Shown here piece after piece: positions 1 through 64,000 of a DNA stretch of 64,000 nt; the stretch's first letter is position 1; each line of letters opens with the position of its first letter. Below the pieces are notes generated by a model, which was not told where the DNA came from, did no database searches, and saw only the letters and a program-made list of their open reading frames with translations. The DNA is from an uncultured Methanomicrobiales archaeon (GTDB lineage: Archaea > Halobacteriota > Methanomicrobia > Methanomicrobiales > Methanospirillaceae): positions 9,061-73,060 of the forward strand of contig CAILCG010000010.1 in NCBI GenBank assembly GCA_903832665.1, read 5' to 3'. A program made the position numbers and the translations under genes.

Positions 1-393
1 AGCAACGGTACCGTTGTCAACTACAACCGTACAGAATTCTCCCAGTGCATTTGCCAGTGCAACGGGGAAATTCGGAGGGACCAGCACTTTTTTCCCAACC
101 TGCCCGGCAATCATCTTTGCTGTCGCTTTCCATGGGTCTTTTTCGGATTTCAGAATCTCAGGAAGTCCGGCCTGCGTACGGGTCATCACTGAAGCAGTAG
201 ATTCCCGGGACGCGCGTCCGGTCTCCATCTGGGAGATAATGATCATGCCATTCTCATTTACTTTTTTAAAATAGACAAAAGGGTCGCTCGTAACAAATTG
301 TGTCAGGTAACGCATATCTGCGTCGCGCGAGGACGCATATATCACGTAGGCGTCCGCTCCACTTTTTCTGACTGCACGGGATAAGGTATCCAT
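1..393 (-). CDS. M24-family Xaa-Pro aminopeptidase/creatinase-type peptidase, N-terminal part (gene runs off the window)
   Basis: Own translation of the minus strand from ATG at 393..391 gives MDTLSRAVRKSGADAYVIYASSRDADMRYLTQFVTSDPFVYFKK... There are 131 open codons down to position 1. The pattern resembles the creatinase/prolidase N-terminal domain. It is absent from the ORF track because no stop lies in the window. Confidence 0.55.
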   Translation of the reverse strand, partial: MDTLSRAVRKSGADAYVIYASSRDADMRYLTQFVTSDPFVYFKKVNENGMIIISQMETGRASRESTASVMTRTQAGLPEILKSEKDPWKATAKMIAGQVGKKVLVPPNFPVALANALGEFCTVVVDNGTVA

Positions 394-450
394 CTAGGTT
401 GATGTATGCGGTGAAACGTCAAGTACTTTTATTCCGGGGTTGACATTCCA

Positions 451-744
451 GTGATGGATGAGAATGCAAAAACCCAGTTCAGATGGAAATTTTATCGGCT
501 CACTGTTCAGCTCAATATCATCGTGATGCTTGTTGCTCTGTCAATTATCATCTTTTTCATAGTCCATTCTCCTTACACTCCGCCGGCAATTCTTGGAATG
601 CTCATTCTTGCATTGATCCTTTCCCTGGATTTTTCAAAACGATACAAGGAAACGAAAACCTGGCTCTATGCCCAACCTGATAAGAGTAAAGAAGGAGAAG
701 ACATCAATCTGAACAGTACCGGACAAAACGATAAGTCTGAATGA
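451..744 (+). CDS. hypothetical small membrane protein
   Basis: 97-aa ORF with two hydrophobic helices (LNIIVMLVALSIIIFFIV, AILGMLILALILSL). The track start is GTG and an ATG follows at 454. No recognisable family. Confidence 0.35.
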   Translation: MMDENAKTQFRWKFYRLTVQLNIIVMLVALSIIIFFIVHSPYTPPAILGMLILALILSLDFSKRYKETKTWLYAQPDKSKEGEDINLNSTGQNDKSE

Positions 745-773
745 ACGGATGGTTACGGAGTTTATAGAGAATT

Positions 774-1061
774 ATGCTCAAAAAGATGAAGGATGAGATT
801 GAACTGCTGAGTCGCCATATCGAAGTGGCAAAGGCAGTTGTCGATCACGAGCCAATAGGAATTATGAAATTATCCGAGTTGCTCAATCTCCCTTCGCATC
901 GAATACGATACTCCCTCCATGTGCTGGAACAACTCGGGTACATCCGCGCATCACCGGAGGGAGCGGTTGCCACACCACGAACAGTTGAATTATTCCAGCA
1001 TCTCAACAGAGATCTTGATGACCTTATCCAATTGCTTTCGGCGATGAAACGCCAAAAATGA
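774..1061 (+). CDS. small winged-helix DNA-binding protein (putative transcriptional regulator)
   Basis: 95 aa. The segment MKLSELLNLPSHRIRYSLHVLEQLGYIRASPEG looks like an HTH recognition helix plus wing. Confidence 0.5.
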   Translation: MLKKMKDEIELLSRHIEVAKAVVDHEPIGIMKLSELLNLPSHRIRYSLHVLEQLGYIRASPEGAVATPRTVELFQHLNRDLDDLIQLLSAMKRQK

Positions 1062-1155
1062 GTAATTATCTTTAATTTTTCCACGGTCAACATCCTTCGA
1101 CCTCATAGTTACCTTTAAAAGTCCCCGGAAAGAATCTAATAAGGCGCATTAACGT

Positions 1156-1228
1156 GCCTCCCTAACTCAGTTGGTAGAGTGTCGGACTGTTAATCCGAAT
1201 GTCACAGGTTCGAGCCCTGTGGGGGGCG
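1156..1228 (+). tRNA. tRNA-Asn (GTT)
   Basis: 73-nt cloverleaf folded by hand. Acceptor GCCTCCC/GGGGGGC, D-arm ACTC-AGTTGGTA-GAGT, anticodon stem TCGGA/TCCGA with loop CTGTTAA, T-arm ACAGG-TTCGAGC-CCTGT, discriminator G. Confidence 0.9.
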
Positions 1229-1237
1229 TTTTTAAGG

Positions 1238-1312
1238 GGGCCCGTAGCTCAGTCCGGTTAGAGCGCCCGGCTCATAACCGGGCGGTCATGGGTTCGAATC
1301 CCTTCGGGCCCA
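1238..1312 (+). tRNA. tRNA with CAT anticodon (Met by anticodon; probably tRNA-Ile2, see findings)
   Basis: 75-nt cloverleaf. Acceptor GGGCCCG/CGGGCCC, anticodon stem CCCGG/CCGGG with loop CTCATAA, T-loop TTCGAAT (one T-stem mismatch), discriminator A. Confidence 0.85.
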
Positions 1313-1401
1313 TTGATTTTTCGATATTTTTTCATTTAAAGTTCTTTTTTCCCTGAACCGGTTGAAAAAGTTTCTATTATAAAAGGCACAAAGGGAGCAT
1401 A

Positions 1402-2433
1402 ATGAAGTGCCCCGTTTGTCAGATGGACTGTGTCAGATCTGCCAAAGAAATGCTTTTTGCACTTCCGTCATTGTTTCGCCCATGTTCAGATTGCAGTGGC
1501 AGGGTATTAGACAAACGGGCCCCCCTTCCGACCCTCGAATTTGCCCTGCCTTGCAGATGCGGGAAACGTTTTATCGATGAAGTATTTGCCCACATCTACG
1601 TGACCATGGTAGAAGAAGGGGATATGAAACCCACAGAACCATTAATAGCGGTGGGATCCCCACTCATCCATCCGGGATTTCCCATGGAACACCCGCCATT
1701 CCTTTCCGAAAAATCTCTCGTGTTGTTAACCCAGAAAGCAACAAAAAAAACTGCAGAGCGGCTTATGAATGAAGTCCCCGAACTGCGGGGAGTGGTAAAA
1801 ACCGGTAATTTTATTCCGGGGATTGCAAGTGCAGATTTAACATCGGTGCCCCGGGTTTACGAACTCCTGGCGGGATGTGACGTACGGGCGGATATATTCC
1901 CGCTCAGGACTGGACCGCTCGTCATGTACAAGCAGCAGTCACTGATTCATATCGAATTTTCCCGGGGATATGCACCAAAAATCAGGGCATTGGAACAACA
2001 TTTGGGAAATCCCCCCACAAAAATGTTTATTGATGCGTGTTCTGGAGTAGGGACATTAGGTCTGACGGCCGCATCATTAGGTGTACTGCAGGTGATCATG
2101 AATGATGCATGGTACGCATCGGCATTCTGGTCTGCTTTCAATCTTGAAGTAAACCGGGAGTATTTCAAAGTCAACAGGGTTCGGATATTTGAGCAGATGG
2201 AAGACATGGTAAAGCATCCTGTAATGAAATATCCCATCAAGATTGCAGAAACGGAGGGTGAGCAGGTAATTGAAGTCTACCAGGGTGACTTCAGGCAACT
2301 CCCTTCCGTTATCCCCTCCCATAGTCAACCGGTCACTGCTCTTGACATATTCGATAAAAGGGACACAGTGGGAATACAAAACATAAAAAAAGAATGGGGG
2401 GGCACTGTGGGCGGAGATATATTTGTTCCATAA
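1402..2433 (+). CDS. putative SAM-dependent methyltransferase with N-terminal Cys-rich (zinc-ribbon-like) region
   Basis: 343 aa. N-terminus has CPVCQ...CSDCSG...CRCG. The C-terminal half has a motif-I-like FIDACSGVGTLGL followed by VIMNDAW. Substrate unknown. Confidence 0.45.
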   Translation: MKCPVCQMDCVRSAKEMLFALPSLFRPCSDCSGRVLDKRAPLPTLEFALPCRCGKRFIDEVFAHIYVTMVEEGDMKPTEPLIAVGSPLIHPGFPMEHPPFLSEKSLVLLTQKATKKTAERLMNEVPELRGVVKTGNFIPGIASADLTSVPRVYELLAGCDVRADIFPLRTGPLVMYKQQSLIHIEFSRGYAPKIRALEQHLGNPPTKMFIDACSGVGTLGLTAASLGVLQVIMNDAWYASAFWSAFNLEVNREYFKVNRVRIFEQMEDMVKHPVMKYPIKIAETEGEQVIEVYQGDFRQLPSVIPSHSQPVTALDIFDKRDTVGIQNIKKEWGGTVGGDIFVP

Positions 2434-2482
2434 GACCCCGGGGCAACAACAAAAATTGAGAAACAATCCTATGACTCAGGTA

Positions 2483-2496
2483 AAAAGCCTTTATTG
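2483..2496 (+). promoter_or_regulatory. candidate BRE/TATA element for the SRP RNA gene
   Basis: AAAAAGCCTTTATT lies about 22-34 nt upstream of the inferred SRP RNA 5' end, the position expected for an archaeal promoter. Confidence 0.35.
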
Positions 2497-2516
2497 AGCA
2501 GTGCACAAAGGTATAT

Positions 2517-2823
2517 GGGGACTAGCCCGGGTGGCTCGGCGTCACTTGTAACCTGAAACCGTCGTTACGCGGGGGGCGAAGTTTGAGGAAGGCCGCAACG
2601 GCCTGCGGGAGCCTGTGTGTTCTGACTGTGAAACCTCGTCCCATGAGGTCGATGGCCAGGTATCAAGATTCCGTAGGGAATCGCGACCTGTTGCTGCGGG
2701 GACCGGTTCAGGCCCGGAAGGGAGCAGACTTACCGTAGACATTCGGCGCCCATGGGGTAACGGGGCAGAGGATGAATGCTTTGGTAAACGTAGTAACGTA
2801 CGGTCGACCGATAACACGTCCCT
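2517..2823 (+). ncRNA. archaeal signal recognition particle RNA (7S/SRP RNA)
   Basis: Contains the helix-8 signature CAGGCCCGGAAGGGAGCAG (GGAA tetraloop plus AGCA) and the Alu-domain TGTAACC motif. 5' GGGGAC can pair with 3' GTCCC. The ~307-nt length fits, and a T-run (TATTTT) follows. Confidence 0.85.
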
Positions 2824-2836
2824 ATTTTCGATTATC

Positions 2837-3790
2837 ATGGCTAAAGTGACCATTATTGGGGCGACAGGCAATGTGGGTATGTTTGCCGCACATGCAATTT
2901 CGTCGATACCTCATGTTAGTGAGATCCTGCTCCATGGAAGAGAAGGGCGCGAGTCTCTTTTGAAAGGAATAACCCAGGATCTTGTCGATTCCTTCGCTGC
3001 ACGGGGAACGGATGTCGAGGTCAACTGGACAACCAATTTAAATGATGTCGCCGGTTCGGCGGTCGTCGTTATTACTTCAGGGGTTCCGCGCTTGCCGGGC
3101 CAGGACCGTATGGATCTTGCTGTGGGAAATGCAAAGATTATCGCTCCACTTGCCCGGATCATTGGGGGTATCGCACCCGACACCAAAATTCTGATAGTTA
3201 CAAATCCCGTTGATGTGATGACATATGTGGCCCTGAAGAACTCGGGTCTCGCACCCAGCCAGGTGTTCGGGTTAGGAACGCACCTGGATTCAATGCGTTT
3301 AAAATCCCTGATCGCAGCGTACTTCAAGGTACACGTAAGTGAAGTCCATACGCGCATTATCGGCGAACACGGCGACAGCCTTGTTCCACTCTGGTCTGCG
3401 ACATCCATCGGGGGTATAAAGATCTCGAACCTGCCGACATTTTCCCATCTTCCTGTGCAGGATATCATTCATGCAGTCAAGACCAGCGGTGAAGAGATCA
3501 TCAAAAACAAGGGCTCTACAGTCTATGGACCCGGAGAGGCGATTGCCTCGCTGGTAAAGACCGTGCTCAGCGATGAAAACCGTATTCTGACCGTGTCTGC
3601 CTATATCAAAGAAGAAGTGCATGGTGCCGGCGAAGGCGGCGTTTGCATAGGGGTACCTGCGCGCGTGAATTGTCAGGGCGTTTTTCCCCTTTCGATCAGG
3701 ATCGACGAATCTGAAGTAGTGGCATTCCGCGAATCCGTAGAAAAGATACGGGCAATCACCCGGAAAGTAATGGCGTCTATTGAAGAATAA
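2837..3790 (+). CDS. mdh: malate dehydrogenase (LDH/MDH family)
   Basis: Starts MAKVTIIGATGNVG (Rossmann motif); also has TNPVD and IGEHGDS motifs. The track ORF starting at 2615 is over-extended across the SRP RNA; ATG at 2837 is in frame. Confidence 0.85.
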   Translation: MAKVTIIGATGNVGMFAAHAISSIPHVSEILLHGREGRESLLKGITQDLVDSFAARGTDVEVNWTTNLNDVAGSAVVVITSGVPRLPGQDRMDLAVGNAKIIAPLARIIGGIAPDTKILIVTNPVDVMTYVALKNSGLAPSQVFGLGTHLDSMRLKSLIAAYFKVHVSEVHTRIIGEHGDSLVPLWSATSIGGIKISNLPTFSHLPVQDIIHAVKTSGEEIIKNKGSTVYGPGEAIASLVKTVLSDENRILTVSAYIKEEVHGAGEGGVCIGVPARVNCQGVFPLSIRIDESEVVAFRESVEKIRAITRKVMASIEE

Positions 3791-3817
3791 GGAAAAAAGA
3801 GATGAACTGACTAACTT

Positions 3818-4075
3818 TTAGTTCAGTGTCACTTCAATGATCTCTGCCCGCTCAACTCCGGGGATATCATTGAGGGACTTTTCAATTGCATCAGTCTCGC
3901 CACCACAGTCATTGACAACTGCGGCAAGCTTGATCGCTTTTAGACCAAATCCGATTGGCTCTATTTTCATATCCTGAATGCCGGGCAGTTTTGCTTTGAG
4001 TGCCTTCTTGAGTTCTTCAAGATCGACATCGGGCGAATCCGGCATCACCCGCATAATGACGGCAACACTTCCCAT
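3818..4075 (-). CDS. translation elongation factor aEF-1 beta
   Basis: 85 aa, MGSVAVIMRVMPDSPDVDLEELKK...IEPIGFGLKAIKLAAVV...VERAEIIEVTL, typical aEF-1beta length and sequence. Confidence 0.85.
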   Translation of the reverse strand: MGSVAVIMRVMPDSPDVDLEELKKALKAKLPGIQDMKIEPIGFGLKAIKLAAVVNDCGGETDAIEKSLNDIPGVERAEIIEVTLN

Positions 4076-4078
4076 ATC

Positions 4079-4240
4079 TTATGGTCCCCCGAATCCACAT
4101 TTCGGGCAGGTGTAGGGGATGCTCTGTTCTCTGCACCGGTAACACCGGTTGATCTCAAAACCGCATGCGGGGCACCCGAATTGAGTTGCGCCCTCTTCTG
4201 CAAGCGGAGCACTGCAGGATGTACACTTTTTATCTGACAT
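4079..4240 (-). CDS. small four-CxxC zinc-finger protein (COG2888/HVO_2753-like)
   Basis: Own translation gives MSDKKCTSCSAPLAEEGATQFGCPACGFEINRCYRCREQSIPYTCPKCGFGGP (53 aa), which is below the ORF-track size cut-off. It ends 3 nt before the aEF-1beta start. Confidence 0.7.
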   Translation of the reverse strand: MSDKKCTSCSAPLAEEGATQFGCPACGFEINRCYRCREQSIPYTCPKCGFGGP

Positions 4241-4282
4241 TTAGCTCCTCCAAGGATTCCTATAGTATCTCTTTTAGAACGT

Positions 4283-4900
4283 TTAAAAGGTTGTACCTAT
4301 TTTGGTACCCGGGACTGCTTCTCCTTTCAAAAAATTTTCTACCAACTCACCCATCTTTCCATTGATAATGGTGGTTTTTACGTGATGTTTCAGGATAAAG
4401 GGAATGAAAAAAGGATCCACGACTTCATTTTGTATGGGAGTCGTTACCCATTCCTGAATAATATCCCCGAGAAGGATCCCATCAACAGATTTGAGGACGA
4501 GGAGTTCGACCCCCAGTTCTGCCGCCACCCATGCCGCAATAGTGTCTGATGTGATATCCCACGAATGGGGGAGGGGATCGCGTTGTCTCATGCTGATATA
4601 CGGGAGAAAGATCATTGTTTTTTGCGGTACTGCGAGAAAATCGGTAGCTACCATACCATGAGATGCAATAAACCATGCATACTGCTCCATAGCGGCAATG
4701 GCCATCCAGTGTGCAGAATCATCATTAACCGTTACCTGCCTCACAATATCGGCAAACCATCCCCCTCCCGGAACAACCAGGAGAGGACGTTCTGATTTGC
4801 ACAATAACGGGATAATTTCCGGAATATGGCGATGCAGGCTACCCCCCAGTTTCACAACGAGGGGAGCTGATTGTTCTTCCGTTCTGTTCTCTGACTGCAT
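4283..4900 (-). CDS. amino-acid-kinase-fold protein, MfnE-like (COG2054-type archaeal kinase)
   Basis: 205 aa with VVKLGGSL...LLVVPGGGWFADIVR. Too short for isopentenyl phosphate kinase or UMP kinase. The MfnE assignment is inference. Confidence 0.5.
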   Translation of the reverse strand: MQSENRTEEQSAPLVVKLGGSLHRHIPEIIPLLCKSERPLLVVPGGGWFADIVRQVTVNDDSAHWMAIAAMEQYAWFIASHGMVATDFLAVPQKTMIFLPYISMRQRDPLPHSWDITSDTIAAWVAAELGVELLVLKSVDGILLGDIIQEWVTTPIQNEVVDPFFIPFILKHHVKTTIINGKMGELVENFLKGEAVPGTKIGTTF

Positions 4901-4961
4901 TACCTTCCCGGAGAATTATATCGCCAGATTATAAAAGGGGGATGGAGATACAACTGACTCA

Positions 4962-6635
4962 ATGCGACGGTTTTGCCTGCTTATCGTTTCGCTCCTTCTT
5001 ATCACCGCCACAGCACATGCAGGTACTACCATAAGGATTATTGAATTCTGCCCCGATCCATATCTCCACGATGATATGGATGAGTATGTAGTGCTGTCCG
5101 GCAACGGATCGCTCGACGGAATCACCGTATCTGATGGAAGGGGCGGATTCCGTTTTCCCCAGGGCACTCATATTAATGGGAACCTGACGATTGCCCGCAG
5201 CGGGCCAGCATTCCTGCAAAGCCATGGACAACTTCCGGATCTCGAATGGCTCGATTATTCGCCAGTTGTCCCCAACGTAATCAACGGGGATCCGCTTCGT
5301 CTTGCGAATACCGGTGATGAACTGCTACTGTACGAAGCCTCAGTGCTGGTCCAGCGTATCGCGTGGCCAATGGATGTCAAACCCCGCGAAGGACAGATTC
5401 ATTATCGGGAAAATGGAGCATGGGACCCCCGGCCCCTGATGATCGGGCAGTCCCGCTTTGCCCCCGCAACCTTCCACAACGTGATCGTTACGACATTCGT
5501 CTCACCGGACAGTTCCAGTGAGATGTTCACGTACGCCGTGGATCAGGCATCCGATGAGATATTGCTCAATGTGTATGAATTTTCCAGCCCCGCGATGACC
5601 GATTCCCTGATCGCAGCCCGGGGACGGGGCGTAAATGTGTCAGTGCTTGTCGAGGGAGGGCCGGTCGGGGGGATCAGCCCGGAAGAAAAATCAGCGATCT
5701 GGAAGATGAACACAGGTGGAATAACAGTCCGAGAGATGATCTCTGACAAAACGGTCCATCCACCATACCGCTATGACCATGCCAAATATGTTGTTTTTGA
5801 TAAACGCGCAGTCCTTCTCACGAGTGAGAATTTTAAATACAGTGGATTTCCTCCTGCGGGTTACACGAGCAACCGGGGGTGGGGCGTTTACCTGGAGGAT
5901 CCTGCGCTTGCCGGGTATTTTTCAACGGTATACCAGACCGATTCCAGCGGACCTTCTGTTATTCCCATCAAAGGTTTGCCGGGAGATCCGGAACAGGTTC
6001 ATGAAGGAAAACACGCAACAGAATTCACCCCGGCACATTTTTCGGACGCGATAGTCAGCCCGGTTCTTGCACCCGATACCAGTAACCAGATTGTTGATCT
6101 GATTCAGTCTGCGCATACGAGTATCGAAATCGAACAGGCCTATATCACCAACGAGACTCCCCTCACTTTAAACCCCTATCTTGGAGCCGCGATCAACGCA
6201 TCACGACGCGGTGTTCATGTACGAGTACTTTTGGATTCGTACTGGTATAATATCGAAGATGAGAAGGATAATGACGAGATGGCTGCCCTTATCACCCGGA
6301 TCGGGACAACGGAACACATTCCACTTGAAGGGCGGTGTGCGAATCTTCTGGTAAGTAACCTTGAGAAGATCCACAACAAAGGAGTGATTGTCGACGGGCA
6401 GCGCGTGCTTGTCAGCAGTATCAACTGGAACTGCAATTCCCCAACTTTCAACCGGGAAGCAGGAGTCATCATAGAACACCCGGGGGTTGCCCGTTATTTC
6501 CTCAACGTGTTTGAAGACGACTGGAACGGTTCGGTGACATCCCCGGAACCTAAAACCGATTATCTGAAAATTATCATCGTGGTTATAGTAATACTGCTGT
6601 TGCTCTTCGTTTACTATCGCAGGCATATCCGATAG
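4962..6635 (+). CDS. secreted, C-terminally membrane-anchored phospholipase D-superfamily protein with N-terminal lamin-tail-like domain
   Basis: Signal peptide MRRFCLLIVSLLLITATAHA. Two HKD motifs (HAKYVVFDKRAVLLTSENF and HNKGVIVDGQRVLVSSINW). C-terminal TM IIIVVIVILLLLFVYY. Confidence 0.75.
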   Translation: MRRFCLLIVSLLLITATAHAGTTIRIIEFCPDPYLHDDMDEYVVLSGNGSLDGITVSDGRGGFRFPQGTHINGNLTIARSGPAFLQSHGQLPDLEWLDYSPVVPNVINGDPLRLANTGDELLLYEASVLVQRIAWPMDVKPREGQIHYRENGAWDPRPLMIGQSRFAPATFHNVIVTTFVSPDSSSEMFTYAVDQASDEILLNVYEFSSPAMTDSLIAARGRGVNVSVLVEGGPVGGISPEEKSAIWKMNTGGITVREMISDKTVHPPYRYDHAKYVVFDKRAVLLTSENFKYSGFPPAGYTSNRGWGVYLEDPALAGYFSTVYQTDSSGPSVIPIKGLPGDPEQVHEGKHATEFTPAHFSDAIVSPVLAPDTSNQIVDLIQSAHTSIEIEQAYITNETPLTLNPYLGAAINASRRGVHVRVLLDSYWYNIEDEKDNDEMAALITRIGTTEHIPLEGRCANLLVSNLEKIHNKGVIVDGQRVLVSSINWNCNSPTFNREAGVIIEHPGVARYFLNVFEDDWNGSVTSPEPKTDYLKIIIVVIVILLLLFVYYRRHIR

Positions 6636-6715
6636 GAATACATCACCCACAGAAGGCTTTACCTGGTATAAACAAATCTTTCGTTTTTTTAAAATTGGAG
6701 GATCAATAATAATTT

Positions 6716-6985
6716 TCAGGATTTCTTAAGTGCACACTGGCACACATCACAGAGGTTAATGTCGCTCTCTCCGGTTACCACAGCCAGTGCCCAGCGATCA
6801 ATGATTAAATTCAGCTCGGTTGACAATACAACTTCGCTCGCACCCCTTTTCCGGCTCATGTACTGACATACAGCCGCACGAGTCACACCAAGTCGTTTTG
6901 CTGCATCGCTCTGACTGAGACCTTGTTTCTGGACCAGCCGGGATACCATCTCTGCTCTCATTGGAGGCAACAGATTCCGGACCAT
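6716..6985 (-). CDS. HTH transcriptional regulator (COG2522-like) with C-terminal Cys motif
   Basis: Contains GLSQSDAAKRLGVTRAAVCQYMSRKRG (HTH) and a CDVCQC tail. Start chosen at MVRNLLPP (6985) rather than the 7030 track start. Confidence 0.55.
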   Translation of the reverse strand: MVRNLLPPMRAEMVSRLVQKQGLSQSDAAKRLGVTRAAVCQYMSRKRGASEVVLSTELNLIIDRWALAVVTGESDINLCDVCQCALKKS

Positions 6986-7020
6986 CGTGTCGCAGTGCAT
7001 CAGGGTGCAGGTATGCTTAG

Positions 7021-7266
7021 TCATACACACACGGGTTGAGGCTTAACTGACTGTTCAGTCCGGTTCTGGTATATGATCTGGCGTGCATCCCGGAAGTTGA
7101 ACTTCTCTATGATAAGATGGCGTTCTTTGAGTTTCTTTAACGCATACCGCACGGTTCGTGGCGCCAGGTTTGTTCGCGATACGAGGTCTTTGTGGGTCAT
7201 TGCACCACCGTTATCCAGAATCTCCAGCACCGTCTTTGATGATGGAGGTAATGTTGCAGGTTGCAT
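7021..7266 (-). CDS. winged-helix (MarR/ArsR-like) DNA-binding protein
   Basis: 81 aa with KTVLEILDNGGAMTHKDLVSRTNLAPRTVRYALKKLKERHLI. Confidence 0.55.
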   Translation of the reverse strand: MQPATLPPSSKTVLEILDNGGAMTHKDLVSRTNLAPRTVRYALKKLKERHLIIEKFNFRDARQIIYQNRTEQSVKPQPVCV

Positions 7267-7336
7267 GCTTAATATGTTAACACTGTTAACACATTAAACT
7301 ATCGGTAATTTAAACCCTCATTTTCAATACCCTCTT

Positions 7337-7702
7337 ATGTTCGAGCGCCAGGAACGGATCGCAGTCCTGTTGTTGATCGGCGTGGCGATAGCCGTGATAG
7401 CGGCCCACCTGATTCTGGGCTCAATGGGGAAACAGCCATTCTCAAAGCAGTTTACGAACAATACCGCTGATGGAGAATTGGTGCAAATTGAAGGCACCAT
7501 CGATCAGGTTACCCTGACCAGAACCGGCGGGCATATGATTTTGGAGATCGATAATCTCACTGTTTTTGTTCCGTCACAGTCAGCCCGGGACCTCACCGTG
7601 ACGAAAGGAACGAATGTATCGGTGTATGGGATTGTAGAGACCTATCGCGGGAAAAAAGAGATATTAGTCAATTCAGCCGACGATATCCAGGTTATAAAAT
7701 AG
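7337..7702 (+). CDS. membrane-anchored OB-fold protein
   Basis: N-terminal TM IAVLLLIGVAIAVIAAHLIL, then an OB-like beta-rich domain (VQIEGTIDQVTLTRTGGHMILEIDN...VSVYGIVETYRGKKEI). Confidence 0.5.
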   Translation: MFERQERIAVLLLIGVAIAVIAAHLILGSMGKQPFSKQFTNNTADGELVQIEGTIDQVTLTRTGGHMILEIDNLTVFVPSQSARDLTVTKGTNVSVYGIVETYRGKKEILVNSADDIQVIK

Positions 7703-7762
7703 AAGGGGGGGATATCCAGATCCCTGAGTTATTAAAAAAATCCCGCGCGTTGATTGAAAAAT

Positions 7763-8605
7763 TTATTCTGGCAAAATTTCAAGTTTCACGGAAAAGTTCC
7801 TGACGGTATGGGTAAGGGCCCCCATGCTTATCACATCAACCCCCAATGCTGCAAAATCACCGAGCGTGGTCCGATCTATTCCGCCAGAAATTTCAATCGT
7901 GACGCGATCTCGTAATCCCTTAGATTCGAGTGTATCAAGCGTGGTTTTCACCATCGCGGGATTCATGTTGTCGAGAAGGATAATATCGGCACCTGCCGAT
8001 GCAGCTAACAATGCATCACTAGGGTTCTCAACCTCTACTTCGATCTTTTTATAGAGGGTAGCCTTCTTTGCAGCAAGGATCGCTTTTTCCAGGGAGACCA
8101 GTGCCAGGTGGTTGTCTTTGATGAGAATCCCGTCACTGAGACTGTCGCGATGGGGATCCCCTCCCCCGAGCTGCACTGCTCTCTTGTCAAGCGCCCTGAA
8201 ACCGGGACAGGTTTTGCGCGTTGCTGCGATCCGGCATTGCCTGTTTACTGCTGATACGATATTGACCATATCATGCGTCTGGGTTGCAATACCACTCATT
8301 CGTCCGATGATATTGAGTGCAGTCCGCTCAACCAGCAGGATCTTTTTTGCATCCCCGGCAAGTGAGAGAACAACATCCCCCGGTTTTACCCGGTCCCCAT
8401 CCTGAAAATTTTGCGCTACCGTTACCCCATAATAAGAAAAGAGAATGTTCGCTTCACAGAGTCCTGCGATGATGCCCGACTGCTCTGAAGAAATTTCTGC
8501 ACGGCACCGGATGGCGGGGATCACCGCTTCAGAGGTCAAATCCCCGTATGGTGCATCCTCATCGATAAAATGCAGCAGATACTCAAGCGATACCATAGAT
8601 ACCAT
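7763..8605 (-). CDS. nadC: nicotinate-nucleotide pyrophosphorylase (carboxylating)
   Basis: Quinolinate phosphoribosyltransferase pattern: IDEDAPYGDLTSEAV...RTALNIIGRMSGIAT...RKTCPGFR...KDNH...ILLDNM...EISGGI. The track start at 8611 is TTG, so the ATG at 8605 is used. Confidence 0.85.
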   Translation of the reverse strand: MVSMVSLEYLLHFIDEDAPYGDLTSEAVIPAIRCRAEISSEQSGIIAGLCEANILFSYYGVTVAQNFQDGDRVKPGDVVLSLAGDAKKILLVERTALNIIGRMSGIATQTHDMVNIVSAVNRQCRIAATRKTCPGFRALDKRAVQLGGGDPHRDSLSDGILIKDNHLALVSLEKAILAAKKATLYKKIEVEVENPSDALLAASAGADIILLDNMNPAMVKTTLDTLESKGLRDRVTIEISGGIDRTTLGDFAALGVDVISMGALTHTVRNFSVKLEILPE

Positions 8606-8620
8606 CACCAAATGCCGGAA

Positions 8621-9379
8621 TCATGTTCCTATCACAATCGGGTTGTTGAGATCTTCAAGAAGTGAGAGAATCGAAAGGGCCGCAAGATAACTGGTTGCAG
8701 GATTATCCGGGCTGGGGAAATTGGTCACCTTGACATAGGTTTCGCCAAAATCACCTTCAACGAACAATTCGTGAACATTCCGGTCAACCGAAGGATCAAC
8801 CCAGAGTTCCACATCCGTATCCTGTCCTGCCGCCAGGCTCATGGCCACCGACACGTTCACATTTTTCGGAAAGGCCTTGATGCATTCATTGGCCTTTCCC
8901 GAGAAGATCATCCTGCGGGAATCTGAGGCAATCCCCAGCGAAGCCGGACTTTTTGTTGTCCTGAGGAGGAGTTTTTTGAATTTTGAGATCCTCCCGATCT
9001 TCAGGTTATCGAGCCCGAAAATTGCCCCACTGGGAATATGGATTTTTTGCCCGTGCTCGAGTGCTTTTCTCCGGATCTCTTCGTGGAATAGCGGATCTGC
9101 CAGGGCCCCGACACTCATAATGACCAGATCTTTGTGATTTTCGAGCACTGCCGCAGCATAAATTTTAACCGCGCTGACCGAAGCGGCCTCGACAACAATA
9201 TCCATTTCGGATGCAATAAACGCCTCGAAATTATCGAATGCCCGGGAACCCGAGAGTGTGGCAATCTCCTGGGCCCGTTCAAATACTTGATCATATACGG
9301 CCCGTATCTCGAAACTGCCAGTGTGCTGTGCAATGATATGTCCGATATTACCACAGCCGAGAAGTCCGATCCGTAACAT
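8621..9379 (-). CDS. nadX: L-aspartate dehydrogenase
   Basis: Starts MLRIGLLGCGNIGHII (Rossmann), ~252 aa, adjacent to nadC. The N-terminal 25 codons of the track ORF were discarded. Confidence 0.75.
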   Translation of the reverse strand: MLRIGLLGCGNIGHIIAQHTGSFEIRAVYDQVFERAQEIATLSGSRAFDNFEAFIASEMDIVVEAASVSAVKIYAAAVLENHKDLVIMSVGALADPLFHEEIRRKALEHGQKIHIPSGAIFGLDNLKIGRISKFKKLLLRTTKSPASLGIASDSRRMIFSGKANECIKAFPKNVNVSVAMSLAAGQDTDVELWVDPSVDRNVHELFVEGDFGETYVKVTNFPSPDNPATSYLAALSILSLLEDLNNPIVIGT

Positions 9380-9526
9380 GGTAAACAGATTATGGGCGCC
9401 ATTGGTTAAGCGTTGTGCTTGCACGATGGCGTGCAGCGAAAAGACCGAAAACAAGTGGTTTTATAGCCGCCAGCATAAACAGTTCTTAACCTTCGCTAAA
9501 AGCAGCGCCGGGTTCTGGTGAATACC

Positions 9527-10057
9527 ATGGATGAAATTGAAACCGGGTTTGACAAACTGATAGAAAAAATCGAAGCGAACCGGGGAAAGACAACGGAGCT
9601 TTCGGCCAAGATCAAAGAGAACGATGCAAAACTTCTCGCCCGTATGGCAAAATCTGCCATACCCGTAGTAAAAACCGTTGGTCTCGATATGCTCAAAATG
9701 GGCAAGCAGGATACCAAGGGAGAAATTTATGATCCCATGTATTATCCCAGGAAGATGATCATCCTCGGAAAATCCGAACCTGCTGCATACCGTCCCGATA
9801 ATCCCCAGAAACAGATCACCGATCAGTTCTGCGTATTGTCCGATGAAGGGAAAATATTTGAACTGATGTACAGTTTCGACGGCTTTCTCACCGATTCATA
9901 TTTGAACCCGATCGATGCAAAGACTGCTCTCGATCACTATGGCTATGACATCCAGTTCATGCTCTACCGTGCGCTCCACGATTACCTTGAGGGTGAAGAG
10001 GCCCTTATCGATGCGCTCGACAAAGTGATCGGGTACGTTTTTGCCAAGAAAGAGTGA
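9527..10057 (+). CDS. hypothetical protein
   Basis: 176 aa from the first ATG (the track start is GTG at 9518). Codon usage looks coding. No family recognised. Confidence 0.4.
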   Translation: MDEIETGFDKLIEKIEANRGKTTELSAKIKENDAKLLARMAKSAIPVVKTVGLDMLKMGKQDTKGEIYDPMYYPRKMIILGKSEPAAYRPDNPQKQITDQFCVLSDEGKIFELMYSFDGFLTDSYLNPIDAKTALDHYGYDIQFMLYRALHDYLEGEEALIDALDKVIGYVFAKKE

Positions 10058-10235
10058 AAACCCATAATTCTTTTTTTTTATTATAACGATAGTTCCCCTG
10101 TTACCGTATTCGCCGATTGTTCATCTCTGATTTTTTATCCTTTGACACATCTGGATTATTCTGCTCACTCATAAGATCCATTTTGTTACCGGTTCCCCGG
10201 GATAGAGGGCGGGCTTCACCAACGTCGCCACGCTC

Positions 10236-10367
10236 AAAGTACACCGCCAGACCCCCCTCACTACAGGGTCCCAAAAAATATCGGTTCTGGAAAAAATATC
10301 GCAGTAAAATATTATATTTGTACCATAGTAACCCAAATATGAGTGGAGGGGTCGGGCGGTGTACTTT
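10236..10367. repeat. long imperfect inverted repeat (about 24-bp stem, 79-nt AT-rich loop)
   Basis: Left arm AAAGTACACCGCCAGACCCCCCTCACT (10236-10262) pairs with right arm AGTGGAGGGGTCGGGCGGTGTACTTT (10342-10367). Thirteen outer bp are perfect. The loop carries AAAAAATATCG twice. Confidence 0.7.
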
Positions 10368-10733
10368 ATCGTTACGTGCCGCGGTGATACTGTTCAATCC
10401 ATTGACCATGACAACAGATTGGGGAAGAACACCCGTCGAAAGAATGGTGTGATATGGTCTGCCGGTTATCACGAAAATGAAACCGCAGGGACCGCCACAT
10501 TTCTCATAAAATAGATGCCCGACCCCCCCTATACCCCGAAGGGTTGCAGGGAATACTTTCTTTGGGAGTTGATTGGGGAGAATGGATGGCGGGGTGCGAA
10601 AGCTTCACAGAATTTTCTCCGGTAATCCTTCGGTGCGAACACCGCAATTCAAACACACAATAGAAAGCCTGCTCCGGGATAATCGGAACTCTTCGAGTGA
10701 AGACTAAAAAACATAAAAACAAATTTCGCTGGA

Positions 10734-10807
10734 TGGGCCCGATGTGATTCGAACACATGACCTCCCGGTTATCAGCCGGGCGCACCACCGGGCTATGCTA
10801 CGGGCCC
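10734..10807 (-). tRNA. tRNA-Ile (GAT)
   Basis: The reverse complement folds as a 74-nt cloverleaf. Acceptor GGGCCCG/CGGGCCC, anticodon stem CCCGG/CCGGG with loop CTGATAA, T-arm ATGTG-TTCGAAT-CACAT, discriminator A. Confidence 0.9.
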
Positions 10808-10943
10808 ATTAGTTTGCCTTAATTTACCCTAATAACTACTCCATCAGAGTTATTATAGGTTGTGAATCGCCCGGGCAAACGGACAATATATTCAGATAGG
10901 GATATGTGCAGAAAAATCACGATAATAGTACGGATAAGGGATC

Positions 10944-12713
10944 ATGGAACGAAAATATCTCCTTGGAAATGAAGCGATTGCCCATGCCTGTATTGAAGCA
11001 GGTGTGGATTTTGTGAGCGGGTACCCCGGTACGCCGTCATCAGAAGTCGTCGATGTGCTGCGGACACAACCGGAACGATCCTACTACCTTGAATGGTCAG
11101 TAAACGAGAAAGTGGCGCTGGAGAACGCGCTTGCCGCCGCGTGGTGCGGCATCCGCGCACTCTGCACGATGAAACACGTGGGCCTCAATGTTGCTGCTGA
11201 TCCCCTGATGACCAGCGCCTACACGGAAGTTACCGGGGGCCTTGTGATCCTGAGTGCGGATGATCCCTTCGCGCACAGTTCCCAGAACGAGCAGGATACC
11301 CGGTGTTATGCCCACTTCGCCCGGATTCCCTGCCTGGATCCCGCCAGCGTGCAGGAAGCGCATGATATGATTCCTGCGGCATTTGCACTTTCCGAAGAGT
11401 TTGGATTGTCGGTGATATTCCGCCCGACAACCCGTATCTGTCACTCGAAAGGAGACGTGACACTGGGAGCAGTTGTCCCCAGTACGCGGAAGGGTGAGTT
11501 CCATAAGGACCCGAGCCAGTATGTGGTGATCCCGTCGCATACCCGCATCCTCCATAAAAAGCTCAACGAGAAGCAGCCCGCGATTAAAAAACGGCTGGTG
11601 GAACTGGGATATAACCGGTTCGAGATCCGGGGGAAGACCGCAATTATTGCGAGTGGCATCGCTGCGTCCTATGTGCAGGAACTCCTGCCCGCCGGGGTTT
11701 CGTTCATGCAGATAGGCGCATACCCGATCGATGAGGAATGGCTGGGTGCCTTTGTAAGCGGGCATGAAAAAGTGCTGGTGATAGAGGAACTTGCGCCGGA
11801 AGTTGAGGATGTAGTCCGACAAGTTGCCGGTTGCGTACCCGTGTTTGGGAAGAAGAACGGGCATGGTTCCTATGAAGGGGAGTTGTCCCCGCAGGCGGTT
11901 GCCGCGATCCTGGTGAAGGCCGGGTTCCTCGCCACAAATCCATTTGTTCAGCAGGACCCGGTGCAGAACCTCCCGCTCCGCCCGCCAATTCTCTGCGCCG
12001 GATGCCTGCATCGCAGTGCTGCCTATGCGATAAAAAAAGTCTTCAGGGATGCGATTTACCCCAGTGACATCGGATGCTACACTCTCGGGCTCCAGCTGGG
12101 AGTGGTGGATACAACCATCTGCATGGGTGCATCGATCACCGTGGCAAGCGGTATTGCCCATTCCGGAGAGCCACGGGATGTACTCTGTACTATAGGGGAT
12201 TCCACGTTCCTGCATACCGGCATCCAGGGCTTGCTTAACGCGGTGTACAATGGGGCAAATATGACGGTGGTAATACTGGATAACCGGATCACGGCGATGA
12301 CCGGCCACCAGCCAAACCCAAACACCGGCATTACTGCCTGCGGAGTTGAGAGCCCCCCCGTCTCAATCGATGCGTTGTGCCGTGCCTGCGGCGTCCAGTT
12401 CGTTGAAACAGTTGATTCGTTCGATACTACCGGCATGGTGCATGTCCTGGAGCAGGCAAAGAAGCGAAAAGGGGTCAAAGTCATCATCGCCAAGCAGATG
12501 TGTGTCATTTCGGCACGTCGTGCGGGAATAAAACGCGGGAAGTACCAGGTCGATACGGAAACCTGTACCGGTTGCGGCAATTGTATACGTTTCGGGTGTC
12601 CTGCAATCGAGTTTGCCAATGATAAGGCTCAGATCAATGACCTGTGCAGCGGGTGTGCAGTCTGCGTTCAGCTCTGTCCCGTGAGTGCTATCGGTAAGGA
12701 GGGAAAGAAATGA
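10944..12713 (+). CDS. iorA: indolepyruvate:ferredoxin oxidoreductase, alpha subunit
   Basis: 589 aa. N-terminus is LLGNEAIAHACIEAGVDFVSGYPGTPSSEV. Has a TPP-binding region and a C-terminal 2x[4Fe-4S] motif pair (CTGCGNCIRFGCP, CSGCAVCVQLCP). Confidence 0.85.
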   Translation: MERKYLLGNEAIAHACIEAGVDFVSGYPGTPSSEVVDVLRTQPERSYYLEWSVNEKVALENALAAAWCGIRALCTMKHVGLNVAADPLMTSAYTEVTGGLVILSADDPFAHSSQNEQDTRCYAHFARIPCLDPASVQEAHDMIPAAFALSEEFGLSVIFRPTTRICHSKGDVTLGAVVPSTRKGEFHKDPSQYVVIPSHTRILHKKLNEKQPAIKKRLVELGYNRFEIRGKTAIIASGIAASYVQELLPAGVSFMQIGAYPIDEEWLGAFVSGHEKVLVIEELAPEVEDVVRQVAGCVPVFGKKNGHGSYEGELSPQAVAAILVKAGFLATNPFVQQDPVQNLPLRPPILCAGCLHRSAAYAIKKVFRDAIYPSDIGCYTLGLQLGVVDTTICMGASITVASGIAHSGEPRDVLCTIGDSTFLHTGIQGLLNAVYNGANMTVVILDNRITAMTGHQPNPNTGITACGVESPPVSIDALCRACGVQFVETVDSFDTTGMVHVLEQAKKRKGVKVIIAKQMCVISARRAGIKRGKYQVDTETCTGCGNCIRFGCPAIEFANDKAQINDLCSGCAVCVQLCPVSAIGKEGKK

Positions 12714-13294
12714 GCGGAAGTTTCGATATCCTGATGGTGGGAATCGGCGGGCAAGGGACAATCCTCGCTTCCAATATTCTCGGGGAGGCGTGCCTGATTG
12801 AGGGGAGATCGGTGAAAGGAGCCGAGACACACGGCATGGCACAACGCGGCGGTTCGGTGGAGAGTCACATACGGATCGACGGGTTGTTCGGCCCGCTGAT
12901 CCCCCCGGGGCAGACAGATCTCATGATCGCGTTCGATCTTCTGGAAGCACTCCGGTATTCCCACTATATGAAAAAAAGGGGGCGGATTGTCGTGAACAAC
13001 CACCTTGTGCTTCCCACATCGGTATACACGCAGAAGATTGTCGCTCCCACGGAAGATGAGATTATTGCCACCTTGAAAAAGAACCCGCTCTGCCTCCTCG
13101 ATGCAGACAAAATGGCGGCTGATGCGGGAAGCCCGCTTTCCCAGAATGTTGTGATGCTGGGTGCTGCATCGGGATCCATACCCCTCAAACCCGAGTCGCT
13201 GCTGGAAGCGGTACGCAGGCTGGTTCCGAAAAAGACGGTAGAGATTAACGTTAAAGCGTTCGAATCGGGGCGGGCATTCGGTACCGAGTGCTGA
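12710..13294 (+). CDS. iorB: indolepyruvate:ferredoxin oxidoreductase, beta subunit
   Basis: 194 aa with ILMVGIGGQGTILASNILGEA...ETHGMAQRGGSV. ATGA overlap with iorA. Confidence 0.8.
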   Translation: MSGSFDILMVGIGGQGTILASNILGEACLIEGRSVKGAETHGMAQRGGSVESHIRIDGLFGPLIPPGQTDLMIAFDLLEALRYSHYMKKRGRIVVNNHLVLPTSVYTQKIVAPTEDEIIATLKKNPLCLLDADKMAADAGSPLSQNVVMLGAASGSIPLKPESLLEAVRRLVPKKTVEINVKAFESGRAFGTEC

Positions 13295-13575
13295 GGAAAC
13301 AGCACTTTGTTTCAACAGTTAACCCTCTTTTTAGGGCTCTGTTTCTCAAACACGCATTCAGGTCGAATAATTGGACGGAAGTTGGATCACTTATTTTTTT
13401 TGATTCTCTAAAAAATTATTACTCACGAAAAATTTCCCCGGTATTCCCTCTTGGTCTAACAGAATCGGTAACGGTCCGGTTCAGGAATTAACCGATAGGA
13501 ATATGCAATATTGATGATACATCCGACGGCACATCTAGTCTGATAAACATTTTTTACAGAAAACAGGAAAAAAGG

Positions 13576-16500
13576 TTATTCAAGTTTGATAAAAGCCCTG
13601 CCTTGGGTGGTATAGGTATAGGGTCCGCATTCTTTTGTTACTGAAGCATCCTTGGTATAGGCATGGACCTGGATCTTGTACCCCCTGGGGGTAGTTTTTC
13701 CATATTGAGTAATGAACTCTGGGAACCCACGAGATCGAATGCCGGGTTGAGAGTCTTCACATCGAATTTTACCGGGGGATCGTTTTCATGGATGTAACTC
13801 ACCTCTTCAGTTATTTGATCAGCACCATTGTACACAGTTGTCCAGGTTGCCGGCAGCGTGTCCTTAACCAACCCATCGTCTGAGCGAGTAAGACCGACGA
13901 TATTGATGGTTGTTCCCGCGACTCCGAGATTTAACGGGGTCATATTGGAATAGACTGAAATATTGGGGAGCGTCATGCAACTATTGCCATCCTCACCATT
14001 GGTAAAACAGACTTGAGATTGTGGACCAAACACAAGAATGTTTCCGGATTCCAATACCTTAAGCCGGAAATTTGCCTCCCAGGTCTCGTTGACATAGACT
14101 GTTCCGATATTGAATGAGAGATTCTGCTTGTGAGGATCGGTGTTCCAGTAATTTGTCTGGTTAATGATTATAGGACCAACAGAGGTGAAGGGGTGCCCAT
14201 CAACATCGGATCCCGGAACTAGGTGCTGATTTATCTGACCGCTGGGCGTCTTGTTGTACTTGTCCAGCATCGTCGAACCGGGAGGCATTGAGGGTGCCTG
14301 TCCCGTGATAACGGGATCTCCGACGTAATCGAAAATCTTTGATCCCGGGGCAACCAAAGCACCATTGACGATCAAATGTCCGAAATCCATGGATACCCGG
14401 GTATTGACTCCTGCTTCAGTCCGGAGATCCCCGGCGATTTTCGTGTAAGCGTCATTCAATGCAGCAGCGGTAGTGGCCTGTTGATAAAAACCACCGGTTG
14501 CCTCAGCCATTGCTTTCAGCGTTTTTTCTGCATCTGTGTCGGGATTTCCGGCAAAGAATATGAAATAAAGCCGGACGTTATGATTTTTGGCATAGACTGA
14601 CAGGTTCTGTTCGGTAAATTCCCCATTGGTGCATTTGGATAAGGGCCTTGGAGTGGTGCATGACGATGGTTTCGATGCCGGTGTGTAATAATTATAGTTG
14701 TAGCTAGTCCACTGGCATTGTCCAATATGACTCCCGCTTGTTTGTAAGGTATATCCTGAAGCGCAAACATCGCAGGTGGTGGTACTGGAATAAGGAGTTA
14801 ACGTTCCTCCCAGGCCGCTATAATACCGGTAATCAGTCAGTTCGAGGGTATTACCACTGAATGTTATATCGGGGTTACCTTCAGGCCACCCGGTCCCATG
14901 GGCTGCCGGTTAACCTTCATTGTTCCAGTCTCCATCGGTCATGACGATGACTGCCCGGACTGCTTTTGAATTTGCATTCGGGTGAGCGATCATATCCGCG
15001 ATAGCATCTTTTACTGCTTCTCGTGTTGAAGTCGCAGAAGTGGGGCTAAGACTGCTCACTGCGGTCGTAACCGGCCCAAAGGGGCTTTGTAGTGCTGCAC
15101 CCTGCGGTGCGGTATTTGTTACATCGCCCGCAGAACTGTATGAAAACAAACCTGCCCTGTCCTGACCCGTTTTCATGTTTCCGATAAAACTTGTCGCTGC
15201 ATTTTTTGCTATGGTTATTCGCTGATTAGCTACCGGAGGGGAATGATCAACTCCGCTGATATCGTAACCCATACTTCCGGATCTGTCCAGCACGAGGTCG
15301 ACATCGACCGGATACTGATAGAGTGCCCAGCCATCGCCGTTCAGTTTAAGTGAGACATCTACGCTATCCCCCACCTTAACCTGCTGAGGTTTCACCTCAA
15401 CAATGGCACTGAGGTACGGATAATTTTTCCAGGTTACCGGTTCATCCTTTTCCTTATCGCTCCATTTTGCAGTGATCTTTGCAGAGCCGGTAACGGTCTG
15501 TTTATATCCCGGCTGGTTTGTCGTGGCGTATGAAGCCGGATAGAATCTCACCGTAGCATAGCCGTTCGAATCGGTTGTTGCACTGGCGGAAAGAAGAGAA
15601 GAGGTCTTTGAAAACGAAGGTGCCACATATGCCGCTCCCATTGCTGCAATCTCTGCATCCGTGGGAGTATCGGTAACACCATAAAACGAGAATGTAACAG
15701 TCTCGCCAGAAACCCCATTGCCCATGATATCGGTCACTTTTGCTGTGATATTCGAATAAATGGATGGATTCGCATCACGACTTGGCATACTCTGTGGGTT
15801 CGCTGATAGATCGATGCCTGTGGGAGTGGTATTGTAGAACCGGACTACTTTCGATAGTTGCAATGAAGGGTTTTCCACGGGGGGTCGCATAGATGGTAAA
15901 CTGGCCGGTAAATGATTTGGGGCCATAGGTGGACCAGACCTGTCCATTTTCCAGTGACTTCCGGAGAGTCTCTTCTCCGGGCACGGTGGTGTTAATCCAG
16001 ACCGACTGGTTCCGGGTCGGATTCCCGTATTTATCATACAGAGTGTAATAAAAGTTGAACTTGCTCGTTCCATCAGCAAGGACTGTCGCGGGTGGAGGGT
16101 AACTATCGGGGCTGAAGAACTGAGTCATGGAAAAGGGGACCCCGGTAGCCACGGTATTGAACATTTTCATCTGATCGGGAATACTACCCATCGGATCCAT
16201 GAGGATATAGTGCAAGCCGGGTTTTGTCGCAGGGGTGATACTGACACTCACTTCCCCATTTAGATCGAGATTGAATTTTTTGTCATGGACTAATCCGTAA
16301 TTGGTAAAACCACAGTCGTTCGGGGGTGACGGTCCGTTTACATGAAGGGTGATATTGTGGAAACCCGGCCCATCTCTCTTGTCATCGACCTGGTTGTCCC
16401 ACCGGTCAAAAATTGATATGTTAACGGGTATTACACTCTCGACTGTTCCTTCATTGGAGTAAGAAAAACTGGCTTTATACGGAACATTATGATCTATTCT

Positions 16501-16923
16501 CTGGATATAGGGTAAAATGGTCAGATATGTCGCAGAGCCACCATCGGTGGAAATTATTTCCGCGGTAATTGTCGCAGTCCCACTTGTCGGATGAGTGCCG
16601 TTAACCGTGAAAGTACAGAGTGCCTCACCACCATTATCTGTCGCGGTACTTCTCGGATTTATCGAACCCAGCAGAGGATTATCAAGGGTGAAGGAAACCT
16701 GTGCATTTTTCACCGGGCCTGCAAAACCGGGAGTATTGTTATAAGCAACGAGCTTGATGACATTCTGCTGACCCACATCAGCAATAATCCATGTTTTTGT
16801 GGAATCACTGGGGAGGAACAGGGTACCACCGGAGGGATTTGCGTAGTACGCTGCCACTGGCCCCAGTAGAAGGAGAATCCCCAGCAGGATCATAACAACA
16901 CGTTTCACTATCATACACGACAC
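13576..16923 (-). pseudogene. large secreted Ig-repeat/von Willebrand factor A (vWA) surface protein, reading frame interrupted three times
   Basis: Signal peptide MIVKRVVMILLGILLLLGPVAA. Has invasin-like Ig repeats, the MIDAS motif DLVLDRSGSM, VIVMTDGDWN and MAEATGGFY. Frame breaks lie at G6 15879-15884 and at CCCCCTGGGGG 13681-13691. An in-frame TAA at 14910-14912 is followed by 133 open codons in the same frame. Confidence 0.7.
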
Positions 16924-17151
16924 CTTGGTAAAAAAGTAATAGTATATGATAATATATAATAATTTGTATTTTTTAAAAACATTATATTTTCGTCGAATTC
17001 CTGAAATGCCTAAAAAAATACCTTAAATCAGTTTTTTGATGCCGCTTAGCTCGAATAGGATCCACATTATGAAAAAAGTCTCGAACGTTCAATGGAAGAT
17101 TTCTGTAAGTGAACAGTCTATCGATCTTGATATTCACCCAATAAAAAAATA

Positions 17152-17928
17152 TCAAAGTGATTTAATTGTCACATCGAATTTTTTGATGACGAGTGTCGCG
17201 GGTTTTGAAGCATCCAATGGAAATCGATATTCGGGCCCCGTACCGGTCATTTTCAGGGAATTTCTAAAGTAATTCTCCCAGGCATCGGAATAATCCGGAT
17301 TCGAATCATATTTAATACACAGGTCTCCGGTTATGGGGTACGTTTTGTAATCAGTATCCCCCATTGCAATCTGCACCGTCCCGATCCCTGCACGCGACAT
17401 GATATCGGTGCTATTGAATCCAATGAGATTGAGCACTACTGTATTCGTTGGTGCATCGTAGAACCATCGCGGTTCAGCCAGCATGACGGATCCCGGCTCG
17501 TTAAGCCTGCGCGTCACCACAGCCCCATTCTGGAGGGAAATTTCAGCACCGGCACTCAACGATGAGTACCGTAAATCTCCCGAAGGGAATGGATCCACGT
17601 AGTTGCCTCCAACACAATCCGTGACAGAAAACGTTGCAACAGGAGGAGTGCTCAGCGTGTTGTATACCGTAAGCGAGCCGCCCTCTACTTTGAGTGAAGA
17701 TTCTTTGTAGGGCACCGTTTTGTACGCGAGACTTTTTACATCATTTTGCAGAACAATCATGTTTTTTTCCATGATCCTCTCGTTAGCACCGGTTTGTTGC
17801 TGCAGGAGCATGGGATATCCGTACAGAGTTACCAGCCCGATTCCCGCAATTACTATCGTGAAGATGAGGATGAATCCTATCGATTCAGAAACACCATCCT
17901 CTGCCAAACTGAATTTTCTAACCGCCAT
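17152..17928 (-). CDS. type IV pilin-like protein (class III signal-peptide-like N-terminus)
   Basis: N-terminus MAVRKFSLAEDGVSESIGFILIFTIVIAGIGLVTLYG, then a beta-rich domain with no further TM helix. Confidence 0.55.
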   Translation of the reverse strand: MAVRKFSLAEDGVSESIGFILIFTIVIAGIGLVTLYGYPMLLQQQTGANERIMEKNMIVLQNDVKSLAYKTVPYKESSLKVEGGSLTVYNTLSTPPVATFSVTDCVGGNYVDPFPSGDLRYSSLSAGAEISLQNGAVVTRRLNEPGSVMLAEPRWFYDAPTNTVVLNLIGFNSTDIMSRAGIGTVQIAMGDTDYKTYPITGDLCIKYDSNPDYSDAWENYFRNSLKMTGTGPEYRFPLDASKPATLVIKKFDVTIKSL

Positions 17929-18386
17929 TAAACCCCTCCTGAATCATAACTAATCCTGTTCAATCCCCTGCCGGTTGTATTGCCGATTACACCCCGCGAC
18001 GCACCGATGCCTGCAAGCGAGACATGGATGTCAGCGAGATCCCGATAGATCCTGACATCCTGATCTATCGGGTTATTCCCTTGCCCAATCTGAACAAAAT
18101 AATCCCTTCCAGCTACGTCGTTCGGAATATCAAAGGCAGTAACTATTGTTCCATCACTGGGTGCAAGGGCATACACATCAACAATGCGTGTGGAAACCGC
18201 ATTGCCAATGTCCGTAAAAGCGACGTAACTCAACCGGTTAACCGGAGATTCCATAAACGTTGAGTTCAGGAGCAGCATCATAATTACCAGAAGGATCATG
18301 AGAACCCCGGTCACCATGATGTATTCGATAAGATTTGCTACCCCGGAGTCTGCGGGAAGAGATTTAGTCTGACGTCCAGTTTTCAC
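17928..18386 (-). CDS. type IV pilin-like protein
   Basis: N-terminus ...LPADSGVANLIEYIMVTGVLMILLVIMMLLL; 152 aa; overlaps its neighbours. Confidence 0.5.
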   Translation of the reverse strand: MKTGRQTKSLPADSGVANLIEYIMVTGVLMILLVIMMLLLNSTFMESPVNRLSYVAFTDIGNAVSTRIVDVYALAPSDGTIVTAFDIPNDVAGRDYFVQIGQGNNPIDQDVRIYRDLADIHVSLAGIGASRGVIGNTTGRGLNRISYDSGGV

Positions 18387-18720
18387 TATAGGTCGTCACC
18401 CCGTTGTTATAGGTTATCAGGGAGTGGTAATTTGTATCATGGGTTAAGGTATAATTGATCACTGCCCCTTTCCGTTGTATCGAGAGATTAAGGATATCAC
18501 GATGTACCTTGTCCGTGATCACACCATTACTCACAGCGTGCTCTTTGATTACATGACTGATGTCACGGATATCATTTTTTGGGAATTCTACAACACTTTC
18601 CGCAATAGTTTGTCCAACTACGGTTGACTGGTTGATCACAATTGCCAAAAAGAACAGGCTGAAACTTACCAGGAACCCCATCAGAATAATCCATTGGGCA
18701 TCATCATTCAATCGCGCCAC
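18364..18720 (-). CDS. type IV pilin-like protein
   Basis: N-terminus MARLNDDAQWIILMGFLVSFSLFFLAIVINQ; 118 aa. Confidence 0.5.
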   Translation of the reverse strand: MARLNDDAQWIILMGFLVSFSLFFLAIVINQSTVVGQTIAESVVEFPKNDIRDISHVIKEHAVSNGVITDKVHRDILNLSIQRKGAVINYTLTHDTNYHSLITYNNGVTTYSENWTSD

Positions 18721-19211
18721 AGGAGCACCTCCACAAGGACAGCACGTTTCTCAAGCGGACCTGCTGGAGGAAGTCGCTTGTTCACGAGCACCCATTTGGT
18801 TACGCGTACCGCATGTTCCCCACCCGTCAGGTTCCGCGATGAATTAATCTGGGCACTCATGATCGACCCGTCGGCCTCATATGTATAGTTGGCAGAGAAC
18901 TGGATGTCATGTTTCGGTCCAAATCCGGAAACATTGGTATAGTTCATGAACATGTTTTTGAACCTCCCTCCACCACCCGAATCATCCTCAATGATCAACT
19001 GGAGCGGACTTTCAGCCATCGAACTATTCGGAGGGGTATCCACCATAGTTAATGCATCACTTCCCAGCACTTCCAGCTGCATATCGCTGATATGTGCATC
19101 ACCAGGGGTGCAAATCGTTGTTGCCCCTACAACCATATAGGCCGTCAGGAGCATTATCAGACCCGCAGCTACTCCTTCGATAGTATACAGTTGCCCCCCA
19201 TCGTTCACCAT
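18708..19211 (-). CDS. type IV pilin-like protein
   Basis: N-terminus MVNDGGQLYTIEGVAAGLIMLLTAYMVVGA; 167 aa. Confidence 0.5.
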   Translation of the reverse strand: MVNDGGQLYTIEGVAAGLIMLLTAYMVVGATTICTPGDAHISDMQLEVLGSDALTMVDTPPNSSMAESPLQLIIEDDSGGGGRFKNMFMNYTNVSGFGPKHDIQFSANYTYEADGSIMSAQINSSRNLTGGEHAVRVTKWVLVNKRLPPAGPLEKRAVLVEVLLWRD

Positions 19212-20290
19212 ACTGCCACTTCCACGACAGCGTCCCTGAGCTGGGGTTGGGTGACATTTGCAGGATTGTAATTGTAATCAAAAGGTTGTGACAGGGTATT
19301 ATTTAAAAATGAACTTTTTACGAGGTTCGGAGGGAGCGCATTGTCCTGCATATCAAACGTCAGGTTGATATAAACCTTTGAATAGCCGGCCTGCATTATA
19401 TCAAAAACACGGGGATTTAAGATCAAGGATATATTATTTTTAACATTAACCGGGGGTTTCGTAGCAGTACTACTGCCATCGATATATGGGGTATCGAACG
19501 TTCTTACCATGGATAATGTCCCTCCCTCTTGTTTGTAAACATTGATACTGGTCAGGTTGACAATGACCGGTCCGGGCGTAAGCGGTGACCGGAATACCGT
19601 TGAATTAAGATCGGTTATATTGATGATGATCTGTTCCCTCGCCGGATCAATGCTGTATGCGGTATTCTCCCCCTCCTCTTGCAATTTGGTACTGTTGATG
19701 AGAATCGAAAATTCATGGTGGGAGACATTAAAATCTCCGGGAAGGGCAGTATTGTTGAACTTATGCGCACGGATATACGACGAGCCGATCGACGCATTGC
19801 TGACACCTTTGATCTTGACCAGACGGCGGATATAGCCATATCCGTCGGGGAGACTATCCCCCTTCGATTGGTTATAACTGGATCCCATCTCTGTGACTGA
19901 AATATTGAAATGATAGGGATAATCCCCGAAAATTGCCCGTGTCTGGTAGTCATCGGGATAAATAAACGATGAGCAGAAGAACCGGTTAACTTTATCTTGA
20001 GAGAGAATCCCTGGTGTATTTTTTATGATGGCTAAACCAAACCGTGATATTTCATACTTTTGGCCATCTGTGTAGAATTCCCAGGGGGGTGACGCCGGCC
20101 ATCCCGGATCTTCCACCAGTATCACCCCGGTCCGGTAAGCGACAGCGTCATAATCAATATGGCTTGACTGGAGGCCTATCATAATACCCGAGACCATCGC
20201 AGCTACCCAGATAAATGCAAGCATGAATATGGTAAAGCCGATAAGAAAATCTATGGAGAGGTTCCCACTCTCATCGATGAGATTATTCAA
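19205..20290 (-). CDS. type IV pilin-like protein (largest member)
   Basis: N-terminus MNNLIDESGNLSIDFLIGFTIFMLAFIWVAAMV; 361 aa with many N-x-S/T sequons. Confidence 0.5.
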   Translation of the reverse strand: MNNLIDESGNLSIDFLIGFTIFMLAFIWVAAMVSGIMIGLQSSHIDYDAVAYRTGVILVEDPGWPASPPWEFYTDGQKYEISRFGLAIIKNTPGILSQDKVNRFFCSSFIYPDDYQTRAIFGDYPYHFNISVTEMGSSYNQSKGDSLPDGYGYIRRLVKIKGVSNASIGSSYIRAHKFNNTALPGDFNVSHHEFSILINSTKLQEEGENTAYSIDPAREQIIINITDLNSTVFRSPLTPGPVIVNLTSINVYKQEGGTLSMVRTFDTPYIDGSSTATKPPVNVKNNISLILNPRVFDIMQAGYSKVYINLTFDMQDNALPPNLVKSSFLNNTLSQPFDYNYNPANVTQPQLRDAVVEVAVW

Positions 20291-20885
20291 TCGCCACTCC
20301 TGTAGCTGCGTTAAATCTCATAATCTGTGAGCTGCTCCCGTCATTTACGGTCAATGTGTAGGTCCCGTTTATCAGTTCAATATCCCGTTGAATCTGCTGC
20401 GGGTCCCTTGATGTGCCAAGAATTTGAATATCAATTTGTTTGAATATTACATCTGGAGAAACCACTTGATTTAAATCGATCTCCCCGGAAGAAATGGTCG
20501 CATTCCAGGGGATGATCGTCCAGCCCGAATGATCGTATACCCTCAGTTCATTAACATCGCCTTTGTTAATCCCGAAAACCCATCGTTGGGCATTTCCCGA
20601 TTCGTCTACATTGCCACCCTGGATAAACAGAATCCTTGGGGATTTCAGAAAAGGGTTTAATGACAGCGACTCACTGTCTTTCAGGTTTCCTTTAGCCTCA
20701 TCAAAACTGACCAAAGCCGGCGCGGGGGTGAGATCTGCGGGCACAAGCCCTACATCAATTGTCGGCGAGGCATTAACCGGAATCACCGGAGGCGTCTGGT
20801 TCTGAGGGGTGAAGGGGGAGACGCATGCACTGCACAACGTGAAGACGAGTGCTATCGTGAAGATTGACGGAAGGTACCTTTGCAT
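20283..20885 (-). CDS. putative lipoprotein/secreted protein, first gene of the pilin-like cassette
   Basis: N-terminus MQRYLPSIFTIALVFTLCSAC (lipobox-like Cys); 200 aa. Confidence 0.45.
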   Translation of the reverse strand: MQRYLPSIFTIALVFTLCSACVSPFTPQNQTPPVIPVNASPTIDVGLVPADLTPAPALVSFDEAKGNLKDSESLSLNPFLKSPRILFIQGGNVDESGNAQRWVFGINKGDVNELRVYDHSGWTIIPWNATISSGEIDLNQVVSPDVIFKQIDIQILGTSRDPQQIQRDIELINGTYTLTVNDGSSSQIMRFNAATGVAIE

Positions 20886-21177
20886 AACCTTTGTCCTTAA
20901 TGGTTTATTGAGAGGAGAACAGATATAAATCTTGGTAAATTCGGTTTCCTGCTGTGATGGATTAGATTTACATTAGGAGTAATTTTGTGGGTTTCCGGGA
21001 TTGAGGGACAGTACTGAGAATGCGTCAAAAATTGAAAGAAAAATTCAATTTTAGATGGAAAAACATTTTTTTTAATACAAAGCCGATAATCCATTACATT
21101 GACTTTAATTTTTGATCTCTGAACGATAACTACGATGCATACTGAAAAAAACCCGGAAAATGTTAAAAAAATCAATT

Positions 21178-22051
21178 TTACGGCACAATCTTCGTTATCG
21201 GTATCTCCAGAATATCCTCAGCCCCGCATGCCTTAAGCTGGGGGATAAGCTTGTTCACCATATTCTTCTGCACCACCGTCTGGATACTGTAATAGTCAAT
21301 CCCGTGAAGCTGGCTGACGGTCGGTTTCTTCATTGCAGGAAGAGCAGAGACGAGCTTCTCCATGGATGCAGAAGGAACGTTCATCGTCAGGAGCACCTTG
21401 TTCCTTGCCTCGATCACCCCAAAGAGCAGGGTCCGGATCTCCTCGATCTCCCGGCGCTTCACCGGGTCTGCCCAGCTCGCCTTATTGGCACAGATCACCG
21501 TGTGCGACTCCATGATCTGCCCGATGATCTTCAGCCCGTTCTTGCGCAGCGTGGTACCGGTCTCGGTCAGATCCACCACCACATCCATGAGATCCAGCAC
21601 TTTCGCCTCAGAGGCACCGAATGAATGAAACATCTGGATGGGGATCTTCAGGTCCTCGAAAAACTTCTTTGTCATCTCCCGGGTATTCTGTCGTTACCCG
21701 GCTGTTCGGGCGGATCTGGGAGACATTCTCGATCAGCTCATCGCGGTGCACCGCAATAACGATCTTCACATTGCCTTCCCCCGTCTTGCTGTACGAGAGG
21801 TTCGCCACCTCAACAACATCCGAGTTGGTCTCCTTTACCCAGTCGAGACCCGAGATACCGATATCAAAATACCCCTTCTCCACGTACGTGGGAATCTCCT
21901 GCGGGCGCAGGATCTTGATCTTGCCGATCCGCTCATCCGCAATGCGGGGATTGTAATCGCGATCCGTGCGCTTAACCTCAAGATCTGCTTCCTTGAAGAG
22001 CTGGAGTGTCTGCGCCTCGAGACTGCCTTTGGGGAGTGCGATGGTAATCAT
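21178..22051 (-). pseudogene. hisG: ATP phosphoribosyltransferase, long form, with an apparent 1-nt frameshift
   Basis: The upstream ORF (MITIALPKGSLEAQT...RVTTEYPG) and the downstream ORF (MTKKFFEDLKIPIQMFHSFGASEAKV...DLTETGTTLRKNGL) together form one HisG. The frames switch at CCCGGG 21678-21683. Confidence 0.8.
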
Positions 22052-22113
22052 ACCGTATACTGTTCGCGGTAAAAAGAATAAAAGAGGTTTGATATGGGTT
22101 TGTCCCGTGGGAT

Positions 22114-23379
22114 TTACTCAAACGTGTGAATCACAAGCCCGCTGAGGAGCTTGGGTTCGAACCATGTGGACTTGGGAGACATGACCCCGCCGGCATCTGC
22201 GATGGACAGGACGGTCTCTATCTTAACCGGCTGCATCGCAAACGCGAGCCGGTATTCCCCGTTATCGACAAGCCGCTCAAGATCGGCAACCGGCCGGGCA
22301 CCCCCGAGATACTGGAGCCGTGCGTCGCCACGGGGATCGGTAATTCCCAGCATGCCCTCCAGGACCCACTGCTGGAGCACGGCAACATCAAGTGCCTCCA
22401 GGGGCGCCGCATTCTTTTCGAGCAGGCGTGTGCACTCGTACCACTGGCCACCGAGATACATATGCACGATATGGTACCGCTCCGGTTTCTTGCACTTCGG
22501 TTTTATGTTGTACCCGCGCCCGTCCACCCTGCCGTACGGCTCGACATCAAAATATTTCTTCAGGGCATCGAGGAACGTATCCTGAGTGTAGGTGCCGAGA
22601 TCCGTGAGCAGCCGGCTGTAACCATGGATCTTCACCTTGTCATGGGCAAACATGACTCCCATGAACCGGAAGCTCTCCTCATCGCAGGGGACGTGTGCCG
22701 CGATCCTGCGGTCCGCCACATTCACCGCCGCCTTTGCCCGGTGATGCCCGTCCGCGATATAGAGAGCGGGAAGATGTGCGAAGTGCTGCTCGAACCGGGC
22801 GAGAATCTGTGGGTCGGTGATCCGGAATATCTGGTGAATGCCCCCGTCATCAGTGCGCACCTCTGCATCGGGAACTGCTCCGGTTGAGACCTGCGCATTG
22901 ATGAGCGAATAGATATCCCCGCTGTTCCGGAACAGGAGCACAACCGGCCCGTTGTGTGCCTTTACTGCCTCAATGTGTCGGGTCCGGTCCTCTTCCTTGT
23001 CGTACCGGGTCTGTTCGTGCCGTCGGATATGATTCTGCCGGTAATCGTCCACGTCAAGACAACAGCAGAGGCCAAGGAACGTGTCCTCATCCTGCTTCAC
23101 CCGGTAGGCGTACATGCCGGGTTCGGGATCCTTCCGGATCTTTCCCGAAGTCTTGAGTGCCTCGAAGTTCTCCTTCGCCCGTTCGTATACCTTATCATCG
23201 TGGGGATCGATCCCGGGCAGTTCTGCATCCGGCCTGCTCACGCGCAGGAAACTCTCGGGTTTCTTCTCAATGATTCTTCGGGCTTCATCGGCTGTTACGA
23301 CATCATAGGGAACGGCAGCGATAGCCTGGGCACATTCACGGGTGGGGCGCACCCCGGAAAAACGATAGATCTTTACCAT
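22114..23379 (-). CDS. DUF1015-family protein
   Basis: 421 aa with N-terminal FSGVRP...AVPYDVV and a central LYIADGHHR motif, characteristic of DUF1015. Confidence 0.7.
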   Translation of the reverse strand: MVKIYRFSGVRPTRECAQAIAAVPYDVVTADEARRIIEKKPESFLRVSRPDAELPGIDPHDDKVYERAKENFEALKTSGKIRKDPEPGMYAYRVKQDEDTFLGLCCCLDVDDYRQNHIRRHEQTRYDKEEDRTRHIEAVKAHNGPVVLLFRNSGDIYSLINAQVSTGAVPDAEVRTDDGGIHQIFRITDPQILARFEQHFAHLPALYIADGHHRAKAAVNVADRRIAAHVPCDEESFRFMGVMFAHDKVKIHGYSRLLTDLGTYTQDTFLDALKKYFDVEPYGRVDGRGYNIKPKCKKPERYHIVHMYLGGQWYECTRLLEKNAAPLEALDVAVLQQWVLEGMLGITDPRGDARLQYLGGARPVADLERLVDNGEYRLAFAMQPVKIETVLSIADAGGVMSPKSTWFEPKLLSGLVIHTFE

Positions 23380-23538
23380 ACCAACACCAGCACCGGACAG
23401 GGAGACACAGTTGCTCTAAAAGTTGGGTGTGATCCCTTATATTTCCGCACACCCAAATAACCCGGTTCAGGATACATGCTTTTGACCTGTGGACACACAG
23501 CAGTACTGGAAATATTTCCCGATAAAAAGGACCCCGAT

Positions 23539-24024
23539 ATGATCCGACCCCATGATCTTGTGACCTATCCGCTGCCCCAGATACGGCGGACAATGCCCTC
23601 CGATCTCGCGGCGATTGTCGCTATCGAAAGGGACTCTTTCATCGACCCGTGGGAAATGCCGGTCTTTCTGGAAGCACTCACCTATTATCCCACCACCTAT
23701 TTTGTTGCCGTGTGCGACGGGCAGGTGGCCGGCTTTGTCGTGGGGGCGCTCGAGGATAACGGGGAGAACATTTACGGACATATCTGCAACATCGGGGTGA
23801 GCCCGGTGTACCGGAAACGGGGGATTGGCAAGTTGCTTGTACGAAGGGTCGAGCACCAGTTCGCCCTCGAGCTTGCGACCGCAGTACAGCTCGAGGTCCG
23901 GGTTTCCAACGAGAGTGCACAGCGGTTCTACAAACGACTCGGATACCGTCACGTATTCGGGATTGACCAGTACTATGCAAACGGCGAAGATGCCTTTGTC
24001 ATGATGAAATGGTTCCGTTTCTGA
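23539..24024 (+). CDS. GNAT N-acetyltransferase, RimI-like
   Basis: Contains IVAIERDSFIDPW...HICNIGVSPVYRKRGIGKLLV...RFYKRLGY. Start chosen at ATG 23539 and is uncertain. Confidence 0.65.
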   Translation: MIRPHDLVTYPLPQIRRTMPSDLAAIVAIERDSFIDPWEMPVFLEALTYYPTTYFVAVCDGQVAGFVVGALEDNGENIYGHICNIGVSPVYRKRGIGKLLVRRVEHQFALELATAVQLEVRVSNESAQRFYKRLGYRHVFGIDQYYANGEDAFVMMKWFRF

Positions 24025-24314
24025 TACACTTTCTCTTGTACGCTTACGCACTCCCGGGCACCGTGCAGATTATTTTGCTTGCTCGGCTCTTGAAAAAATA
24101 CCCGGAGGCCTATTTCCCGGGATAAGAAACCGGATTAAAAACACAATGGTTTTTTCCTTGAGGGGAAAAAACTGTGAGGTTACTATGAACCCGCGGGTGT
24201 TGTTTGAACAGGAATACCGATAGCCCGGATACGGATCGCACTGGTGAAGGAGACCCGGGACTGGTATCTCCGACACCTGTTAACCCGCAACAGGAGCCCG
24301 CACTCGATGCTGAT

Positions 24315-25805
24315 ATGCAGAGCCGGTTGAAAGATCCCCTTCCCCCCCTGGGCGAGTACGGGCTGAAACGGGGGATAAAACCCTGGATGGCGAATCTCAT
24401 TGCCATCGGCGGCATCATCGGCTCTGCGTATTTTATCGGTTCCGGTTACCTCGTTTCCCAGCTCGGGCCCAGTGTCATTTTGCTCTACGCAATCGGCGGC
24501 CTCATCATCTATACCGTGATGCAGTCGTTTGCCGAGCTGCTGGTCAATGTTCCGCGCCAGGGAAACTTCATCAGTTATTCTGCCGAGTTCATCTCTCCGA
24601 CATGGGCCGTTGGTACGGGCTGGAGTTACTGGTTCAACTGGTGTGCGTACATTCCGTCCGAAGCAGTAGCCGGGGGCATCATCATGCACGTTTTTGTGCC
24701 CGCCGTGCCGGTGGTCCTCTGGGCAGTTGTTTTCCTGATCGTGATCACCCTCCTGAACCTGATCCACGTGGGCGGATTTGGCTGGATCGAAAGCTCTCTT
24801 GCCATCGTGAAGATCGGTCATAATGTCGTATTCTGCGTGATCGCGGCCCTCATCGTATTCGGGGTCATCGGCACCGCCGGTTTCATCGGGACCAGCATCG
24901 CCTTCCCGCCAAACTCTGACCTGTACTCGGATATCTTTCCGGCCGGAGCATTTGTCCTCATCACCAACCTGGCCATCATTCTGGTAAATTTCCAGGGATC
25001 GGAAATTGTCGGCCTCGCGGCCGCTGAGACCCAGAACCCGGAAAAGACGGTTCCCAAGGCCTGCCGGCAGGTGGTTCACCGGATTGTCCGCGTGGACATC
25101 ATCCCCATCATCCTGCTGATCCTGATCATACCGTTTGCCGAGGCCGGCATCAGCGATAGTGTATTTTCCATGGCGCTGGAGAAATACGGGTTTGCGGAAA
25201 TTGGCGCAGTCCTGTCGTTCATTGTCCTGACTGCGGCATTCTCCTGTGCCAACAGCGGGTTCTATGGGGCAGTCCGGGCCATGTACGGGTTATCCCTTGA
25301 GGGAATGGCACCAAAGATCTTCTCGCGCCTGAACCGGAACTCTGTCCCGATGATGGGGACGCTCATCACGCTCGCGGTCTGCTGGCTGGTCCTCTCCCTG
25401 TGGTGGTTTACCAACGGGGAGGGAGAACTGTACTTGTGGCTGCTCTCGGTATCCGCATTCACCGGAGCAATCTGCTGGATCTCGATCTGCTGGGCGCAGG
25501 TCGTGTTCCGGAAACGAATCTACGAACGCGGGTATACCGATGCAGATATTATTGCGCCCGCACCGCTCTCGCCATGGCTGCCCGTGCTGATCGGCGTGGT
25601 GCTGGAGATCATCGCACTCATAGTACTGGCATTCAACCCGGATCTTTCCGGGTCCCTGTACCTGTCCGTACCGGTGGTCTTCATGCCCATGATCATCTAC
25701 TGGATCGGACGAAAGACCGGAAAGATCCGTGGCATCAAGTACCGGAATCCCGAGGAGAAATCATTCGAGGAACTCTTCCCGGACAAGCGAACCCCGGGCC
25801 AATAA
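24315..25805 (+). CDS. amino acid permease (APC superfamily)
   Basis: About 12 TM helices, with LKRGIKPWMANLIAIGGIIGSAYFIGSG near the N-terminus. The track start is TTG at 24204, so the first ATG at 24315 is preferred. Confidence 0.75.
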   Translation: MQSRLKDPLPPLGEYGLKRGIKPWMANLIAIGGIIGSAYFIGSGYLVSQLGPSVILLYAIGGLIIYTVMQSFAELLVNVPRQGNFISYSAEFISPTWAVGTGWSYWFNWCAYIPSEAVAGGIIMHVFVPAVPVVLWAVVFLIVITLLNLIHVGGFGWIESSLAIVKIGHNVVFCVIAALIVFGVIGTAGFIGTSIAFPPNSDLYSDIFPAGAFVLITNLAIILVNFQGSEIVGLAAAETQNPEKTVPKACRQVVHRIVRVDIIPIILLILIIPFAEAGISDSVFSMALEKYGFAEIGAVLSFIVLTAAFSCANSGFYGAVRAMYGLSLEGMAPKIFSRLNRNSVPMMGTLITLAVCWLVLSLWWFTNGEGELYLWLLSVSAFTGAICWISICWAQVVFRKRIYERGYTDADIIAPAPLSPWLPVLIGVVLEIIALIVLAFNPDLSGSLYLSVPVVFMPMIIYWIGRKTGKIRGIKYRNPEEKSFEELFPDKRTPGQ

Positions 25806-25893
25806 CTTTTTTTTAGTGTCGCACCCCGAATTTGGTGGGAAAAATATCGGTAAAATAAAAAATGTGCGACAAAAATTAAAAACTTAAAAAAAA

Positions 25894-27171
25894 TTACCCG
25901 CGTCCGAGCTTCTGGTGAGCCCGGGCAAGGTGCTGTGACGCCAACGCACCGAGAAGGGAGAGTTCCCCGGCAAGTACCCCGGCTGCAATGATCTCGGCGA
26001 GTTTCCTGGCATGGGTGCCCGGCGGATCCCCGCTGCCGGCAACCCCGAGAATCCTGAGGCACTCCTGTTGTGTCTCGACACTGGTCCCGCCGCCCACGGT
26101 CCCGACCGGGAGGGAGGGGAGCGTAACGGCAACATAGATGCCGGTATCCGTAAGATCAACAGTCGTGATGCAGGTGCTGCCATCGATGGCATGGGCCGCA
26201 TCCTGCCCGCAGGCAATGAACATCGCAGCGACAACATTGGCGGCGTGGGCATTGAACCCCATCGCACCGGCCCGGGCAGACCCCACGAAGTTCTTGCGGT
26301 AATTCACTTCATGGATGGTCTTTGCATCGGTCTTCAGGACCTGTGCGATCAGCTCATGGGAGAGTGCAACACCGGCAACGGTGCTCCTGCCCCGTCCCAT
26401 GATCGCGTTGATTGCAGCAGGTTTCTTGTCGGTGCACATGTTGCCCGAGAGAGCAATGAGCCGTGCCCCGGTACCCTCCGCCACCAGGTCTGCCACTTTC
26501 GCGCTTGCAATGGTGACCATGTTCATGCCCATCGCGTCCTTGGTGTCGAACTCCAGCCGGACAAAGACACTCGTTCCTGCAACGAACGTGACGATATCGG
26601 TCAGTTTCCCGTGCGAAGTGGTCGCCTCTGCTGCGGCGCGGAGTTCCTCGCGGTGGGCGGCAACCCAGTCGCACACTTCTGCTGCATGCACCACACTTTC
26701 CGTAGCAAAGAGCGGTGCCCGGGTCATGCCGTCATGGAGTACGCGCACCTCAGCCCCACCGGCCCTGGTGATCGCGCTGCACCCGCGGTTCACCGATGCC
26801 AGAAGCGCTCCTTCTGTTGTTGCAAGCGGGAGCCAGAAATCACCCTGCGCGTACCCGCCTTTTATTGCGATCGGACCGGCCACGCCGAGTGGTACCTGTA
26901 TCGTACCGATCATGTTTTCGCAGTTGCGTTTGACCACGCGCTCGACATCGATGGAGAAGATCCCGATATTCTCCATCTGTGATCCCGTCTCCTGCTCGAT
27001 ATACTCCCTTCGCACCCGGATTGCATCGATGGGCGCAAGTTCCTTTTCCAGTTCGTAGAGCTTGAGTTCCCCGCTCTTCAGTCTGGCCTGAATGATATCG
27101 TCCCGTTTATTGTTATGACCCGATCCGGTACCGTTCCCGGTGCCTGATTGGTGCCCGCCATCATCAGTCAT
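25894..27171 (-). CDS. hmgA: HMG-CoA reductase (class I, archaeal)
   Basis: 425 aa from MTDDGG...IQARLKSGELKLYELEKEL. Also has ENMIGTIQVPLGVAGP, DAMGMNM and GTVGGGT motifs. The first 112 codons of the track ORF were rejected. Confidence 0.85.
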   Translation of the reverse strand: MTDDGGHQSGTGNGTGSGHNNKRDDIIQARLKSGELKLYELEKELAPIDAIRVRREYIEQETGSQMENIGIFSIDVERVVKRNCENMIGTIQVPLGVAGPIAIKGGYAQGDFWLPLATTEGALLASVNRGCSAITRAGGAEVRVLHDGMTRAPLFATESVVHAAEVCDWVAAHREELRAAAEATTSHGKLTDIVTFVAGTSVFVRLEFDTKDAMGMNMVTIASAKVADLVAEGTGARLIALSGNMCTDKKPAAINAIMGRGRSTVAGVALSHELIAQVLKTDAKTIHEVNYRKNFVGSARAGAMGFNAHAANVVAAMFIACGQDAAHAIDGSTCITTVDLTDTGIYVAVTLPSLPVGTVGGGTSVETQQECLRILGVAGSGDPPGTHARKLAEIIAAGVLAGELSLLGALASQHLARAHQKLGRG

Positions 27172-27196
27172 GAATAATGGTAGCACGTATAAATTA

Positions 27197-28126
27197 ATGA
27201 TACACGTGGTTGCAGTCACGGTCGGACAATGGGGCATCAGGGTACCTGCACGCGAGGGTGAGATCACGCGGCGGGCACTTATTGACGAGGGGGCACTCGA
27301 TCTCTCACTGAAGGTTGGGCGTGACGGGGACTGGCTCCTCCTCCCGCTCCTTGACTGGCGCGAGGGTGCTGAGCAGTGCCAGTTCGAGCAGAGCCCCGGG
27401 CGGGTCGTGCTGCCCCGGCACGAGCTGGTGGGGGGTATCGCCATCATGCAGGAGTGCGACCTGGCGGGTGCGCAGCTGATCCTTGCATCGCGCCCCTCGC
27501 TCCACACGATCGTCTATGCAATCGGCGAGGTCTCGGGTGAGTACCGCACCCGGGAGTTCGAGGTGCTTGCCGGCGCTCCCACAACCCGGACCGAAGTGAT
27601 CGAGTACGGGCACCGCTTCCATGTGGACCTTGCAGCCGCGTACTTCTCGGCCCGGCTCTCTTCCGAGCGGCAATGCATTCTCCGGCAGACCGGCCGGAAC
27701 GAGGCCGTGCTCGATATGTTTGCCGGTGTCGGACCGTTTGCGATCACGCTCGCTGCGCGAGCCTCGTTCGTTGTCGCGTGCGATCTCAACCCGCGGGCCG
27801 TGGAACTGATGCTGGAAAATATTGCGCAGAGCCGGATACAGAACATGCTTCCGGTGCTCGCCGATGCGCGGAGACTTGCCGGGATCTTCCCCTGGCAGTT
27901 CGACCGGGTCGTGATGAATCTCCCGTTGTCGGGTACGGAATTTTTACCCGAAGCGTTCCGGCTCTGCAAGACCGGCGGGATGATTCACTTCTATTCGCTG
28001 GTCGCTGCTGAGGGGGAGCACCGCGAGTGCATCCGCGAGTTGGGCGGGGAAGTGCTTGCAGAGCGGGTGGTGCGGTCGTACTCACCCGGGCAGTGGCATG
28101 CGGTGTATGATATTGTGGTGAAGTGA
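27197..28126 (+). CDS. trm5: tRNA (guanine37-N1)-methyltransferase, Trm5/Met-10+ family
   Basis: Contains WGIRVPAREGE...VLDMFAGVGPFAITLA...VMNLP. The start codon is uncertain (ATG 27197 or GTG 27206). Confidence 0.65.
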   Translation: MIHVVAVTVGQWGIRVPAREGEITRRALIDEGALDLSLKVGRDGDWLLLPLLDWREGAEQCQFEQSPGRVVLPRHELVGGIAIMQECDLAGAQLILASRPSLHTIVYAIGEVSGEYRTREFEVLAGAPTTRTEVIEYGHRFHVDLAAAYFSARLSSERQCILRQTGRNEAVLDMFAGVGPFAITLAARASFVVACDLNPRAVELMLENIAQSRIQNMLPVLADARRLAGIFPWQFDRVVMNLPLSGTEFLPEAFRLCKTGGMIHFYSLVAAEGEHRECIRELGGEVLAERVVRSYSPGQWHAVYDIVVK

Positions 28127-28300
28127 TTGGATACCCGAAAAAAATCTCTCTTTTTTCAGTTTCTCCACGCCCGGAACTCCAAAGGAGTGCAGGGAATACT
28201 GATCCCCTTAATGATCTGGTGCACCGGAACTCTTCGCGTGATGCAAAGCTGTGTGCATTTTTCACAAAGGGACTATTTTCCATCAGTGCGTGAGTGTGTG

Positions 28301-28520
28301 AATTTTTTTTCAACCAGAGTCTGCTTGAAAAACAAAAATCAAAGTCTGGTTGAAAATTTTCGGCCAAGATCCGATTTGAAAAAAATAAGCATAGTCTGGC
28401 TAAAAAAATAAAATCAAAGTCTGATTAATATTTTTCAGGCAAGGTCCGGTTGAGCCGGAAATGATTTTCAAAGGCGATTGCGTACTCGATTGAAAACTTT
28501 TGAGCAGAGTCTGATGGATC
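28301..28520. repeat. degenerate tandem array of ~27-30-nt palindromic units (TTTTCAA-N-AGTCTG-N-TTGAAAA)
   Basis: AGTCTG occurs 5 times, with variants GGTCCG and GATCCG. TTGAAAA/TTTTCAA occur 6 times within 220 nt, between the convergent ends of trm5 and the PGF fragment. Confidence 0.6.
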
Positions 28521-28631
28521 TGGATGAGCGGCCGGGTGTTCTGATTGGGTCAGCGGCTGGAGGGGTTTCACGTCGGATGTGCTGAAATTTTTTCTCCATT
28601 TTTGGTTAAACGACTAGAAACGGATCGCAAT

Positions 28632-29210
28632 TTAAACAATGATGACTGCTCCTATAATCACCATCGCTGTCGCAACGGGGAACTCATCTGAGGGGGCAGG
28701 TGATGCAGGGGGAGCGGTCGTTGTTGTCGTCACCACTGGACCGTCAGCGGGGATCCGGGTATTCGCCGTTGAGAATACCGTGGGATTCGGTACCTGAATG
28801 CTTGTGACGGGAACAATTGGGGAGGCTGCTGAAACGTTCGTAGCGTTTTGCGTCTTTACGGTAATCGCAAAGTACGAGAACCCGGGAGTAACTCCCTGGA
28901 ACGTATAGGATGTTCCCGACAGGCTGATGAACGTTGTCGGAAGCGCGGTCCACTGGTTGTTGCTGTACCGCATCAGGACAATATCTGCCGGGGCAACATT
29001 GTGGCTGGAGAGCCATTCCTGGCTTACCACGAAGGTGATCGTTCCCGAGGAGATGGCGCCAGGCGTGACACCGATAGGCGAGATCTCCAGGTACCCTGCC
29101 ACCGGCTGGCCATGGACCTGCATCGCATCTCCCAGGGTCACCGGCTGGGCCGTGACGGCAAAAGATTCCGTCTCTCTCCCCGTTGAGATCTGGACCTGGC
29201 TTACCCCCAC
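28632..29210 (-). pseudogene. PGF-pre-PGF-domain surface protein fragment with C-terminal TM anchor, lacking signal peptide and ATG start
   Basis: Contains ...ITFVVSQEWLSSHNVAPADIVLMRYSNNQWTALP...GVTPGFSYFAITVK, a Thr/Pro linker and the TM helix VATAMVIIGAVIIV. The frame is open only up to a TAA at 29268-29270, and the only start is GTG. Confidence 0.5.
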
Positions 29211-29387
29211 GTTCGTGGTGGCACCGGGCTGCTGATTGAAGGAGAGGGAGAACGTTCCTCCGAAATCTTAAAAAGGACCCTATTGGATTGCGATGAAGCC
29301 ACGGGTGCTCGGGGTCTCATCGACCCTCGCCCCGTGGAGCATTGCCATAAAAAATACTTCGGCGGCTGGTTATATCCCAACGAAAAG

Positions 29388-29456
29388 ATGGGGGTCAAGG
29401 GGATACGCCCCCTTGGGCTGCCTCCCCCATTGGGGGAGTGAGGGGGGTCACCATCG
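29388..29456 (-). repeat. dispersed ~65-nt two-hairpin intergenic element, copy 1
   Basis: The reverse complement is GATGGTGACCCCCCTCACTCCCCCAATGGGGGAGGCAGCCCAAGGGGGCGTATCCCCTTGACCCCCAT. It matches 62350-62413 at roughly 80-85% identity. Confidence 0.65.
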
Positions 29457-29521
29457 CAATTTCCACTGAGCGTGAAAAATGATTTCTCCAGAGCAAAAAA
29501 GACATAAAAAAAAAGATTGAT

Positions 29522-29911
29522 TCACTCCGGCGCAAACTTTGTGCCGTAGTGGATGATGCCGCTCTCGCCATCGGTGGCGATCCTGCGGAAGATGCTCTTG
29601 ACCCGCATCCCGATCTTTGCTTCGCTGGGGTCGCAGACGATCTGGGTGGTCATCTGGGGGCCTTCATCGAGCTTGATGATGGCGAGCACATACGGCCCGT
29701 GGGAAGCGAACTGGTCGGGTGCCGTCTGGATGATCGTGTACGTGACAATGGTTCCCTTGCCGGAAAACTTGTGATCTACGACTTTGCCTTCCCTGCGGCA
29801 GTCGGGGCAGAAGGTTCGCGGGGGGAAGAAGTGACGCTTGCAGGTCTCGCACTTGGTCCCGATCAGGTTGTAGCGCTGGGGAATCTTTCTCCAGAATCGT
29901 GCAACAGACAT
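29522..29911 (-). CDS. DUF35 OB-fold/zinc-ribbon protein (scaffold subunit of the archaeal thiolase/HMG-CoA synthase complex)
   Basis: Starts MSVARFWRKIPQRYNLIGTKCETCKRHFFPPRTFCPDCRR. It lies immediately downstream of the thiolase gene. Confidence 0.8.
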   Translation of the reverse strand: MSVARFWRKIPQRYNLIGTKCETCKRHFFPPRTFCPDCRREGKVVDHKFSGKGTIVTYTIIQTAPDQFASHGPYVLAIIKLDEGPQMTTQIVCDPSEAKIGMRVKSIFRRIATDGESGIIHYGTKFAPE

Positions 29912-29912
29912 T

Positions 29913-31079
29913 TCAGACCCTCCCGAGGATGTGAACCGCAACCGTAGCACCGGTACCGCCAACGTTCTGTGTCATGCCGATCTTTGCGCCGTCGATCTGG
30001 CGTTTGCCCGCGGTGCCGCGAAGCTGCTGGACGATCTCGTACACCTGCTTGATGCCGGTTGCTCCGACCGGGTGGCCGCAGGCCTTGAGGCCGCCGCTCG
30101 TGTTGACCGGGATCTTGCCGCCAAGGGCAGTCTCGTCGTCAGCAGTGAACTTGCCGGCGGTACCCTTCTTGCAGAACCCGAGGTCCTCGATGGCACAGAG
30201 CTCTGCTATCGAGAAACAGTCATGTACTTCTACCATGTTGATGTCCTTGTGCGTCAGCTTGGCCATCTTGAACGCCCGCTGGCCGGCTGCGACGGTCGCG
30301 TCCATGGTCGAGATGTCCCTGCGGTCATGGAGGGCGATCGAGTCGCTAGCCTGTGCGGTTGCGAGCACCTTGATCGGGGTGTCGGTGAACTCACGGGCCC
30401 GGTCGAGCGGTGCGAGGATGACTGCCGCTGCCCCATCGGTGATGGGTGAGCAGTCGAAGAGCCGGAGGGGCTCGGCCACCATGGTGGATCGCAGCACAGT
30501 ATCAAGGGTGATCTCCTGCTGGAACTGGGCGATCGGGTTGCGGGCGCCATTGTAATGGTTCTTCACCGCAACCTGTGCCAGCTGTTCGCGGGTCATGCCG
30601 TACTTGTGCATGTAGTCTTTGGCGATCATCGCATAGAGGCCGGGGAATGTCGCTCCGACAAACCCTTCCCACTCGCGGTCAGCAGCACCGGTGAGGGCAT
30701 CGGTGCTTGCGCCGGGCTCCACATCGGTCATCTTTTCGACACCTGCTGCAACCACGATATCTTCCATACCGCTGGCAACAGCGATCACTGCCTGCCGGAA
30801 GGCAAGCCCGCCGGATGCGCAGGCCGCTTCGACCCGGGTTGACGGGATGTGACGGGTTGCCATGCCCGCGTAGTCAGCGATCAGGGCACCGATGTGCTCC
30901 TGCTCGATGAAACGGCCGGCACTCATGTTGCCGACATACATCGCATCGATCTTCTCACCGGAGAGCTGGGCATCCTCAAGGGCAAGCGCCCCGGCCTCCA
31001 CGAACATATCCCGGAAGGATTCCGACCATTTCTCACCGAACCGGGTGCATCCAATTCCAATCACTGCTACGTCTCTCAT
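29913..31079 (-). CDS. acetyl-CoA acetyltransferase (acetoacetyl-CoA thiolase)
   Basis: 388 aa with [16 protein letters not shown], active-site region VEAACASGG and C-terminal GGTGATVAV. Confidence 0.85.
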
Positions 31080-32128
31080 GATTGCATCACCAGTTTTCCC
31101 TTGTGCTGGGCATATCGCGCATAGTCAAGGTAGATGGGATTCTTAAGCTGCTGTTCGACTCCCGGTGCTGCATCGCGTTTGAACACGTCTGACTTGATGG
31201 CATCGGTCACTTCAATATCGAACGCATCGCTGCCTGCTCCTGATCCGAACGAGCAGACAAAGATCGTGTCGCCCGGCTTGGCAATATCGAGCGTTGCTGC
31301 AAGGCCAATGGGTGAAGCGCCGGAGTAGGTATTGCCGAGGCGCGGTACTACGAGGCCCGGCTTGATCTGCTCGGTAGTGAACCCGAGATCCTTTGCTGCT
31401 TTCTGCGGGAACTTTGCGTTGGGCTGGTGGAAGACCGCATAGGTGAAGTCCTTAGGTGACTTTTTGGTCTGCTCCAGAAGAAGGTTGCTTGCGCCCTTCA
31501 CATGCTTGAAGTAGCCGGGATCGCCGGTGAACCGACCGCCGTGGCGGGGGTAATCCTGTCCTTCGCGGCGCCAGAAGTCGGGCGTGTCGGAAGTGAACGA
31601 GCAGGTGTGGTGGATCGTGGCGATCGGGTCGTTGTTCCCGATCACGTAGGCCGCACCGCCCGCTGCTGCCGTATATTCGAGCGCATCGCCCGGTGCCCCC
31701 TGCGAGACATCGGAACCAATGGCAAGCCCGAACGGAATCATGTTGCTCTTGACCATACCCATACAGGTCTGGATCGCAGCAGTGCCCGCCTTGCAGGCGA
31801 ACTCAAAATCTGCGGCGGTCATGTTGGGGGTAGCACCGATGGCTTCCCCGACCGTGCACGCAGTGGGTTTCACGGCATACGGGTGCGACTCGCTGCCCAC
31901 ATAGACGGCCCCGATATCTTTGGGGTCGACATACCTGCGCAGGAGTGCGTTTCGTGCCGCTTCAACCGCGATCGTTGCGGCGTCTTCGTCCAGGTCGGGA
32001 ACGGACTTCTCAAAAACGCCCAGTCCACCGGTAATATCTGCGGCATTTGCACCCCAGACCCGGGCAATCTCTTCGACCTTAATTCGATATCTCGGTATAT
32101 ACACACCGTAAGTAATAATGCCTACCAT
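31076..32128 (-). CDS. HMG-CoA synthase (archaeal type)
   Basis: 350 aa with [16 protein letters not shown]...[11 protein letters not shown]...[13 protein letters not shown] overlap with the thiolase gene. Confidence 0.85.
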
Positions 32129-32844
32129 TCTTTGTCCCTCAAAGTACTCACGATTTTATCCACATCCATGCTCGTACACAGCACGGTGATGCGATCGCGT
32201 TCCGCCATTTTTTCCACTATTGGGTGGACATCTGCTGCTTCGATACCCTGCAGCACCACACATCGCGGCTTGAACGGCGTTACCCGGATCGCTACCATCG
32301 GTGATTTCCCGGTCGAGACATTGGTAAAGACCAACGCCCGTTCCGTGCTCCAGCCGTACAGGCGATTGAACTCATCGGATGAGAGTTGCATGATCGCGTT
32401 TAAGCTGTTGACCACGGTATAGCCAAAGATGGTCTGGTCCATGGATCCGCAGAGTAATGTGCAGCCTATCGCTTCGGAAAAATCTTTCAGCGCAACAGGT
32501 GTGCCGTACTCGTGGAGGTCATAAATCACATCATCGTCAACTGCCGAAAAGAGCATGGTTGAGAATTTTTCAATATGTTTTCCGCCGGTCTCCTCATCAG
32601 TGGTGAGGAGCGTATCGACAATTTTGCCGACAACAGCGGTTCCAGGGCTTTTTCTCCGTCCGCTCTCGTAATCACTGATTACAGACGGTGAGACGCCAAG
32701 GCGTTCGGATAAAACGCCGGGTGCGATCTCGAAATTCATGCGCCACTTTTTGAGCGCATGCCCCGGTGAGTCCGACAGCGTTATCTCACCTGCCATCTTT
32801 TCGGCAAGCTGGTTCCGCTTTCCGGATTTCATGCTCATTAACAA
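32122..32844 (-). CDS. XRE-type HTH regulator with C-terminal domain, first gene of the thiolase/HMGCS operon
   Basis: Contains [34 protein letters not shown] (HTH_3-like). It overlaps HMGCS by 7 nt. Confidence 0.55.
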
Positions 32845-32956
32845 AGACCCATGGAGTTATATAATTAGCGAACGCGCATTCGACAGTGAACGAACGCCGA
32901 CGAAGAATTTTCCGGAGGGCAACCCATAAATAGGGGGCAACTCAATTTTGATAATC

Positions 32957-33622
32957 ATGATACCCGCTGAAGATCTCCCGTGTCTCAAAGCCATTGCACT
33001 GCGGGGCGGTTGCAAGGGCCCGGTCTTTGTCTCCACGCAGAGCATCGGCACAATGCTTGCGATCAGCCAGCAGACTGCATCGCGACGACTGAAAGGTCTT
33101 GAAACCCAGGGACTGATCACCCGGACCCTTTCTGCAGACGGCCAGCATGTTACTCTTACCAAACATGGAGAGGATGAGCTGCGCCGCGAATTCCAGGAAT
33201 ATTCCCGGATATTTACCGAGGGTGGGAAGACCTATGTCCTGAATGGTGCCGTGGTCTCGGGGATTGGGGAAGGAAAATACTACATGAGCCTTCCCAGTTA
33301 CAAGGAACAGTTCAACACCCATCTCGGGTTTGAGCCGTACCCGGGCACCCTTAACATTCGTCTGGCTCCCACCAGCATTCCGGTGCGCAAGAAGATCGAC
33401 GCGCTCGAATGGACCCGCATCAAGGGATTCTCCACGGACGGGCGGACCTTTGGCGATGCGAAATGTATTCCGTGCCGGATTGGTTCGATCTCCTGCGGGA
33501 TCGTGATGCCTGGAAGGACCCATTACCCCGAGGACATCATCGAAGTGATTGCCCCGATGGCGCTGCGCCGGAAACTCGGTGTCGAGGACTCGGACAGCGT
33601 GAGTGTCGAGGTGGGGCCGTGA
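32957..33622 (+). CDS. ribK: CTP-dependent riboflavin kinase fused to an N-terminal winged-helix domain (RbkR-type architecture)
   Basis: N-terminal wHTH (STQSIGTMLAISQQTASRRLKGLETQGLI), followed by VVSGIGEGKYYMSL...GFEPYPGTLNIRL, typical of the archaeal MJ0056-type kinase. Confidence 0.75.
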   Translation: MIPAEDLPCLKAIALRGGCKGPVFVSTQSIGTMLAISQQTASRRLKGLETQGLITRTLSADGQHVTLTKHGEDELRREFQEYSRIFTEGGKTYVLNGAVVSGIGEGKYYMSLPSYKEQFNTHLGFEPYPGTLNIRLAPTSIPVRKKIDALEWTRIKGFSTDGRTFGDAKCIPCRIGSISCGIVMPGRTHYPEDIIEVIAPMALRRKLGVEDSDSVSVEVGP

Positions 33623-34299
33623 TGGATGAGGCGCTTGCAGCGCTCCGTGACGGGAAGTTCATTCTTCTCTATGATTTCGCCGACCGCGAAGGCGAGACGG
33701 ATTTTGCGATCCGCTCGGATGCGGTCAAACCAAAGGATATCCTGCGGATGCGCAAGGATGGCGGTGGATTGATCTGTACTGCTGTCCACCCGATTGCTGC
33801 CCAGCGGCTCGGTCTCCCGTTTGCCAGCGATGCCCTCCGGGCGATTGCGGTTGCGGAACGGGAAGGCGATATCCCGTACGACCGGAAGAACCACTCCTCC
33901 TTCTCGCTCTGGGTGAACCACCGCAATACCTTCACCGGTATCACCGACCGGGACCGCACCCTGACGGTCAACGCGATTGCCGAGCAGGTGAAGCTGGCGC
34001 TGAACGGTGGCAGTGTCAACTTCCATGAGACGTTCCGCACGCCGGGCCACATGGCGCTTCTTCGGGCGGCAGACGGTCTTCTCGATGTACGGAAGGGCCA
34101 GACCGAGCTCTCGATCGCGATGGCCGAAATGGCGGGGATCACGCCGGCGGTCACCATCTGCGAGATGCTGGACGATGAATCCGGCAATGCCCTCTCAAAG
34201 GAAGATGCAATGCGCTATGCCCGGAAGCACGGGCTCGTGTTTGTCGAAGGGCCGGAAGTCCTTGAACAGTGGGAAGCGGATAAAAACAGGAAAAAATAG
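33622..34299 (+). CDS. ribB: 3,4-dihydroxy-2-butanone 4-phosphate synthase
   Basis: Starts MDEALAALRDGKFILLYDFADREGETDFAI and later has RTPGHMALLRA. ATGA overlap with ribK. Confidence 0.8.
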   Translation: MDEALAALRDGKFILLYDFADREGETDFAIRSDAVKPKDILRMRKDGGGLICTAVHPIAAQRLGLPFASDALRAIAVAEREGDIPYDRKNHSSFSLWVNHRNTFTGITDRDRTLTVNAIAEQVKLALNGGSVNFHETFRTPGHMALLRAADGLLDVRKGQTELSIAMAEMAGITPAVTICEMLDDESGNALSKEDAMRYARKHGLVFVEGPEVLEQWEADKNRKK

Positions 34300-34392
34300 A
34301 AATTTCTTTTTTTGACTAACGTTTTTGACGACCGATATGCCAATTTTCCCAGTATGGCAACCTGAAGGTCAAATTTTTAACACAGATGCCGG

Positions 34393-35151
34393 TCAGGCTT
34401 TTCCCCGGATCATCCGGGTGACCTGCTCGCGGATCCGGATAAATTCTGGATCAGCCTTATCCCGGGGATAGGGGAGATCGATAGGCAGGATATCAGACAC
34501 CACTGCCGGCCTCCCTGAGAGAATGACTATCCGGTCCGCAATATAGATCGCCTCCTCCGGATTATGCGTCACCATGAGAAAGGTGGTTTTCAGGTCCTGC
34601 CGTATTCTCACTACCTCATCCTCAAGTTCTCTCCGGGTGAAGGTGTCGAGCGCAGAGAACGGCTCATCCATCAGGAGGATTGAGGGTTTGATGGCCAGCG
34701 CCCGGGCAACCGAGGCTCGCTGCTTCATACCACCGGATAGCTGATGAGGGTAAGAGAGTGCAAACGCGGTTAAGTGGGTGAGATCCAGAAGCGATTCTGC
34801 CCGCTTTGCGATCTCCTCTTCCGGCAGATTCTGCACGGAAAGCCGGAGGCCGTACACAATGTTCTCATAGACCGTGAGCCACGGGAAGAGAGCATGGTCC
34901 TGGAAGACCATGGCCACGGATGGCTTTCCGTCTTTGTTACCGGCTGTCTGGGAAATCCTGCCTGCATCCGCGGAATCGAGGCCCCCGATGATCCGGAGCA
35001 GCGTGGACTTGCCGCAGCCGGAGGGTCCCATTATGCAGACGATCTCCCGGGCGGCGACATCAAAAGAGATCCCGGCAAGAGCAGGACAGGACTTTTCATT
35101 ATCCCGGAACGTCTTTACGATCCCGTCAAGGGAGAGAACCGGCTCCATCAT
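34393..35151 (-). CDS. ABC transporter ATP-binding protein (NitT/TauT, nitrate/sulfonate/taurine type)
   Basis: Walker A GPSGCGKST, signature LSGGMKQR, Walker B LLMDEP. Start at 35151 (ATGA overlap with the permease gene). Confidence 0.8.
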   Translation of the reverse strand: MMEPVLSLDGIVKTFRDNEKSCPALAGISFDVAAREIVCIMGPSGCGKSTLLRIIGGLDSADAGRISQTAGNKDGKPSVAMVFQDHALFPWLTVYENIVYGLRLSVQNLPEEEIAKRAESLLDLTHLTAFALSYPHQLSGGMKQRASVARALAIKPSILLMDEPFSALDTFTRRELEDEVVRIRQDLKTTFLMVTHNPEEAIYIADRIVILSGRPAVVSDILPIDLPYPRDKADPEFIRIREQVTRMIRGKA

Positions 35152-35933
35152 TCCCTCCCCTGCCAGCCAAAGAGCCTTTCCTGTCCAGCCCGGAAGAGAG
35201 TATCCGCCCCGAGGCCTATGACGCCGATGATGATCATCCCGGCGCCAATCACCTGGAGCTGGCCAAGTTTGTAGGCATACATGATCAGATAACCAAGGCC
35301 GGCTGTTGTCCCGGGCAACATCTCTGCAGCAACCACGCACATCCATGCCACGCCAAACGAAACGCGGAGGCCGTTCCAGATCACCGGAAGCGCACCGGGA
35401 AGGATGACGGTGCGGAGCTGCTCGAACGTAGTAGCATGGAAGGTCTCCGCTACTTCGATCCACCGCAGACGAACCCCCTGCACCCCGTCAACGGTATTGA
35501 TCAGGATCGGGAAGAACGCACCCATGCCAATGATGAAGAGGATGGAATTAAAACCGATACCGAACCATGCGATGGAAAACGGCATCCAGGCAATCGGGGG
35601 GACCGGGCGAAGGATCTGGATAGTGGGGTTGAGATATTTCTGAACTTCTTTGGACCAGCCGATGAAGAGGCCGAGCGGGATGGCAACAGCGGCTGCACAG
35701 AGGAACCCGGTGAGGACCTCCCTGAGGCTTTGGATCGTGTTCTGGATCAGGGACTCGCCGCCAAGAACCGGTGCTGCCGGTTGGAGCAGTACGGAAAAAA
35801 TTTCACCGAGCCGCGGGAGGATGTAATTGTTCTGTATCATGAGGGCAAAACCCTCCCAGCTGATCAGGAGGATGACGATGAGTGCCAGTCCTTTGCCGTA
35901 ATCACGGATATTCTGCTTCGAAATCAGTACCAT
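35148..35933 (-). CDS. ABC transporter permease (NitT/TauT type)
   Basis: 261 aa with 6 TM helices and a BPD-type inner-membrane component pattern. Confidence 0.75.
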   Translation of the reverse strand: MVLISKQNIRDYGKGLALIVILLISWEGFALMIQNNYILPRLGEIFSVLLQPAAPVLGGESLIQNTIQSLREVLTGFLCAAAVAIPLGLFIGWSKEVQKYLNPTIQILRPVPPIAWMPFSIAWFGIGFNSILFIIGMGAFFPILINTVDGVQGVRLRWIEVAETFHATTFEQLRTVILPGALPVIWNGLRVSFGVAWMCVVAAEMLPGTTAGLGYLIMYAYKLGQLQVIGAGMIIIGVIGLGADTLFRAGQERLFGWQGRE

Positions 35934-36519
35934 AGAATTTCACCGAGATGTTCTCATACGCAAACGCTTCCCGTACCATGTCTTCTTGGATCGAGCTCTG
36001 GACCGTGGCAATAACCACCGGCTTACCATGAGCAGAGCGGCCTTTCACCCATGTGACAAAGCCCGTCCAGTTATTACAGGGAGCCTTGTTCCCGACAACC
36101 AGCCCGGACCCTCCGGTGTTGATAGACTGGATGATGGATGACGGGTTGCCCAGACCGATCTGCTGTTCCGCAGGAACCGATCCCACAAAGGCCCCGTCGA
36201 GCGCATTCTGGCCGACGGTGGTCATGATGCCTCCGCCGGACTGTCCGGGGACGAGATTGACATGGGCAAACGTCTCTCCCCGCACAAAGAGTGTGCAGGA
36301 GACCGGGCGGGATGCTTTCGGATCATCAGGGACAAGGCAGAATCCGTACCGGTCGCAGAAATACGTAGAATCCTTGACCATGACGTAGAGGGGGGCGTAA
36401 TTATCGGTCGAAGATATATAGCCGAGGCCGAGGGTAGGTATGTTCGAGTCAGCCACAGGAATCGATACGTTTGTCAGGTACTGCTGCGCCTGTCGTGCAA
36501 CGGCAGGGTTCATCATCAA
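35902..36519 (-). CDS. NMT1/SsuA-like substrate-binding protein segment (equivalent to the N-terminal two thirds), no signal peptide
   Basis: Contains TLGLGYISSTDNYAPLYVM...GGGIMTTVGQNALDGAFVGSVPAEQ...GGSGLVVG...IATVQSSIQEDMVREA. The track start is TTG. Confidence 0.5.
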   Translation of the reverse strand: MMMNPAVARQAQQYLTNVSIPVADSNIPTLGLGYISSTDNYAPLYVMVKDSTYFCDRYGFCLVPDDPKASRPVSCTLFVRGETFAHVNLVPGQSGGGIMTTVGQNALDGAFVGSVPAEQQIGLGNPSSIIQSINTGGSGLVVGNKAPCNNWTGFVTWVKGRSAHGKPVVIATVQSSIQEDMVREAFAYENISVKFYGTDFEAEYP

Positions 36520-37121
36520 CAGGGGATTATATGTGCTGTTCGGTGTTTTTTTAATAATGCTCCCGACAATACCGGATTCGGGGGGACTGCTCGGGCCGTA
36601 AAGACAATGTTGGCAAAGGCGTGCTTCTCGACATCAAGCGGCTGAAGCGACCCCGCGGGGGTCAGGATCGGGTTCTTTCCATAGACCCAGGCTGCGGTGA
36701 TATTTTCTGCCAGTGCCTGGTCCTCCTGGGTACGGTTTATCGCTGCTATTGTAAGGGAGGAGAACAGGGCTGAGGTGTTCGGGTAATTTTTGATGAAATC
36801 ATTGCGCAGTACCATTACATTGATGGCCTGATCATTCCATTTTCCCGGGGGAGGGAGATCGGATGGGACCGCGATGCATTTTCCAATGCCGGAGAGCTCG
36901 GCATTCGAGACCACCGGCTCCCATATCAGGAATGCATCGATCTGACCGGTATTGAGCAGCTGGCCCATTGAGCCGGAGGATGCGTATAAAAGATACACGG
37001 ATGGGCGATTATCGATGGGTTGGATAAGCCCGGGCACTACATTGTAACAGAGCAGAAAGATCAGAAACACCAGGATACATCCCGCAATGATGAGTTCCCG
37101 GTACGGCGTGTGTCGTGGCAT
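36516..37121 (-). CDS. membrane-anchored NMT1/SsuA-like substrate-binding protein segment (equivalent to the C-terminal third)
   Basis: N-terminal TM LIIAGCILVFLIFLLCY, then GQLLNTGQIDAFLIWEPVVSNAE...VMVLRNDFIKNYPNT. Confidence 0.5.
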   Translation of the reverse strand: MPRHTPYRELIIAGCILVFLIFLLCYNVVPGLIQPIDNRPSVYLLYASSGSMGQLLNTGQIDAFLIWEPVVSNAELSGIGKCIAVPSDLPPPGKWNDQAINVMVLRNDFIKNYPNTSALFSSLTIAAINRTQEDQALAENITAAWVYGKNPILTPAGSLQPLDVEKHAFANIVFTARAVPPNPVLSGALLKKHRTAHIIPC

Positions 37122-37268
37122 GAATGGATCGTTATCGATATGTATGAGATCCGGATATATATGCTAAAAGGTTTTCTCATCGCACCGGGTGAGACGTATG
37201 CATAGTATTCGACTCTCCCTGAGCATTTCATCACTCTTATTACCCATTCACCCCAAATTTTTATCAGC

Positions 37269-38453
37269 ATGAAAGTCCCTCTCACCGAACTCGAAGACCG
37301 GCTGAATCGTTTCCGGGCCCGGATGGACAGCGCCCGGCCCGGCTGGGAGCTTGCGGCGATAGTCGGAAAGATCCCCCTCTATTATTTCACCGGCACCATG
37401 CAGGACGGGCTCCTGCTCATCCCGCTTGACGGCGAGGCGGTGTTCTGGGTCCGGCAGAGCTTCGAGCGGGCACAGGACGAGTCACTCTTCCCGGACATCC
37501 GGCCGATGAGAAGCTACCGGGATGTAGCAGCGGGCATGGGCAGTCTCCCATCGACCGTGTATCTTGAGACCGACACGACGCCGATCGCCCAGCTTCAGCG
37601 GCTGCAGAAGTACCTCCCGTTTACGGATGTGCAGTCAGTTGATGAACAGGTAGGGGCAGTCAGGGCGGTCAAGAGCCGGTATGAACTCTCGTTGATGGAA
37701 CACGCCGGGAAGATTCACCGCCACGTGCTCGAAGACTGCATTCCCGGAATGCTCGCAGAAGGGATCGATGAGGTGGGGCTCACCTGCGATCTCTACTCCC
37801 TCATGATGAAGGAAGGTCACCAGGGCATCATCCGGTTCGGCATGTTCAACGAGATGCTGCTCGGGCAGATCGGGTTTGGCACCAGCTCCATCTCCCCAAC
37901 GTGTGTGAATACGCCCGGCGGTATTTTCGGCATGCACCCGTCCGTCCCGCTGATGGGTTGCCGGGAACGGAAACTGAAGAAGGGCGATATGGTCGTGATC
38001 GATATCGGGTGCGGGTACAAAGGATACCAGACCGACAAGACCCTGAGCTACATGTTCGGAAAGCCTATCCCCGATCAGGCGATACGGGAACATGAGCGAT
38101 GCGTGGCGATCCAGGATCAGCTTGCGGCGCTCCTCAGGCCGGGTGCCATCCCGTCAGAGATCTATACTGCAGTCGTGGAGGGACTTGAGCCGGAGTTCCA
38201 GAACAACTTCATGGGATTCGGGAAACACAAGGTCAAGTTCCTTGGTCACGGGATCGGGCTCTGGATCGATGAGATGCCGGTCATTGAGGAGGGATTCGAT
38301 GAACCTCTTCAGGAAGGAATGGTCTTTGCTCTCGAACCCAAGAAGGGAATTCCGGATGTCGGGCTTGTGGGCATTGAGAATACCTTTATCGTAACACCGC
38401 AGGGTGGCCTTTCGATCACCGGAAAAAGCAAGGGACTTATTGAAGTATACTGA
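37269..38453 (+). CDS. M24-family Xaa-Pro aminopeptidase
   Basis: 394 aa with a creatinase-N domain followed by a pita-bread fold (VVIDIGCGYKGYQTDKT...GHGIGLWIDE...ALEP...IENT). Confidence 0.75.
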   Translation: MKVPLTELEDRLNRFRARMDSARPGWELAAIVGKIPLYYFTGTMQDGLLLIPLDGEAVFWVRQSFERAQDESLFPDIRPMRSYRDVAAGMGSLPSTVYLETDTTPIAQLQRLQKYLPFTDVQSVDEQVGAVRAVKSRYELSLMEHAGKIHRHVLEDCIPGMLAEGIDEVGLTCDLYSLMMKEGHQGIIRFGMFNEMLLGQIGFGTSSISPTCVNTPGGIFGMHPSVPLMGCRERKLKKGDMVVIDIGCGYKGYQTDKTLSYMFGKPIPDQAIREHERCVAIQDQLAALLRPGAIPSEIYTAVVEGLEPEFQNNFMGFGKHKVKFLGHGIGLWIDEMPVIEEGFDEPLQEGMVFALEPKKGIPDVGLVGIENTFIVTPQGGLSITGKSKGLIEVY

Positions 38454-38510
38454 CACAAAATTCAGGAACGAAGATTCAGGGACCGGTCCTGGTATCTTTG
38501 AAAAAAATTC

Positions 38511-38924
38511 TTATGGCGATTCGATATTTTCCAGAATCGCGTCCATATCATTGCGACCCACTGCCCAGTAGATCATCCGCATCAGGTTCAGAATCGGTTT
38601 TTTTTCATAGCCCTTCCGCACAATGAACCCGAACGCATCGAGAATGTACGCGGAGTTTCTCAAAAAAGAATCATCTTCATCGGTAAAAAAGATGAACGGG
38701 GTCAAACTTCCTTTCTGCCGGATCGTCCGGAGCAATTTTATGCCATTTGTTTCCTCAAGATGATTGTTGGAAACGATCGCGTCAGCCTGGTTTTTCCGCA
38801 GCCATTCAAGTGCGTCACTATACGATCCCGTTGCGTGTATCGAGAACGTCGAAGTCCGTTCACACAGATGAGAAATAATTGATCTCATCTGTGCATCCGC
38901 ATCAACATACAACACGGTAATCAT
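38511..38924 (-). CDS. stand-alone receiver (CheY-like) domain with Asn in place of the phospho-acceptor Asp
   Basis: Contains ITVLYVDADAQMR...ADAIVSNNHLEETNGIKLL...PFIFFTDED...IVRKG. The T and K positions are conserved, but the D57-equivalent reads N. Confidence 0.6.
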   Translation of the reverse strand: MITVLYVDADAQMRSIISHLCERTSTFSIHATGSYSDALEWLRKNQADAIVSNNHLEETNGIKLLRTIRQKGSLTPFIFFTDEDDSFLRNSAYILDAFGFIVRKGYEKKPILNLMRMIYWAVGRNDMDAILENIESP

Positions 38925-41239
38925 ACCGGGTCTTCGGGGTTACCGTGTCCTTTTTTCGATTTTAGCCACTCGTCGAGACTGCCTACCAGAGACAGCACTG
39001 CAGGCATGATGAAGATCGCACCGATGAGGGAGAACCCTACGGCAATCAGGGTGGAGATACCAAAGTTGCTCAGGATGGGGAACGTTGCTAAGCAGAGTGC
39101 GGAGAACCCGATGAAGGTTGCAAGACCCGATACCGTGATGGCGGTACCGATCTTACTGACACTCTCCTGGATGGCAGCAATCGGATCGTGCAGCCTCTCC
39201 TCTTCTTCGGCATAACGCTCCATGACAAGGATGGTGTACTCTGCAGCCACACCAATTGTCATGGAACCCAACGTCGCCGTGAGCGGGTTATACGTGAGGC
39301 CGATGAGACTCATCATGACCGCATTCCAGCCCACAACGAAGATGATTGGGATGATCGGGGAGACCGCGTGGAGATGCCGGTACACCAGGATCAGGAAGAC
39401 GAAGACAAAGATGAACCCGAGAATGGTCATCGTATCTTTCGATTTCGCCATGGCCCCCAGCAGGCTGGTCATCAGCTCGAAATTCCCGGCAGGCTTTACC
39501 GAGATCCCTATCGGCGGTTCAAGGAACGCGATATCCTTGATCATCAGTTCTTTCAAACTGTTCTGCTGGGACATCGAAATTTTCACGGTGCTGAACCGTA
39601 TGATCCCGGTCATGGGGTCACCCAGAACCGATTTTTTCGAATCCTCCGGTATCTTTGAGAGCACTGTATCAAGCTGGGCCTGGGTCTCCGGCATTACGCC
39701 GCCATTATACTGGAGGACGTACGTGACTATGCTTGTCGCCCCGGTCATTTCCGAATGGTGCGACAACTCATAGTCCTGGAATCCCTTAAGCCATATCACC
39801 GTATCGAGATCCGTTACCCGCGAACCCTGCACAAGCAGGTCTGCGGTACTGGTCGCCCCGATGACGCGGGTGACTTTATCGATGTTGATCTTGGCCGGCA
39901 TGTCCGAGGGAACAAACGCGTTCTCATCGGAACTGACCGGGATGGTCGTATCGATCTGGAATCCTATTAACGCAATAAGACCCGCCAGCAGAAGGATCGG
40001 GACCGGGTTCTTCGCAATTTTTACCGAAGTGTTTGTCAGGAACTGATTATAGGAAAAGGAACTTTTCTTTCCCTTCTTTGAGCTGTTTTTCGAAGTATCG
40101 ATGATCGTATCACACGCATCGGTACCCACGGCATAGCACTGACCGGTCTGCTGCTGCTTGGGCTGGTAATTCACCAGCAGGGCAATGGTGGGCATACCGA
40201 TACAGGAGACCCAGAAACAGGTGTTGATACCGATGATGGAGACGACACCGAACGAGCGGATCATCGGGACTGTCGAGACCATCATGGCTAAAAAACCCAT
40301 GGACGTGGCCAGCATTGCATACATGACGGCCGGACCGGTGCGGGTTACCGTCATGAAGACCGCGTTGTCGAGCGATCCTTTCCTCGCTTCCTCATCGAAC
40401 CTGGCGTGGAACTGGATCGCATAATCGATCCCAAGACCGATCAGAACCGGGAAGGCCCCGATCACCGCCATGTTCAGGTTGATACCGGCAATGCCCATCA
40501 GGCCAAGCGAAGTCACGAGGCCGATAGCTACGAGCAGGACCGGCATGAAGCGATGGCGGACATAGGAAAATAAGATCCCCATCGTGATGATCATAAGCAC
40601 GAGGGCTCCCCCGATGAGAACCCCCATGTTACTGGTGAGGCCAGCGCTCATCTGCTGTGAAAACGCCGGCGTGCCGGAGAGTTCAACTTTTACGCCCGGG
40701 GGTGGGGAGGAGGAGTCAACAACCGATGCCACATTGCTCAGCACGGACTTCTGAACCTTCTCAGAGATTCCCGGTGTGATCTTGAGCTGGACAAGGGTCA
40801 GCACGTTGGAGGGATAGAGCAGGTCACGGGTACTCTGGGGAAGTGAATTGACTATGCGCTCCGTGTCAACCCGCGACGAGGGGAGTGTGCCCCCGTTATA
40901 TGCCCTTAAGACATCGGTGAGACTCTGTACGCTCTCAATATTCTGCTGCTGTCGCAGATCTTTTTCAAGATTATCGATATAGGAGAGAACTTCCGGGCTT
41001 AACGGATCACCGGCTTCGACGATAAATATGATCGCACTCGATGTGAAGTCCTCATTGTATTTTACCTGGAGGACCCCGGCGGGACTGTCCTTGTCAACGT
41101 AGGTTTCGAACCCCGTCTGCATACTGAGCGTGGTCATGCCGTAGAGGCCGACGCAGAACAGGGCAAGGACAAAGGCGGCAACCAGTTTCGGATGCTTGAT
41201 GATCGTATTTGCTATGCCTTCAAAGATCTTTTGAATCAT
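38921..41239 (-). CDS. RND-superfamily exporter (MMPL/HAE3-like, 12 TM)
   Basis: 772 aa from MIQKIFEG. Two 6-TM bundles are each preceded by a large extracytoplasmic loop. Confidence 0.75.
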   Translation of the reverse strand: MIQKIFEGIANTIIKHPKLVAAFVLALFCVGLYGMTTLSMQTGFETYVDKDSPAGVLQVKYNEDFTSSAIIFIVEAGDPLSPEVLSYIDNLEKDLRQQQNIESVQSLTDVLRAYNGGTLPSSRVDTERIVNSLPQSTRDLLYPSNVLTLVQLKITPGISEKVQKSVLSNVASVVDSSSPPPGVKVELSGTPAFSQQMSAGLTSNMGVLIGGALVLMIITMGILFSYVRHRFMPVLLVAIGLVTSLGLMGIAGINLNMAVIGAFPVLIGLGIDYAIQFHARFDEEARKGSLDNAVFMTVTRTGPAVMYAMLATSMGFLAMMVSTVPMIRSFGVVSIIGINTCFWVSCIGMPTIALLVNYQPKQQQTGQCYAVGTDACDTIIDTSKNSSKKGKKSSFSYNQFLTNTSVKIAKNPVPILLLAGLIALIGFQIDTTIPVSSDENAFVPSDMPAKINIDKVTRVIGATSTADLLVQGSRVTDLDTVIWLKGFQDYELSHHSEMTGATSIVTYVLQYNGGVMPETQAQLDTVLSKIPEDSKKSVLGDPMTGIIRFSTVKISMSQQNSLKELMIKDIAFLEPPIGISVKPAGNFELMTSLLGAMAKSKDTMTILGFIFVFVFLILVYRHLHAVSPIIPIIFVVGWNAVMMSLIGLTYNPLTATLGSMTIGVAAEYTILVMERYAEEEERLHDPIAAIQESVSKIGTAITVSGLATFIGFSALCLATFPILSNFGISTLIAVGFSLIGAIFIMPAVLSLVGSLDEWLKSKKGHGNPEDPV

Positions 41240-41246
41240 GAAATCT

Positions 41247-42587
41247 TCACTGGTTCTCCATTTTCCTGCGATAGACAAGGAATGCAATGCAGATCACAAT
41301 TACCGCTATCAGACCGGATGCAAGGGTCAGGTATCCTCCCGGTATACCTGATGCACCTGAAGCTGTCGGCACAACGGTAATCTGGACCGGCATGGTATCC
41401 GATTCCAGGCTGTTACCGAGTACATCGCGGAACCGGATACTGCTGTCAAAGGTGTACGTCTTTGGCTCAGCGGCAGCATCTGCTTCAATCACGTAACGGG
41501 CACTTGCTGTCATGCCGGGTTCCAGATTTCCAAGGAATGCATTATTATCAGTAATGCTTACGGGATTGTGAGGAGAGATCCGTGCTTCTGCATTATAAGC
41601 AGTTACCTTTCCGTCATTCCGGTACTGGACTTCAATTGTCCGGCCGGTGCCGCTGGTCACTTCAGGTGCAGGAGATGTCACGATAAAGGTCATTTTGGCA
41701 GTCACGGGAACACCTGCCACCGTTGAGGGGGAAGTGACAATGGTTCCTTCCCGGTTCGTGTAGGAGACGGCAACATCAACCGGGTAGGTCTGGTTCGTCG
41801 CATCTTGTGAAACCGAAACCTTGTACCGGCAATCTATTACGCCCCCGCTGAGGAAGCTGCCGACAAACAGGCTGCTGTCCGTGGGGATGATCGGACTCTG
41901 ACCGTTCCGGAGAAGTTTTACCGATGCCATCTCGCCGTTTTCCGGACCGGTGTTCATTATCTTCAGATTCACATACCCCTGCGATCCAACACTGAGGCCT
42001 TCCGGCACCGCCTCGAAGACTTCAACTTTTATCTGGGGTTTGATCCGGATGGTAACGGGGAGGGTATCTTCTGCCTCGTTATAGGTAAACTGGAACGTAT
42101 CTGCGGCTTCCTGGTTTATGACCTGCGTATACTTGTACCGGATGGAGAGAGGCAGCTGGTAATCTCCGGCAGTTGCATTTGCGGAGATTTTTGCTTTGAA
42201 CTGCAGGATTACGGTATTTCCGTTACCCTTGATATCGCCAGTCATCTGCGGATCGGTCTTGATGATCACCGCATCGCTGCCGGATGTGAGTCCGAATGTT
42301 ACGAATTTTGCGGTGTTCGGAAGATCCTCTGCATCGATCGGACCCTGGTCCAGTTGCTTCATGGGATTGAGACCGGAATTTTTCACCAGGATGCTGATCG
42401 TTGCATCCTGGCCCGGGGTGAACTCATTGACACCGTTAATCGCTGCTGAGAACGATGGAGCGCCTCCAGGGTACTTTGTTGCAGCCACGACCGATGCTAC
42501 CATCAACGCACTGCACATGAGCAGGGTTAAAACTATGATCGCGATTCCGGCAGAGCCGGAAAAACCCTTGGGAGTCATTTGAATCAC
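41247..42587 (-). CDS. COG1361-type surface (S-layer-domain-like) protein with signal peptide and C-terminal TM anchor
   Basis: 446 aa with repeated beta-sandwich modules (VKNSGLNPMK, IMNTGPENGE, YRNDGKVTAY). Paralog of the upstream gene. Confidence 0.6.
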   Translation of the reverse strand: MIQMTPKGFSGSAGIAIIVLTLLMCSALMVASVVAATKYPGGAPSFSAAINGVNEFTPGQDATISILVKNSGLNPMKQLDQGPIDAEDLPNTAKFVTFGLTSGSDAVIIKTDPQMTGDIKGNGNTVILQFKAKISANATAGDYQLPLSIRYKYTQVINQEAADTFQFTYNEAEDTLPVTIRIKPQIKVEVFEAVPEGLSVGSQGYVNLKIMNTGPENGEMASVKLLRNGQSPIIPTDSSLFVGSFLSGGVIDCRYKVSVSQDATNQTYPVDVAVSYTNREGTIVTSPSTVAGVPVTAKMTFIVTSPAPEVTSGTGRTIEVQYRNDGKVTAYNAEARISPHNPVSITDNNAFLGNLEPGMTASARYVIEADAAAEPKTYTFDSSIRFRDVLGNSLESDTMPVQITVVPTASGASGIPGGYLTLASGLIAVIVICIAFLVYRRKMENQ

Positions 42588-43958
42588 TCACCGGGATTTA
42601 TTTCTATGGTAGAGAGCGAAGCCAATTCCCAGTATCGCAATGGCAATTACTGCGAGAGCAAGCGGGCTTTTCAACAGACCATCGACAATACTTGTCCCTT
42701 TGGCAATATTCAGGCTCAGTTTTATCGGATCGGAGATGATCTGGTTACCAAACGCGTCACGGTACCGGATCTCGGAGTCAATACCATATTGTTTCGCGGT
42801 TGCAGTTCCGGCAACTGTTACGAGAAATGATGCTTCCTTTGTTTCGCCCGGTGCGACATCGCCGAGGTACGCAGTATCATCGTTGCTGGTGAATGGATCT
42901 ACCATGCTGACGCGGGCCTGTGCCTGGTGTGCAATTGCACTGCCGGTGTTCTTGTACTGGACGGTGATCACTTTTTTCTGGCCCGGGGTTAATGTGTCAG
43001 GGTCAGAAACGATGGTGAACTTGATCTTCCCGCCAACAGGAACTCCAATGGTTTTGATATCCGATGAAACAACATCGCCATCCGTATTTTCATATTTTAC
43101 AAACACATCAAGGGGGTACGTCTGGGCTTCTGCGCTATCTGCAACGGTTGCCTTGAAGATGGAGGTTGCGATTCCCCCTGAGGGAAAGTCACCGATGTAG
43201 GCATTCCCCTGAGTGGGGACTACCGGACTTCCATTATTGCGTGCGATAACAATGATCGCTTTCTTTGCATCTTCATGCCCGGTATTTTTTACCTCAAGAC
43301 GAATCGAACCTTCCGTGCCGGCGTTGAGGTGCTGGATATCAGCAGAAACGACACTGATCTGTACATCCGGCTTTACTTTAACGGGTATCTCAAATGTCTG
43401 GTCAATGGTCTTATACGAGTACTGGATAGTGTCAGTTCCGTACTGGTCTGCCGTGTACAGGTACGTATAATTCAACTTTACGGGAAGATTGTAGGATCCC
43501 GAGGAAATCTCCGAAGGGATCCTGACCGTGAATTTACTGGTTACGGTGCTGCTGGCTTTCAGGTCTCCCAGCATCTGGGGATCGGATTTGATGATAAAAC
43601 CCGAATTACCCGGTTCAAGAGTAACCGTGAGGAATTTGGCCGTGTTCGGGAGATCATCCCGGTCAATGATACCTGTTTTCTGGAATTTGACCGTGTTCAA
43701 ACCGGTGTTTTCGATAGTTACTGCGATCTGGACTTCTTTACCCGGAGTAAATTCATTGGTTCCTGAAACAGAGGCAGAAAGGTCCGGACTTCCTGCCATA
43801 TACTGTTCTCCTGCACTCGCGGGAGTGGTTACGATAAACAATGCTGCAATACCCATGAGAATAACTGACCACAACAGGCTGGTACTCCGCCCTTGTCTGA
43901 GCGGGGTATTGCGGGTTAAGGTATATTCCGGGTTTGTTCTTTTTTGATAGAGGTCCAT
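42588..43958 (-). CDS. COG1361-type surface protein, paralog
   Basis: Start chosen at MDLYQKRT (43958). Modules: IENTGLNTVK, VKNTGHEDAK, YKNTGSAIAH. C-terminal TM anchor. Confidence 0.6.
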   Translation of the reverse strand: MDLYQKRTNPEYTLTRNTPLRQGRSTSLLWSVILMGIAALFIVTTPASAGEQYMAGSPDLSASVSGTNEFTPGKEVQIAVTIENTGLNTVKFQKTGIIDRDDLPNTAKFLTVTLEPGNSGFIIKSDPQMLGDLKASSTVTSKFTVRIPSEISSGSYNLPVKLNYTYLYTADQYGTDTIQYSYKTIDQTFEIPVKVKPDVQISVVSADIQHLNAGTEGSIRLEVKNTGHEDAKKAIIVIARNNGSPVVPTQGNAYIGDFPSGGIATSIFKATVADSAEAQTYPLDVFVKYENTDGDVVSSDIKTIGVPVGGKIKFTIVSDPDTLTPGQKKVITVQYKNTGSAIAHQAQARVSMVDPFTSNDDTAYLGDVAPGETKEASFLVTVAGTATAKQYGIDSEIRYRDAFGNQIISDPIKLSLNIAKGTSIVDGLLKSPLALAVIAIAILGIGFALYHRNKSR

Positions 43959-44210
43959 AGATGATTCACGCTTTCCTGAGTTGTTGCAATCAAGGTTGAA
44001 AATAATAGTATTAAAACACTTGGTACATTGACTATACATAATGACTATAAATAAAAAATGCAATGAGAGAAAGGAACCGGTCGGGGGACACGAAACGCAT
44101 GGACAAACAGGACCGAGTTACTCAACTATCCAGGATGCCCCCATCCCAAAGTACCATAAACGAAACCATGATGGTAGCACGTGAAAAGGGAATCGGATAC
44201 CGGATTTGTG

Positions 44211-44478
44211 TTTTTTCCGGGAAAATTTTCATGCAGACTCTGCTCAAAAAATTTCAATCGCGTACGGGGGGTGTTAGTTAGTGAGCCTACAATCGGATAA
44301 TTATCCTACAAAATACCTATTTATCCTACAAAATTTTTGGTTCTCCGGCGTTATGGATCAGAAAATAAAATCAAGGTCTGATTGAAAAATTTCAAGCAGG
44401 GGGTGAGGGGTCGATTGAAAAAAAATTTCCGGAGATCGATTGCGATTTTTTTGTACGAAAACTGATCCGAATTTTGGT
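44211..44478. repeat. second degenerate array of GTC-GATTGAAAAA-ATTTC-type units plus a 14-nt direct repeat
   Basis: Units present: CAAGGTCTGATTGAAAAATTTC, GGGGTCGATTGAAAAAAAATTTC, GAGATCGATTGCGATTTTTTT and GCAGACTCTGCTCAAAAAATTTC. TTATCCTACAAAAT occurs twice (about 44300-44333). Confidence 0.55.
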
Positions 44479-44828
44479 TCAAATACGAGCCAGAAATGTT
44501 CCCCAGGGAATCGGAATCAAAATTACAAAATGAGTGAAAGAGTGGAAGGTAAACAGCCCCCTCCGCGGCAGGTCACCAAGGTACAAAAGGATAAAAAATT
44601 TCAGATTGTACGTATTTTTGTCCCGATAATTGAACCATTTCTGATGTCCATCGCGAAGGGCGAAAAAAATCAGCCATCACCAGTAACAGTCAGAATGGAT
44701 CCTCATCCCAAGCTCATTTTTAATGAAGAACCAAAACCCCATAATGGGTCGGAGGTCCTGCAAATCCGAGGTTCTTCCCCCCGGGAAAGGGAAAAAAATA
44801 AAAAAAATTCCGGAAACGGAAAAACCCT

Positions 44829-46268
44829 TTAGTGAATAAGGTCCTGGAGAGCATCGATACGCTCCCGCAGGTTCTTCTCCCGCTCGGCAAAATCGGTGAT
44901 ATCTGACAGGGTGATGTAGAAACGTATCATATCCCCGGTCCTGGCAGCAGTAATTTTTCCATGAAGGTAGCGGTTCTTGCCATCTTTGCGCTCGATCCAG
45001 ATCTTAAATTCACCAGGATAAGGTGAATCCGGCTGGACATTCCTGAAGATCTCCTCTATCCTCTCCTTATCGGTCACCGGGACCATGCCGGAATCAGAAA
45101 ATGCCTTCAGATCATTGGTTAAGAGAGTGCCGTTAAAACCCATCTCAGCCATCTCTTCCGCGGAATAGCCCGTTATCTGCATGATCCTGCGGTTGGAGAA
45201 GACAATTTTATCATTCTCGATAATGATAAGCCCGTCCTGGATATTATCCGCCATCATCCGGAACAGCTGTTCGCTCTCCCGCACCCGGGCTTCCTGGTTT
45301 TTCAGATCCGTGATATCGGTGAAGATGACAAAGTTATAGAAAGTATCATCGTGTTTTGCTCCGCTGATCCGGGCGTAGACAAACCTTCGCTGCCCGTCTT
45401 TCCGGATAATCCACATACGGAGATCGCCGGGTTTTTCAGGGTGGGCTTCAATATCCCGTATCTGTTGTGTCGCCTCTTCGAAGCACTCCGGGGCGATGAT
45501 CGCAAGGGGCCCCATTGCCTTCATCTCCCCAAAGGAATACCCGGTGATTTCAGCGATCCGGTTATTGGCATATATCGTTTTGTCGCCTTCCACGATGGTG
45601 AGTCCATCCTGGATGTTATCCGCCATCATCCGGAACCGCTCCTCACTTTCCCGTATTTCCCGGTCGGCAAGAATACGCTCAGTAATATCTTCGAGAATAA
45701 GCGTGATCCCTTTTCTCCCGTCATCAAAAACCGTGGGAACACTTTTCTGATGGAAGATTCTCTCCTTCCCGCCTTTGACATGGAAGGTAACGGTAGCTTC
45801 TTGCTCCCGCAGATCACTGGTGATCATATCGAGCAGTTCACGGACATCAACTTCAGGCGACTGTACATAGGAAATATTTTTTCCTAGGGTATCTTCGCGA
45901 CGGAGTTGGAGAAGTTCTAAAAAATTATCATTGATATCAGTGATCCGGGACTCATTGTCCAGAACCATGATGAGCTCTTTTGAATAACTGAGCATGGCAG
46001 AAAGAGGGATCCGCTGCGAGATCGTGTACACCTTTGCCATGCCGTACGCCCGCATGTCCACCTGACCCGAGATGAGCAGGATATCGAGATACCTTCCGAT
46101 CGTGTTCTTGTTCTTCTTCAATGCTTTCGAGATGTCGGTTACACTCATCCCGTTGGAATTTTTCTTGAGAAGATCCTTGATGGCAACAAGTTCAGTCTGG
46201 TAATCCTGCATCATGGTTGGGTAAGCGTCCAAATTTTTTGCGCTGGTGATTAGTATGAACATGGTCAT
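44829..46268 (-). CDS. wHTH plus triple-PAS sensor/regulator
   Basis: N-terminal wHTH (MSVTDISKALKKNKNTIGRYLDILLISGQV) followed by three PAS-like repeats (ERFRMMADNIQDGL occurs twice). The start may instead be at 46214. Confidence 0.65.
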   Translation of the reverse strand: MTMFILITSAKNLDAYPTMMQDYQTELVAIKDLLKKNSNGMSVTDISKALKKNKNTIGRYLDILLISGQVDMRAYGMAKVYTISQRIPLSAMLSYSKELIMVLDNESRITDINDNFLELLQLRREDTLGKNISYVQSPEVDVRELLDMITSDLREQEATVTFHVKGGKERIFHQKSVPTVFDDGRKGITLILEDITERILADREIRESEERFRMMADNIQDGLTIVEGDKTIYANNRIAEITGYSFGEMKAMGPLAIIAPECFEEATQQIRDIEAHPEKPGDLRMWIIRKDGQRRFVYARISGAKHDDTFYNFVIFTDITDLKNQEARVRESEQLFRMMADNIQDGLIIIENDKIVFSNRRIMQITGYSAEEMAEMGFNGTLLTNDLKAFSDSGMVPVTDKERIEEIFRNVQPDSPYPGEFKIWIERKDGKNRYLHGKITAARTGDMIRFYITLSDITDFAEREKNLRERIDALQDLIH

Positions 46269-46404
46269 TTATAATTGTTATGAATCATCAAAATGTATAA
46301 CCAATAAAAGAAAAAACTAAATATAAAAAGAGAAAACATTACTTCGCGGGTATGCATACGTAGCGGCCCTATTATTGAACCATTGAAAACAGGAGATTTA
46401 CACT

Positions 46405-47076
46405 ATGGTAACTGAATCACTCAACATAATTTCACGCGGACTGGACAACACCATGGCGGTACTTCCCGCCATAATCGGTGCATTGATTGTTCTTCTTATC
46501 GGATGGATTGTCGGACGACTCTTGGGAAAAGCAGTGCACATTCTTGTTGACAAGGCTACTGCAACGCCGATAATCGGCGAATCGGATATGGGAAAATCCG
46601 TTACAAAATCCGGATTCACGCTGGGCGCTCTCGGCGATGTTGCTGTACGGTGCATCGTGTACCTGATAGCCATCCTTGCAGCGGTTGATATCCTCAATCT
46701 GGAGTACCTCAGCCGGTTTATGACCAAGGTTGTTGAGTATATCCCCCACGTCATCGCATTTGTGATCATCTTAGTTGTCGGCATTATCCTGATCGACTAT
46801 TTTATCGATATGTTCCAGGTCTATTCCCGGAATTCGAATATCGAGCTGCTCAGCCCGGTGCTGGTCCTGCTCCGGCTGTTCCTGTATTTCGTTGTCGTCA
46901 CGCTTGCCCTCTCCCAGCTCCTGCTGGACCTAACCATCATCTACACGATCATTACGCCTATTGCCTGGGGACTTGGGATCGGGCTCGGAGCCTCGATCGC
47001 GATTATTGTCTGGTTCGGTATGAAAAACCGGAGCGAACAGATCATGGACAAAGTGATGGAAGCAATAACAAAATAG
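46405..47076 (+). CDS. multi-pass membrane protein with conserved-TM-helix repeats (MscS-N-terminal-like)
   Basis: 223 aa with repeated helices of the type LPAIIGALIVLLIGWIVGRLLGK. Function unknown. Confidence 0.4.
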   Translation: MVTESLNIISRGLDNTMAVLPAIIGALIVLLIGWIVGRLLGKAVHILVDKATATPIIGESDMGKSVTKSGFTLGALGDVAVRCIVYLIAILAAVDILNLEYLSRFMTKVVEYIPHVIAFVIILVVGIILIDYFIDMFQVYSRNSNIELLSPVLVLLRLFLYFVVVTLALSQLLLDLTIIYTIITPIAWGLGIGLGASIAIIVWFGMKNRSEQIMDKVMEAITK

Positions 47077-47132
47077 GGTTTTGCTCCCTGTTTCAGATTG
47101 AAACAAAATCAAACATGGTTATCGTAATCTAT

Positions 47133-47185
47133 GAGGTGGCAGTACCCTCACAAAAATCTCTCTCCTGCCACCTCCCATTTTTTTT
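47133..47185 (+). terminator. hairpin plus T8 terminator-like element
   Basis: GAGGTGGCAG (47133-47142) pairs with CTGCCACCTC (47165-47174), followed by T8 (47178-47185). It lies 57 nt after the stop of the 46405-47076 gene. Confidence 0.5.
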
Positions 47186-47327
47186 ATGGAAGATATCACA
47201 ACACGCCCGGCCGGGGGAATAGTACCACCCCCGGGGAAAAAGACCTGAATGAGACAACCTCCTCACGGGGCATCCCGCCGGTAAAATGAGGTCATATTTG
47301 CAAAATCAATGAAAGGAAGTTACTATC

Positions 47328-48029
47328 ATGAAAAAAATCCGCATGCTGATCATAATCCTGCTTATGGTTGCATTGATGTTATTACCCGTTTCTGCCAGTG
47401 AGATGAATAGTACAAATTCTACTATCATTCCTGCAACTAACGGAACTGGCGTGGAATTACCGGTGACAACGCACGTCCCTTCCGAAAATACGACCATGCC
47501 GGTAACCAACGCAACGGTGATGCTATCGACAAACACCACACCGTTGCCCGGTGGAACAACGACAGTACTATCCGTGACGACAGCAACTCCCGTTTCTCCT
47601 GCATTACCGGCAACGCAGGCACCTGTGGGGAATATCACGGTCGCATCATCACCACCGGGGGCAAACATACTCATTGACGGTGTTTACTATGGAACCGCCC
47701 CGGGGAACCTGACAGGGATTCCCACGGGAAACCACATGGTGAGACTTGCCCTGAGCGGCTACTATGATTATGAAGGGACCATCTATGTGCTTCCCGGCCA
47801 GGTTACCCACGTATTCGGGACACTCCCCCCGCTGAATGGAGCAGCCCCACCGGTCCCGACAATCATACAGCCCATTGCAGTCACCACCATTCCCCCTGCC
47901 ACCGTTCCTACCGCACAGTCCTCGTCCGGAGGGCCATTCGAAAACCCGGCGGTAATTGCGGCGATAATCGGAACCATCACCGCATGTATCGGGGCCGGTG
48001 TAACGATCTTCACCCACACCCGGAAATAA
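47328..48029 (+). CDS. secreted Thr-rich PEGA-domain protein with C-terminal TM anchor
   Basis: Signal peptide MKKIRMLIIILLMVALMLLPVSA. PEGA-like segment ITVASSPPGANILIDGVYYGTAPGNLTGIPTGNHMVRLALSGYY. TM helix VIAAIIGTITACIGAGVTIF. Confidence 0.65.
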   Translation: MKKIRMLIIILLMVALMLLPVSASEMNSTNSTIIPATNGTGVELPVTTHVPSENTTMPVTNATVMLSTNTTPLPGGTTTVLSVTTATPVSPALPATQAPVGNITVASSPPGANILIDGVYYGTAPGNLTGIPTGNHMVRLALSGYYDYEGTIYVLPGQVTHVFGTLPPLNGAAPPVPTIIQPIAVTTIPPATVPTAQSSSGGPFENPAVIAAIIGTITACIGAGVTIFTHTRK

Positions 48030-48255
48030 AAAAAGGGATAAACCCCGCACCATGGGCAGCACCAGCGAATAAAGCAGCATTCGCAAAAGATATCCCGGGG
48101 ATCAAAACCTCTCCCACCGGACAGAAGAGCGGGAAAAATATCCGAAGACACGAAAATCCGTTGACCCTCAAACAGTCAGAAATATCCCTGAAGACTCCGC
48201 TATGATGGTACACGTGATCGGAAGAACGGAGAAATGGATCCGGGGATTCTGAAAG

Positions 48256-48495
48256 ATGATTCCTGACAGTATGGTAAAGGGATTATTTGCATCGTACCTG
48301 GCTACAACCCAGGGACGGGAGATGATTCATAATTATATCTCCTCGGCAGATGGACAGGCATCGATCCGGGAATATCTTGCCACCCCGCAGGGAAAACAGA
48401 CCGCACTCCAGGTCCTGCCGCTGGTACTAGATGCCGTGGATCTTCCGGATGAGGTAAAAAGTTCAGTCCGGGAAAATCTTGGAAAGAAAAACTAA
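48256..48495 (+). CDS. hypothetical small protein
   Basis: 79-aa ORF with reasonable composition. No family recognised. Confidence 0.3.
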   Translation: MIPDSMVKGLFASYLATTQGREMIHNYISSADGQASIREYLATPQGKQTALQVLPLVLDAVDLPDEVKSSVRENLGKKN

Positions 48496-48544
48496 AATCT
48501 CCCATTCTAAGCTTTTTTAACCATACTGATTACGTAAAAAAATT

Positions 48545-48619
48545 TTATATCTTGATCCGGGCCAGCGCATCCTATACGATCTTGCGAAATGTTCACCGTA
48601 ACGACGGAGAATACGGCTC
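48545..48619 (-). pseudogene. decayed duplicate of the last 25 codons of the RPA-associated gene (50072-50146)
   Basis: The minus strand reads EPYSPSLR*TFRKIV*DALARIKI*, against EQYPTIDPVTYRKIAYDALAQVKI* at the true gene end. Nucleotide similarity is roughly 75% over 75 nt. Confidence 0.7.
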
Positions 48620-48691
48620 ATTTGTTTTTACCCCCCCATTCACTCCCGGTTTGCCCGTGTTACCGGTCAGGGTTTGAAAATTTTGTTCCCG

Positions 48692-50005
48692 TTAGTACGG
48701 ATAAAACACAAAAAATGCCAGGTTGAGGACAAACAACGCCCAGCAGGCCGGCGGAATTGCCCGTATCCTGCCGCGGACAATTGCAAATACCGGCCAGAGA
48801 ACGAACCCGGCACAGAGACCAACCCCGATATTGTAGGTGAAGCTCATCATCGCGATTACCGTAAAGGAGGGGATCACCTCTGCGTAATCGGAAAAGTCAA
48901 GCCGGGTGATAGGCTCCAGCATCATCAGCCCGACAATGATGAGGGCCGGGCCGGTTGCAAAGGTCGGGATGGAAGCAAAGAGCGGGGAAAAGAAGAGCGC
49001 AATGAGAAAGAGACTCCCGACAACGATCGCCACAAGACCCGTTCGTCCTCCCTGTTCAATCCCCCCGGCAGATTCTATGAATGCGCCGTTGGTAGTGGTG
49101 CCCAGGAGAGCGCCAGCCGTTGTCGCCAGTGCATCGGCCAGAAACGGGCGTTCTACCTGGGGCAGGTTGCCGCTGCTGTCAAGAAAACCAGCCCGTGCAC
49201 TCAGGCCGATCAGCGTTCCCATGGTATCCAGAAACGCCATGGTAAAGAGCGTCAGCACAACGGAGAACATGCCCCAGGTAAAGACTCCCGCAAGATCGAG
49301 CTGAAGAAAAATCGGGGAGATATCCGGGGGCATCGAAACAATTGCCGCGGGGACCGGTGCGATCCCGGTCGCAAATGCGAGGGCGGCTGTTGCAAGGATC
49401 CCCAGCAGGATCGCAGCCGGCACTTTCCTGACCAGCAGGATACCTATCAGCAGAAAACCGATGATCGCCAGTAGCACAGAATGACTGTGGAGATCCCCCA
49501 TCTCTACCGGCACACTGCCGCTCCCCACCCGGACAATGCCCGATTCGATGAAGCCAATGAATGCCAGGAAGAGCCCAATCCCTACCGCAAAGCTGTACTT
49601 CAGGGATGCCGGGACCGCCTCACTCATGATGGAGCGCCAGCCACTCAGGGTGAGAAGGGACAACAGGATCCCGCTGATGAAAACCGCCCCAAGCGCAGTC
49701 TGCCACGGGAAGTGGAGGACCCCGACAACCGTGTAGGCAACAAAGGCATTCTCCCCCATATAGGATGCAATCGCGAACGGGCGGTTGGCATAGGCCCCCA
49801 TGATGACGCACCCAAATGCTGCTGAAATGATGGTTGCGGCCATGCAGGCTTCATAGGGAATCCCCGCGGACTTCAGGATGGCCGGGTTGACGATAATGAT
49901 GTAGGCTATCGCCATGAAGGTGACAAGACCCGCAAGGATCTCCTGACGGAATGTTGTACCGTGTTCAGGTAGCCGGAAGAACCTGCTGATCCATTGTGCA
50001 ACCAT
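48692..50005 (-). CDS. NCS2/AzgA-family purine (adenine/guanine/hypoxanthine) permease
   Basis: Contains RFFRLPEHGTTFRQEILAGLVTFMAIAYIIIVNPAIL, typical of AzgA-like permeases. Start at MVAQW (50005). Confidence 0.75.
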   Translation of the reverse strand: MVAQWISRFFRLPEHGTTFRQEILAGLVTFMAIAYIIIVNPAILKSAGIPYEACMAATIISAAFGCVIMGAYANRPFAIASYMGENAFVAYTVVGVLHFPWQTALGAVFISGILLSLLTLSGWRSIMSEAVPASLKYSFAVGIGLFLAFIGFIESGIVRVGSGSVPVEMGDLHSHSVLLAIIGFLLIGILLVRKVPAAILLGILATAALAFATGIAPVPAAIVSMPPDISPIFLQLDLAGVFTWGMFSVVLTLFTMAFLDTMGTLIGLSARAGFLDSSGNLPQVERPFLADALATTAGALLGTTTNGAFIESAGGIEQGGRTGLVAIVVGSLFLIALFFSPLFASIPTFATGPALIIVGLMMLEPITRLDFSDYAEVIPSFTVIAMMSFTYNIGVGLCAGFVLWPVFAIVRGRIRAIPPACWALFVLNLAFFVFYPY

Positions 50006-50071
50006 AATCTGTACGGAGCTTTTGAGCGGGAGCACCTTTACCTTTTTTGATACCCGCGCGAAAAAAAGAGA

Positions 50072-50674
50072 TTAGATCTTGACCTGGGCCAGCGCATCGT
50101 ATGCGATCTTCCGGTAGGTCACCGGGTCGATGGTCGGATACTGCTCTTTGGCCTTCACGACATCCACACCGGTACCCGCGGCAAACGCCTCGATCCGGTC
50201 CAGTGTGTGTTCTGCCGTGTCAAGGACCCAGAGATCCCGGGTCTCCTTATCCACGACATTGATCGATTCCACGCGGATCGAGATCATGGGTGAACTGGCC
50301 TCGTCCTTCCTATACAGGCTCGGCTTGCCGATAACCGCGACAAAGGCCGGGGTCTCGATCTTTGCCAGCTGCTGCATGGCCTCGGGCTGGTAACTGCCGG
50401 CCATGATAAAGAACGTCCCCGTCGGGTCCACCACCCTTCCGCGATAGAACATATTCTGGTCGCCCTGCCGCTGTTTCTCGGTCAGGGTGCCAACGATGAA
50501 GACCCGGTTGCAGCGCTCTCCGGTCGGGAGCAGGACAAACGTGGGGCTCTTTTCGTCCTCCCCATCCTTGAACTGGTACCGGCATTCCCGCAGTTCGCTG
50601 GCAAAGACCCGTCGGGCGGGTTCGCGCTCGAACGATGCATCCTTCCTGCCCATCTCGTGTGCGGGCGTGCTCAT
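50072..50674 (-). CDS. RPA-associated OB-fold protein (Rpap/RPA32-like, COG3390-type)
   Basis: 200 aa with RVFASELRECRY...FVLLPTGERCNRVFIVGTLTE. It overlaps the RPA gene by 4 nt. Confidence 0.65.
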   Translation of the reverse strand: MSTPAHEMGRKDASFEREPARRVFASELRECRYQFKDGEDEKSPTFVLLPTGERCNRVFIVGTLTEKQRQGDQNMFYRGRVVDPTGTFFIMAGSYQPEAMQQLAKIETPAFVAVIGKPSLYRKDEASSPMISIRVESINVVDKETRDLWVLDTAEHTLDRIEAFAAGTGVDVVKAKEQYPTIDPVTYRKIAYDALAQVKI

Positions 50675-51936
50675 GATGCACCTCCGGCCCGGTTGAGAAG
50701 CGCCGTATGCTTCTCGCTCTCAAACACCACGGGCTCGCATTTGTTGACCAGGACGCGATTATCGATCTCGCGCCCGTGGCAGGTAATGTACCGGCCAAGG
50801 ACTTTATCCCGCATCTGGAGGAAGACCTCGTCCATACCCAGCGGGTTATTCTCGGCGATCTCTTTTGCCGCATCAAGGGATATGCCGGTGAGCGACTCCA
50901 CCACATCGCGCTGGAGCAGGACGCTGTGCGTCTTTTCACCATCGTCAAGCCATCCCTTGATCCTCATGTCGTAGACGAACTTCAGCTGGATCTCATGCAC
51001 TGGACAGTAGTTCTGGCGCGAGAGGGCCCGGTTGCATCCCTCCACCGGGCAGCGCTTGATGATACCGGAGCCGGGCGCAACGTGAACGATCGCGCCACTG
51101 ACTGCTGCTTCGCCGCCATTCACCGCGATATCGCCCTCTTCCTGCATGACCATCGCGGTATTGAGGTTCAACGAGAGTCGGCCGTTATACTCGTCCACCT
51201 GTGCATAGAAAATATTGTACACCGCACCCGGTGCGAGACTCTCCTTACCCGGCTCTTTCCAGATCACGAACTTGATCGTGCCGGTCTCGTCGCCCAGCAG
51301 GCCCGACTGGAGCATCCGTTCGTGGGACGCGTCCCATTCCTGGACCACTTTGGCCCGGATGCTGCCGATACCCGGGTGCAGTTCGCCAATTGAAGTCGTT
51401 GCCGGCATGAGTGCCCGGTCTTCTTCGATCTCCTTGATCGTGGTGCCGGAATGGATCTTCAGGCTCGCGATACCCTTGAATTCGTCCACTACCGCGGATT
51501 CGATCCGGTACCAGGAGCCCTGCGTCATGGCCGGTGCGTTCGCCTTTGCCCACGCAACAAAACGGAGGGCGCCGGAATCATCGGCGATGATGCCACTCTG
51601 CGCAATCGCGGGTGATGCGGGAGCTGCGAGTGCTACGATCTTGCCTTCGATCGTTACCCACTCGCCGGGTGCTGCATCAGCAATCTTCTTCTCTGCTGTC
51701 CCACCGCTTCCTGCGCCGCCACTGCCAGCGCTGCCGCCAGCTCCCATCACGGGGATGTTGAACTCCTTGTTGAGTTCATTGGTCACGCTGCGCTCTGCTT
51801 CTGCCGGCTGGACGCCAAACTCCTCGATCAGTCTGCGGAGTTTACCTTCGATCTTCTTCTGATCAACGGTCTGTCCGCTCTTTGAGAACTTACGGGAGAT
51901 TCTGTCTGCTGCTTCGGAAAAATCCATTTCGTACAT
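50671..51936 (-). CDS. rpa: replication protein A (single-stranded DNA-binding protein, multiple OB folds plus zinc finger)
   Basis: OB-fold repeats (WVTIEGKIV, WYRIESAVVDEFKG, VYNIFYAQVDEYNGRLSL) and a zinc motif CPVEGCNR...CPVH. The start is ATG 51936 or 51927. Confidence 0.75.
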   Translation of the reverse strand: MYEMDFSEAADRISRKFSKSGQTVDQKKIEGKLRRLIEEFGVQPAEAERSVTNELNKEFNIPVMGAGGSAGSGGAGSGGTAEKKIADAAPGEWVTIEGKIVALAAPASPAIAQSGIIADDSGALRFVAWAKANAPAMTQGSWYRIESAVVDEFKGIASLKIHSGTTIKEIEEDRALMPATTSIGELHPGIGSIRAKVVQEWDASHERMLQSGLLGDETGTIKFVIWKEPGKESLAPGAVYNIFYAQVDEYNGRLSLNLNTAMVMQEEGDIAVNGGEAAVSGAIVHVAPGSGIIKRCPVEGCNRALSRQNYCPVHEIQLKFVYDMRIKGWLDDGEKTHSVLLQRDVVESLTGISLDAAKEIAENNPLGMDEVFLQMRDKVLGRYITCHGREIDNRVLVNKCEPVVFESEKHTALLNRAGGAS

Positions 51937-52060
51937 CTCCACATAAGCATCGGATCTTATCAGGTCTATATATTGCGAAGTATGCGCTGTGAAAGTAAAC
52001 CTGTACAAAAAACCAGCCGTAATGGTCAGGTTTATGTGACCACAGGCAGACTATCTGAGT

Positions 52061-52258
52061 ATGGCAGAAATTAATGCAGACAGCACCATCTATGAACTCC
52101 TCCAGGCAAAACCCGAGTCCACCGAGGCACTCTTCAAGTTCGGCATGGGGTGCGTAGGATGCGCGATCGCCCGTGGCGAAACGATCCGCCAGGCAGCAGA
52201 AGCACATGGCATCCCCCTGCCCGAACTCGTCAAGGCACTGGGCATCAGCGAGAAGTAA
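52061..52258 (+). CDS. DUF1858-type small redox-disulfide protein (hybrid-cluster-protein-associated family)
   Basis: 65 aa with TIYELLQAKPESTEALFKFGMGCVGCAIARGETIRQAAEAHGI. Confidence 0.65.
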   Translation: MAEINADSTIYELLQAKPESTEALFKFGMGCVGCAIARGETIRQAAEAHGIPLPELVKALGISEK

Positions 52259-52269
52259 AAAACTTTAAA

Positions 52270-53145
52270 CTATTCTTTTTTTTGTCGTGCCAGGATCTCC
52301 GTAAGCGAAGATGTCGGGTAGTTTTTCAGGTAACCGGCAATCGCCGGTTCGTGGAGTAACGTACACCCCGCGCAGTTCCAGACCCGGTTCCCGGTGGAAC
52401 CCGCAGACCACTGCCCGAGACGCTCGTCTCCGCACGGGTAGAACGGGCAATAGCAGAAATCGCAGGACTGCCCGGCAAAGTGGCACGGGTAGTACGGGCA
52501 GTTGTGCGGAGTCCATTCCACCCAGTGATCTCCCTTGATCCGGCTGAAAACAAAAAATGACAGGCTGTGGTCCTGCACTTCGCTGTCATGACGCTGGATC
52601 GCATGCGGGATCCCGTGAAGGACCGCAGCCCGCACACGGAGACCGGTATCGGTCAGCCTGCCGGCGTTCCGGTGCTTCACCTCACCTTCGCAGGCAGCGA
52701 TCACCGCATCGGTCGGTGTGCCGCTCAGCGGGAGACCGAGTGCTGCAAGGGCTTCTGCCTTTGCCTCGGTTGCCACCATGATCGTCTCGAGCAGCGCGGC
52801 ATCCCCCATGCCTTCACTGCTGGTGACGATGATATTGATAGTCCCGGCCGACTCCATGGACTCACGCCGGATTCCTGCCGTGATGAAGACCGTTACGAAA
52901 TCATACTGGAGCACACAGCACTGCTGTATCGGAACCGCGGTGAGCAGCCCAAAGTATTCCGGAGAGAGCCCGGCACTCGCCGCAACCATCGCGAGCTCCT
53001 TTCCCGGATCCGCGTGGTCCCATCCCGAGAGAACGGTATGGTTAAAAAGTTCAGGGACCTGGCGTATGCCGCCATTTATGCCCGTGCTTGCGGCACGGAA
53101 CGAACCGCGAATGAAAAGAGTATGGGTATCTGAATAATATCTCAT
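52270..53145 (-). CDS. cbiZ: adenosylcobinamide amidohydrolase CbiZ fused to a C-terminal cysteine-rich small domain
   Basis: Starts MRYYSDTHTLFIRGSFRAASTGINGG... and has TINIIVTS. The C-terminal domain is NCPYYPCHFAGQSCDFCYCPFYPCGD...WNCAGCTLLH. Confidence 0.7.
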   Translation of the reverse strand: MRYYSDTHTLFIRGSFRAASTGINGGIRQVPELFNHTVLSGWDHADPGKELAMVAASAGLSPEYFGLLTAVPIQQCCVLQYDFVTVFITAGIRRESMESAGTINIIVTSSEGMGDAALLETIMVATEAKAEALAALGLPLSGTPTDAVIAACEGEVKHRNAGRLTDTGLRVRAAVLHGIPHAIQRHDSEVQDHSLSFFVFSRIKGDHWVEWTPHNCPYYPCHFAGQSCDFCYCPFYPCGDERLGQWSAGSTGNRVWNCAGCTLLHEPAIAGYLKNYPTSSLTEILARQKKE

Positions 53146-53504
53146 GCAACCGAATAGCGCGTACGGTCTTTGAGTTCCTGCTGTTTGCCGGCGTTCCATC
53201 CCGACACATCCTGCAGGTAACCGGTTACCCTGCTGATCTGGGTCACATCATGGGAACCGCATTCAGGGCAGACGGGTTTCCCGCAGAGCGGGCAGTACTC
53301 AATACCTGAAAGGATCTCATGGGAACAGTGGCAGTGATCGAGCGGACACATAATCTCAAGATGCGTCTCGCCACAATTCGGACACGGGCTCTCCTCCACG
53401 ATCAGGTGGCAGGTGTGGCACTTGTATTTACGTTCCTTTTCCGGAATCTCGTCTACGCTTTTGAATTTCTGTGCCAGTTTCCGTTGTTCTTCTGTCCAAT
53501 CCAT
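53142..53504 (-). CDS. stand-alone NrdD-C-terminal-like zinc-ribbon/glycyl-radical domain protein
   Basis: 120 aa. Has CHTCH...CPNCG and CPLCGKPVCPECG, then ISRVTGYLQDVSGWNAGKQQELKDR. The last segment matches the class III RNR glycyl-radical motif (RxxGYL...N-GK--E). Confidence 0.65.
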   Translation of the reverse strand: MDWTEEQRKLAQKFKSVDEIPEKERKYKCHTCHLIVEESPCPNCGETHLEIMCPLDHCHCSHEILSGIEYCPLCGKPVCPECGSHDVTQISRVTGYLQDVSGWNAGKQQELKDRTRYSVA

Positions 53505-53629
53505 ACTATAACATGTCCCGGGTCATTAATAAATTTTTAGAACCAGCAGGTTAAACGAACGGCTGTTTCATCCGCAGATAAGCGTGCATATTCATATCTG
53601 GCCACAAAAAATCGTTGGTTTATAACCGC

Positions 53630-54268
53630 TCACACCTTACGGACATGAGCAAATCCCTGTGCTGCGGCTGCCGGATCCTTTGCCTCATAGATCGCGCGGC
53701 CAACGATGATACCATCAACAAGTTTTGAAATCGTATCGGCATCTCCACCCTGCGCTCCCACTCCCGGTGAAAGGATCTTCCGCTTGCCGACAATGCCCCG
53801 CAGGACTTTTACCCGGCCGGGCCGGGTGGCGGGGGCGATGATCCCGTCTGCCCCGCATTCCATGGCGAGTTCTGCAATCTTCTCTGCGGCACCGCCATGG
53901 AAAAAACCCGTGGCCCCCGGGTGACTCATCTCGGCAACCACGTAGCAGGAACCCCCGCATTCGAACGAGGTCTCGACACACGCAGTCACGGAATCTTTTC
54001 CCACGAACCCGTGGCAGATGATCGAAGAGAACCCGGCATCAAAGACCTGTTCTGCGATCAGCCGGTTGGTGTTGGGGATATCTGCCACCTTGAAATCGGC
54101 AATGAGGGGGAGGTCATACTCTACCATCTCATCGGCTATCGCGAGGCCGCAGGAGAGCACCAGCGGGTAGCCGAGCTTGATGGCATCGATATGGGGGGCA
54201 CAGACTTCTGCGATCGAAAGCGCGGTCTTCTTCTCGGTCGCATCCAGCGCGAGAATGAGATCAGTCAT
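53630..54268 (-). CDS. pyrF: orotidine 5'-phosphate decarboxylase
   Basis: 212 aa with LILALD...IDAIKLGYPL...LIADFKVADIPNT...PGVGAQGG. Confidence 0.85.
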   Translation of the reverse strand: MTDLILALDATEKKTALSIAEVCAPHIDAIKLGYPLVLSCGLAIADEMVEYDLPLIADFKVADIPNTNRLIAEQVFDAGFSSIICHGFVGKDSVTACVETSFECGGSCYVVAEMSHPGATGFFHGGAAEKIAELAMECGADGIIAPATRPGRVKVLRGIVGKRKILSPGVGAQGGDADTISKLVDGIIVGRAIYEAKDPAAAAQGFAHVRKV

Positions 54269-55199
54269 GGGAGAGTCTCTCCAGGACTGCGGCTACCATG
54301 ACGGGGAGGGTGATCGTGGCATCGCCATATACGGTGACCGCCTGGGCTTCTTCCGTGATCTTGCCCCAGGAACGGGCCTCGTCCAGGGTCGCACCCGAGA
54401 GCCCTCCGAGATCCGGGCGGTCTCCGGTCAGCTGGACTGCATAGGAGAACCCGTTGGGGGTCATGAGCATGCTCTGGAGAATGAAGTTTTTCGGAACACC
54501 GCCCCCTACCAGCATGGCGCCAGCTTTCTTTGTCGTGAAGCAGAGATCCATAAGCGCGGGCATATCCGAAAATGCATCGACCGTGACCTTGTTGATCTGG
54601 GAAAACAGCCAGTACTGAAGGCCGATCATCGAGTCCTGCACCGCAGGGCAGTAGACCGGGATGGTATTGTGGTACGCGGTGTGGAGGATACCTGACTTCA
54701 GGTTTTTTCCGATGTGACGGAGGAGCGCAGATATGGAGATGGTGCTGCCGGGCTCAAGTTCTGCAAATACGTTTTGCATGAACTCCTCGAAATGCTCGAA
54801 TGCCTCGTTAGGGAGGTAGACATCGTAGATCCGGTTGATCTCATCGTGCCGCAGCTCGATATCATTGCAGAACGCGGTACCGTGGAAATGTTTGCACCCG
54901 ATCGCCTCGATGATATCGTGCGTGAGGTTTGCGCCCGTGGAGACGAGCACATCGATATGCCCGCCCTTGATGAGATCGGAGACGATCCCGCCCATACCTG
55001 CAGGGACCATTGCCCCGGCAAGCCCGAAAAATTTCGTGGTCTCCTTGTCGCGCAGCATCTGGTCGTAGATATCAACGGCGCGGGCCAGCGATCCGCCATT
55101 GTACGCCCCGGCCTTTCCCATTGCCACGACCAGTTCATTGACGGTCATCTTCGGTTTCAGGTGCATCTGGGTGACCGGTTCATCGCACTGTTTTGCCAT
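54261..55199 (-). CDS. dys: deoxyhypusine synthase
   Basis: 312 aa from MAKQCDEP, with FFGLAGAMVPAGMGG...DVLVSTGANLTHD...GGGVPKNF. The first 39 codons of the track ORF were rejected. Confidence 0.8.
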   Translation of the reverse strand: MAKQCDEPVTQMHLKPKMTVNELVVAMGKAGAYNGGSLARAVDIYDQMLRDKETTKFFGLAGAMVPAGMGGIVSDLIKGGHIDVLVSTGANLTHDIIEAIGCKHFHGTAFCNDIELRHDEINRIYDVYLPNEAFEHFEEFMQNVFAELEPGSTISISALLRHIGKNLKSGILHTAYHNTIPVYCPAVQDSMIGLQYWLFSQINKVTVDAFSDMPALMDLCFTTKKAGAMLVGGGVPKNFILQSMLMTPNGFSYAVQLTGDRPDLGGLSGATLDEARSWGKITEEAQAVTVYGDATITLPVMVAAVLERLSHD

Positions 55200-55344
55200 A
55201 GGTATGTTCTCCCCAATTGGGAAGGGTATTGGCGTTCCGTAAAGATAACTGTGTTTGGAGGAAATCCAAAAAAAAGTTCGGGCTAATTTGTAAAAAACTT
55301 CCCCGGGCATGAACATTTTTTATTTTCTTATTTCCTCGCCAGAT

Positions 55345-55377
55345 TTTTTCCTGTCGGACTGGTTTTTCCTGTCGGAC
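55345..55377 (+). promoter_or_regulatory. 15-nt perfect direct repeat in a divergent promoter region (candidate operator)
   Basis: TTTTTCCTGTCGGAC occurs at 55345-55359 and again at 55363-55377, between dys (minus strand) and the 55571 operon (plus strand). Confidence 0.35.
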
Positions 55378-55570
55378 AGTTTGGAACGTATGAAAAAATG
55401 TGTACCCTGAATAAAAAATGAGTTTTTCAGAGGCCTGCGTAATGAATTGGCCTTTTTCTCATACGCTGCTGAAAAAAATTGAGCCTGTGAAAGGAAAAAA
55501 AGAGAAAAAAAAGATTTCCCGTAGTAATAAATGGGGAAGATATTTACCCTTTAAGAATTAGTCTATCCCT

Positions 55571-56137
55571 ATGAAAGACGTCCGGTTAACCGTCAAGAAG
55601 CGAGCTTTCCCGAGCCAGGGACGGGTGCGTCTCAATATAGCACACCTGCCCGAACTGGGAATAAAAGAAGGAGAACACGTAGATCTCATCAACGAAACTT
55701 CCAAAAAGACCGTGACTGCCACGGTAATTGCCGACACCATGGTGCGGGAAGGACAGGTACGGGTCAGTGAAGAGGATCTCAAGGCAGTCGGACTCAGCGA
55801 TGATGATGAGGTTCTTGTCAGGAAAACCCCGCCATTCCAGGAAAAGGTCAAAAAAGCAGCGGCAGATGCGAACAAATCCTTTTCAAAGAGTGTTGACAAG
55901 CTCGATGAATCGGTGAAAAAGACTGCGGTTAGCGTGAAGGCCGGCGCCGCAAAGACTGCCGCTTCCGTAAAAAAAGAGACCAAGAAAGTCTCGGACAGTG
56001 TTGAAGAAGTAGTTGCAAAAGCCACCGGCAAAGGGAAAAAATCAGTGAAAATGGAAAAAGCCGAAGAACCTGATCTCGAGAACAAATATGATGATCCCGT
56101 GTTTGATGACGCGGGATTCGATGATGAGCATCATTAG
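55571..56137 (+). CDS. Cdc48/VAT-N-domain-like (double-psi barrel) protein with Lys/Ala-rich acidic-ended tail
   Basis: Contains VRLTVKKRAFPSQGRVRLNIAHLPELGIKEGEHVDLINETSKKTVTATVIAD...GQVRVSEEDLKAVGLSDDDEVLVRK, followed by a low-complexity KKAA/KKT tail. Confidence 0.5.
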   Translation: MKDVRLTVKKRAFPSQGRVRLNIAHLPELGIKEGEHVDLINETSKKTVTATVIADTMVREGQVRVSEEDLKAVGLSDDDEVLVRKTPPFQEKVKKAAADANKSFSKSVDKLDESVKKTAVSVKAGAAKTAASVKKETKKVSDSVEEVVAKATGKGKKSVKMEKAEEPDLENKYDDPVFDDAGFDDEHH

Positions 56138-56193
56138 GCTACAATACATTTTTTTGGTTACGGATTAAAAAACCGTGAAGGGCTGAAAGATCA

Positions 56194-56577
56194 ATGGCAA
56201 CCGAAGCAATAATCACCGACACCGTTCTCATGGGAATCCTGGTTGTTCTCGCAATGGTGATCATCTACCTCATTGTCCGGGAGGTCCGCATTATGAAGAC
56301 GGCCAACCGCACAATTGAGCTGGAACTCGAAAAGGACAAACTCAAACTTTTGAAGCAGCACGAAGAATCCAAGGTCTTCCCATTTACCCGGCTCTCCCCG
56401 GAACAGACTGCCGAGATAAGATCTGTAGAAGATGACAATTCGAGCCTTGAAACCAACATCTATGCAAAGGAAAAACTGATCGAAACACGGTTGACCCGGC
56501 TCGAAAACCTGGTGAAAACAAGAAAACTGGATAATCTTCTGGGGAATATCCAGGAACAGGAGAAGCAGGTGAAATAA
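56194..56577 (+). CDS. membrane-anchored coiled-coil protein
   Basis: TM helix VLMGILVVLAMVIIYLIV, then heptad-rich ELELEKDKLKLLKQ...LIETRLTRLENLVKTRKLDNLL. Confidence 0.5.
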   Translation: MATEAIITDTVLMGILVVLAMVIIYLIVREVRIMKTANRTIELELEKDKLKLLKQHEESKVFPFTRLSPEQTAEIRSVEDDNSSLETNIYAKEKLIETRLTRLENLVKTRKLDNLLGNIQEQEKQVK

Positions 56578-56580
56578 ACC

Positions 56581-56898
56581 ATGTACCCGGTTATCAATCA
56601 GAACCCCGAACAGAACGCCACCGGAACGTCGTTCTGGGATCAGTTCTCTCATATCCAGGGGACGATCGAATCCTGCATACCCACGTTCGATAAATCGCTT
56701 GATGCATATTTTGACCAGAACTTTGCTGCCATCGTCGAAGAATGGGATCTCGTAACCGACAGCGATCTCCACAAACTGGAAACCCGGCTCGCGGCCGTGA
56801 GTGATGAGATCAGCAGTCTTTACGCGGGAAAGATGACCATCGAGAGTCGGGCAGAAAAGCTAGAGAACCTGATCTCATCTTTGGAGAAGTCATTATGA
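56581..56898 (+). CDS. small coiled-coil protein, EEWDLV-motif paralog 1
   Basis: Contains DAYFDQNFAAIVEEWDLVTDSDLHKLETRLAAVSDEISSL...KLENLISSLEKSL. It starts 3 nt after the preceding stop. Confidence 0.55.
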   Translation: MYPVINQNPEQNATGTSFWDQFSHIQGTIESCIPTFDKSLDAYFDQNFAAIVEEWDLVTDSDLHKLETRLAAVSDEISSLYAGKMTIESRAEKLENLISSLEKSL

Positions 56899-57116
56899 TC
56901 GGCGCGGATAATTACCTCCACGCATATGTCGACCGGAGGATGAAATACATCGTTGACGAGTGGGATCTCGCCACCCATCCCGATCTCTCTGATTTTGTGG
57001 GTCGCCTGTATGCCATCGAACAGGAGATCCCCCGGCTGAAATCCTTTGAGCACGCAGCATCGGACAAACTTACCGAGCTTGAAACCCGGGCCAACAAGCT
57101 GAAGGGGAGGATCTGA
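56895..57116 (+). CDS. small coiled-coil protein, EEWDLV-motif paralog 2
   Basis: Contains HAYVDRRMKYIVDEWDLATHPDLSDFVGRLYAIEQEI...LTELETRANKLKGRI. ATGA overlap with the previous gene. Confidence 0.55.
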   Translation: MIGADNYLHAYVDRRMKYIVDEWDLATHPDLSDFVGRLYAIEQEIPRLKSFEHAASDKLTELETRANKLKGRI

Positions 57117-57117
57117 T

Positions 57118-57474
57118 ATGGACGTACTGGAATTCATCATCATCGTCATTATCCTGTGTGCGCTCATCTTCCTGATCTATTATTTTATCAGGGGTGCAAA
57201 AGGCGACATCTCGCTTGCACGACCGGTAGAGAGCCGGGTGAACGAGTATCTTGACCGGAGATTCCAGAGCATGGTCGAGGAGTGGCAGCTCGTCTCCCAC
57301 CCAAAACTCCAGCAGTTCAAGGAACAGCACTACAAGGAGATCGAAAACGATGAAGCCCGTCTCGCCGAACTGAAGAACTATGAGGCCGGGATGCAGACCA
57401 CCCTGGTAAACTTGGAGGCGCGCCTTGACACTGTGGAAAAAGAGCTTGCCCGGAAAGACCCCGCCAAAAAGTAA
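57118..57474 (+). CDS. membrane-anchored coiled-coil protein, EEWDLV-motif paralog 3
   Basis: TM helix FIIIVIILCALIFLIYYFI, then NEYLDRRFQSMVEEWQLVSHPKLQQFKEQ...LVNLEARLDTVEKEL. It starts 1 nt after the previous stop. Confidence 0.55.
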   Translation: MDVLEFIIIVIILCALIFLIYYFIRGAKGDISLARPVESRVNEYLDRRFQSMVEEWQLVSHPKLQQFKEQHYKEIENDEARLAELKNYEAGMQTTLVNLEARLDTVEKELARKDPAKK

Positions 57475-57520
57475 GAACTCACCCGATCTCTTTGCCCAGC
57501 TGAAAGGCGAGATCACGGTG

Positions 57521-57733
57521 ATGCGAAAGCAGGGGGAGCCCCCGGTAAAGGATCCCCACAGCTTCGCCCAGTACATGTGCGATCTCTGCTCTACCCCTCA
57601 CCCGGTATCAGGGCTCCGCCAGTGTGTTCTCTGCGGGCGCTGGGCATGCAATACCTGCTGGAAGGATGAGTACTATACCTGCAAGTCCTGTGCGGGGATC
57701 ATCACCATTCACACGTTGAAGGGCAACGAGTGA
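57521..57733 (+). CDS. small 8-Cys zinc-finger protein
   Basis: 70 aa from MRKQGEPP. The Cys pattern is CDLC-x13-CVLCGRWACNTC-x7-CKSC, four CxxC pairs. The track ORF starting at 57425 overlaps the previous gene. Confidence 0.45.
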   Translation: MRKQGEPPVKDPHSFAQYMCDLCSTPHPVSGLRQCVLCGRWACNTCWKDEYYTCKSCAGIITIHTLKGNE

Positions 57734-57933
57734 AGCCTGAATTTTCCTGCTCCCATTTTTGACAGGGGCTGCGTAAAATCCCCCTGATCTTTTTTTCACT
57801 CAATCGAGAAGGCCGTAAAGTCAGTCGCGATCATTTCCCATCAATGATCCCAAGACAATGGTGTAAAGGTCCGGCCGGGATTACCGCAGCCGGCGAAATG
57901 TAGGGCACAGACTTATTCTGCTCATATCATACC

Positions 57934-59127
57934 GTGTCTCAGCAGGACTCTGACCCGGGAAAACTAAAAGTTTCACTAGGTTTAATGCTCTTGATACCAA
58001 GAGTTGTAAAATCCCCTACGGTGATACCATTGGCTGTTGGCACAACTCATACAGAAATCCAGACCGGTGTTTCCCTCAGGCAGATTATCCGGGACGAATT
58101 ATCGGCAGTTCAGCACAACCGGGCTGAACTCATGAGAGCAGATGGGCACCCGGGAATCAAGGGACTGGTTCTTCTCGTATGTTTCCTGGCAAATATTATT
58201 CTGGCACTGGTCCGTCCTGATTATTTCGGACTGTTCATTGCCGCCAGCTTCTATCTCAACATGTATTATTTCATCACCCTCATGATTCCGACAAATTTCC
58301 AGAAAGGTGGTCTCCCGGCAGCAGACCTTTCGCGGTTCCACTCGTGGCTCAAAGAGATCGGGGTAACCTCCGGCACAACCCAGTTCACCCGGTTGTTTAT
58401 CAATTCCCTCTTCATGAACAGCCGGGCCCTGTCACTCGGCATCGGGTTGATCTTCTCGATCGATATCGTGTTTGTTCTCATTCATTTCAACCGGGGACTT
58501 CCCCTCAGGACCACGCTCATCGTGATTGCCCAGTGCTCCATCATCGTCATATTTTACCTGCTGGTCTGGAAAGTCGAGCCGTTTTCTACCACCTATGTAA
58601 AAAAAGTGGAGAAGATGAAGAGCACCCTTCACCGGCAGAAACTGCCGCCCCAGCTGGTGACGGGAATGTTCATCTTCGGGTTTTTACTGGCGATATTCCT
58701 CTTCCTGACTACCATTATCTACCTGCCGGGAGTGACCCTGAACGCATTTCTAAACCAGTCGCAGCTGACCGAGCTCGGTCACCTCTTCAGCCTTCTTGCC
58801 ATCCTGGCAGTCAGCCAGTATTTTATCATCCGGTACATCCACGGCTTTACCAGCAGGACAATGGCAAACCGGCTCTTCGACTTCAAGGTGCAATCCCTGC
58901 AGGAACTGCTTGATGCTGAGGACGAAACCCTGGCCGGAAGTCAGGATCCTGGCAAAAATCCGCTCGAGACGAGTGCACTCCTGCTGGAATCCAAGATCTT
59001 CATCATAAAGCGCAATTCTCTTGCCGGGACATTTCCGGTCTTTGTTGTCGACCTTGACTTTTCAGTGATGATGGACAGCACGACCCTGACTACCATCAAG
59101 GGTTATATTGTCGAGAAAAAACAGTGA
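57934..59127 (+). CDS. hypothetical polytopic membrane protein
   Basis: 397 aa from a GTG start, with about 7 hydrophobic helices and a soluble C-terminal ~90 aa. No family recognised. Confidence 0.45.
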   Translation: MSQQDSDPGKLKVSLGLMLLIPRVVKSPTVIPLAVGTTHTEIQTGVSLRQIIRDELSAVQHNRAELMRADGHPGIKGLVLLVCFLANIILALVRPDYFGLFIAASFYLNMYYFITLMIPTNFQKGGLPAADLSRFHSWLKEIGVTSGTTQFTRLFINSLFMNSRALSLGIGLIFSIDIVFVLIHFNRGLPLRTTLIVIAQCSIIVIFYLLVWKVEPFSTTYVKKVEKMKSTLHRQKLPPQLVTGMFIFGFLLAIFLFLTTIIYLPGVTLNAFLNQSQLTELGHLFSLLAILAVSQYFIIRYIHGFTSRTMANRLFDFKVQSLQELLDAEDETLAGSQDPGKNPLETSALLLESKIFIIKRNSLAGTFPVFVVDLDFSVMMDSTTLTTIKGYIVEKKQ

Positions 59128-59190
59128 GAGATCGCGGCTCAATTTTTTAAAACTCTGAAAAATCCATACCCTTTAATAATCAAAAACAAA

Positions 59191-59634
59191 ATGAACCGCA
59201 TGGAAAACTGTAGTATTTGCGGGATATCAAAAGCCCAGGTTGCAGGAATGATCGGAGCGGTCCTGCTCATCATCGGATGCTTTGTGCCGTTATTTTCCGT
59301 GTCGGTGCTGGGAAAATCCCTGTCGATCACGTTCATGACCCCCGGGTTCGACATTTACGGTGGGGCGTTGATCCTCTCGGCCCTCGTGATCATCGGCCTC
59401 CTCTGGTTAAAGAAGGTCCAGGAAGCCCAGGGTGCCGGCATCGTGGTCTTCATCACGATCCTGGTATTTTTCATGGATGCAATGACCGGGTATAGCGGGA
59501 TAAAGAATATGGGAATTATTGCATCGTTTGCCGCAGGATTTTTCAGTTTCGGATATGCCTGGCTCGTACTCTTTGCCGGTGCAATCCTGGTAATTGCCGC
59601 GCAGTATGTTGACCGGTTATTCCTGGTCAAGTAA
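59191..59634 (+). CDS. hypothetical 4-TM membrane protein
   Basis: 147 aa with an N-terminal CSICG motif followed by four hydrophobic helices. Confidence 0.45.
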   Translation: MNRMENCSICGISKAQVAGMIGAVLLIIGCFVPLFSVSVLGKSLSITFMTPGFDIYGGALILSALVIIGLLWLKKVQEAQGAGIVVFITILVFFMDAMTGYSGIKNMGIIASFAAGFFSFGYAWLVLFAGAILVIAAQYVDRLFLVK

Positions 59635-59744
59635 TTTTTTTTCAGAAATTTAAAAAAAAATAATCATAATCCGGTGTATCCATATTCCCATTTTTCCGGA
59701 AGGGGCACGACAGTACTACCCTTGCTATGAGGGGGGTCTGGATC

Positions 59745-59996
59745 CTGAGGTCAAATAAGCCCAGTGCGGGCTCCGTTTCCGGGAATTGGATCCGGGAAAG
59801 GCCGTAAAACAGCCGGATCCAGACATCTTCGGAAATTCCCTCAATTATCACTTTGATTACCCAAATACGAGCGGAAACACCCTCTCCGGATGCCCGCCAA
59901 AGGTCAGTAAACCCAGGCAATTTTCGCCACCTGCTTTGCTCCATCCGGGCACCCGAAACCCAACCGGAATGAGAATACGAGGATCTTTTTTCCGGG
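59745..59996 (+). repeat. ~250-nt non-coding direct repeat, copy R1
   Basis: Aligns with 60578-60832 at a constant offset of 833-835 nt. The core CGGAAACACCCTCTCCGGATGCCCGCCAAAGG (59872-59903) is 32/32 identical to 60706-60737. Confidence 0.75.
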
Positions 59997-60047
59997 GATA
60001 CAAAAAAAATGGAGGGTGAACTGGAATACAGGGTTTTGATAAAAGAG

Positions 60048-60431
60048 TCAGTCGAGATAGTTCCGTAATTTCTTAACAAGAGCAAGCTGATTCTTTGCTT
60101 CGAGTTTTTTCTCTTCTTCAATGGAGTTCATGATTGCATTGATGGGTTTTGCCAGCTCGTAGATCTTTACCGGCCGACCTTTGTTCTCGGGGGGAATCTC
60201 ACTGCTTTTAATCCAGCCCTGGTCTGTCAGGTACTTTGTTGCAATGCTGATTTCGGGCTGCCGCATGTCGGTCCCGTGTTCGATTGCCCTGGAGCTTGCT
60301 TTCGGTGTGCCCGCAAGGAACACCAGCACCTTTGCAATGGTCTTCTTTGTTCCAATCTCCACCAGCAGACTGGTGAACTCTTCTTCTTTTTCGGTAAAAT
60401 ATTCAACATTCTCCTCTCTCAAGTGAACCAC
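60048..60431 (-). CDS. ArsR/TrmB-like winged-helix transcriptional regulator
   Basis: 127 aa with IAKVLVFLAGTPKASSRAIEHGTDMRQPEISIATKYLTDQGWI...KGRPVKIYEL. Confidence 0.6.
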   Translation of the reverse strand: MVHLREENVEYFTEKEEEFTSLLVEIGTKKTIAKVLVFLAGTPKASSRAIEHGTDMRQPEISIATKYLTDQGWIKSSEIPPENKGRPVKIYELAKPINAIMNSIEEEKKLEAKNQLALVKKLRNYLD

Positions 60432-60577
60432 CCCAATTATTCCGGATTGTTATAATGTCGTCTCTATTCTCTCGTTAAATGCATTCTGATCTGCTTTTTT
60501 GAAAATTGATACAACGAATCTCAACCGATTTTACCACAGAATCGATCGCGGACGGGGCGGGCAGGGTATGCACCAGA

Positions 60578-60832
60578 GTTAAACCCGAATAAGCCCTCTG
60601 CGGGCTCCTTTAACCAAAACCGGTTCCGGGAAACCCCGTAAAATCGCCGGATTCTGACACCCTCGAAAATACCCTCAAATATTGCCCTGATTGCCCAAAA
60701 ACGAACGGAAACACCCTCTCCGGATGCCCGCCAAAGGGCACTAAATCGTGGCTTTTTTCGCCATCTGGTTTAGCCCATCATGGTCGTCCGGATTCAAACA
60801 GAATATGCATGGGAAGGACATTTTTTCCGGCC
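60578..60832 (+). repeat. ~250-nt non-coding direct repeat, copy R2
   Basis: See R1. Both copies share the AATAAGCCC-NNNG-CGGGCTCC hairpin, the 32-nt core and the TTTTTTCCGG end. Confidence 0.75.
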
Positions 60833-60878
60833 ATGATGGAAAAAAACGGACAACCCCAAATGGGATGAACGAACAGGA

Positions 60879-62138
60879 TCAGGGTATCCCATTCTCTCCG
60901 GTTTCATCCACAATCGGGATCAGGTATTTTCTGAAGAACTGCATTGTCTTTTTTGTTCCCGCCTGTGCCCTCCTGCTCTCCTGGTAGCCCATGGTGATCG
61001 TCATCTGTCCCCGGAATGTGCTGGTCACAATGCAAGTCGTGGGCATGTAACCTCCCGGGTAGCAGATGTACGCATCGGTGAGCCCGTCAACTTCGGGAAG
61101 ATTGACGGGGCCCGGGTTTGTGATGAAGATATCGGCGAGACCGGTTTTCTGGAGCGCAACCATCTGCTCTGCCATACGGTGTATATTCCTGCCCTCCGGG
61201 TCACAATTCCGGTCCATCTCCACCTGGTCCCGGATGCCGATGCCCTCTGCCTTGAGACGTTTTGTCTCGCGAATGACGCGGGGCAGGATCTCGTTCATTC
61301 CCTCTCCGGCTTTCCTCTCCAGGATGAAACTGACATTCGTGGCCTGGTTGCTCATCACCCGGGACCCATCCTTCAGGTGCTGGCGCATGTTGACGGGAAA
61401 GAAGAGATCCATTGGTCCCATGTGACCGGTAAGATCACTGAGGGAGAGGAAGTACCCCGCCATCAGTACATCATTGATGCTGCCCCCGGCCGATCGGGCG
61501 TACGCCCGGATTTTCTCCAGCACCGGAGGGCTGACAGATAACTTATGAAACGATGAGGGTTGCCGGGACGTGCCGAAAGGATCGGGCCACATGGGGTTGA
61601 TCACCCGCATCCCTGGGGGTACCGGTTGTTCTTTGCGGTCCAGCCCCCTGGTCCAGAGCGTATCCCGTTCCGGGATTCCCCCTTTCGCGGGACTCACGCT
61701 GCCGGGCTCCCGGTATTCCTGCAGCAACTGCGAGGACAGGGTGATGAGGCCGGAAGCATCAGCGGCAGCGTGGGCGAGGTTGATGACGATCACATCTCCT
61801 GAGGGTCTCCGCAAAAGGCGTACGCAGAACTGCACTGGTCCGTACGGGTCAACAGGCCCGATGACGTGGGGATGATACCGTTCCGGGCAGATCTCCACGT
61901 GCAGAGGAAGGACCGAAACGGGCTCCACCAGTTCCCAGACCGCCGGTCCATTCCCCCGGACCAGCCGGCTGTGGAGAATGGGATGAGCCCGCAGACACGC
62001 GAGTGCTGCCCTTTCGAGTGCACCCGCATCGAGTCGCCGGTCAAACTCCATCACCGCGCAGAGTGTGGCATCGCCCATGAGCCGGACGGAATCGGTAAAC
62101 AGGTCGAGGGCTGAAGCCTCCCGGGTGCGCATGCTCAA
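60879..62138 (-). CDS. HxxxD-motif acyltransferase (condensation-domain / WS-DGAT / PapA5-like superfamily)
   Basis: 419 aa with VIVINLAHAAADASGL (HxxxD catalytic motif). The length is typical of two-lobed CAT-fold acyltransferases. Substrate unknown. Confidence 0.5.
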   Translation of the reverse strand: MSMRTREASALDLFTDSVRLMGDATLCAVMEFDRRLDAGALERAALACLRAHPILHSRLVRGNGPAVWELVEPVSVLPLHVEICPERYHPHVIGPVDPYGPVQFCVRLLRRPSGDVIVINLAHAAADASGLITLSSQLLQEYREPGSVSPAKGGIPERDTLWTRGLDRKEQPVPPGMRVINPMWPDPFGTSRQPSSFHKLSVSPPVLEKIRAYARSAGGSINDVLMAGYFLSLSDLTGHMGPMDLFFPVNMRQHLKDGSRVMSNQATNVSFILERKAGEGMNEILPRVIRETKRLKAEGIGIRDQVEMDRNCDPEGRNIHRMAEQMVALQKTGLADIFITNPGPVNLPEVDGLTDAYICYPGGYMPTTCIVTSTFRGQMTITMGYQESRRAQAGTKKTMQFFRKYLIPIVDETGENGIP

Positions 62139-62349
62139 ATCATGAGAGTCAGGATTATTAAATCTGTACCTTTTCAGGCAGTCAGTTGACGCTCAAAAGA
62201 GCGTGAGGAATAATCCGCCATTGAGGGGGCGCCTCTTATGAATTTCCGGAACTAAAGAGCCTTCTGAAACGAACCGTGGCACCACGAAAAAATTCCTCTT
62301 GGAGAAATTATCATTTTCCCATGAGGTACCAGTCTTTTTCGGAATATCG

Positions 62350-62413
62350 GATGGTGACCCCCTCTCTCCCCCAAAGGGGAGGCATCCCAAGGGGTGCACC
62401 CCCTTGACCCCAT
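62350..62413 (+). repeat. dispersed ~65-nt two-hairpin intergenic element, copy 2
   Basis: GATGGTGACCCCCTCTCTCCCCCAAAGGGGAGGCATCCCAAGGGGTGCACCCCCTTGACCCCAT. Hairpins are CTCCCC-CAAA-GGGGAG and CAAGGGG-TGCAC-CCCCTTG. It is inverted relative to the copy at 29388-29456. Confidence 0.65.
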
Positions 62414-62595
62414 TTCGGAAGATCTCGTTGACCATCTGATGCAATCGCTCTATGGGGGATGCCCGGGTGGCGGGGCGGAAGCACAAAGTGAGCCCGCAAA
62501 AGCGACACCTCAACTCTCCGCAAGAAATACCTCTGAAAATTGGCAGCGCAGGAAAAATTGAATGGTGACTGCGAAAAAAGAAGACGTTCCGGTTT

Positions 62596-63138
62596 TCAGA
62601 ACGCAATAACCGTTTCCCCCTTCTTCATGAGGAGGCCCGCAATGATGCTGATGAGGCCAAAGAAGAGGCAGTAGATACCCAGCAGAAGGATCAGGACGAG
62701 CGAACCCTCTTTCGGGAGCGGGGCAAATCCGATAAGAAAACCGAACAATATCGCAAAGAACCCGCTGATCCCCAGCAGGACCCGGAAGGGCAGATCCTTT
62801 AACGAGTAGGCAATCGCCAGTTCTGCAATACCGGTGATGATGGCCCAGGCCGCGATCAGGAGGGTTACGGCAACGAACATCGCAAACGGCGAGATGAACG
62901 TGAGGAGCGCAATGATCACACCGATGAGTGAGAGGATGAGCACGCCCCAGTGCACCTTACCGTCTTCGCTCAGCGAAATGGTGCCGGTGACCAGCGAGAT
63001 GATCAGGAGGAAGATCCCGATGATATAGGCAAACACGGCCTGCATACCTACCGGGAGGGTAAAGCACAGTATACCGATGATCACCGCAAAAATACCGCGG
63101 GCCAGGAGTCCGCCTTTTGTGAGAATTTCAGGTTCCAT
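62596..63138 (-). CDS. HdeD/DUF308-family membrane protein
   Basis: 180 aa with 6 TM helices and repeated GI..I..G...L motifs. Confidence 0.6.
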   Translation of the reverse strand: MEPEILTKGGLLARGIFAVIIGILCFTLPVGMQAVFAYIIGIFLLIISLVTGTISLSEDGKVHWGVLILSLIGVIIALLTFISPFAMFVAVTLLIAAWAIITGIAELAIAYSLKDLPFRVLLGISGFFAILFGFLIGFAPLPKEGSLVLILLLGIYCLFFGLISIIAGLLMKKGETVIAF

Positions 63139-63236
63139 GGATAATCATCTTCGATTAACGATGGCCCGGGATATAATTATTTCCTGTTAAGTCCCAAGAG
63201 AACGAACACCTGATTCTGCGTGATTAAAAAAATAAT

Positions 63237-63791
63237 TTAACTCGCCCTGACACGGATCTCCATTTCAGCAACCTTCCTGTACACTTCAGCAGTCTTCGAA
63301 AGGGTCCACCGGTCAAAGACCAGCGATTGGAACGGCTGCCAGATCGTTACCCAGCAGAAGATCACCAGCACATTCTCCACCACTTCAGACAGGGGGTTTC
63401 CCTTGAACTGGGAACAGATCGCGATCCCAATAAATGAGGGGATGCAGACCGCTACCGTCAGCCTGAACTCCCGGAGCCCCACCATCTGCATGATTTTCGT
63501 GTCCCGCTGCACTTCAACGGCACGATGCCGGAAATGAGATCGGATCGCTGAAACGATCGCGGTCTGCCGGCTAGGAGTAAGGTCGGAGGCCGGAAGCCGG
63601 ATCTCCAGTGGGTTATCGATCCCTGCACGAGCTCCTTTCAGGGCAACGAGCACCTGGTGGAAGATCTCGTTCTCGGCCCGGTCCGATAACTCACGGCTCT
63701 CCTCGGATGTTGGATCATCCGGGTCATAGAAATGAGCGATTGTCCGGAACGTCACCGATGCGTAATTGCTGTTCTGCTGGTCACTCTGCAT
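63237..63791 (-). CDS. hypothetical protein with C-terminal TM helices
   Basis: 184 aa. Soluble N-terminal half, then LTVAVCIPSFIGIAICSQF and VLVIFCWVTIWQPF. Confidence 0.4.
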   Translation of the reverse strand: MQSDQQNSNYASVTFRTIAHFYDPDDPTSEESRELSDRAENEIFHQVLVALKGARAGIDNPLEIRLPASDLTPSRQTAIVSAIRSHFRHRAVEVQRDTKIMQMVGLREFRLTVAVCIPSFIGIAICSQFKGNPLSEVVENVLVIFCWVTIWQPFQSLVFDRWTLSKTAEVYRKVAEMEIRVRAS

Positions 63792-64000
63792 TTTTTCCTC
63801 CCAATCCTGTTCCGTCCCTTCTGGCCGATCCGGGCTGTGGTACCTGTATGAACGATCGTCATTGCCCTTTTGATTTATAAATACCGTTCTGCCGAGCCCA
63901 GAAAATCCACCTTAAACCGGGAATGGTGAATAATATACCGGGGCATTTCGGCGACGCACAATCAGAATCATTAAAACCTGCACACCCCTAATCATCCATT

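Follow-up and report, generated by a model that had tools for sequence, protein, structure and literature searches.

A conserved six-gene operon of Methanomicrobiales encoding membrane-anchored helical proteins, a Cdc48-N-type barrel and a zinc finger, with a possible role as a membrane scaffold

Several described systems resemble parts of the locus reported here. The N domain of Cdc48/p97/VAT contains a double-psi beta-barrel (Nn) and a second, beta-clam subdomain (Nc), and is joined to AAA+ domains. Phasins of the family PF05597 are PhaF/PhaI-type polyhydroxyalkanoate granule proteins, which are helical and associate with a hydrophobic surface. In the Psp envelope-stress system, PspA, a helical peripheral protein, is combined with PspB and PspC, which are bitopic leucine-zipper proteins. 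Prokaryotic RING finger family 2 (Prok-RING_2, PF14445) was reportedly defined by Burroughs, Iyer and Aravind in Mol Biosyst in 2011. No description of the operon itself was found in the searchable literature, a scope outside which that 2011 article falls.

The window, a stretch of 64,000 nucleotides from an uncultured Methanomicrobiales archaeon that is a methanogen of Methanoregula type, contains the following features.

55535..55548, + strand: putative promoter element GGAAGATATTTACC, kept upstream of O1
55571..56137, + strand: O1, 188 aa; barrel at residues 1-88, amphipathic helix at residues 89-165, acidic C-terminal tail
56194..56577, + strand: O2, 127 aa; predicted single-pass protein with an N-terminal transmembrane (TM) helix at about residues 10-28, a basic stretch next to the membrane and a long, helical part on the cytoplasmic side
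56581..56898, + strand: O3, 105 aa; soluble paralog with the motif Y-x-D-x4-I-[VI]-E-E-W-D-L-[VA]-T followed by a helical C-terminus
56895..57116, + strand: O4, 73 aa; minimal soluble paralog whose start overlaps the O3 stop (ATGA)
57118..57474, + strand: O5, 118 aa; membrane-anchored paralog with a TM helix at residues 3-27, a short linker and a long helix at residues 37-113
57425..57733, + strand: O6, 102 aa; TTG start, basic N-terminal extension, then a Prok-RING_2 finger with four CxxC pairs
57756..57760 and 57790..57796, + strand: T5 and T7 runs 3' of O6, candidate archaeal oligo-T terminators by sequence reading
57934..59127, + strand: O7, polytopic membrane protein without a family match in Pfam or NCBIfam; neighbor outside the conserved module
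59191..59634, + strand: O8, small membrane protein, likewise without a Pfam or NCBIfam match and outside the module

A preliminary description of this DNA had placed eight ORFs at these coordinates; all eight were present, and public gene callers made identical ORF calls on contigs with the same proteins. O1-O6 (55571-57733) are real genes. Read from the sequence, the O1/O2 junction is 56 nt, O2/O3 is +3 nt, O3/O4 is an ATGA overlap (56895-56898) and O4/O5 is +1 nt. The O3/O4 overlap of -4 was found in 65 of 66 loci, the O4/O5 junction was either +1 or -4 across loci, and O5 and O6 overlapped by 50 nt (-50) in 54 of 71 loci. The start of O6 was assigned to the TTG at 57425, which gives this 50-nt overlap in the window as well, because 72 of 73 orthologs have TTG or ATG at the aligned start position and the N-terminal extension is conserved as protein, whereas the internal Met is kept in only 45 of 75. 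The +3, ATGA and +1 junctions listed earlier were thus correct; the O5/O6 gap of about 47 nt was not, as it holds only with the ATG at 57521 as the start.

A TATA-like ATATTTA (55540-55546) is centered approximately 28 nt before the O1 ATG, and the same element or a TATATA-type box lies at an equal distance upstream of 60 or more orthologous loci aligned at the ATG. This position suggests a leaderless or near-leaderless transcript. A run of five or more T occurs within 150 nt past the O6 stop in 67 of 73 loci (raw count), and transcription probably terminates at the T-runs downstream of O6. The conservation of junctions and promoter supports O1-O6 as an operon with translational coupling, in agreement with the tight packing and co-translation first proposed. 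The six coupled genes would form a single transcription unit with a leaderless TATA promoter and an oligo-T terminator.

The order O1-O2-O3-O4-O5-O6 was kept in nearly every complete locus of a synteny census of 73 species-level Methanomicrobiales genomes (Methanoregula, Methanolinea, Methanospirillum, Methanoculleus and Methanomicrobiaceae). No flanking gene was kept across the more distant members of this set. An O7 homolog was found directly downstream of the cluster in only about 15 loci, all from Methanoregula or unclassified Methanomicrobiales relatives, and approximately 7 kb upstream in two others; O8 homologs occurred near the cluster, at variable distance, in a minority of Methanoregula loci. 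O7 and O8 exist as proposed, but their inclusion in the cluster did not hold, as they are not conserved with O1-O6. Searches of Pfam, NCBIfam, PADLOC and PHROGs detected no enzyme, ATPase, defense or phage families, consistent with the initial view that recognizable enzyme domains are absent.

According to profile comparisons, residues 1-88 of O1 form a double-psi beta-barrel of the Cdc48/VAT N-terminal (Nn) type. Pfam CDC48_N matched with an E value of 3.3e-7 and 30.8 bits, under its curated cut-off of 35.1, and Molydop_binding matched with 27.7 bits (cut-off, 26.8). Against solved structures, the O1 profile matched double-psi barrel designs derived from Cdc48-N (1.7e-5) and Cdc48 itself (0.023). 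The barrel contains an internally duplicated beta-beta-alpha-beta pattern, QGRVRLN..LPELGIKEGEHVDL and EGQVRVS..LKAVGLSDDDEVLV. The earlier assignment of O1 as a Cdc48/VAT N domain without an ATPase therefore stands for the double-psi-barrel half only: unlike Cdc48/p97/VAT, O1 lacks the Nc subdomain and the AAA+ domains, and its barrel runs on into a long amphipathic helix.

This helix, which the preliminary description had missed, spans 77 residues (89-165) with the 11/3 periodicity of the apolipoprotein/synuclein type. Its hydrophobic power at a period of 3.6-3.67 was 81-100, compared with 9-10 in shuffled sequences, and was reached by none of 1000 shuffles. The tail matched ApoA-IV among solved structures (2.4e-5), as well as apolipophorin-III and alpha-synuclein. 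The strong periodicity is shared with the exchangeable apolipoproteins and alpha-synuclein; the likeness reflects repeat chemistry, and common descent is very unlikely. The acidic C-terminal tail is lineage-specific, and most O1 orthologs end in D-[DE]-L in a census of C-termini.

The O1 barrel belongs to the cradle-loop barrel group, which includes AbrB-type DNA-binding domains, and Methanospirillum O1 has TrkA_C, a ligand-binding domain, in addition (1.2e-9). Two Thermoplasmatota-like loci have a gene for an AsnC/Lrp-type regulator ahead of the cluster, and the divergent promoter region contains an 18-nt repeat in tandem. These features would fit a regulatory module in which the O1 barrel and O6 finger bind nucleic acid or sense a ligand and are sequestered by the membrane proteins in an anti-sigma-like manner. 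We regard this as quite improbable. O1 resembles single-chain Cdc48-type double-psi barrels rather than swapped-hairpin AbrB dimers, a helix-turn-helix or other nucleic-acid-binding signature is absent, and sequestration would seldom call for as much machinery as five or six helical proteins of structural appearance.

A single, strongly hydrophobic segment lies at the N-terminus of each of O2 and O5 (mean Kyte-Doolittle value of 3.0-3.25 over 19 aa; O2 window, 3.02), and no such segment was found in O3 or O4, in line with the two anchored and two soluble helical proteins anticipated from the sequence. BLASTP between the paralogs gave E values of 5e-12 (O3/O4), 4e-11 (O4/O5) and 3e-7 (O3/O5), and hhalign between their ortholog profiles gave probabilities of 97-98%; a 40-nt DNA repeat (78% and 68% identity) is also visible in the genes. 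These comparisons confirm O3, O4 and O5 as true paralogs, far beyond chance, and the signature segments first noted in three of the four helical proteins occur verbatim. O2 was rejected as a fourth paralog, as hhalign gave a probability below 33% over the last ~20 aa only. O2 had no Pfam or NCBIfam match over threshold and fits no known family; its orthologs were present in all complete loci, with homologs in Thermoplasmatota-like (7e-14) and Methanobacteriales (9e-11) loci. O5 has more than 700 homologs. Pfam DUF7607 matched O5 under threshold (7.7e-5), and precomputed DUF7607 matches exist on O5 orthologs, so that the paralogs can marginally be assigned to this family. Together with the Phasin matches described below, this amends the earlier statement that they belong to no assignable family, although the assignment is itself marginal. 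Heptad periodicity over the whole helix is weak in O2-O5, with a clear zipper only in the last ~20-25 residues. The AlphaFold2 model of O5 contains helices at residues 3-27 and 37-113, with a pLDDT of 70 and a low pTM of 0.27.

Pfam Phasin was matched by 40 of 87 members of the O3/O4/O5 family. In all five members inspected, the match covered the C-terminal half of the model (positions ~55-126), including the conserved motif, and every match fell under the gathering score of 28.8 bits; O3, O4 and O5 of the window had no Phasin match themselves. In a reversed-sequence control, Phasin was absent from the 25 most-matched families, but one family still reached 17/87, which indicates that the match counts run too high because the members are related to one another. 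Set against this control, the Phasin matches suggest that the proposed phasin analogy may reflect distant homology. There are also differences from phasins: no PHA synthase genes are near the operon, and one paralog is predicted to be an integral membrane protein and not a granule coat. PspA/IM30 was matched by a single family member (E = 0.006), and PspB gave E = 0.39 against O5, so that sequence similarity for the suggested PspA comparison is absent. The Psp system resembles the operon by analogy only, in its logic of small single-pass proteins whose zippers are cytoplasmic, soluble helical proteins as their partners, and an amphipathic element for binding the membrane. Homology to UbiK/BMFP, the third comparison raised, was not supported: Escherichia coli UbiK scored 9.0 bits against the paralog-family HMM, as did a shuffled control, and the superficially alike motifs RLDLVSREEF (UbiK) and EEWDLVTxxDL (paralogs) were not paired in the alignment.

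The gene set travels together, very strongly in Methanomicrobiales, and by sequence comparison the operon is kept in many archaea. One membrane-anchored and two soluble paralogs, with homologs of O1, O2 and Prok-RING_2, recur, with the genes in another order, in Thermoplasmatota-like loci and 24 metagenome loci; the recurrence of all three paralogs speaks for subunits of a single complex that are not redundant with one another. A nine-gene version on Thermoplasmatota-like contigs adds a PRC-barrel protein and a zinc-ribbon protein to the same parts. In Methanobacteriales, a two-gene core consists of O2 and the membrane paralog alone, with finger and barrel both absent. This paralog has Gly/Lys-rich repeats between its TM helix and conserved helix, in the place where O1 would otherwise supply the amphipathic helix, which we counted in favor of the scaffold proposed below. 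In two soda-lake loci, a different Cys-rich protein takes the Prok-RING_2 place.

The double PRC-barrel protein is constant in the nine-gene version (nine loci), and in one Methanobacteriales locus the two-gene core is immediately preceded by a PRC-barrel gene. The PRC-barrel proteins CdpB1/2 are required for Haloferax division, and CdvA joins a PRC barrel to a coiled coil (PMC10120694). The locus could accordingly encode a cell-division or envelope-organizing scaffold of bitopic coiled-coils, like FtsB/FtsL/DivIC or CdvA, alongside PRC-barrel proteins; O2 and O5 have the architecture of bacterial bitopic divisome zippers, and five paralog-family members weakly matched DivIC. This seems rather unlikely, however, because no PRC-barrel homolog was found in the window, nor in any Methanomicrobiales locus at a distance of up to 10 kb from the cluster, ftsZ, sepF, cdv and min genes are not linked to the cluster, and matches to DivIC, FlaC and similar families are generic coiled-coil noise. 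Archaeal PRC-barrel proteins are also numerous and diverse in function (PMC10120694).

O6 matched Pfam PF14445 over its full length (9.6e-37, 125 bits), which makes the 4xCxxC zinc finger recognized initially a Prok-RING_2 finger more exactly. All eight Cys of the four CxxC pairs are invariant in orthologs, with the spacing C-x2-C-x11-C-x2-C-x4-C-x2-C-x7-C-x2-C, and the core of the AlphaFold2 model has a pLDDT of ~90. The family name and the Cdc48-N-type barrel of O1 raise the prospect of a membrane-tethered protein-quality-control or modifier-targeting module with ERAD-like logic. O6 would then serve an archaeal ubiquitin-like modifier (SAMP) as its E3-like adaptor, the O1 barrel would bind substrates or compete with or dock to Cdc48/VAT, and the coiled-coil proteins would merely serve as anchors. 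However, the Cys spacing is presumably closer to the PHD/FYVE pattern than to the canonical RING. FYVE, PHD and RING fingers headed the Foldseek results, FYVE and PHD being closest and none significant. The predicted fold thus appears at least as FYVE/PHD-like as RING-like, and any E3 activity is putative. In the neighborhoods examined, no ubiquitin-like component was linked to the operon, and no E1, E2, JAB peptidase, AAA+ or protease gene was kept beside the cluster in any lineage. The Methanobacteriales core and the two soda-lake loci, which dispense with or replace the finger, also speak against this reading. In its favor, a PRC-barrel gene joins the nine-gene version, and archaeal genes of this kind are reportedly often adjacent to Cdc48 genes (PMC10120694). 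One distant lineage has an HSP20 gene close to the cluster and another has a dnaK/dnaJ/grpE cluster there, a weak association that may be coincidence. Overall, we consider a quality-control module unlikely.

We tentatively favor, at a little less than an even chance, the possibility that the O1-O6 products assemble on the cytoplasmic side of the cell membrane into a protein scaffold without enzymatic activity. Counted toward it were the conserved gene set, coupled expression, retention of three paralogs, the two-gene core, the amphipathic O1 tail, the Phasin-like similarity and the absence of a catalytic or mobile signature. Counted against it were the weak O2-O5 heptads, the low O5 pTM, the sub-threshold Phasin matches, the occurrence of O1-type amphipathic helices in soluble helical bundles too, and the RING and Cdc48-N-like parts, which could suggest proteostasis instead of structure. 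In such a scaffold, O2 and O5 would insert through their N-terminal TM helices, and the basic residues just past each helix suggest that the remainder is cytoplasmic. The long O5 helix would pair with the homologous helices of O3 and O4 in a hetero-oligomeric bundle, which the C-terminal zipper of O2 probably joins. O1 would be a peripheral module, its 77-residue helix lying on the lipid surface and its barrel displayed, and O6 would display its cross-brace zinc finger on the same platform. With barrel and finger acting as binding modules and not as catalysts, the complex would recruit or organize other proteins at the membrane.

The operon and its downstream genes (55571-59634) comprise eight ORFs, all on the forward strand, and an identical set of eight genes was predicted by public gene callers on metagenome contigs carrying identical proteins. 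The ORFs are listed below.

55571-56137, + strand: O1, 188 aa, predicted barrel followed by an amphipathic helix
56194-56577, + strand: O2, 127 aa, predicted single-pass membrane protein
56581-56898, + strand: O3, 105 aa, soluble paralog
56895-57116, + strand: O4, 73 aa, soluble paralog
57118-57474, + strand: O5, 118 aa, predicted single-pass membrane paralog
57425-57733, + strand: O6, 102 aa, zinc finger protein, TTG start
57934-59127, + strand: O7, downstream membrane protein
59191-59634, + strand: O8, downstream membrane protein

The junctions given in the preliminary description (+3 nt for O2/O3, an overlap at ATGA for O3/O4, +1 nt for O4/O5) were borne out by the sequence. The start of O6 had been placed at an internal methionine, leaving a gap of ~47 nt after O5; it was instead located at 57425, so that O6 overlaps O5 by 50 nt. 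This start was assigned because 62 orthologs begin with TTG and 10 with ATG at the aligned position, only 45 of 75 orthologs keep the internal methionine, and the 32-residue N-terminal extension is conserved at the protein level, tolerating an in-frame insertion of 18 residues. The 50-nt overlap is present in 54 of 71 loci. A TATA-like box ~28 nt before the O1 ATG is also conserved (GGAAGATATTTACC in Methanoregula and TATATA-type elsewhere), as are the T-runs downstream of O6 and the junction lengths across the six-gene loci. O7 and O8, which had been counted with the operon, were rejected as members because their synteny is not conserved and T-tracts follow O6; clustering of flanking ORFs placed O7 directly downstream of the cluster in only about 15 loci.

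Several features of the surrounding DNA were recorded. Immediately upstream of O1 (55545-55558) is a 14-nt motif, TACCCTTTAA[GT]AAT, that recurs immediately upstream of O8 (59167-59180; 93% identity), which hints that the two genes have a promoter or regulatory element in common, though O8 is non-syntenic elsewhere. The intergenic region that separates O1 from the divergent deoxyhypusine synthase gene contains a tandem 18-nt repeat (TTTTTCCTGTCGGAC..) at 55345-55380, possibly a site where a regulator binds. Downstream, a 192-nt direct repeat (59754-59945 and 60588-60779; 79% identity) flanks a minus-strand gene (60048-60431) that is small and winged-helix-like. The peptide GGHPERVFP[LF]VFG is common to spurious ORFs in the two copies; the repeat matched no Rfam family, and a scan of 52-64 kb returned zero RNA families. 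The G + C content is 0.55-0.61 over about 16 kb (22001-38000) and 0.45-0.52 on both sides of it.

To determine the distribution of the cluster, one genome per GTDB species was scanned with the O6 alignment, yielding 73 loci, all from Methanomicrobiales. When the ORFs of all six frames were surveyed with iterated profiles, the order O1-O2-O3-O4-O5-O6 (type I) was recovered in nearly every locus of sufficient length; the synteny that the preliminary description proposed to check is very strong. The same order was found in a further MAG (GCA_964353765.1), and the six-gene module is carried on the complete chromosome of Methanospirillum lacunae strain Ki8-1. The module is conserved and vertically inherited. 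Clustering of the flanking ORFs revealed none that is conserved outside Methanoregula. Within that genus only, four genes are conserved upstream of the cluster: the deoxyhypusine synthase and OMP decarboxylase genes, a CbiZ-like gene (52270-53199, minus strand), and a minus-strand gene for a 120-aa Cys-rich protein (53142-53504) that has a precomputed Pfam NRDD match and overlaps the start of the CbiZ-like gene by 58 nt. An origin as a defence island or prophage was rejected on the basis of these housekeeping neighbors (deoxyhypusine synthase, OMP decarboxylase) and of searches against PADLOC anti-phage components and PHROGs phage proteins, which gave only two marginal hits with E values above 0.003.

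The helical proteins O3, O4, and O5 carry a common E-E-W-D-L-V-T-type motif, and their proposed paralogy was confirmed by pairwise similarity (5e-12, 4e-11, and 3e-7) and by hhalign probabilities of 97-98% between their profiles, each built from about 70 orthologs. The repeat is detectable at the DNA level too (repeat family D2). O2 was tried as a fourth paralog and rejected, with an hhalign probability of <33% covering the last ~20 residues only. A single, strongly hydrophobic segment at the N-terminus, with basic residues after it, is present in O2 and in O5 and absent from O3 and O4, in agreement with the earlier division into two membrane-anchored and two soluble helical proteins. The AlphaFold2 model of O5, calculated from a 56-sequence alignment, predicted a TM helix at residues 3-27, a disordered linker, and a single continuous helix at residues 37-113; the pTM of the monomer was 0.27, which is as would be expected for a bundle subunit modeled alone and makes the model too uninformative to guide a fold comparison. 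The description of the helical proteins as coiled coils is an inference, because heptad periodicity across the whole helices was non-significant and only the last ~20-25 residues have the pattern of a regular zipper. The paralog family is small, with about 100 genuine representatives at 50% identity, and its profile matched only generic coiled coils among solved structures.

The paralogs were then compared with known families. O5 scored 23.2 bits (E value, 7.7e-5) against DUF7607 (PF24580), below the gathering threshold of 27 bits; several close O5 orthologs bear a precomputed PF24580 hit, and an E value of 0.1 or lower was obtained for only five of 87 family members. As to the phasin analogy drawn earlier, 40 of the same 87 diverse members matched Phasin (PF05597) at E values of 0.1 or lower (best, 1.8e-6), and the match spanned the C-terminal half of the model in all five members inspected. 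The scores in the members inspected were 13-17 bits against a gathering threshold of 28.8 bits, O3, O4, and O5 of the window have no Phasin match themselves, and PHA genes are absent from the neighborhoods examined. When the 87 sequences were reversed, Phasin fell outside the 25 most-matched families; one unrelated family nonetheless reached 17/87, indicating that match counts are inflated by relatedness. A distant link of the paralog family to Phasin is probable but unproven. Homology to UbiK (PF04380), another suggested analogy, was rejected, since E. coli UbiK scored 9.0 bits with the family HMM, a value equalled by one of 200 shuffled sequences, and the motifs were unpaired in the alignment. 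E. coli UbiJ (6.0 bits) was no better than shuffles, and a weak BMFP match was seen in 3/87 members. The suggested likeness to PspA was likewise dismissed, as PspA_IM30 was matched only by one homolog at an E value of 0.0056 and PspB matched O5 at 0.39.

O1 had been described as a Cdc48-N-like protein without an ATPase. Its score against CDC48_N (PF02359) was 30.8 bits (E value, 3.3e-7), below the cut-off of 35.1, and its orthologs scored 18-27 bits. Residues 1-88 also matched the unrelated double-psi-barrel families Molydop_binding and FwdD; the O1 ortholog profile matched engineered double-psi barrels derived from Cdc48-N (1.7e-5) as well as Cdc48 itself (0.023), and the internal duplication (pseudo-twofold) typical of this fold is seen in the O1 sequence. 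From these profiles, residues 1-88 are predicted to be a double-psi beta-barrel, the one half of the Cdc48 N domain that O1 contains. In place of the Nc beta-clam subdomain and AAA+ ATPase domains, the barrel is followed by an amphipathic helix, and O1 gave no CDC48_2 or AAA hits. Residues 89-165 matched apolipoprotein A-IV, apolipophorin-III, and alpha-synuclein, and showed hydrophobic periodicity at 3.6-3.67 residues with a power of 81-100, compared with 9-10 in shuffles and reached by 0/1000 of them. Because of these matches and the strong periodicity, this region is predicted to form a single long amphipathic helix of the kind that binds lipid surfaces.

At the C-terminus of O1, about 45 of 67 distinct orthologs (L003-L075) have D-E-L, D-D-L, or K-D-L as their last three residues, which may be a docking motif, and the lineage of the window has an acidic extension (56066-56137; ..NKYDDPVFDDAGFDDEHH) in this place. 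In Methanospirillum (M. lacunae, L067:7967-8785; also L063, L065, and L072), O1 has an extra C-terminal TrkA_C (RCK_C) domain (1.2e-9), a ligand-binding domain placed after the barrel and the amphipathic helix. This fusion suggests one narrower alternative reading, in which the operon would encode a regulatory sequestration device.

The 4xCxxC zinc finger recognized earlier in O6 was verified as Prok-RING_2 (PF14445), with 125.4 bits against a cut-off of 22.4 (E value, 9.6e-37) over model positions 1-56 of 56. Among 14 sequences, seven of the eight zinc ligands in the four CxxC pairs are invariant (C52, C67, C70, C75, C78, C86, and C89) and C55 is nearly so. The finger core was modeled by AlphaFold2 with a pLDDT of about 90, and a Foldseek search of the model against the PDB returned FYVE, PHD, and one RING cross-brace finger at the top, all with E values above 0.1. 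A platform for proteostasis or modifier targeting is a possible alternative function of the operon; ubiquitin-like or E1/E2 genes conserved beside the cluster were not found in the neighborhoods of the 73 genome loci or of the distant loci, though such partners may lie elsewhere in the genome.

Two further versions of the system were identified. Type II consists of nine genes and occurs on contigs whose paralogs most resemble proteins named as Thermoplasmatota, and in 24 metagenome loci anchored on this paralog type. Its order is an O1 homolog (5.8e-13), a soluble paralog, a membrane paralog, an O2 homolog (7e-14), a soluble paralog, a coiled-coil protein with a zinc ribbon at its end, a double PRC-barrel protein, and lastly a small membrane protein, with a Prok-RING_2 gene (1.4e-20) adjoining on either side. 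Two soda-lake loci (L099:3126-3443 and L101:8736-9071) have a different Cys-rich protein of ~105-111 aa at the Prok-RING_2 position, and a P-loop NTPase-like gene (N-terminus ..GTAGSGKTT..) is convergent to the gene for this protein. Type III, from Methanobacteriales, has two genes, a homolog of O2 (about 1e-10) and a membrane paralog that it overlaps, and no other parts. One Methanobacteriales locus has a PRC-barrel gene just upstream of this core; homologs of the PRC-barrel and zinc-ribbon proteins were found neither in the window nor in the 10 kb around the Methanomicrobiales cluster of the 73 loci. The membrane paralogs of Methanobacteriales (L076:6001-6588, L086:6001-6627, and L085:6001-6465) contain Gly/Lys-rich G-M-G-E-K / G-x-G-E-K repeats between the TM segment and the conserved helix, which may be functionally equivalent to the amphipathic tail of O1.

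One membrane-anchored and two soluble paralogs are strictly retained along with O2 across lineages despite reshuffled gene order, which argues that they would be obligate, non-redundant subunits of one complex, and translational coupling points the same way. Since no enzyme was found, the complex is presumed to be structural or adaptor-like, and since just two bitopic helical proteins make up the minimal core, the membrane platform is taken to be the ancestral function. The barrel, finger, and PRC barrels would then be add-on binding modules on this platform, and the lipid surface would be contacted by the O1 amphipathic helix, possibly also by the repeats within the paralog of Methanobacteriales. 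Our favored reading of the operon product, to which we give slightly less than an even chance, is thus a scaffold located at the cytoplasmic side of the membrane. We consider it rather unlikely that the products form an unrecognised archaeal membrane machine, a hetero-oligomeric helix bundle with a barrel, a finger, and, in some lineages, PRC barrels that organizes or remodels the membrane independently of FtsZ, ESCRT, and PspA. Such a machine would combine two membrane-anchored and two soluble helices with an NSF/Cdc48-N-type barrel and a FYVE/RING-like finger, would act in division, shape, vesicle, or stress-repair functions, and would be common, in one-, two-, or three-tier versions, to Methanomicrobiales, Thermoplasmatota-like lineages, and Methanobacteriales.

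In the full-text literature searched, neither the operon nor DUF7607 nor the contexts of PF14445 were described, and the system is unmentioned in papers by Makarova and Koonin that deal with PRC barrels and with membrane proteins of archaea. The Prok-RING families were reportedly defined in a 2011 paper, and the main caveat on newness is that this paper may already note part of the neighborhood. The operon is judged to fall outside all kinds of system characterised so far, although uncharacterised describes it more precisely than demonstrably unprecedented.

On a cautious view, the module is a further conserved piece of the "dark matter" of archaea. Most parts for membrane organization, division, and repair are still missing from the list in archaeal cell biology, and this module is compact, unusual in composition, and of recognizable chemistry: membrane anchors, paralogous helices, a lipid-surface helix, a Cdc48-N-type barrel, and a RING-type finger. 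Because it is present in M. lacunae Ki8-1 and in a minimal version in Methanobacteriales, it is directly testable, and the two-, six-, and nine-gene architectures provide a natural dissection series. If the finger is an E3-like adaptor, it would be a RING-type module in archaea without a known E2; a structural complex would represent a new family of membrane scaffolds.
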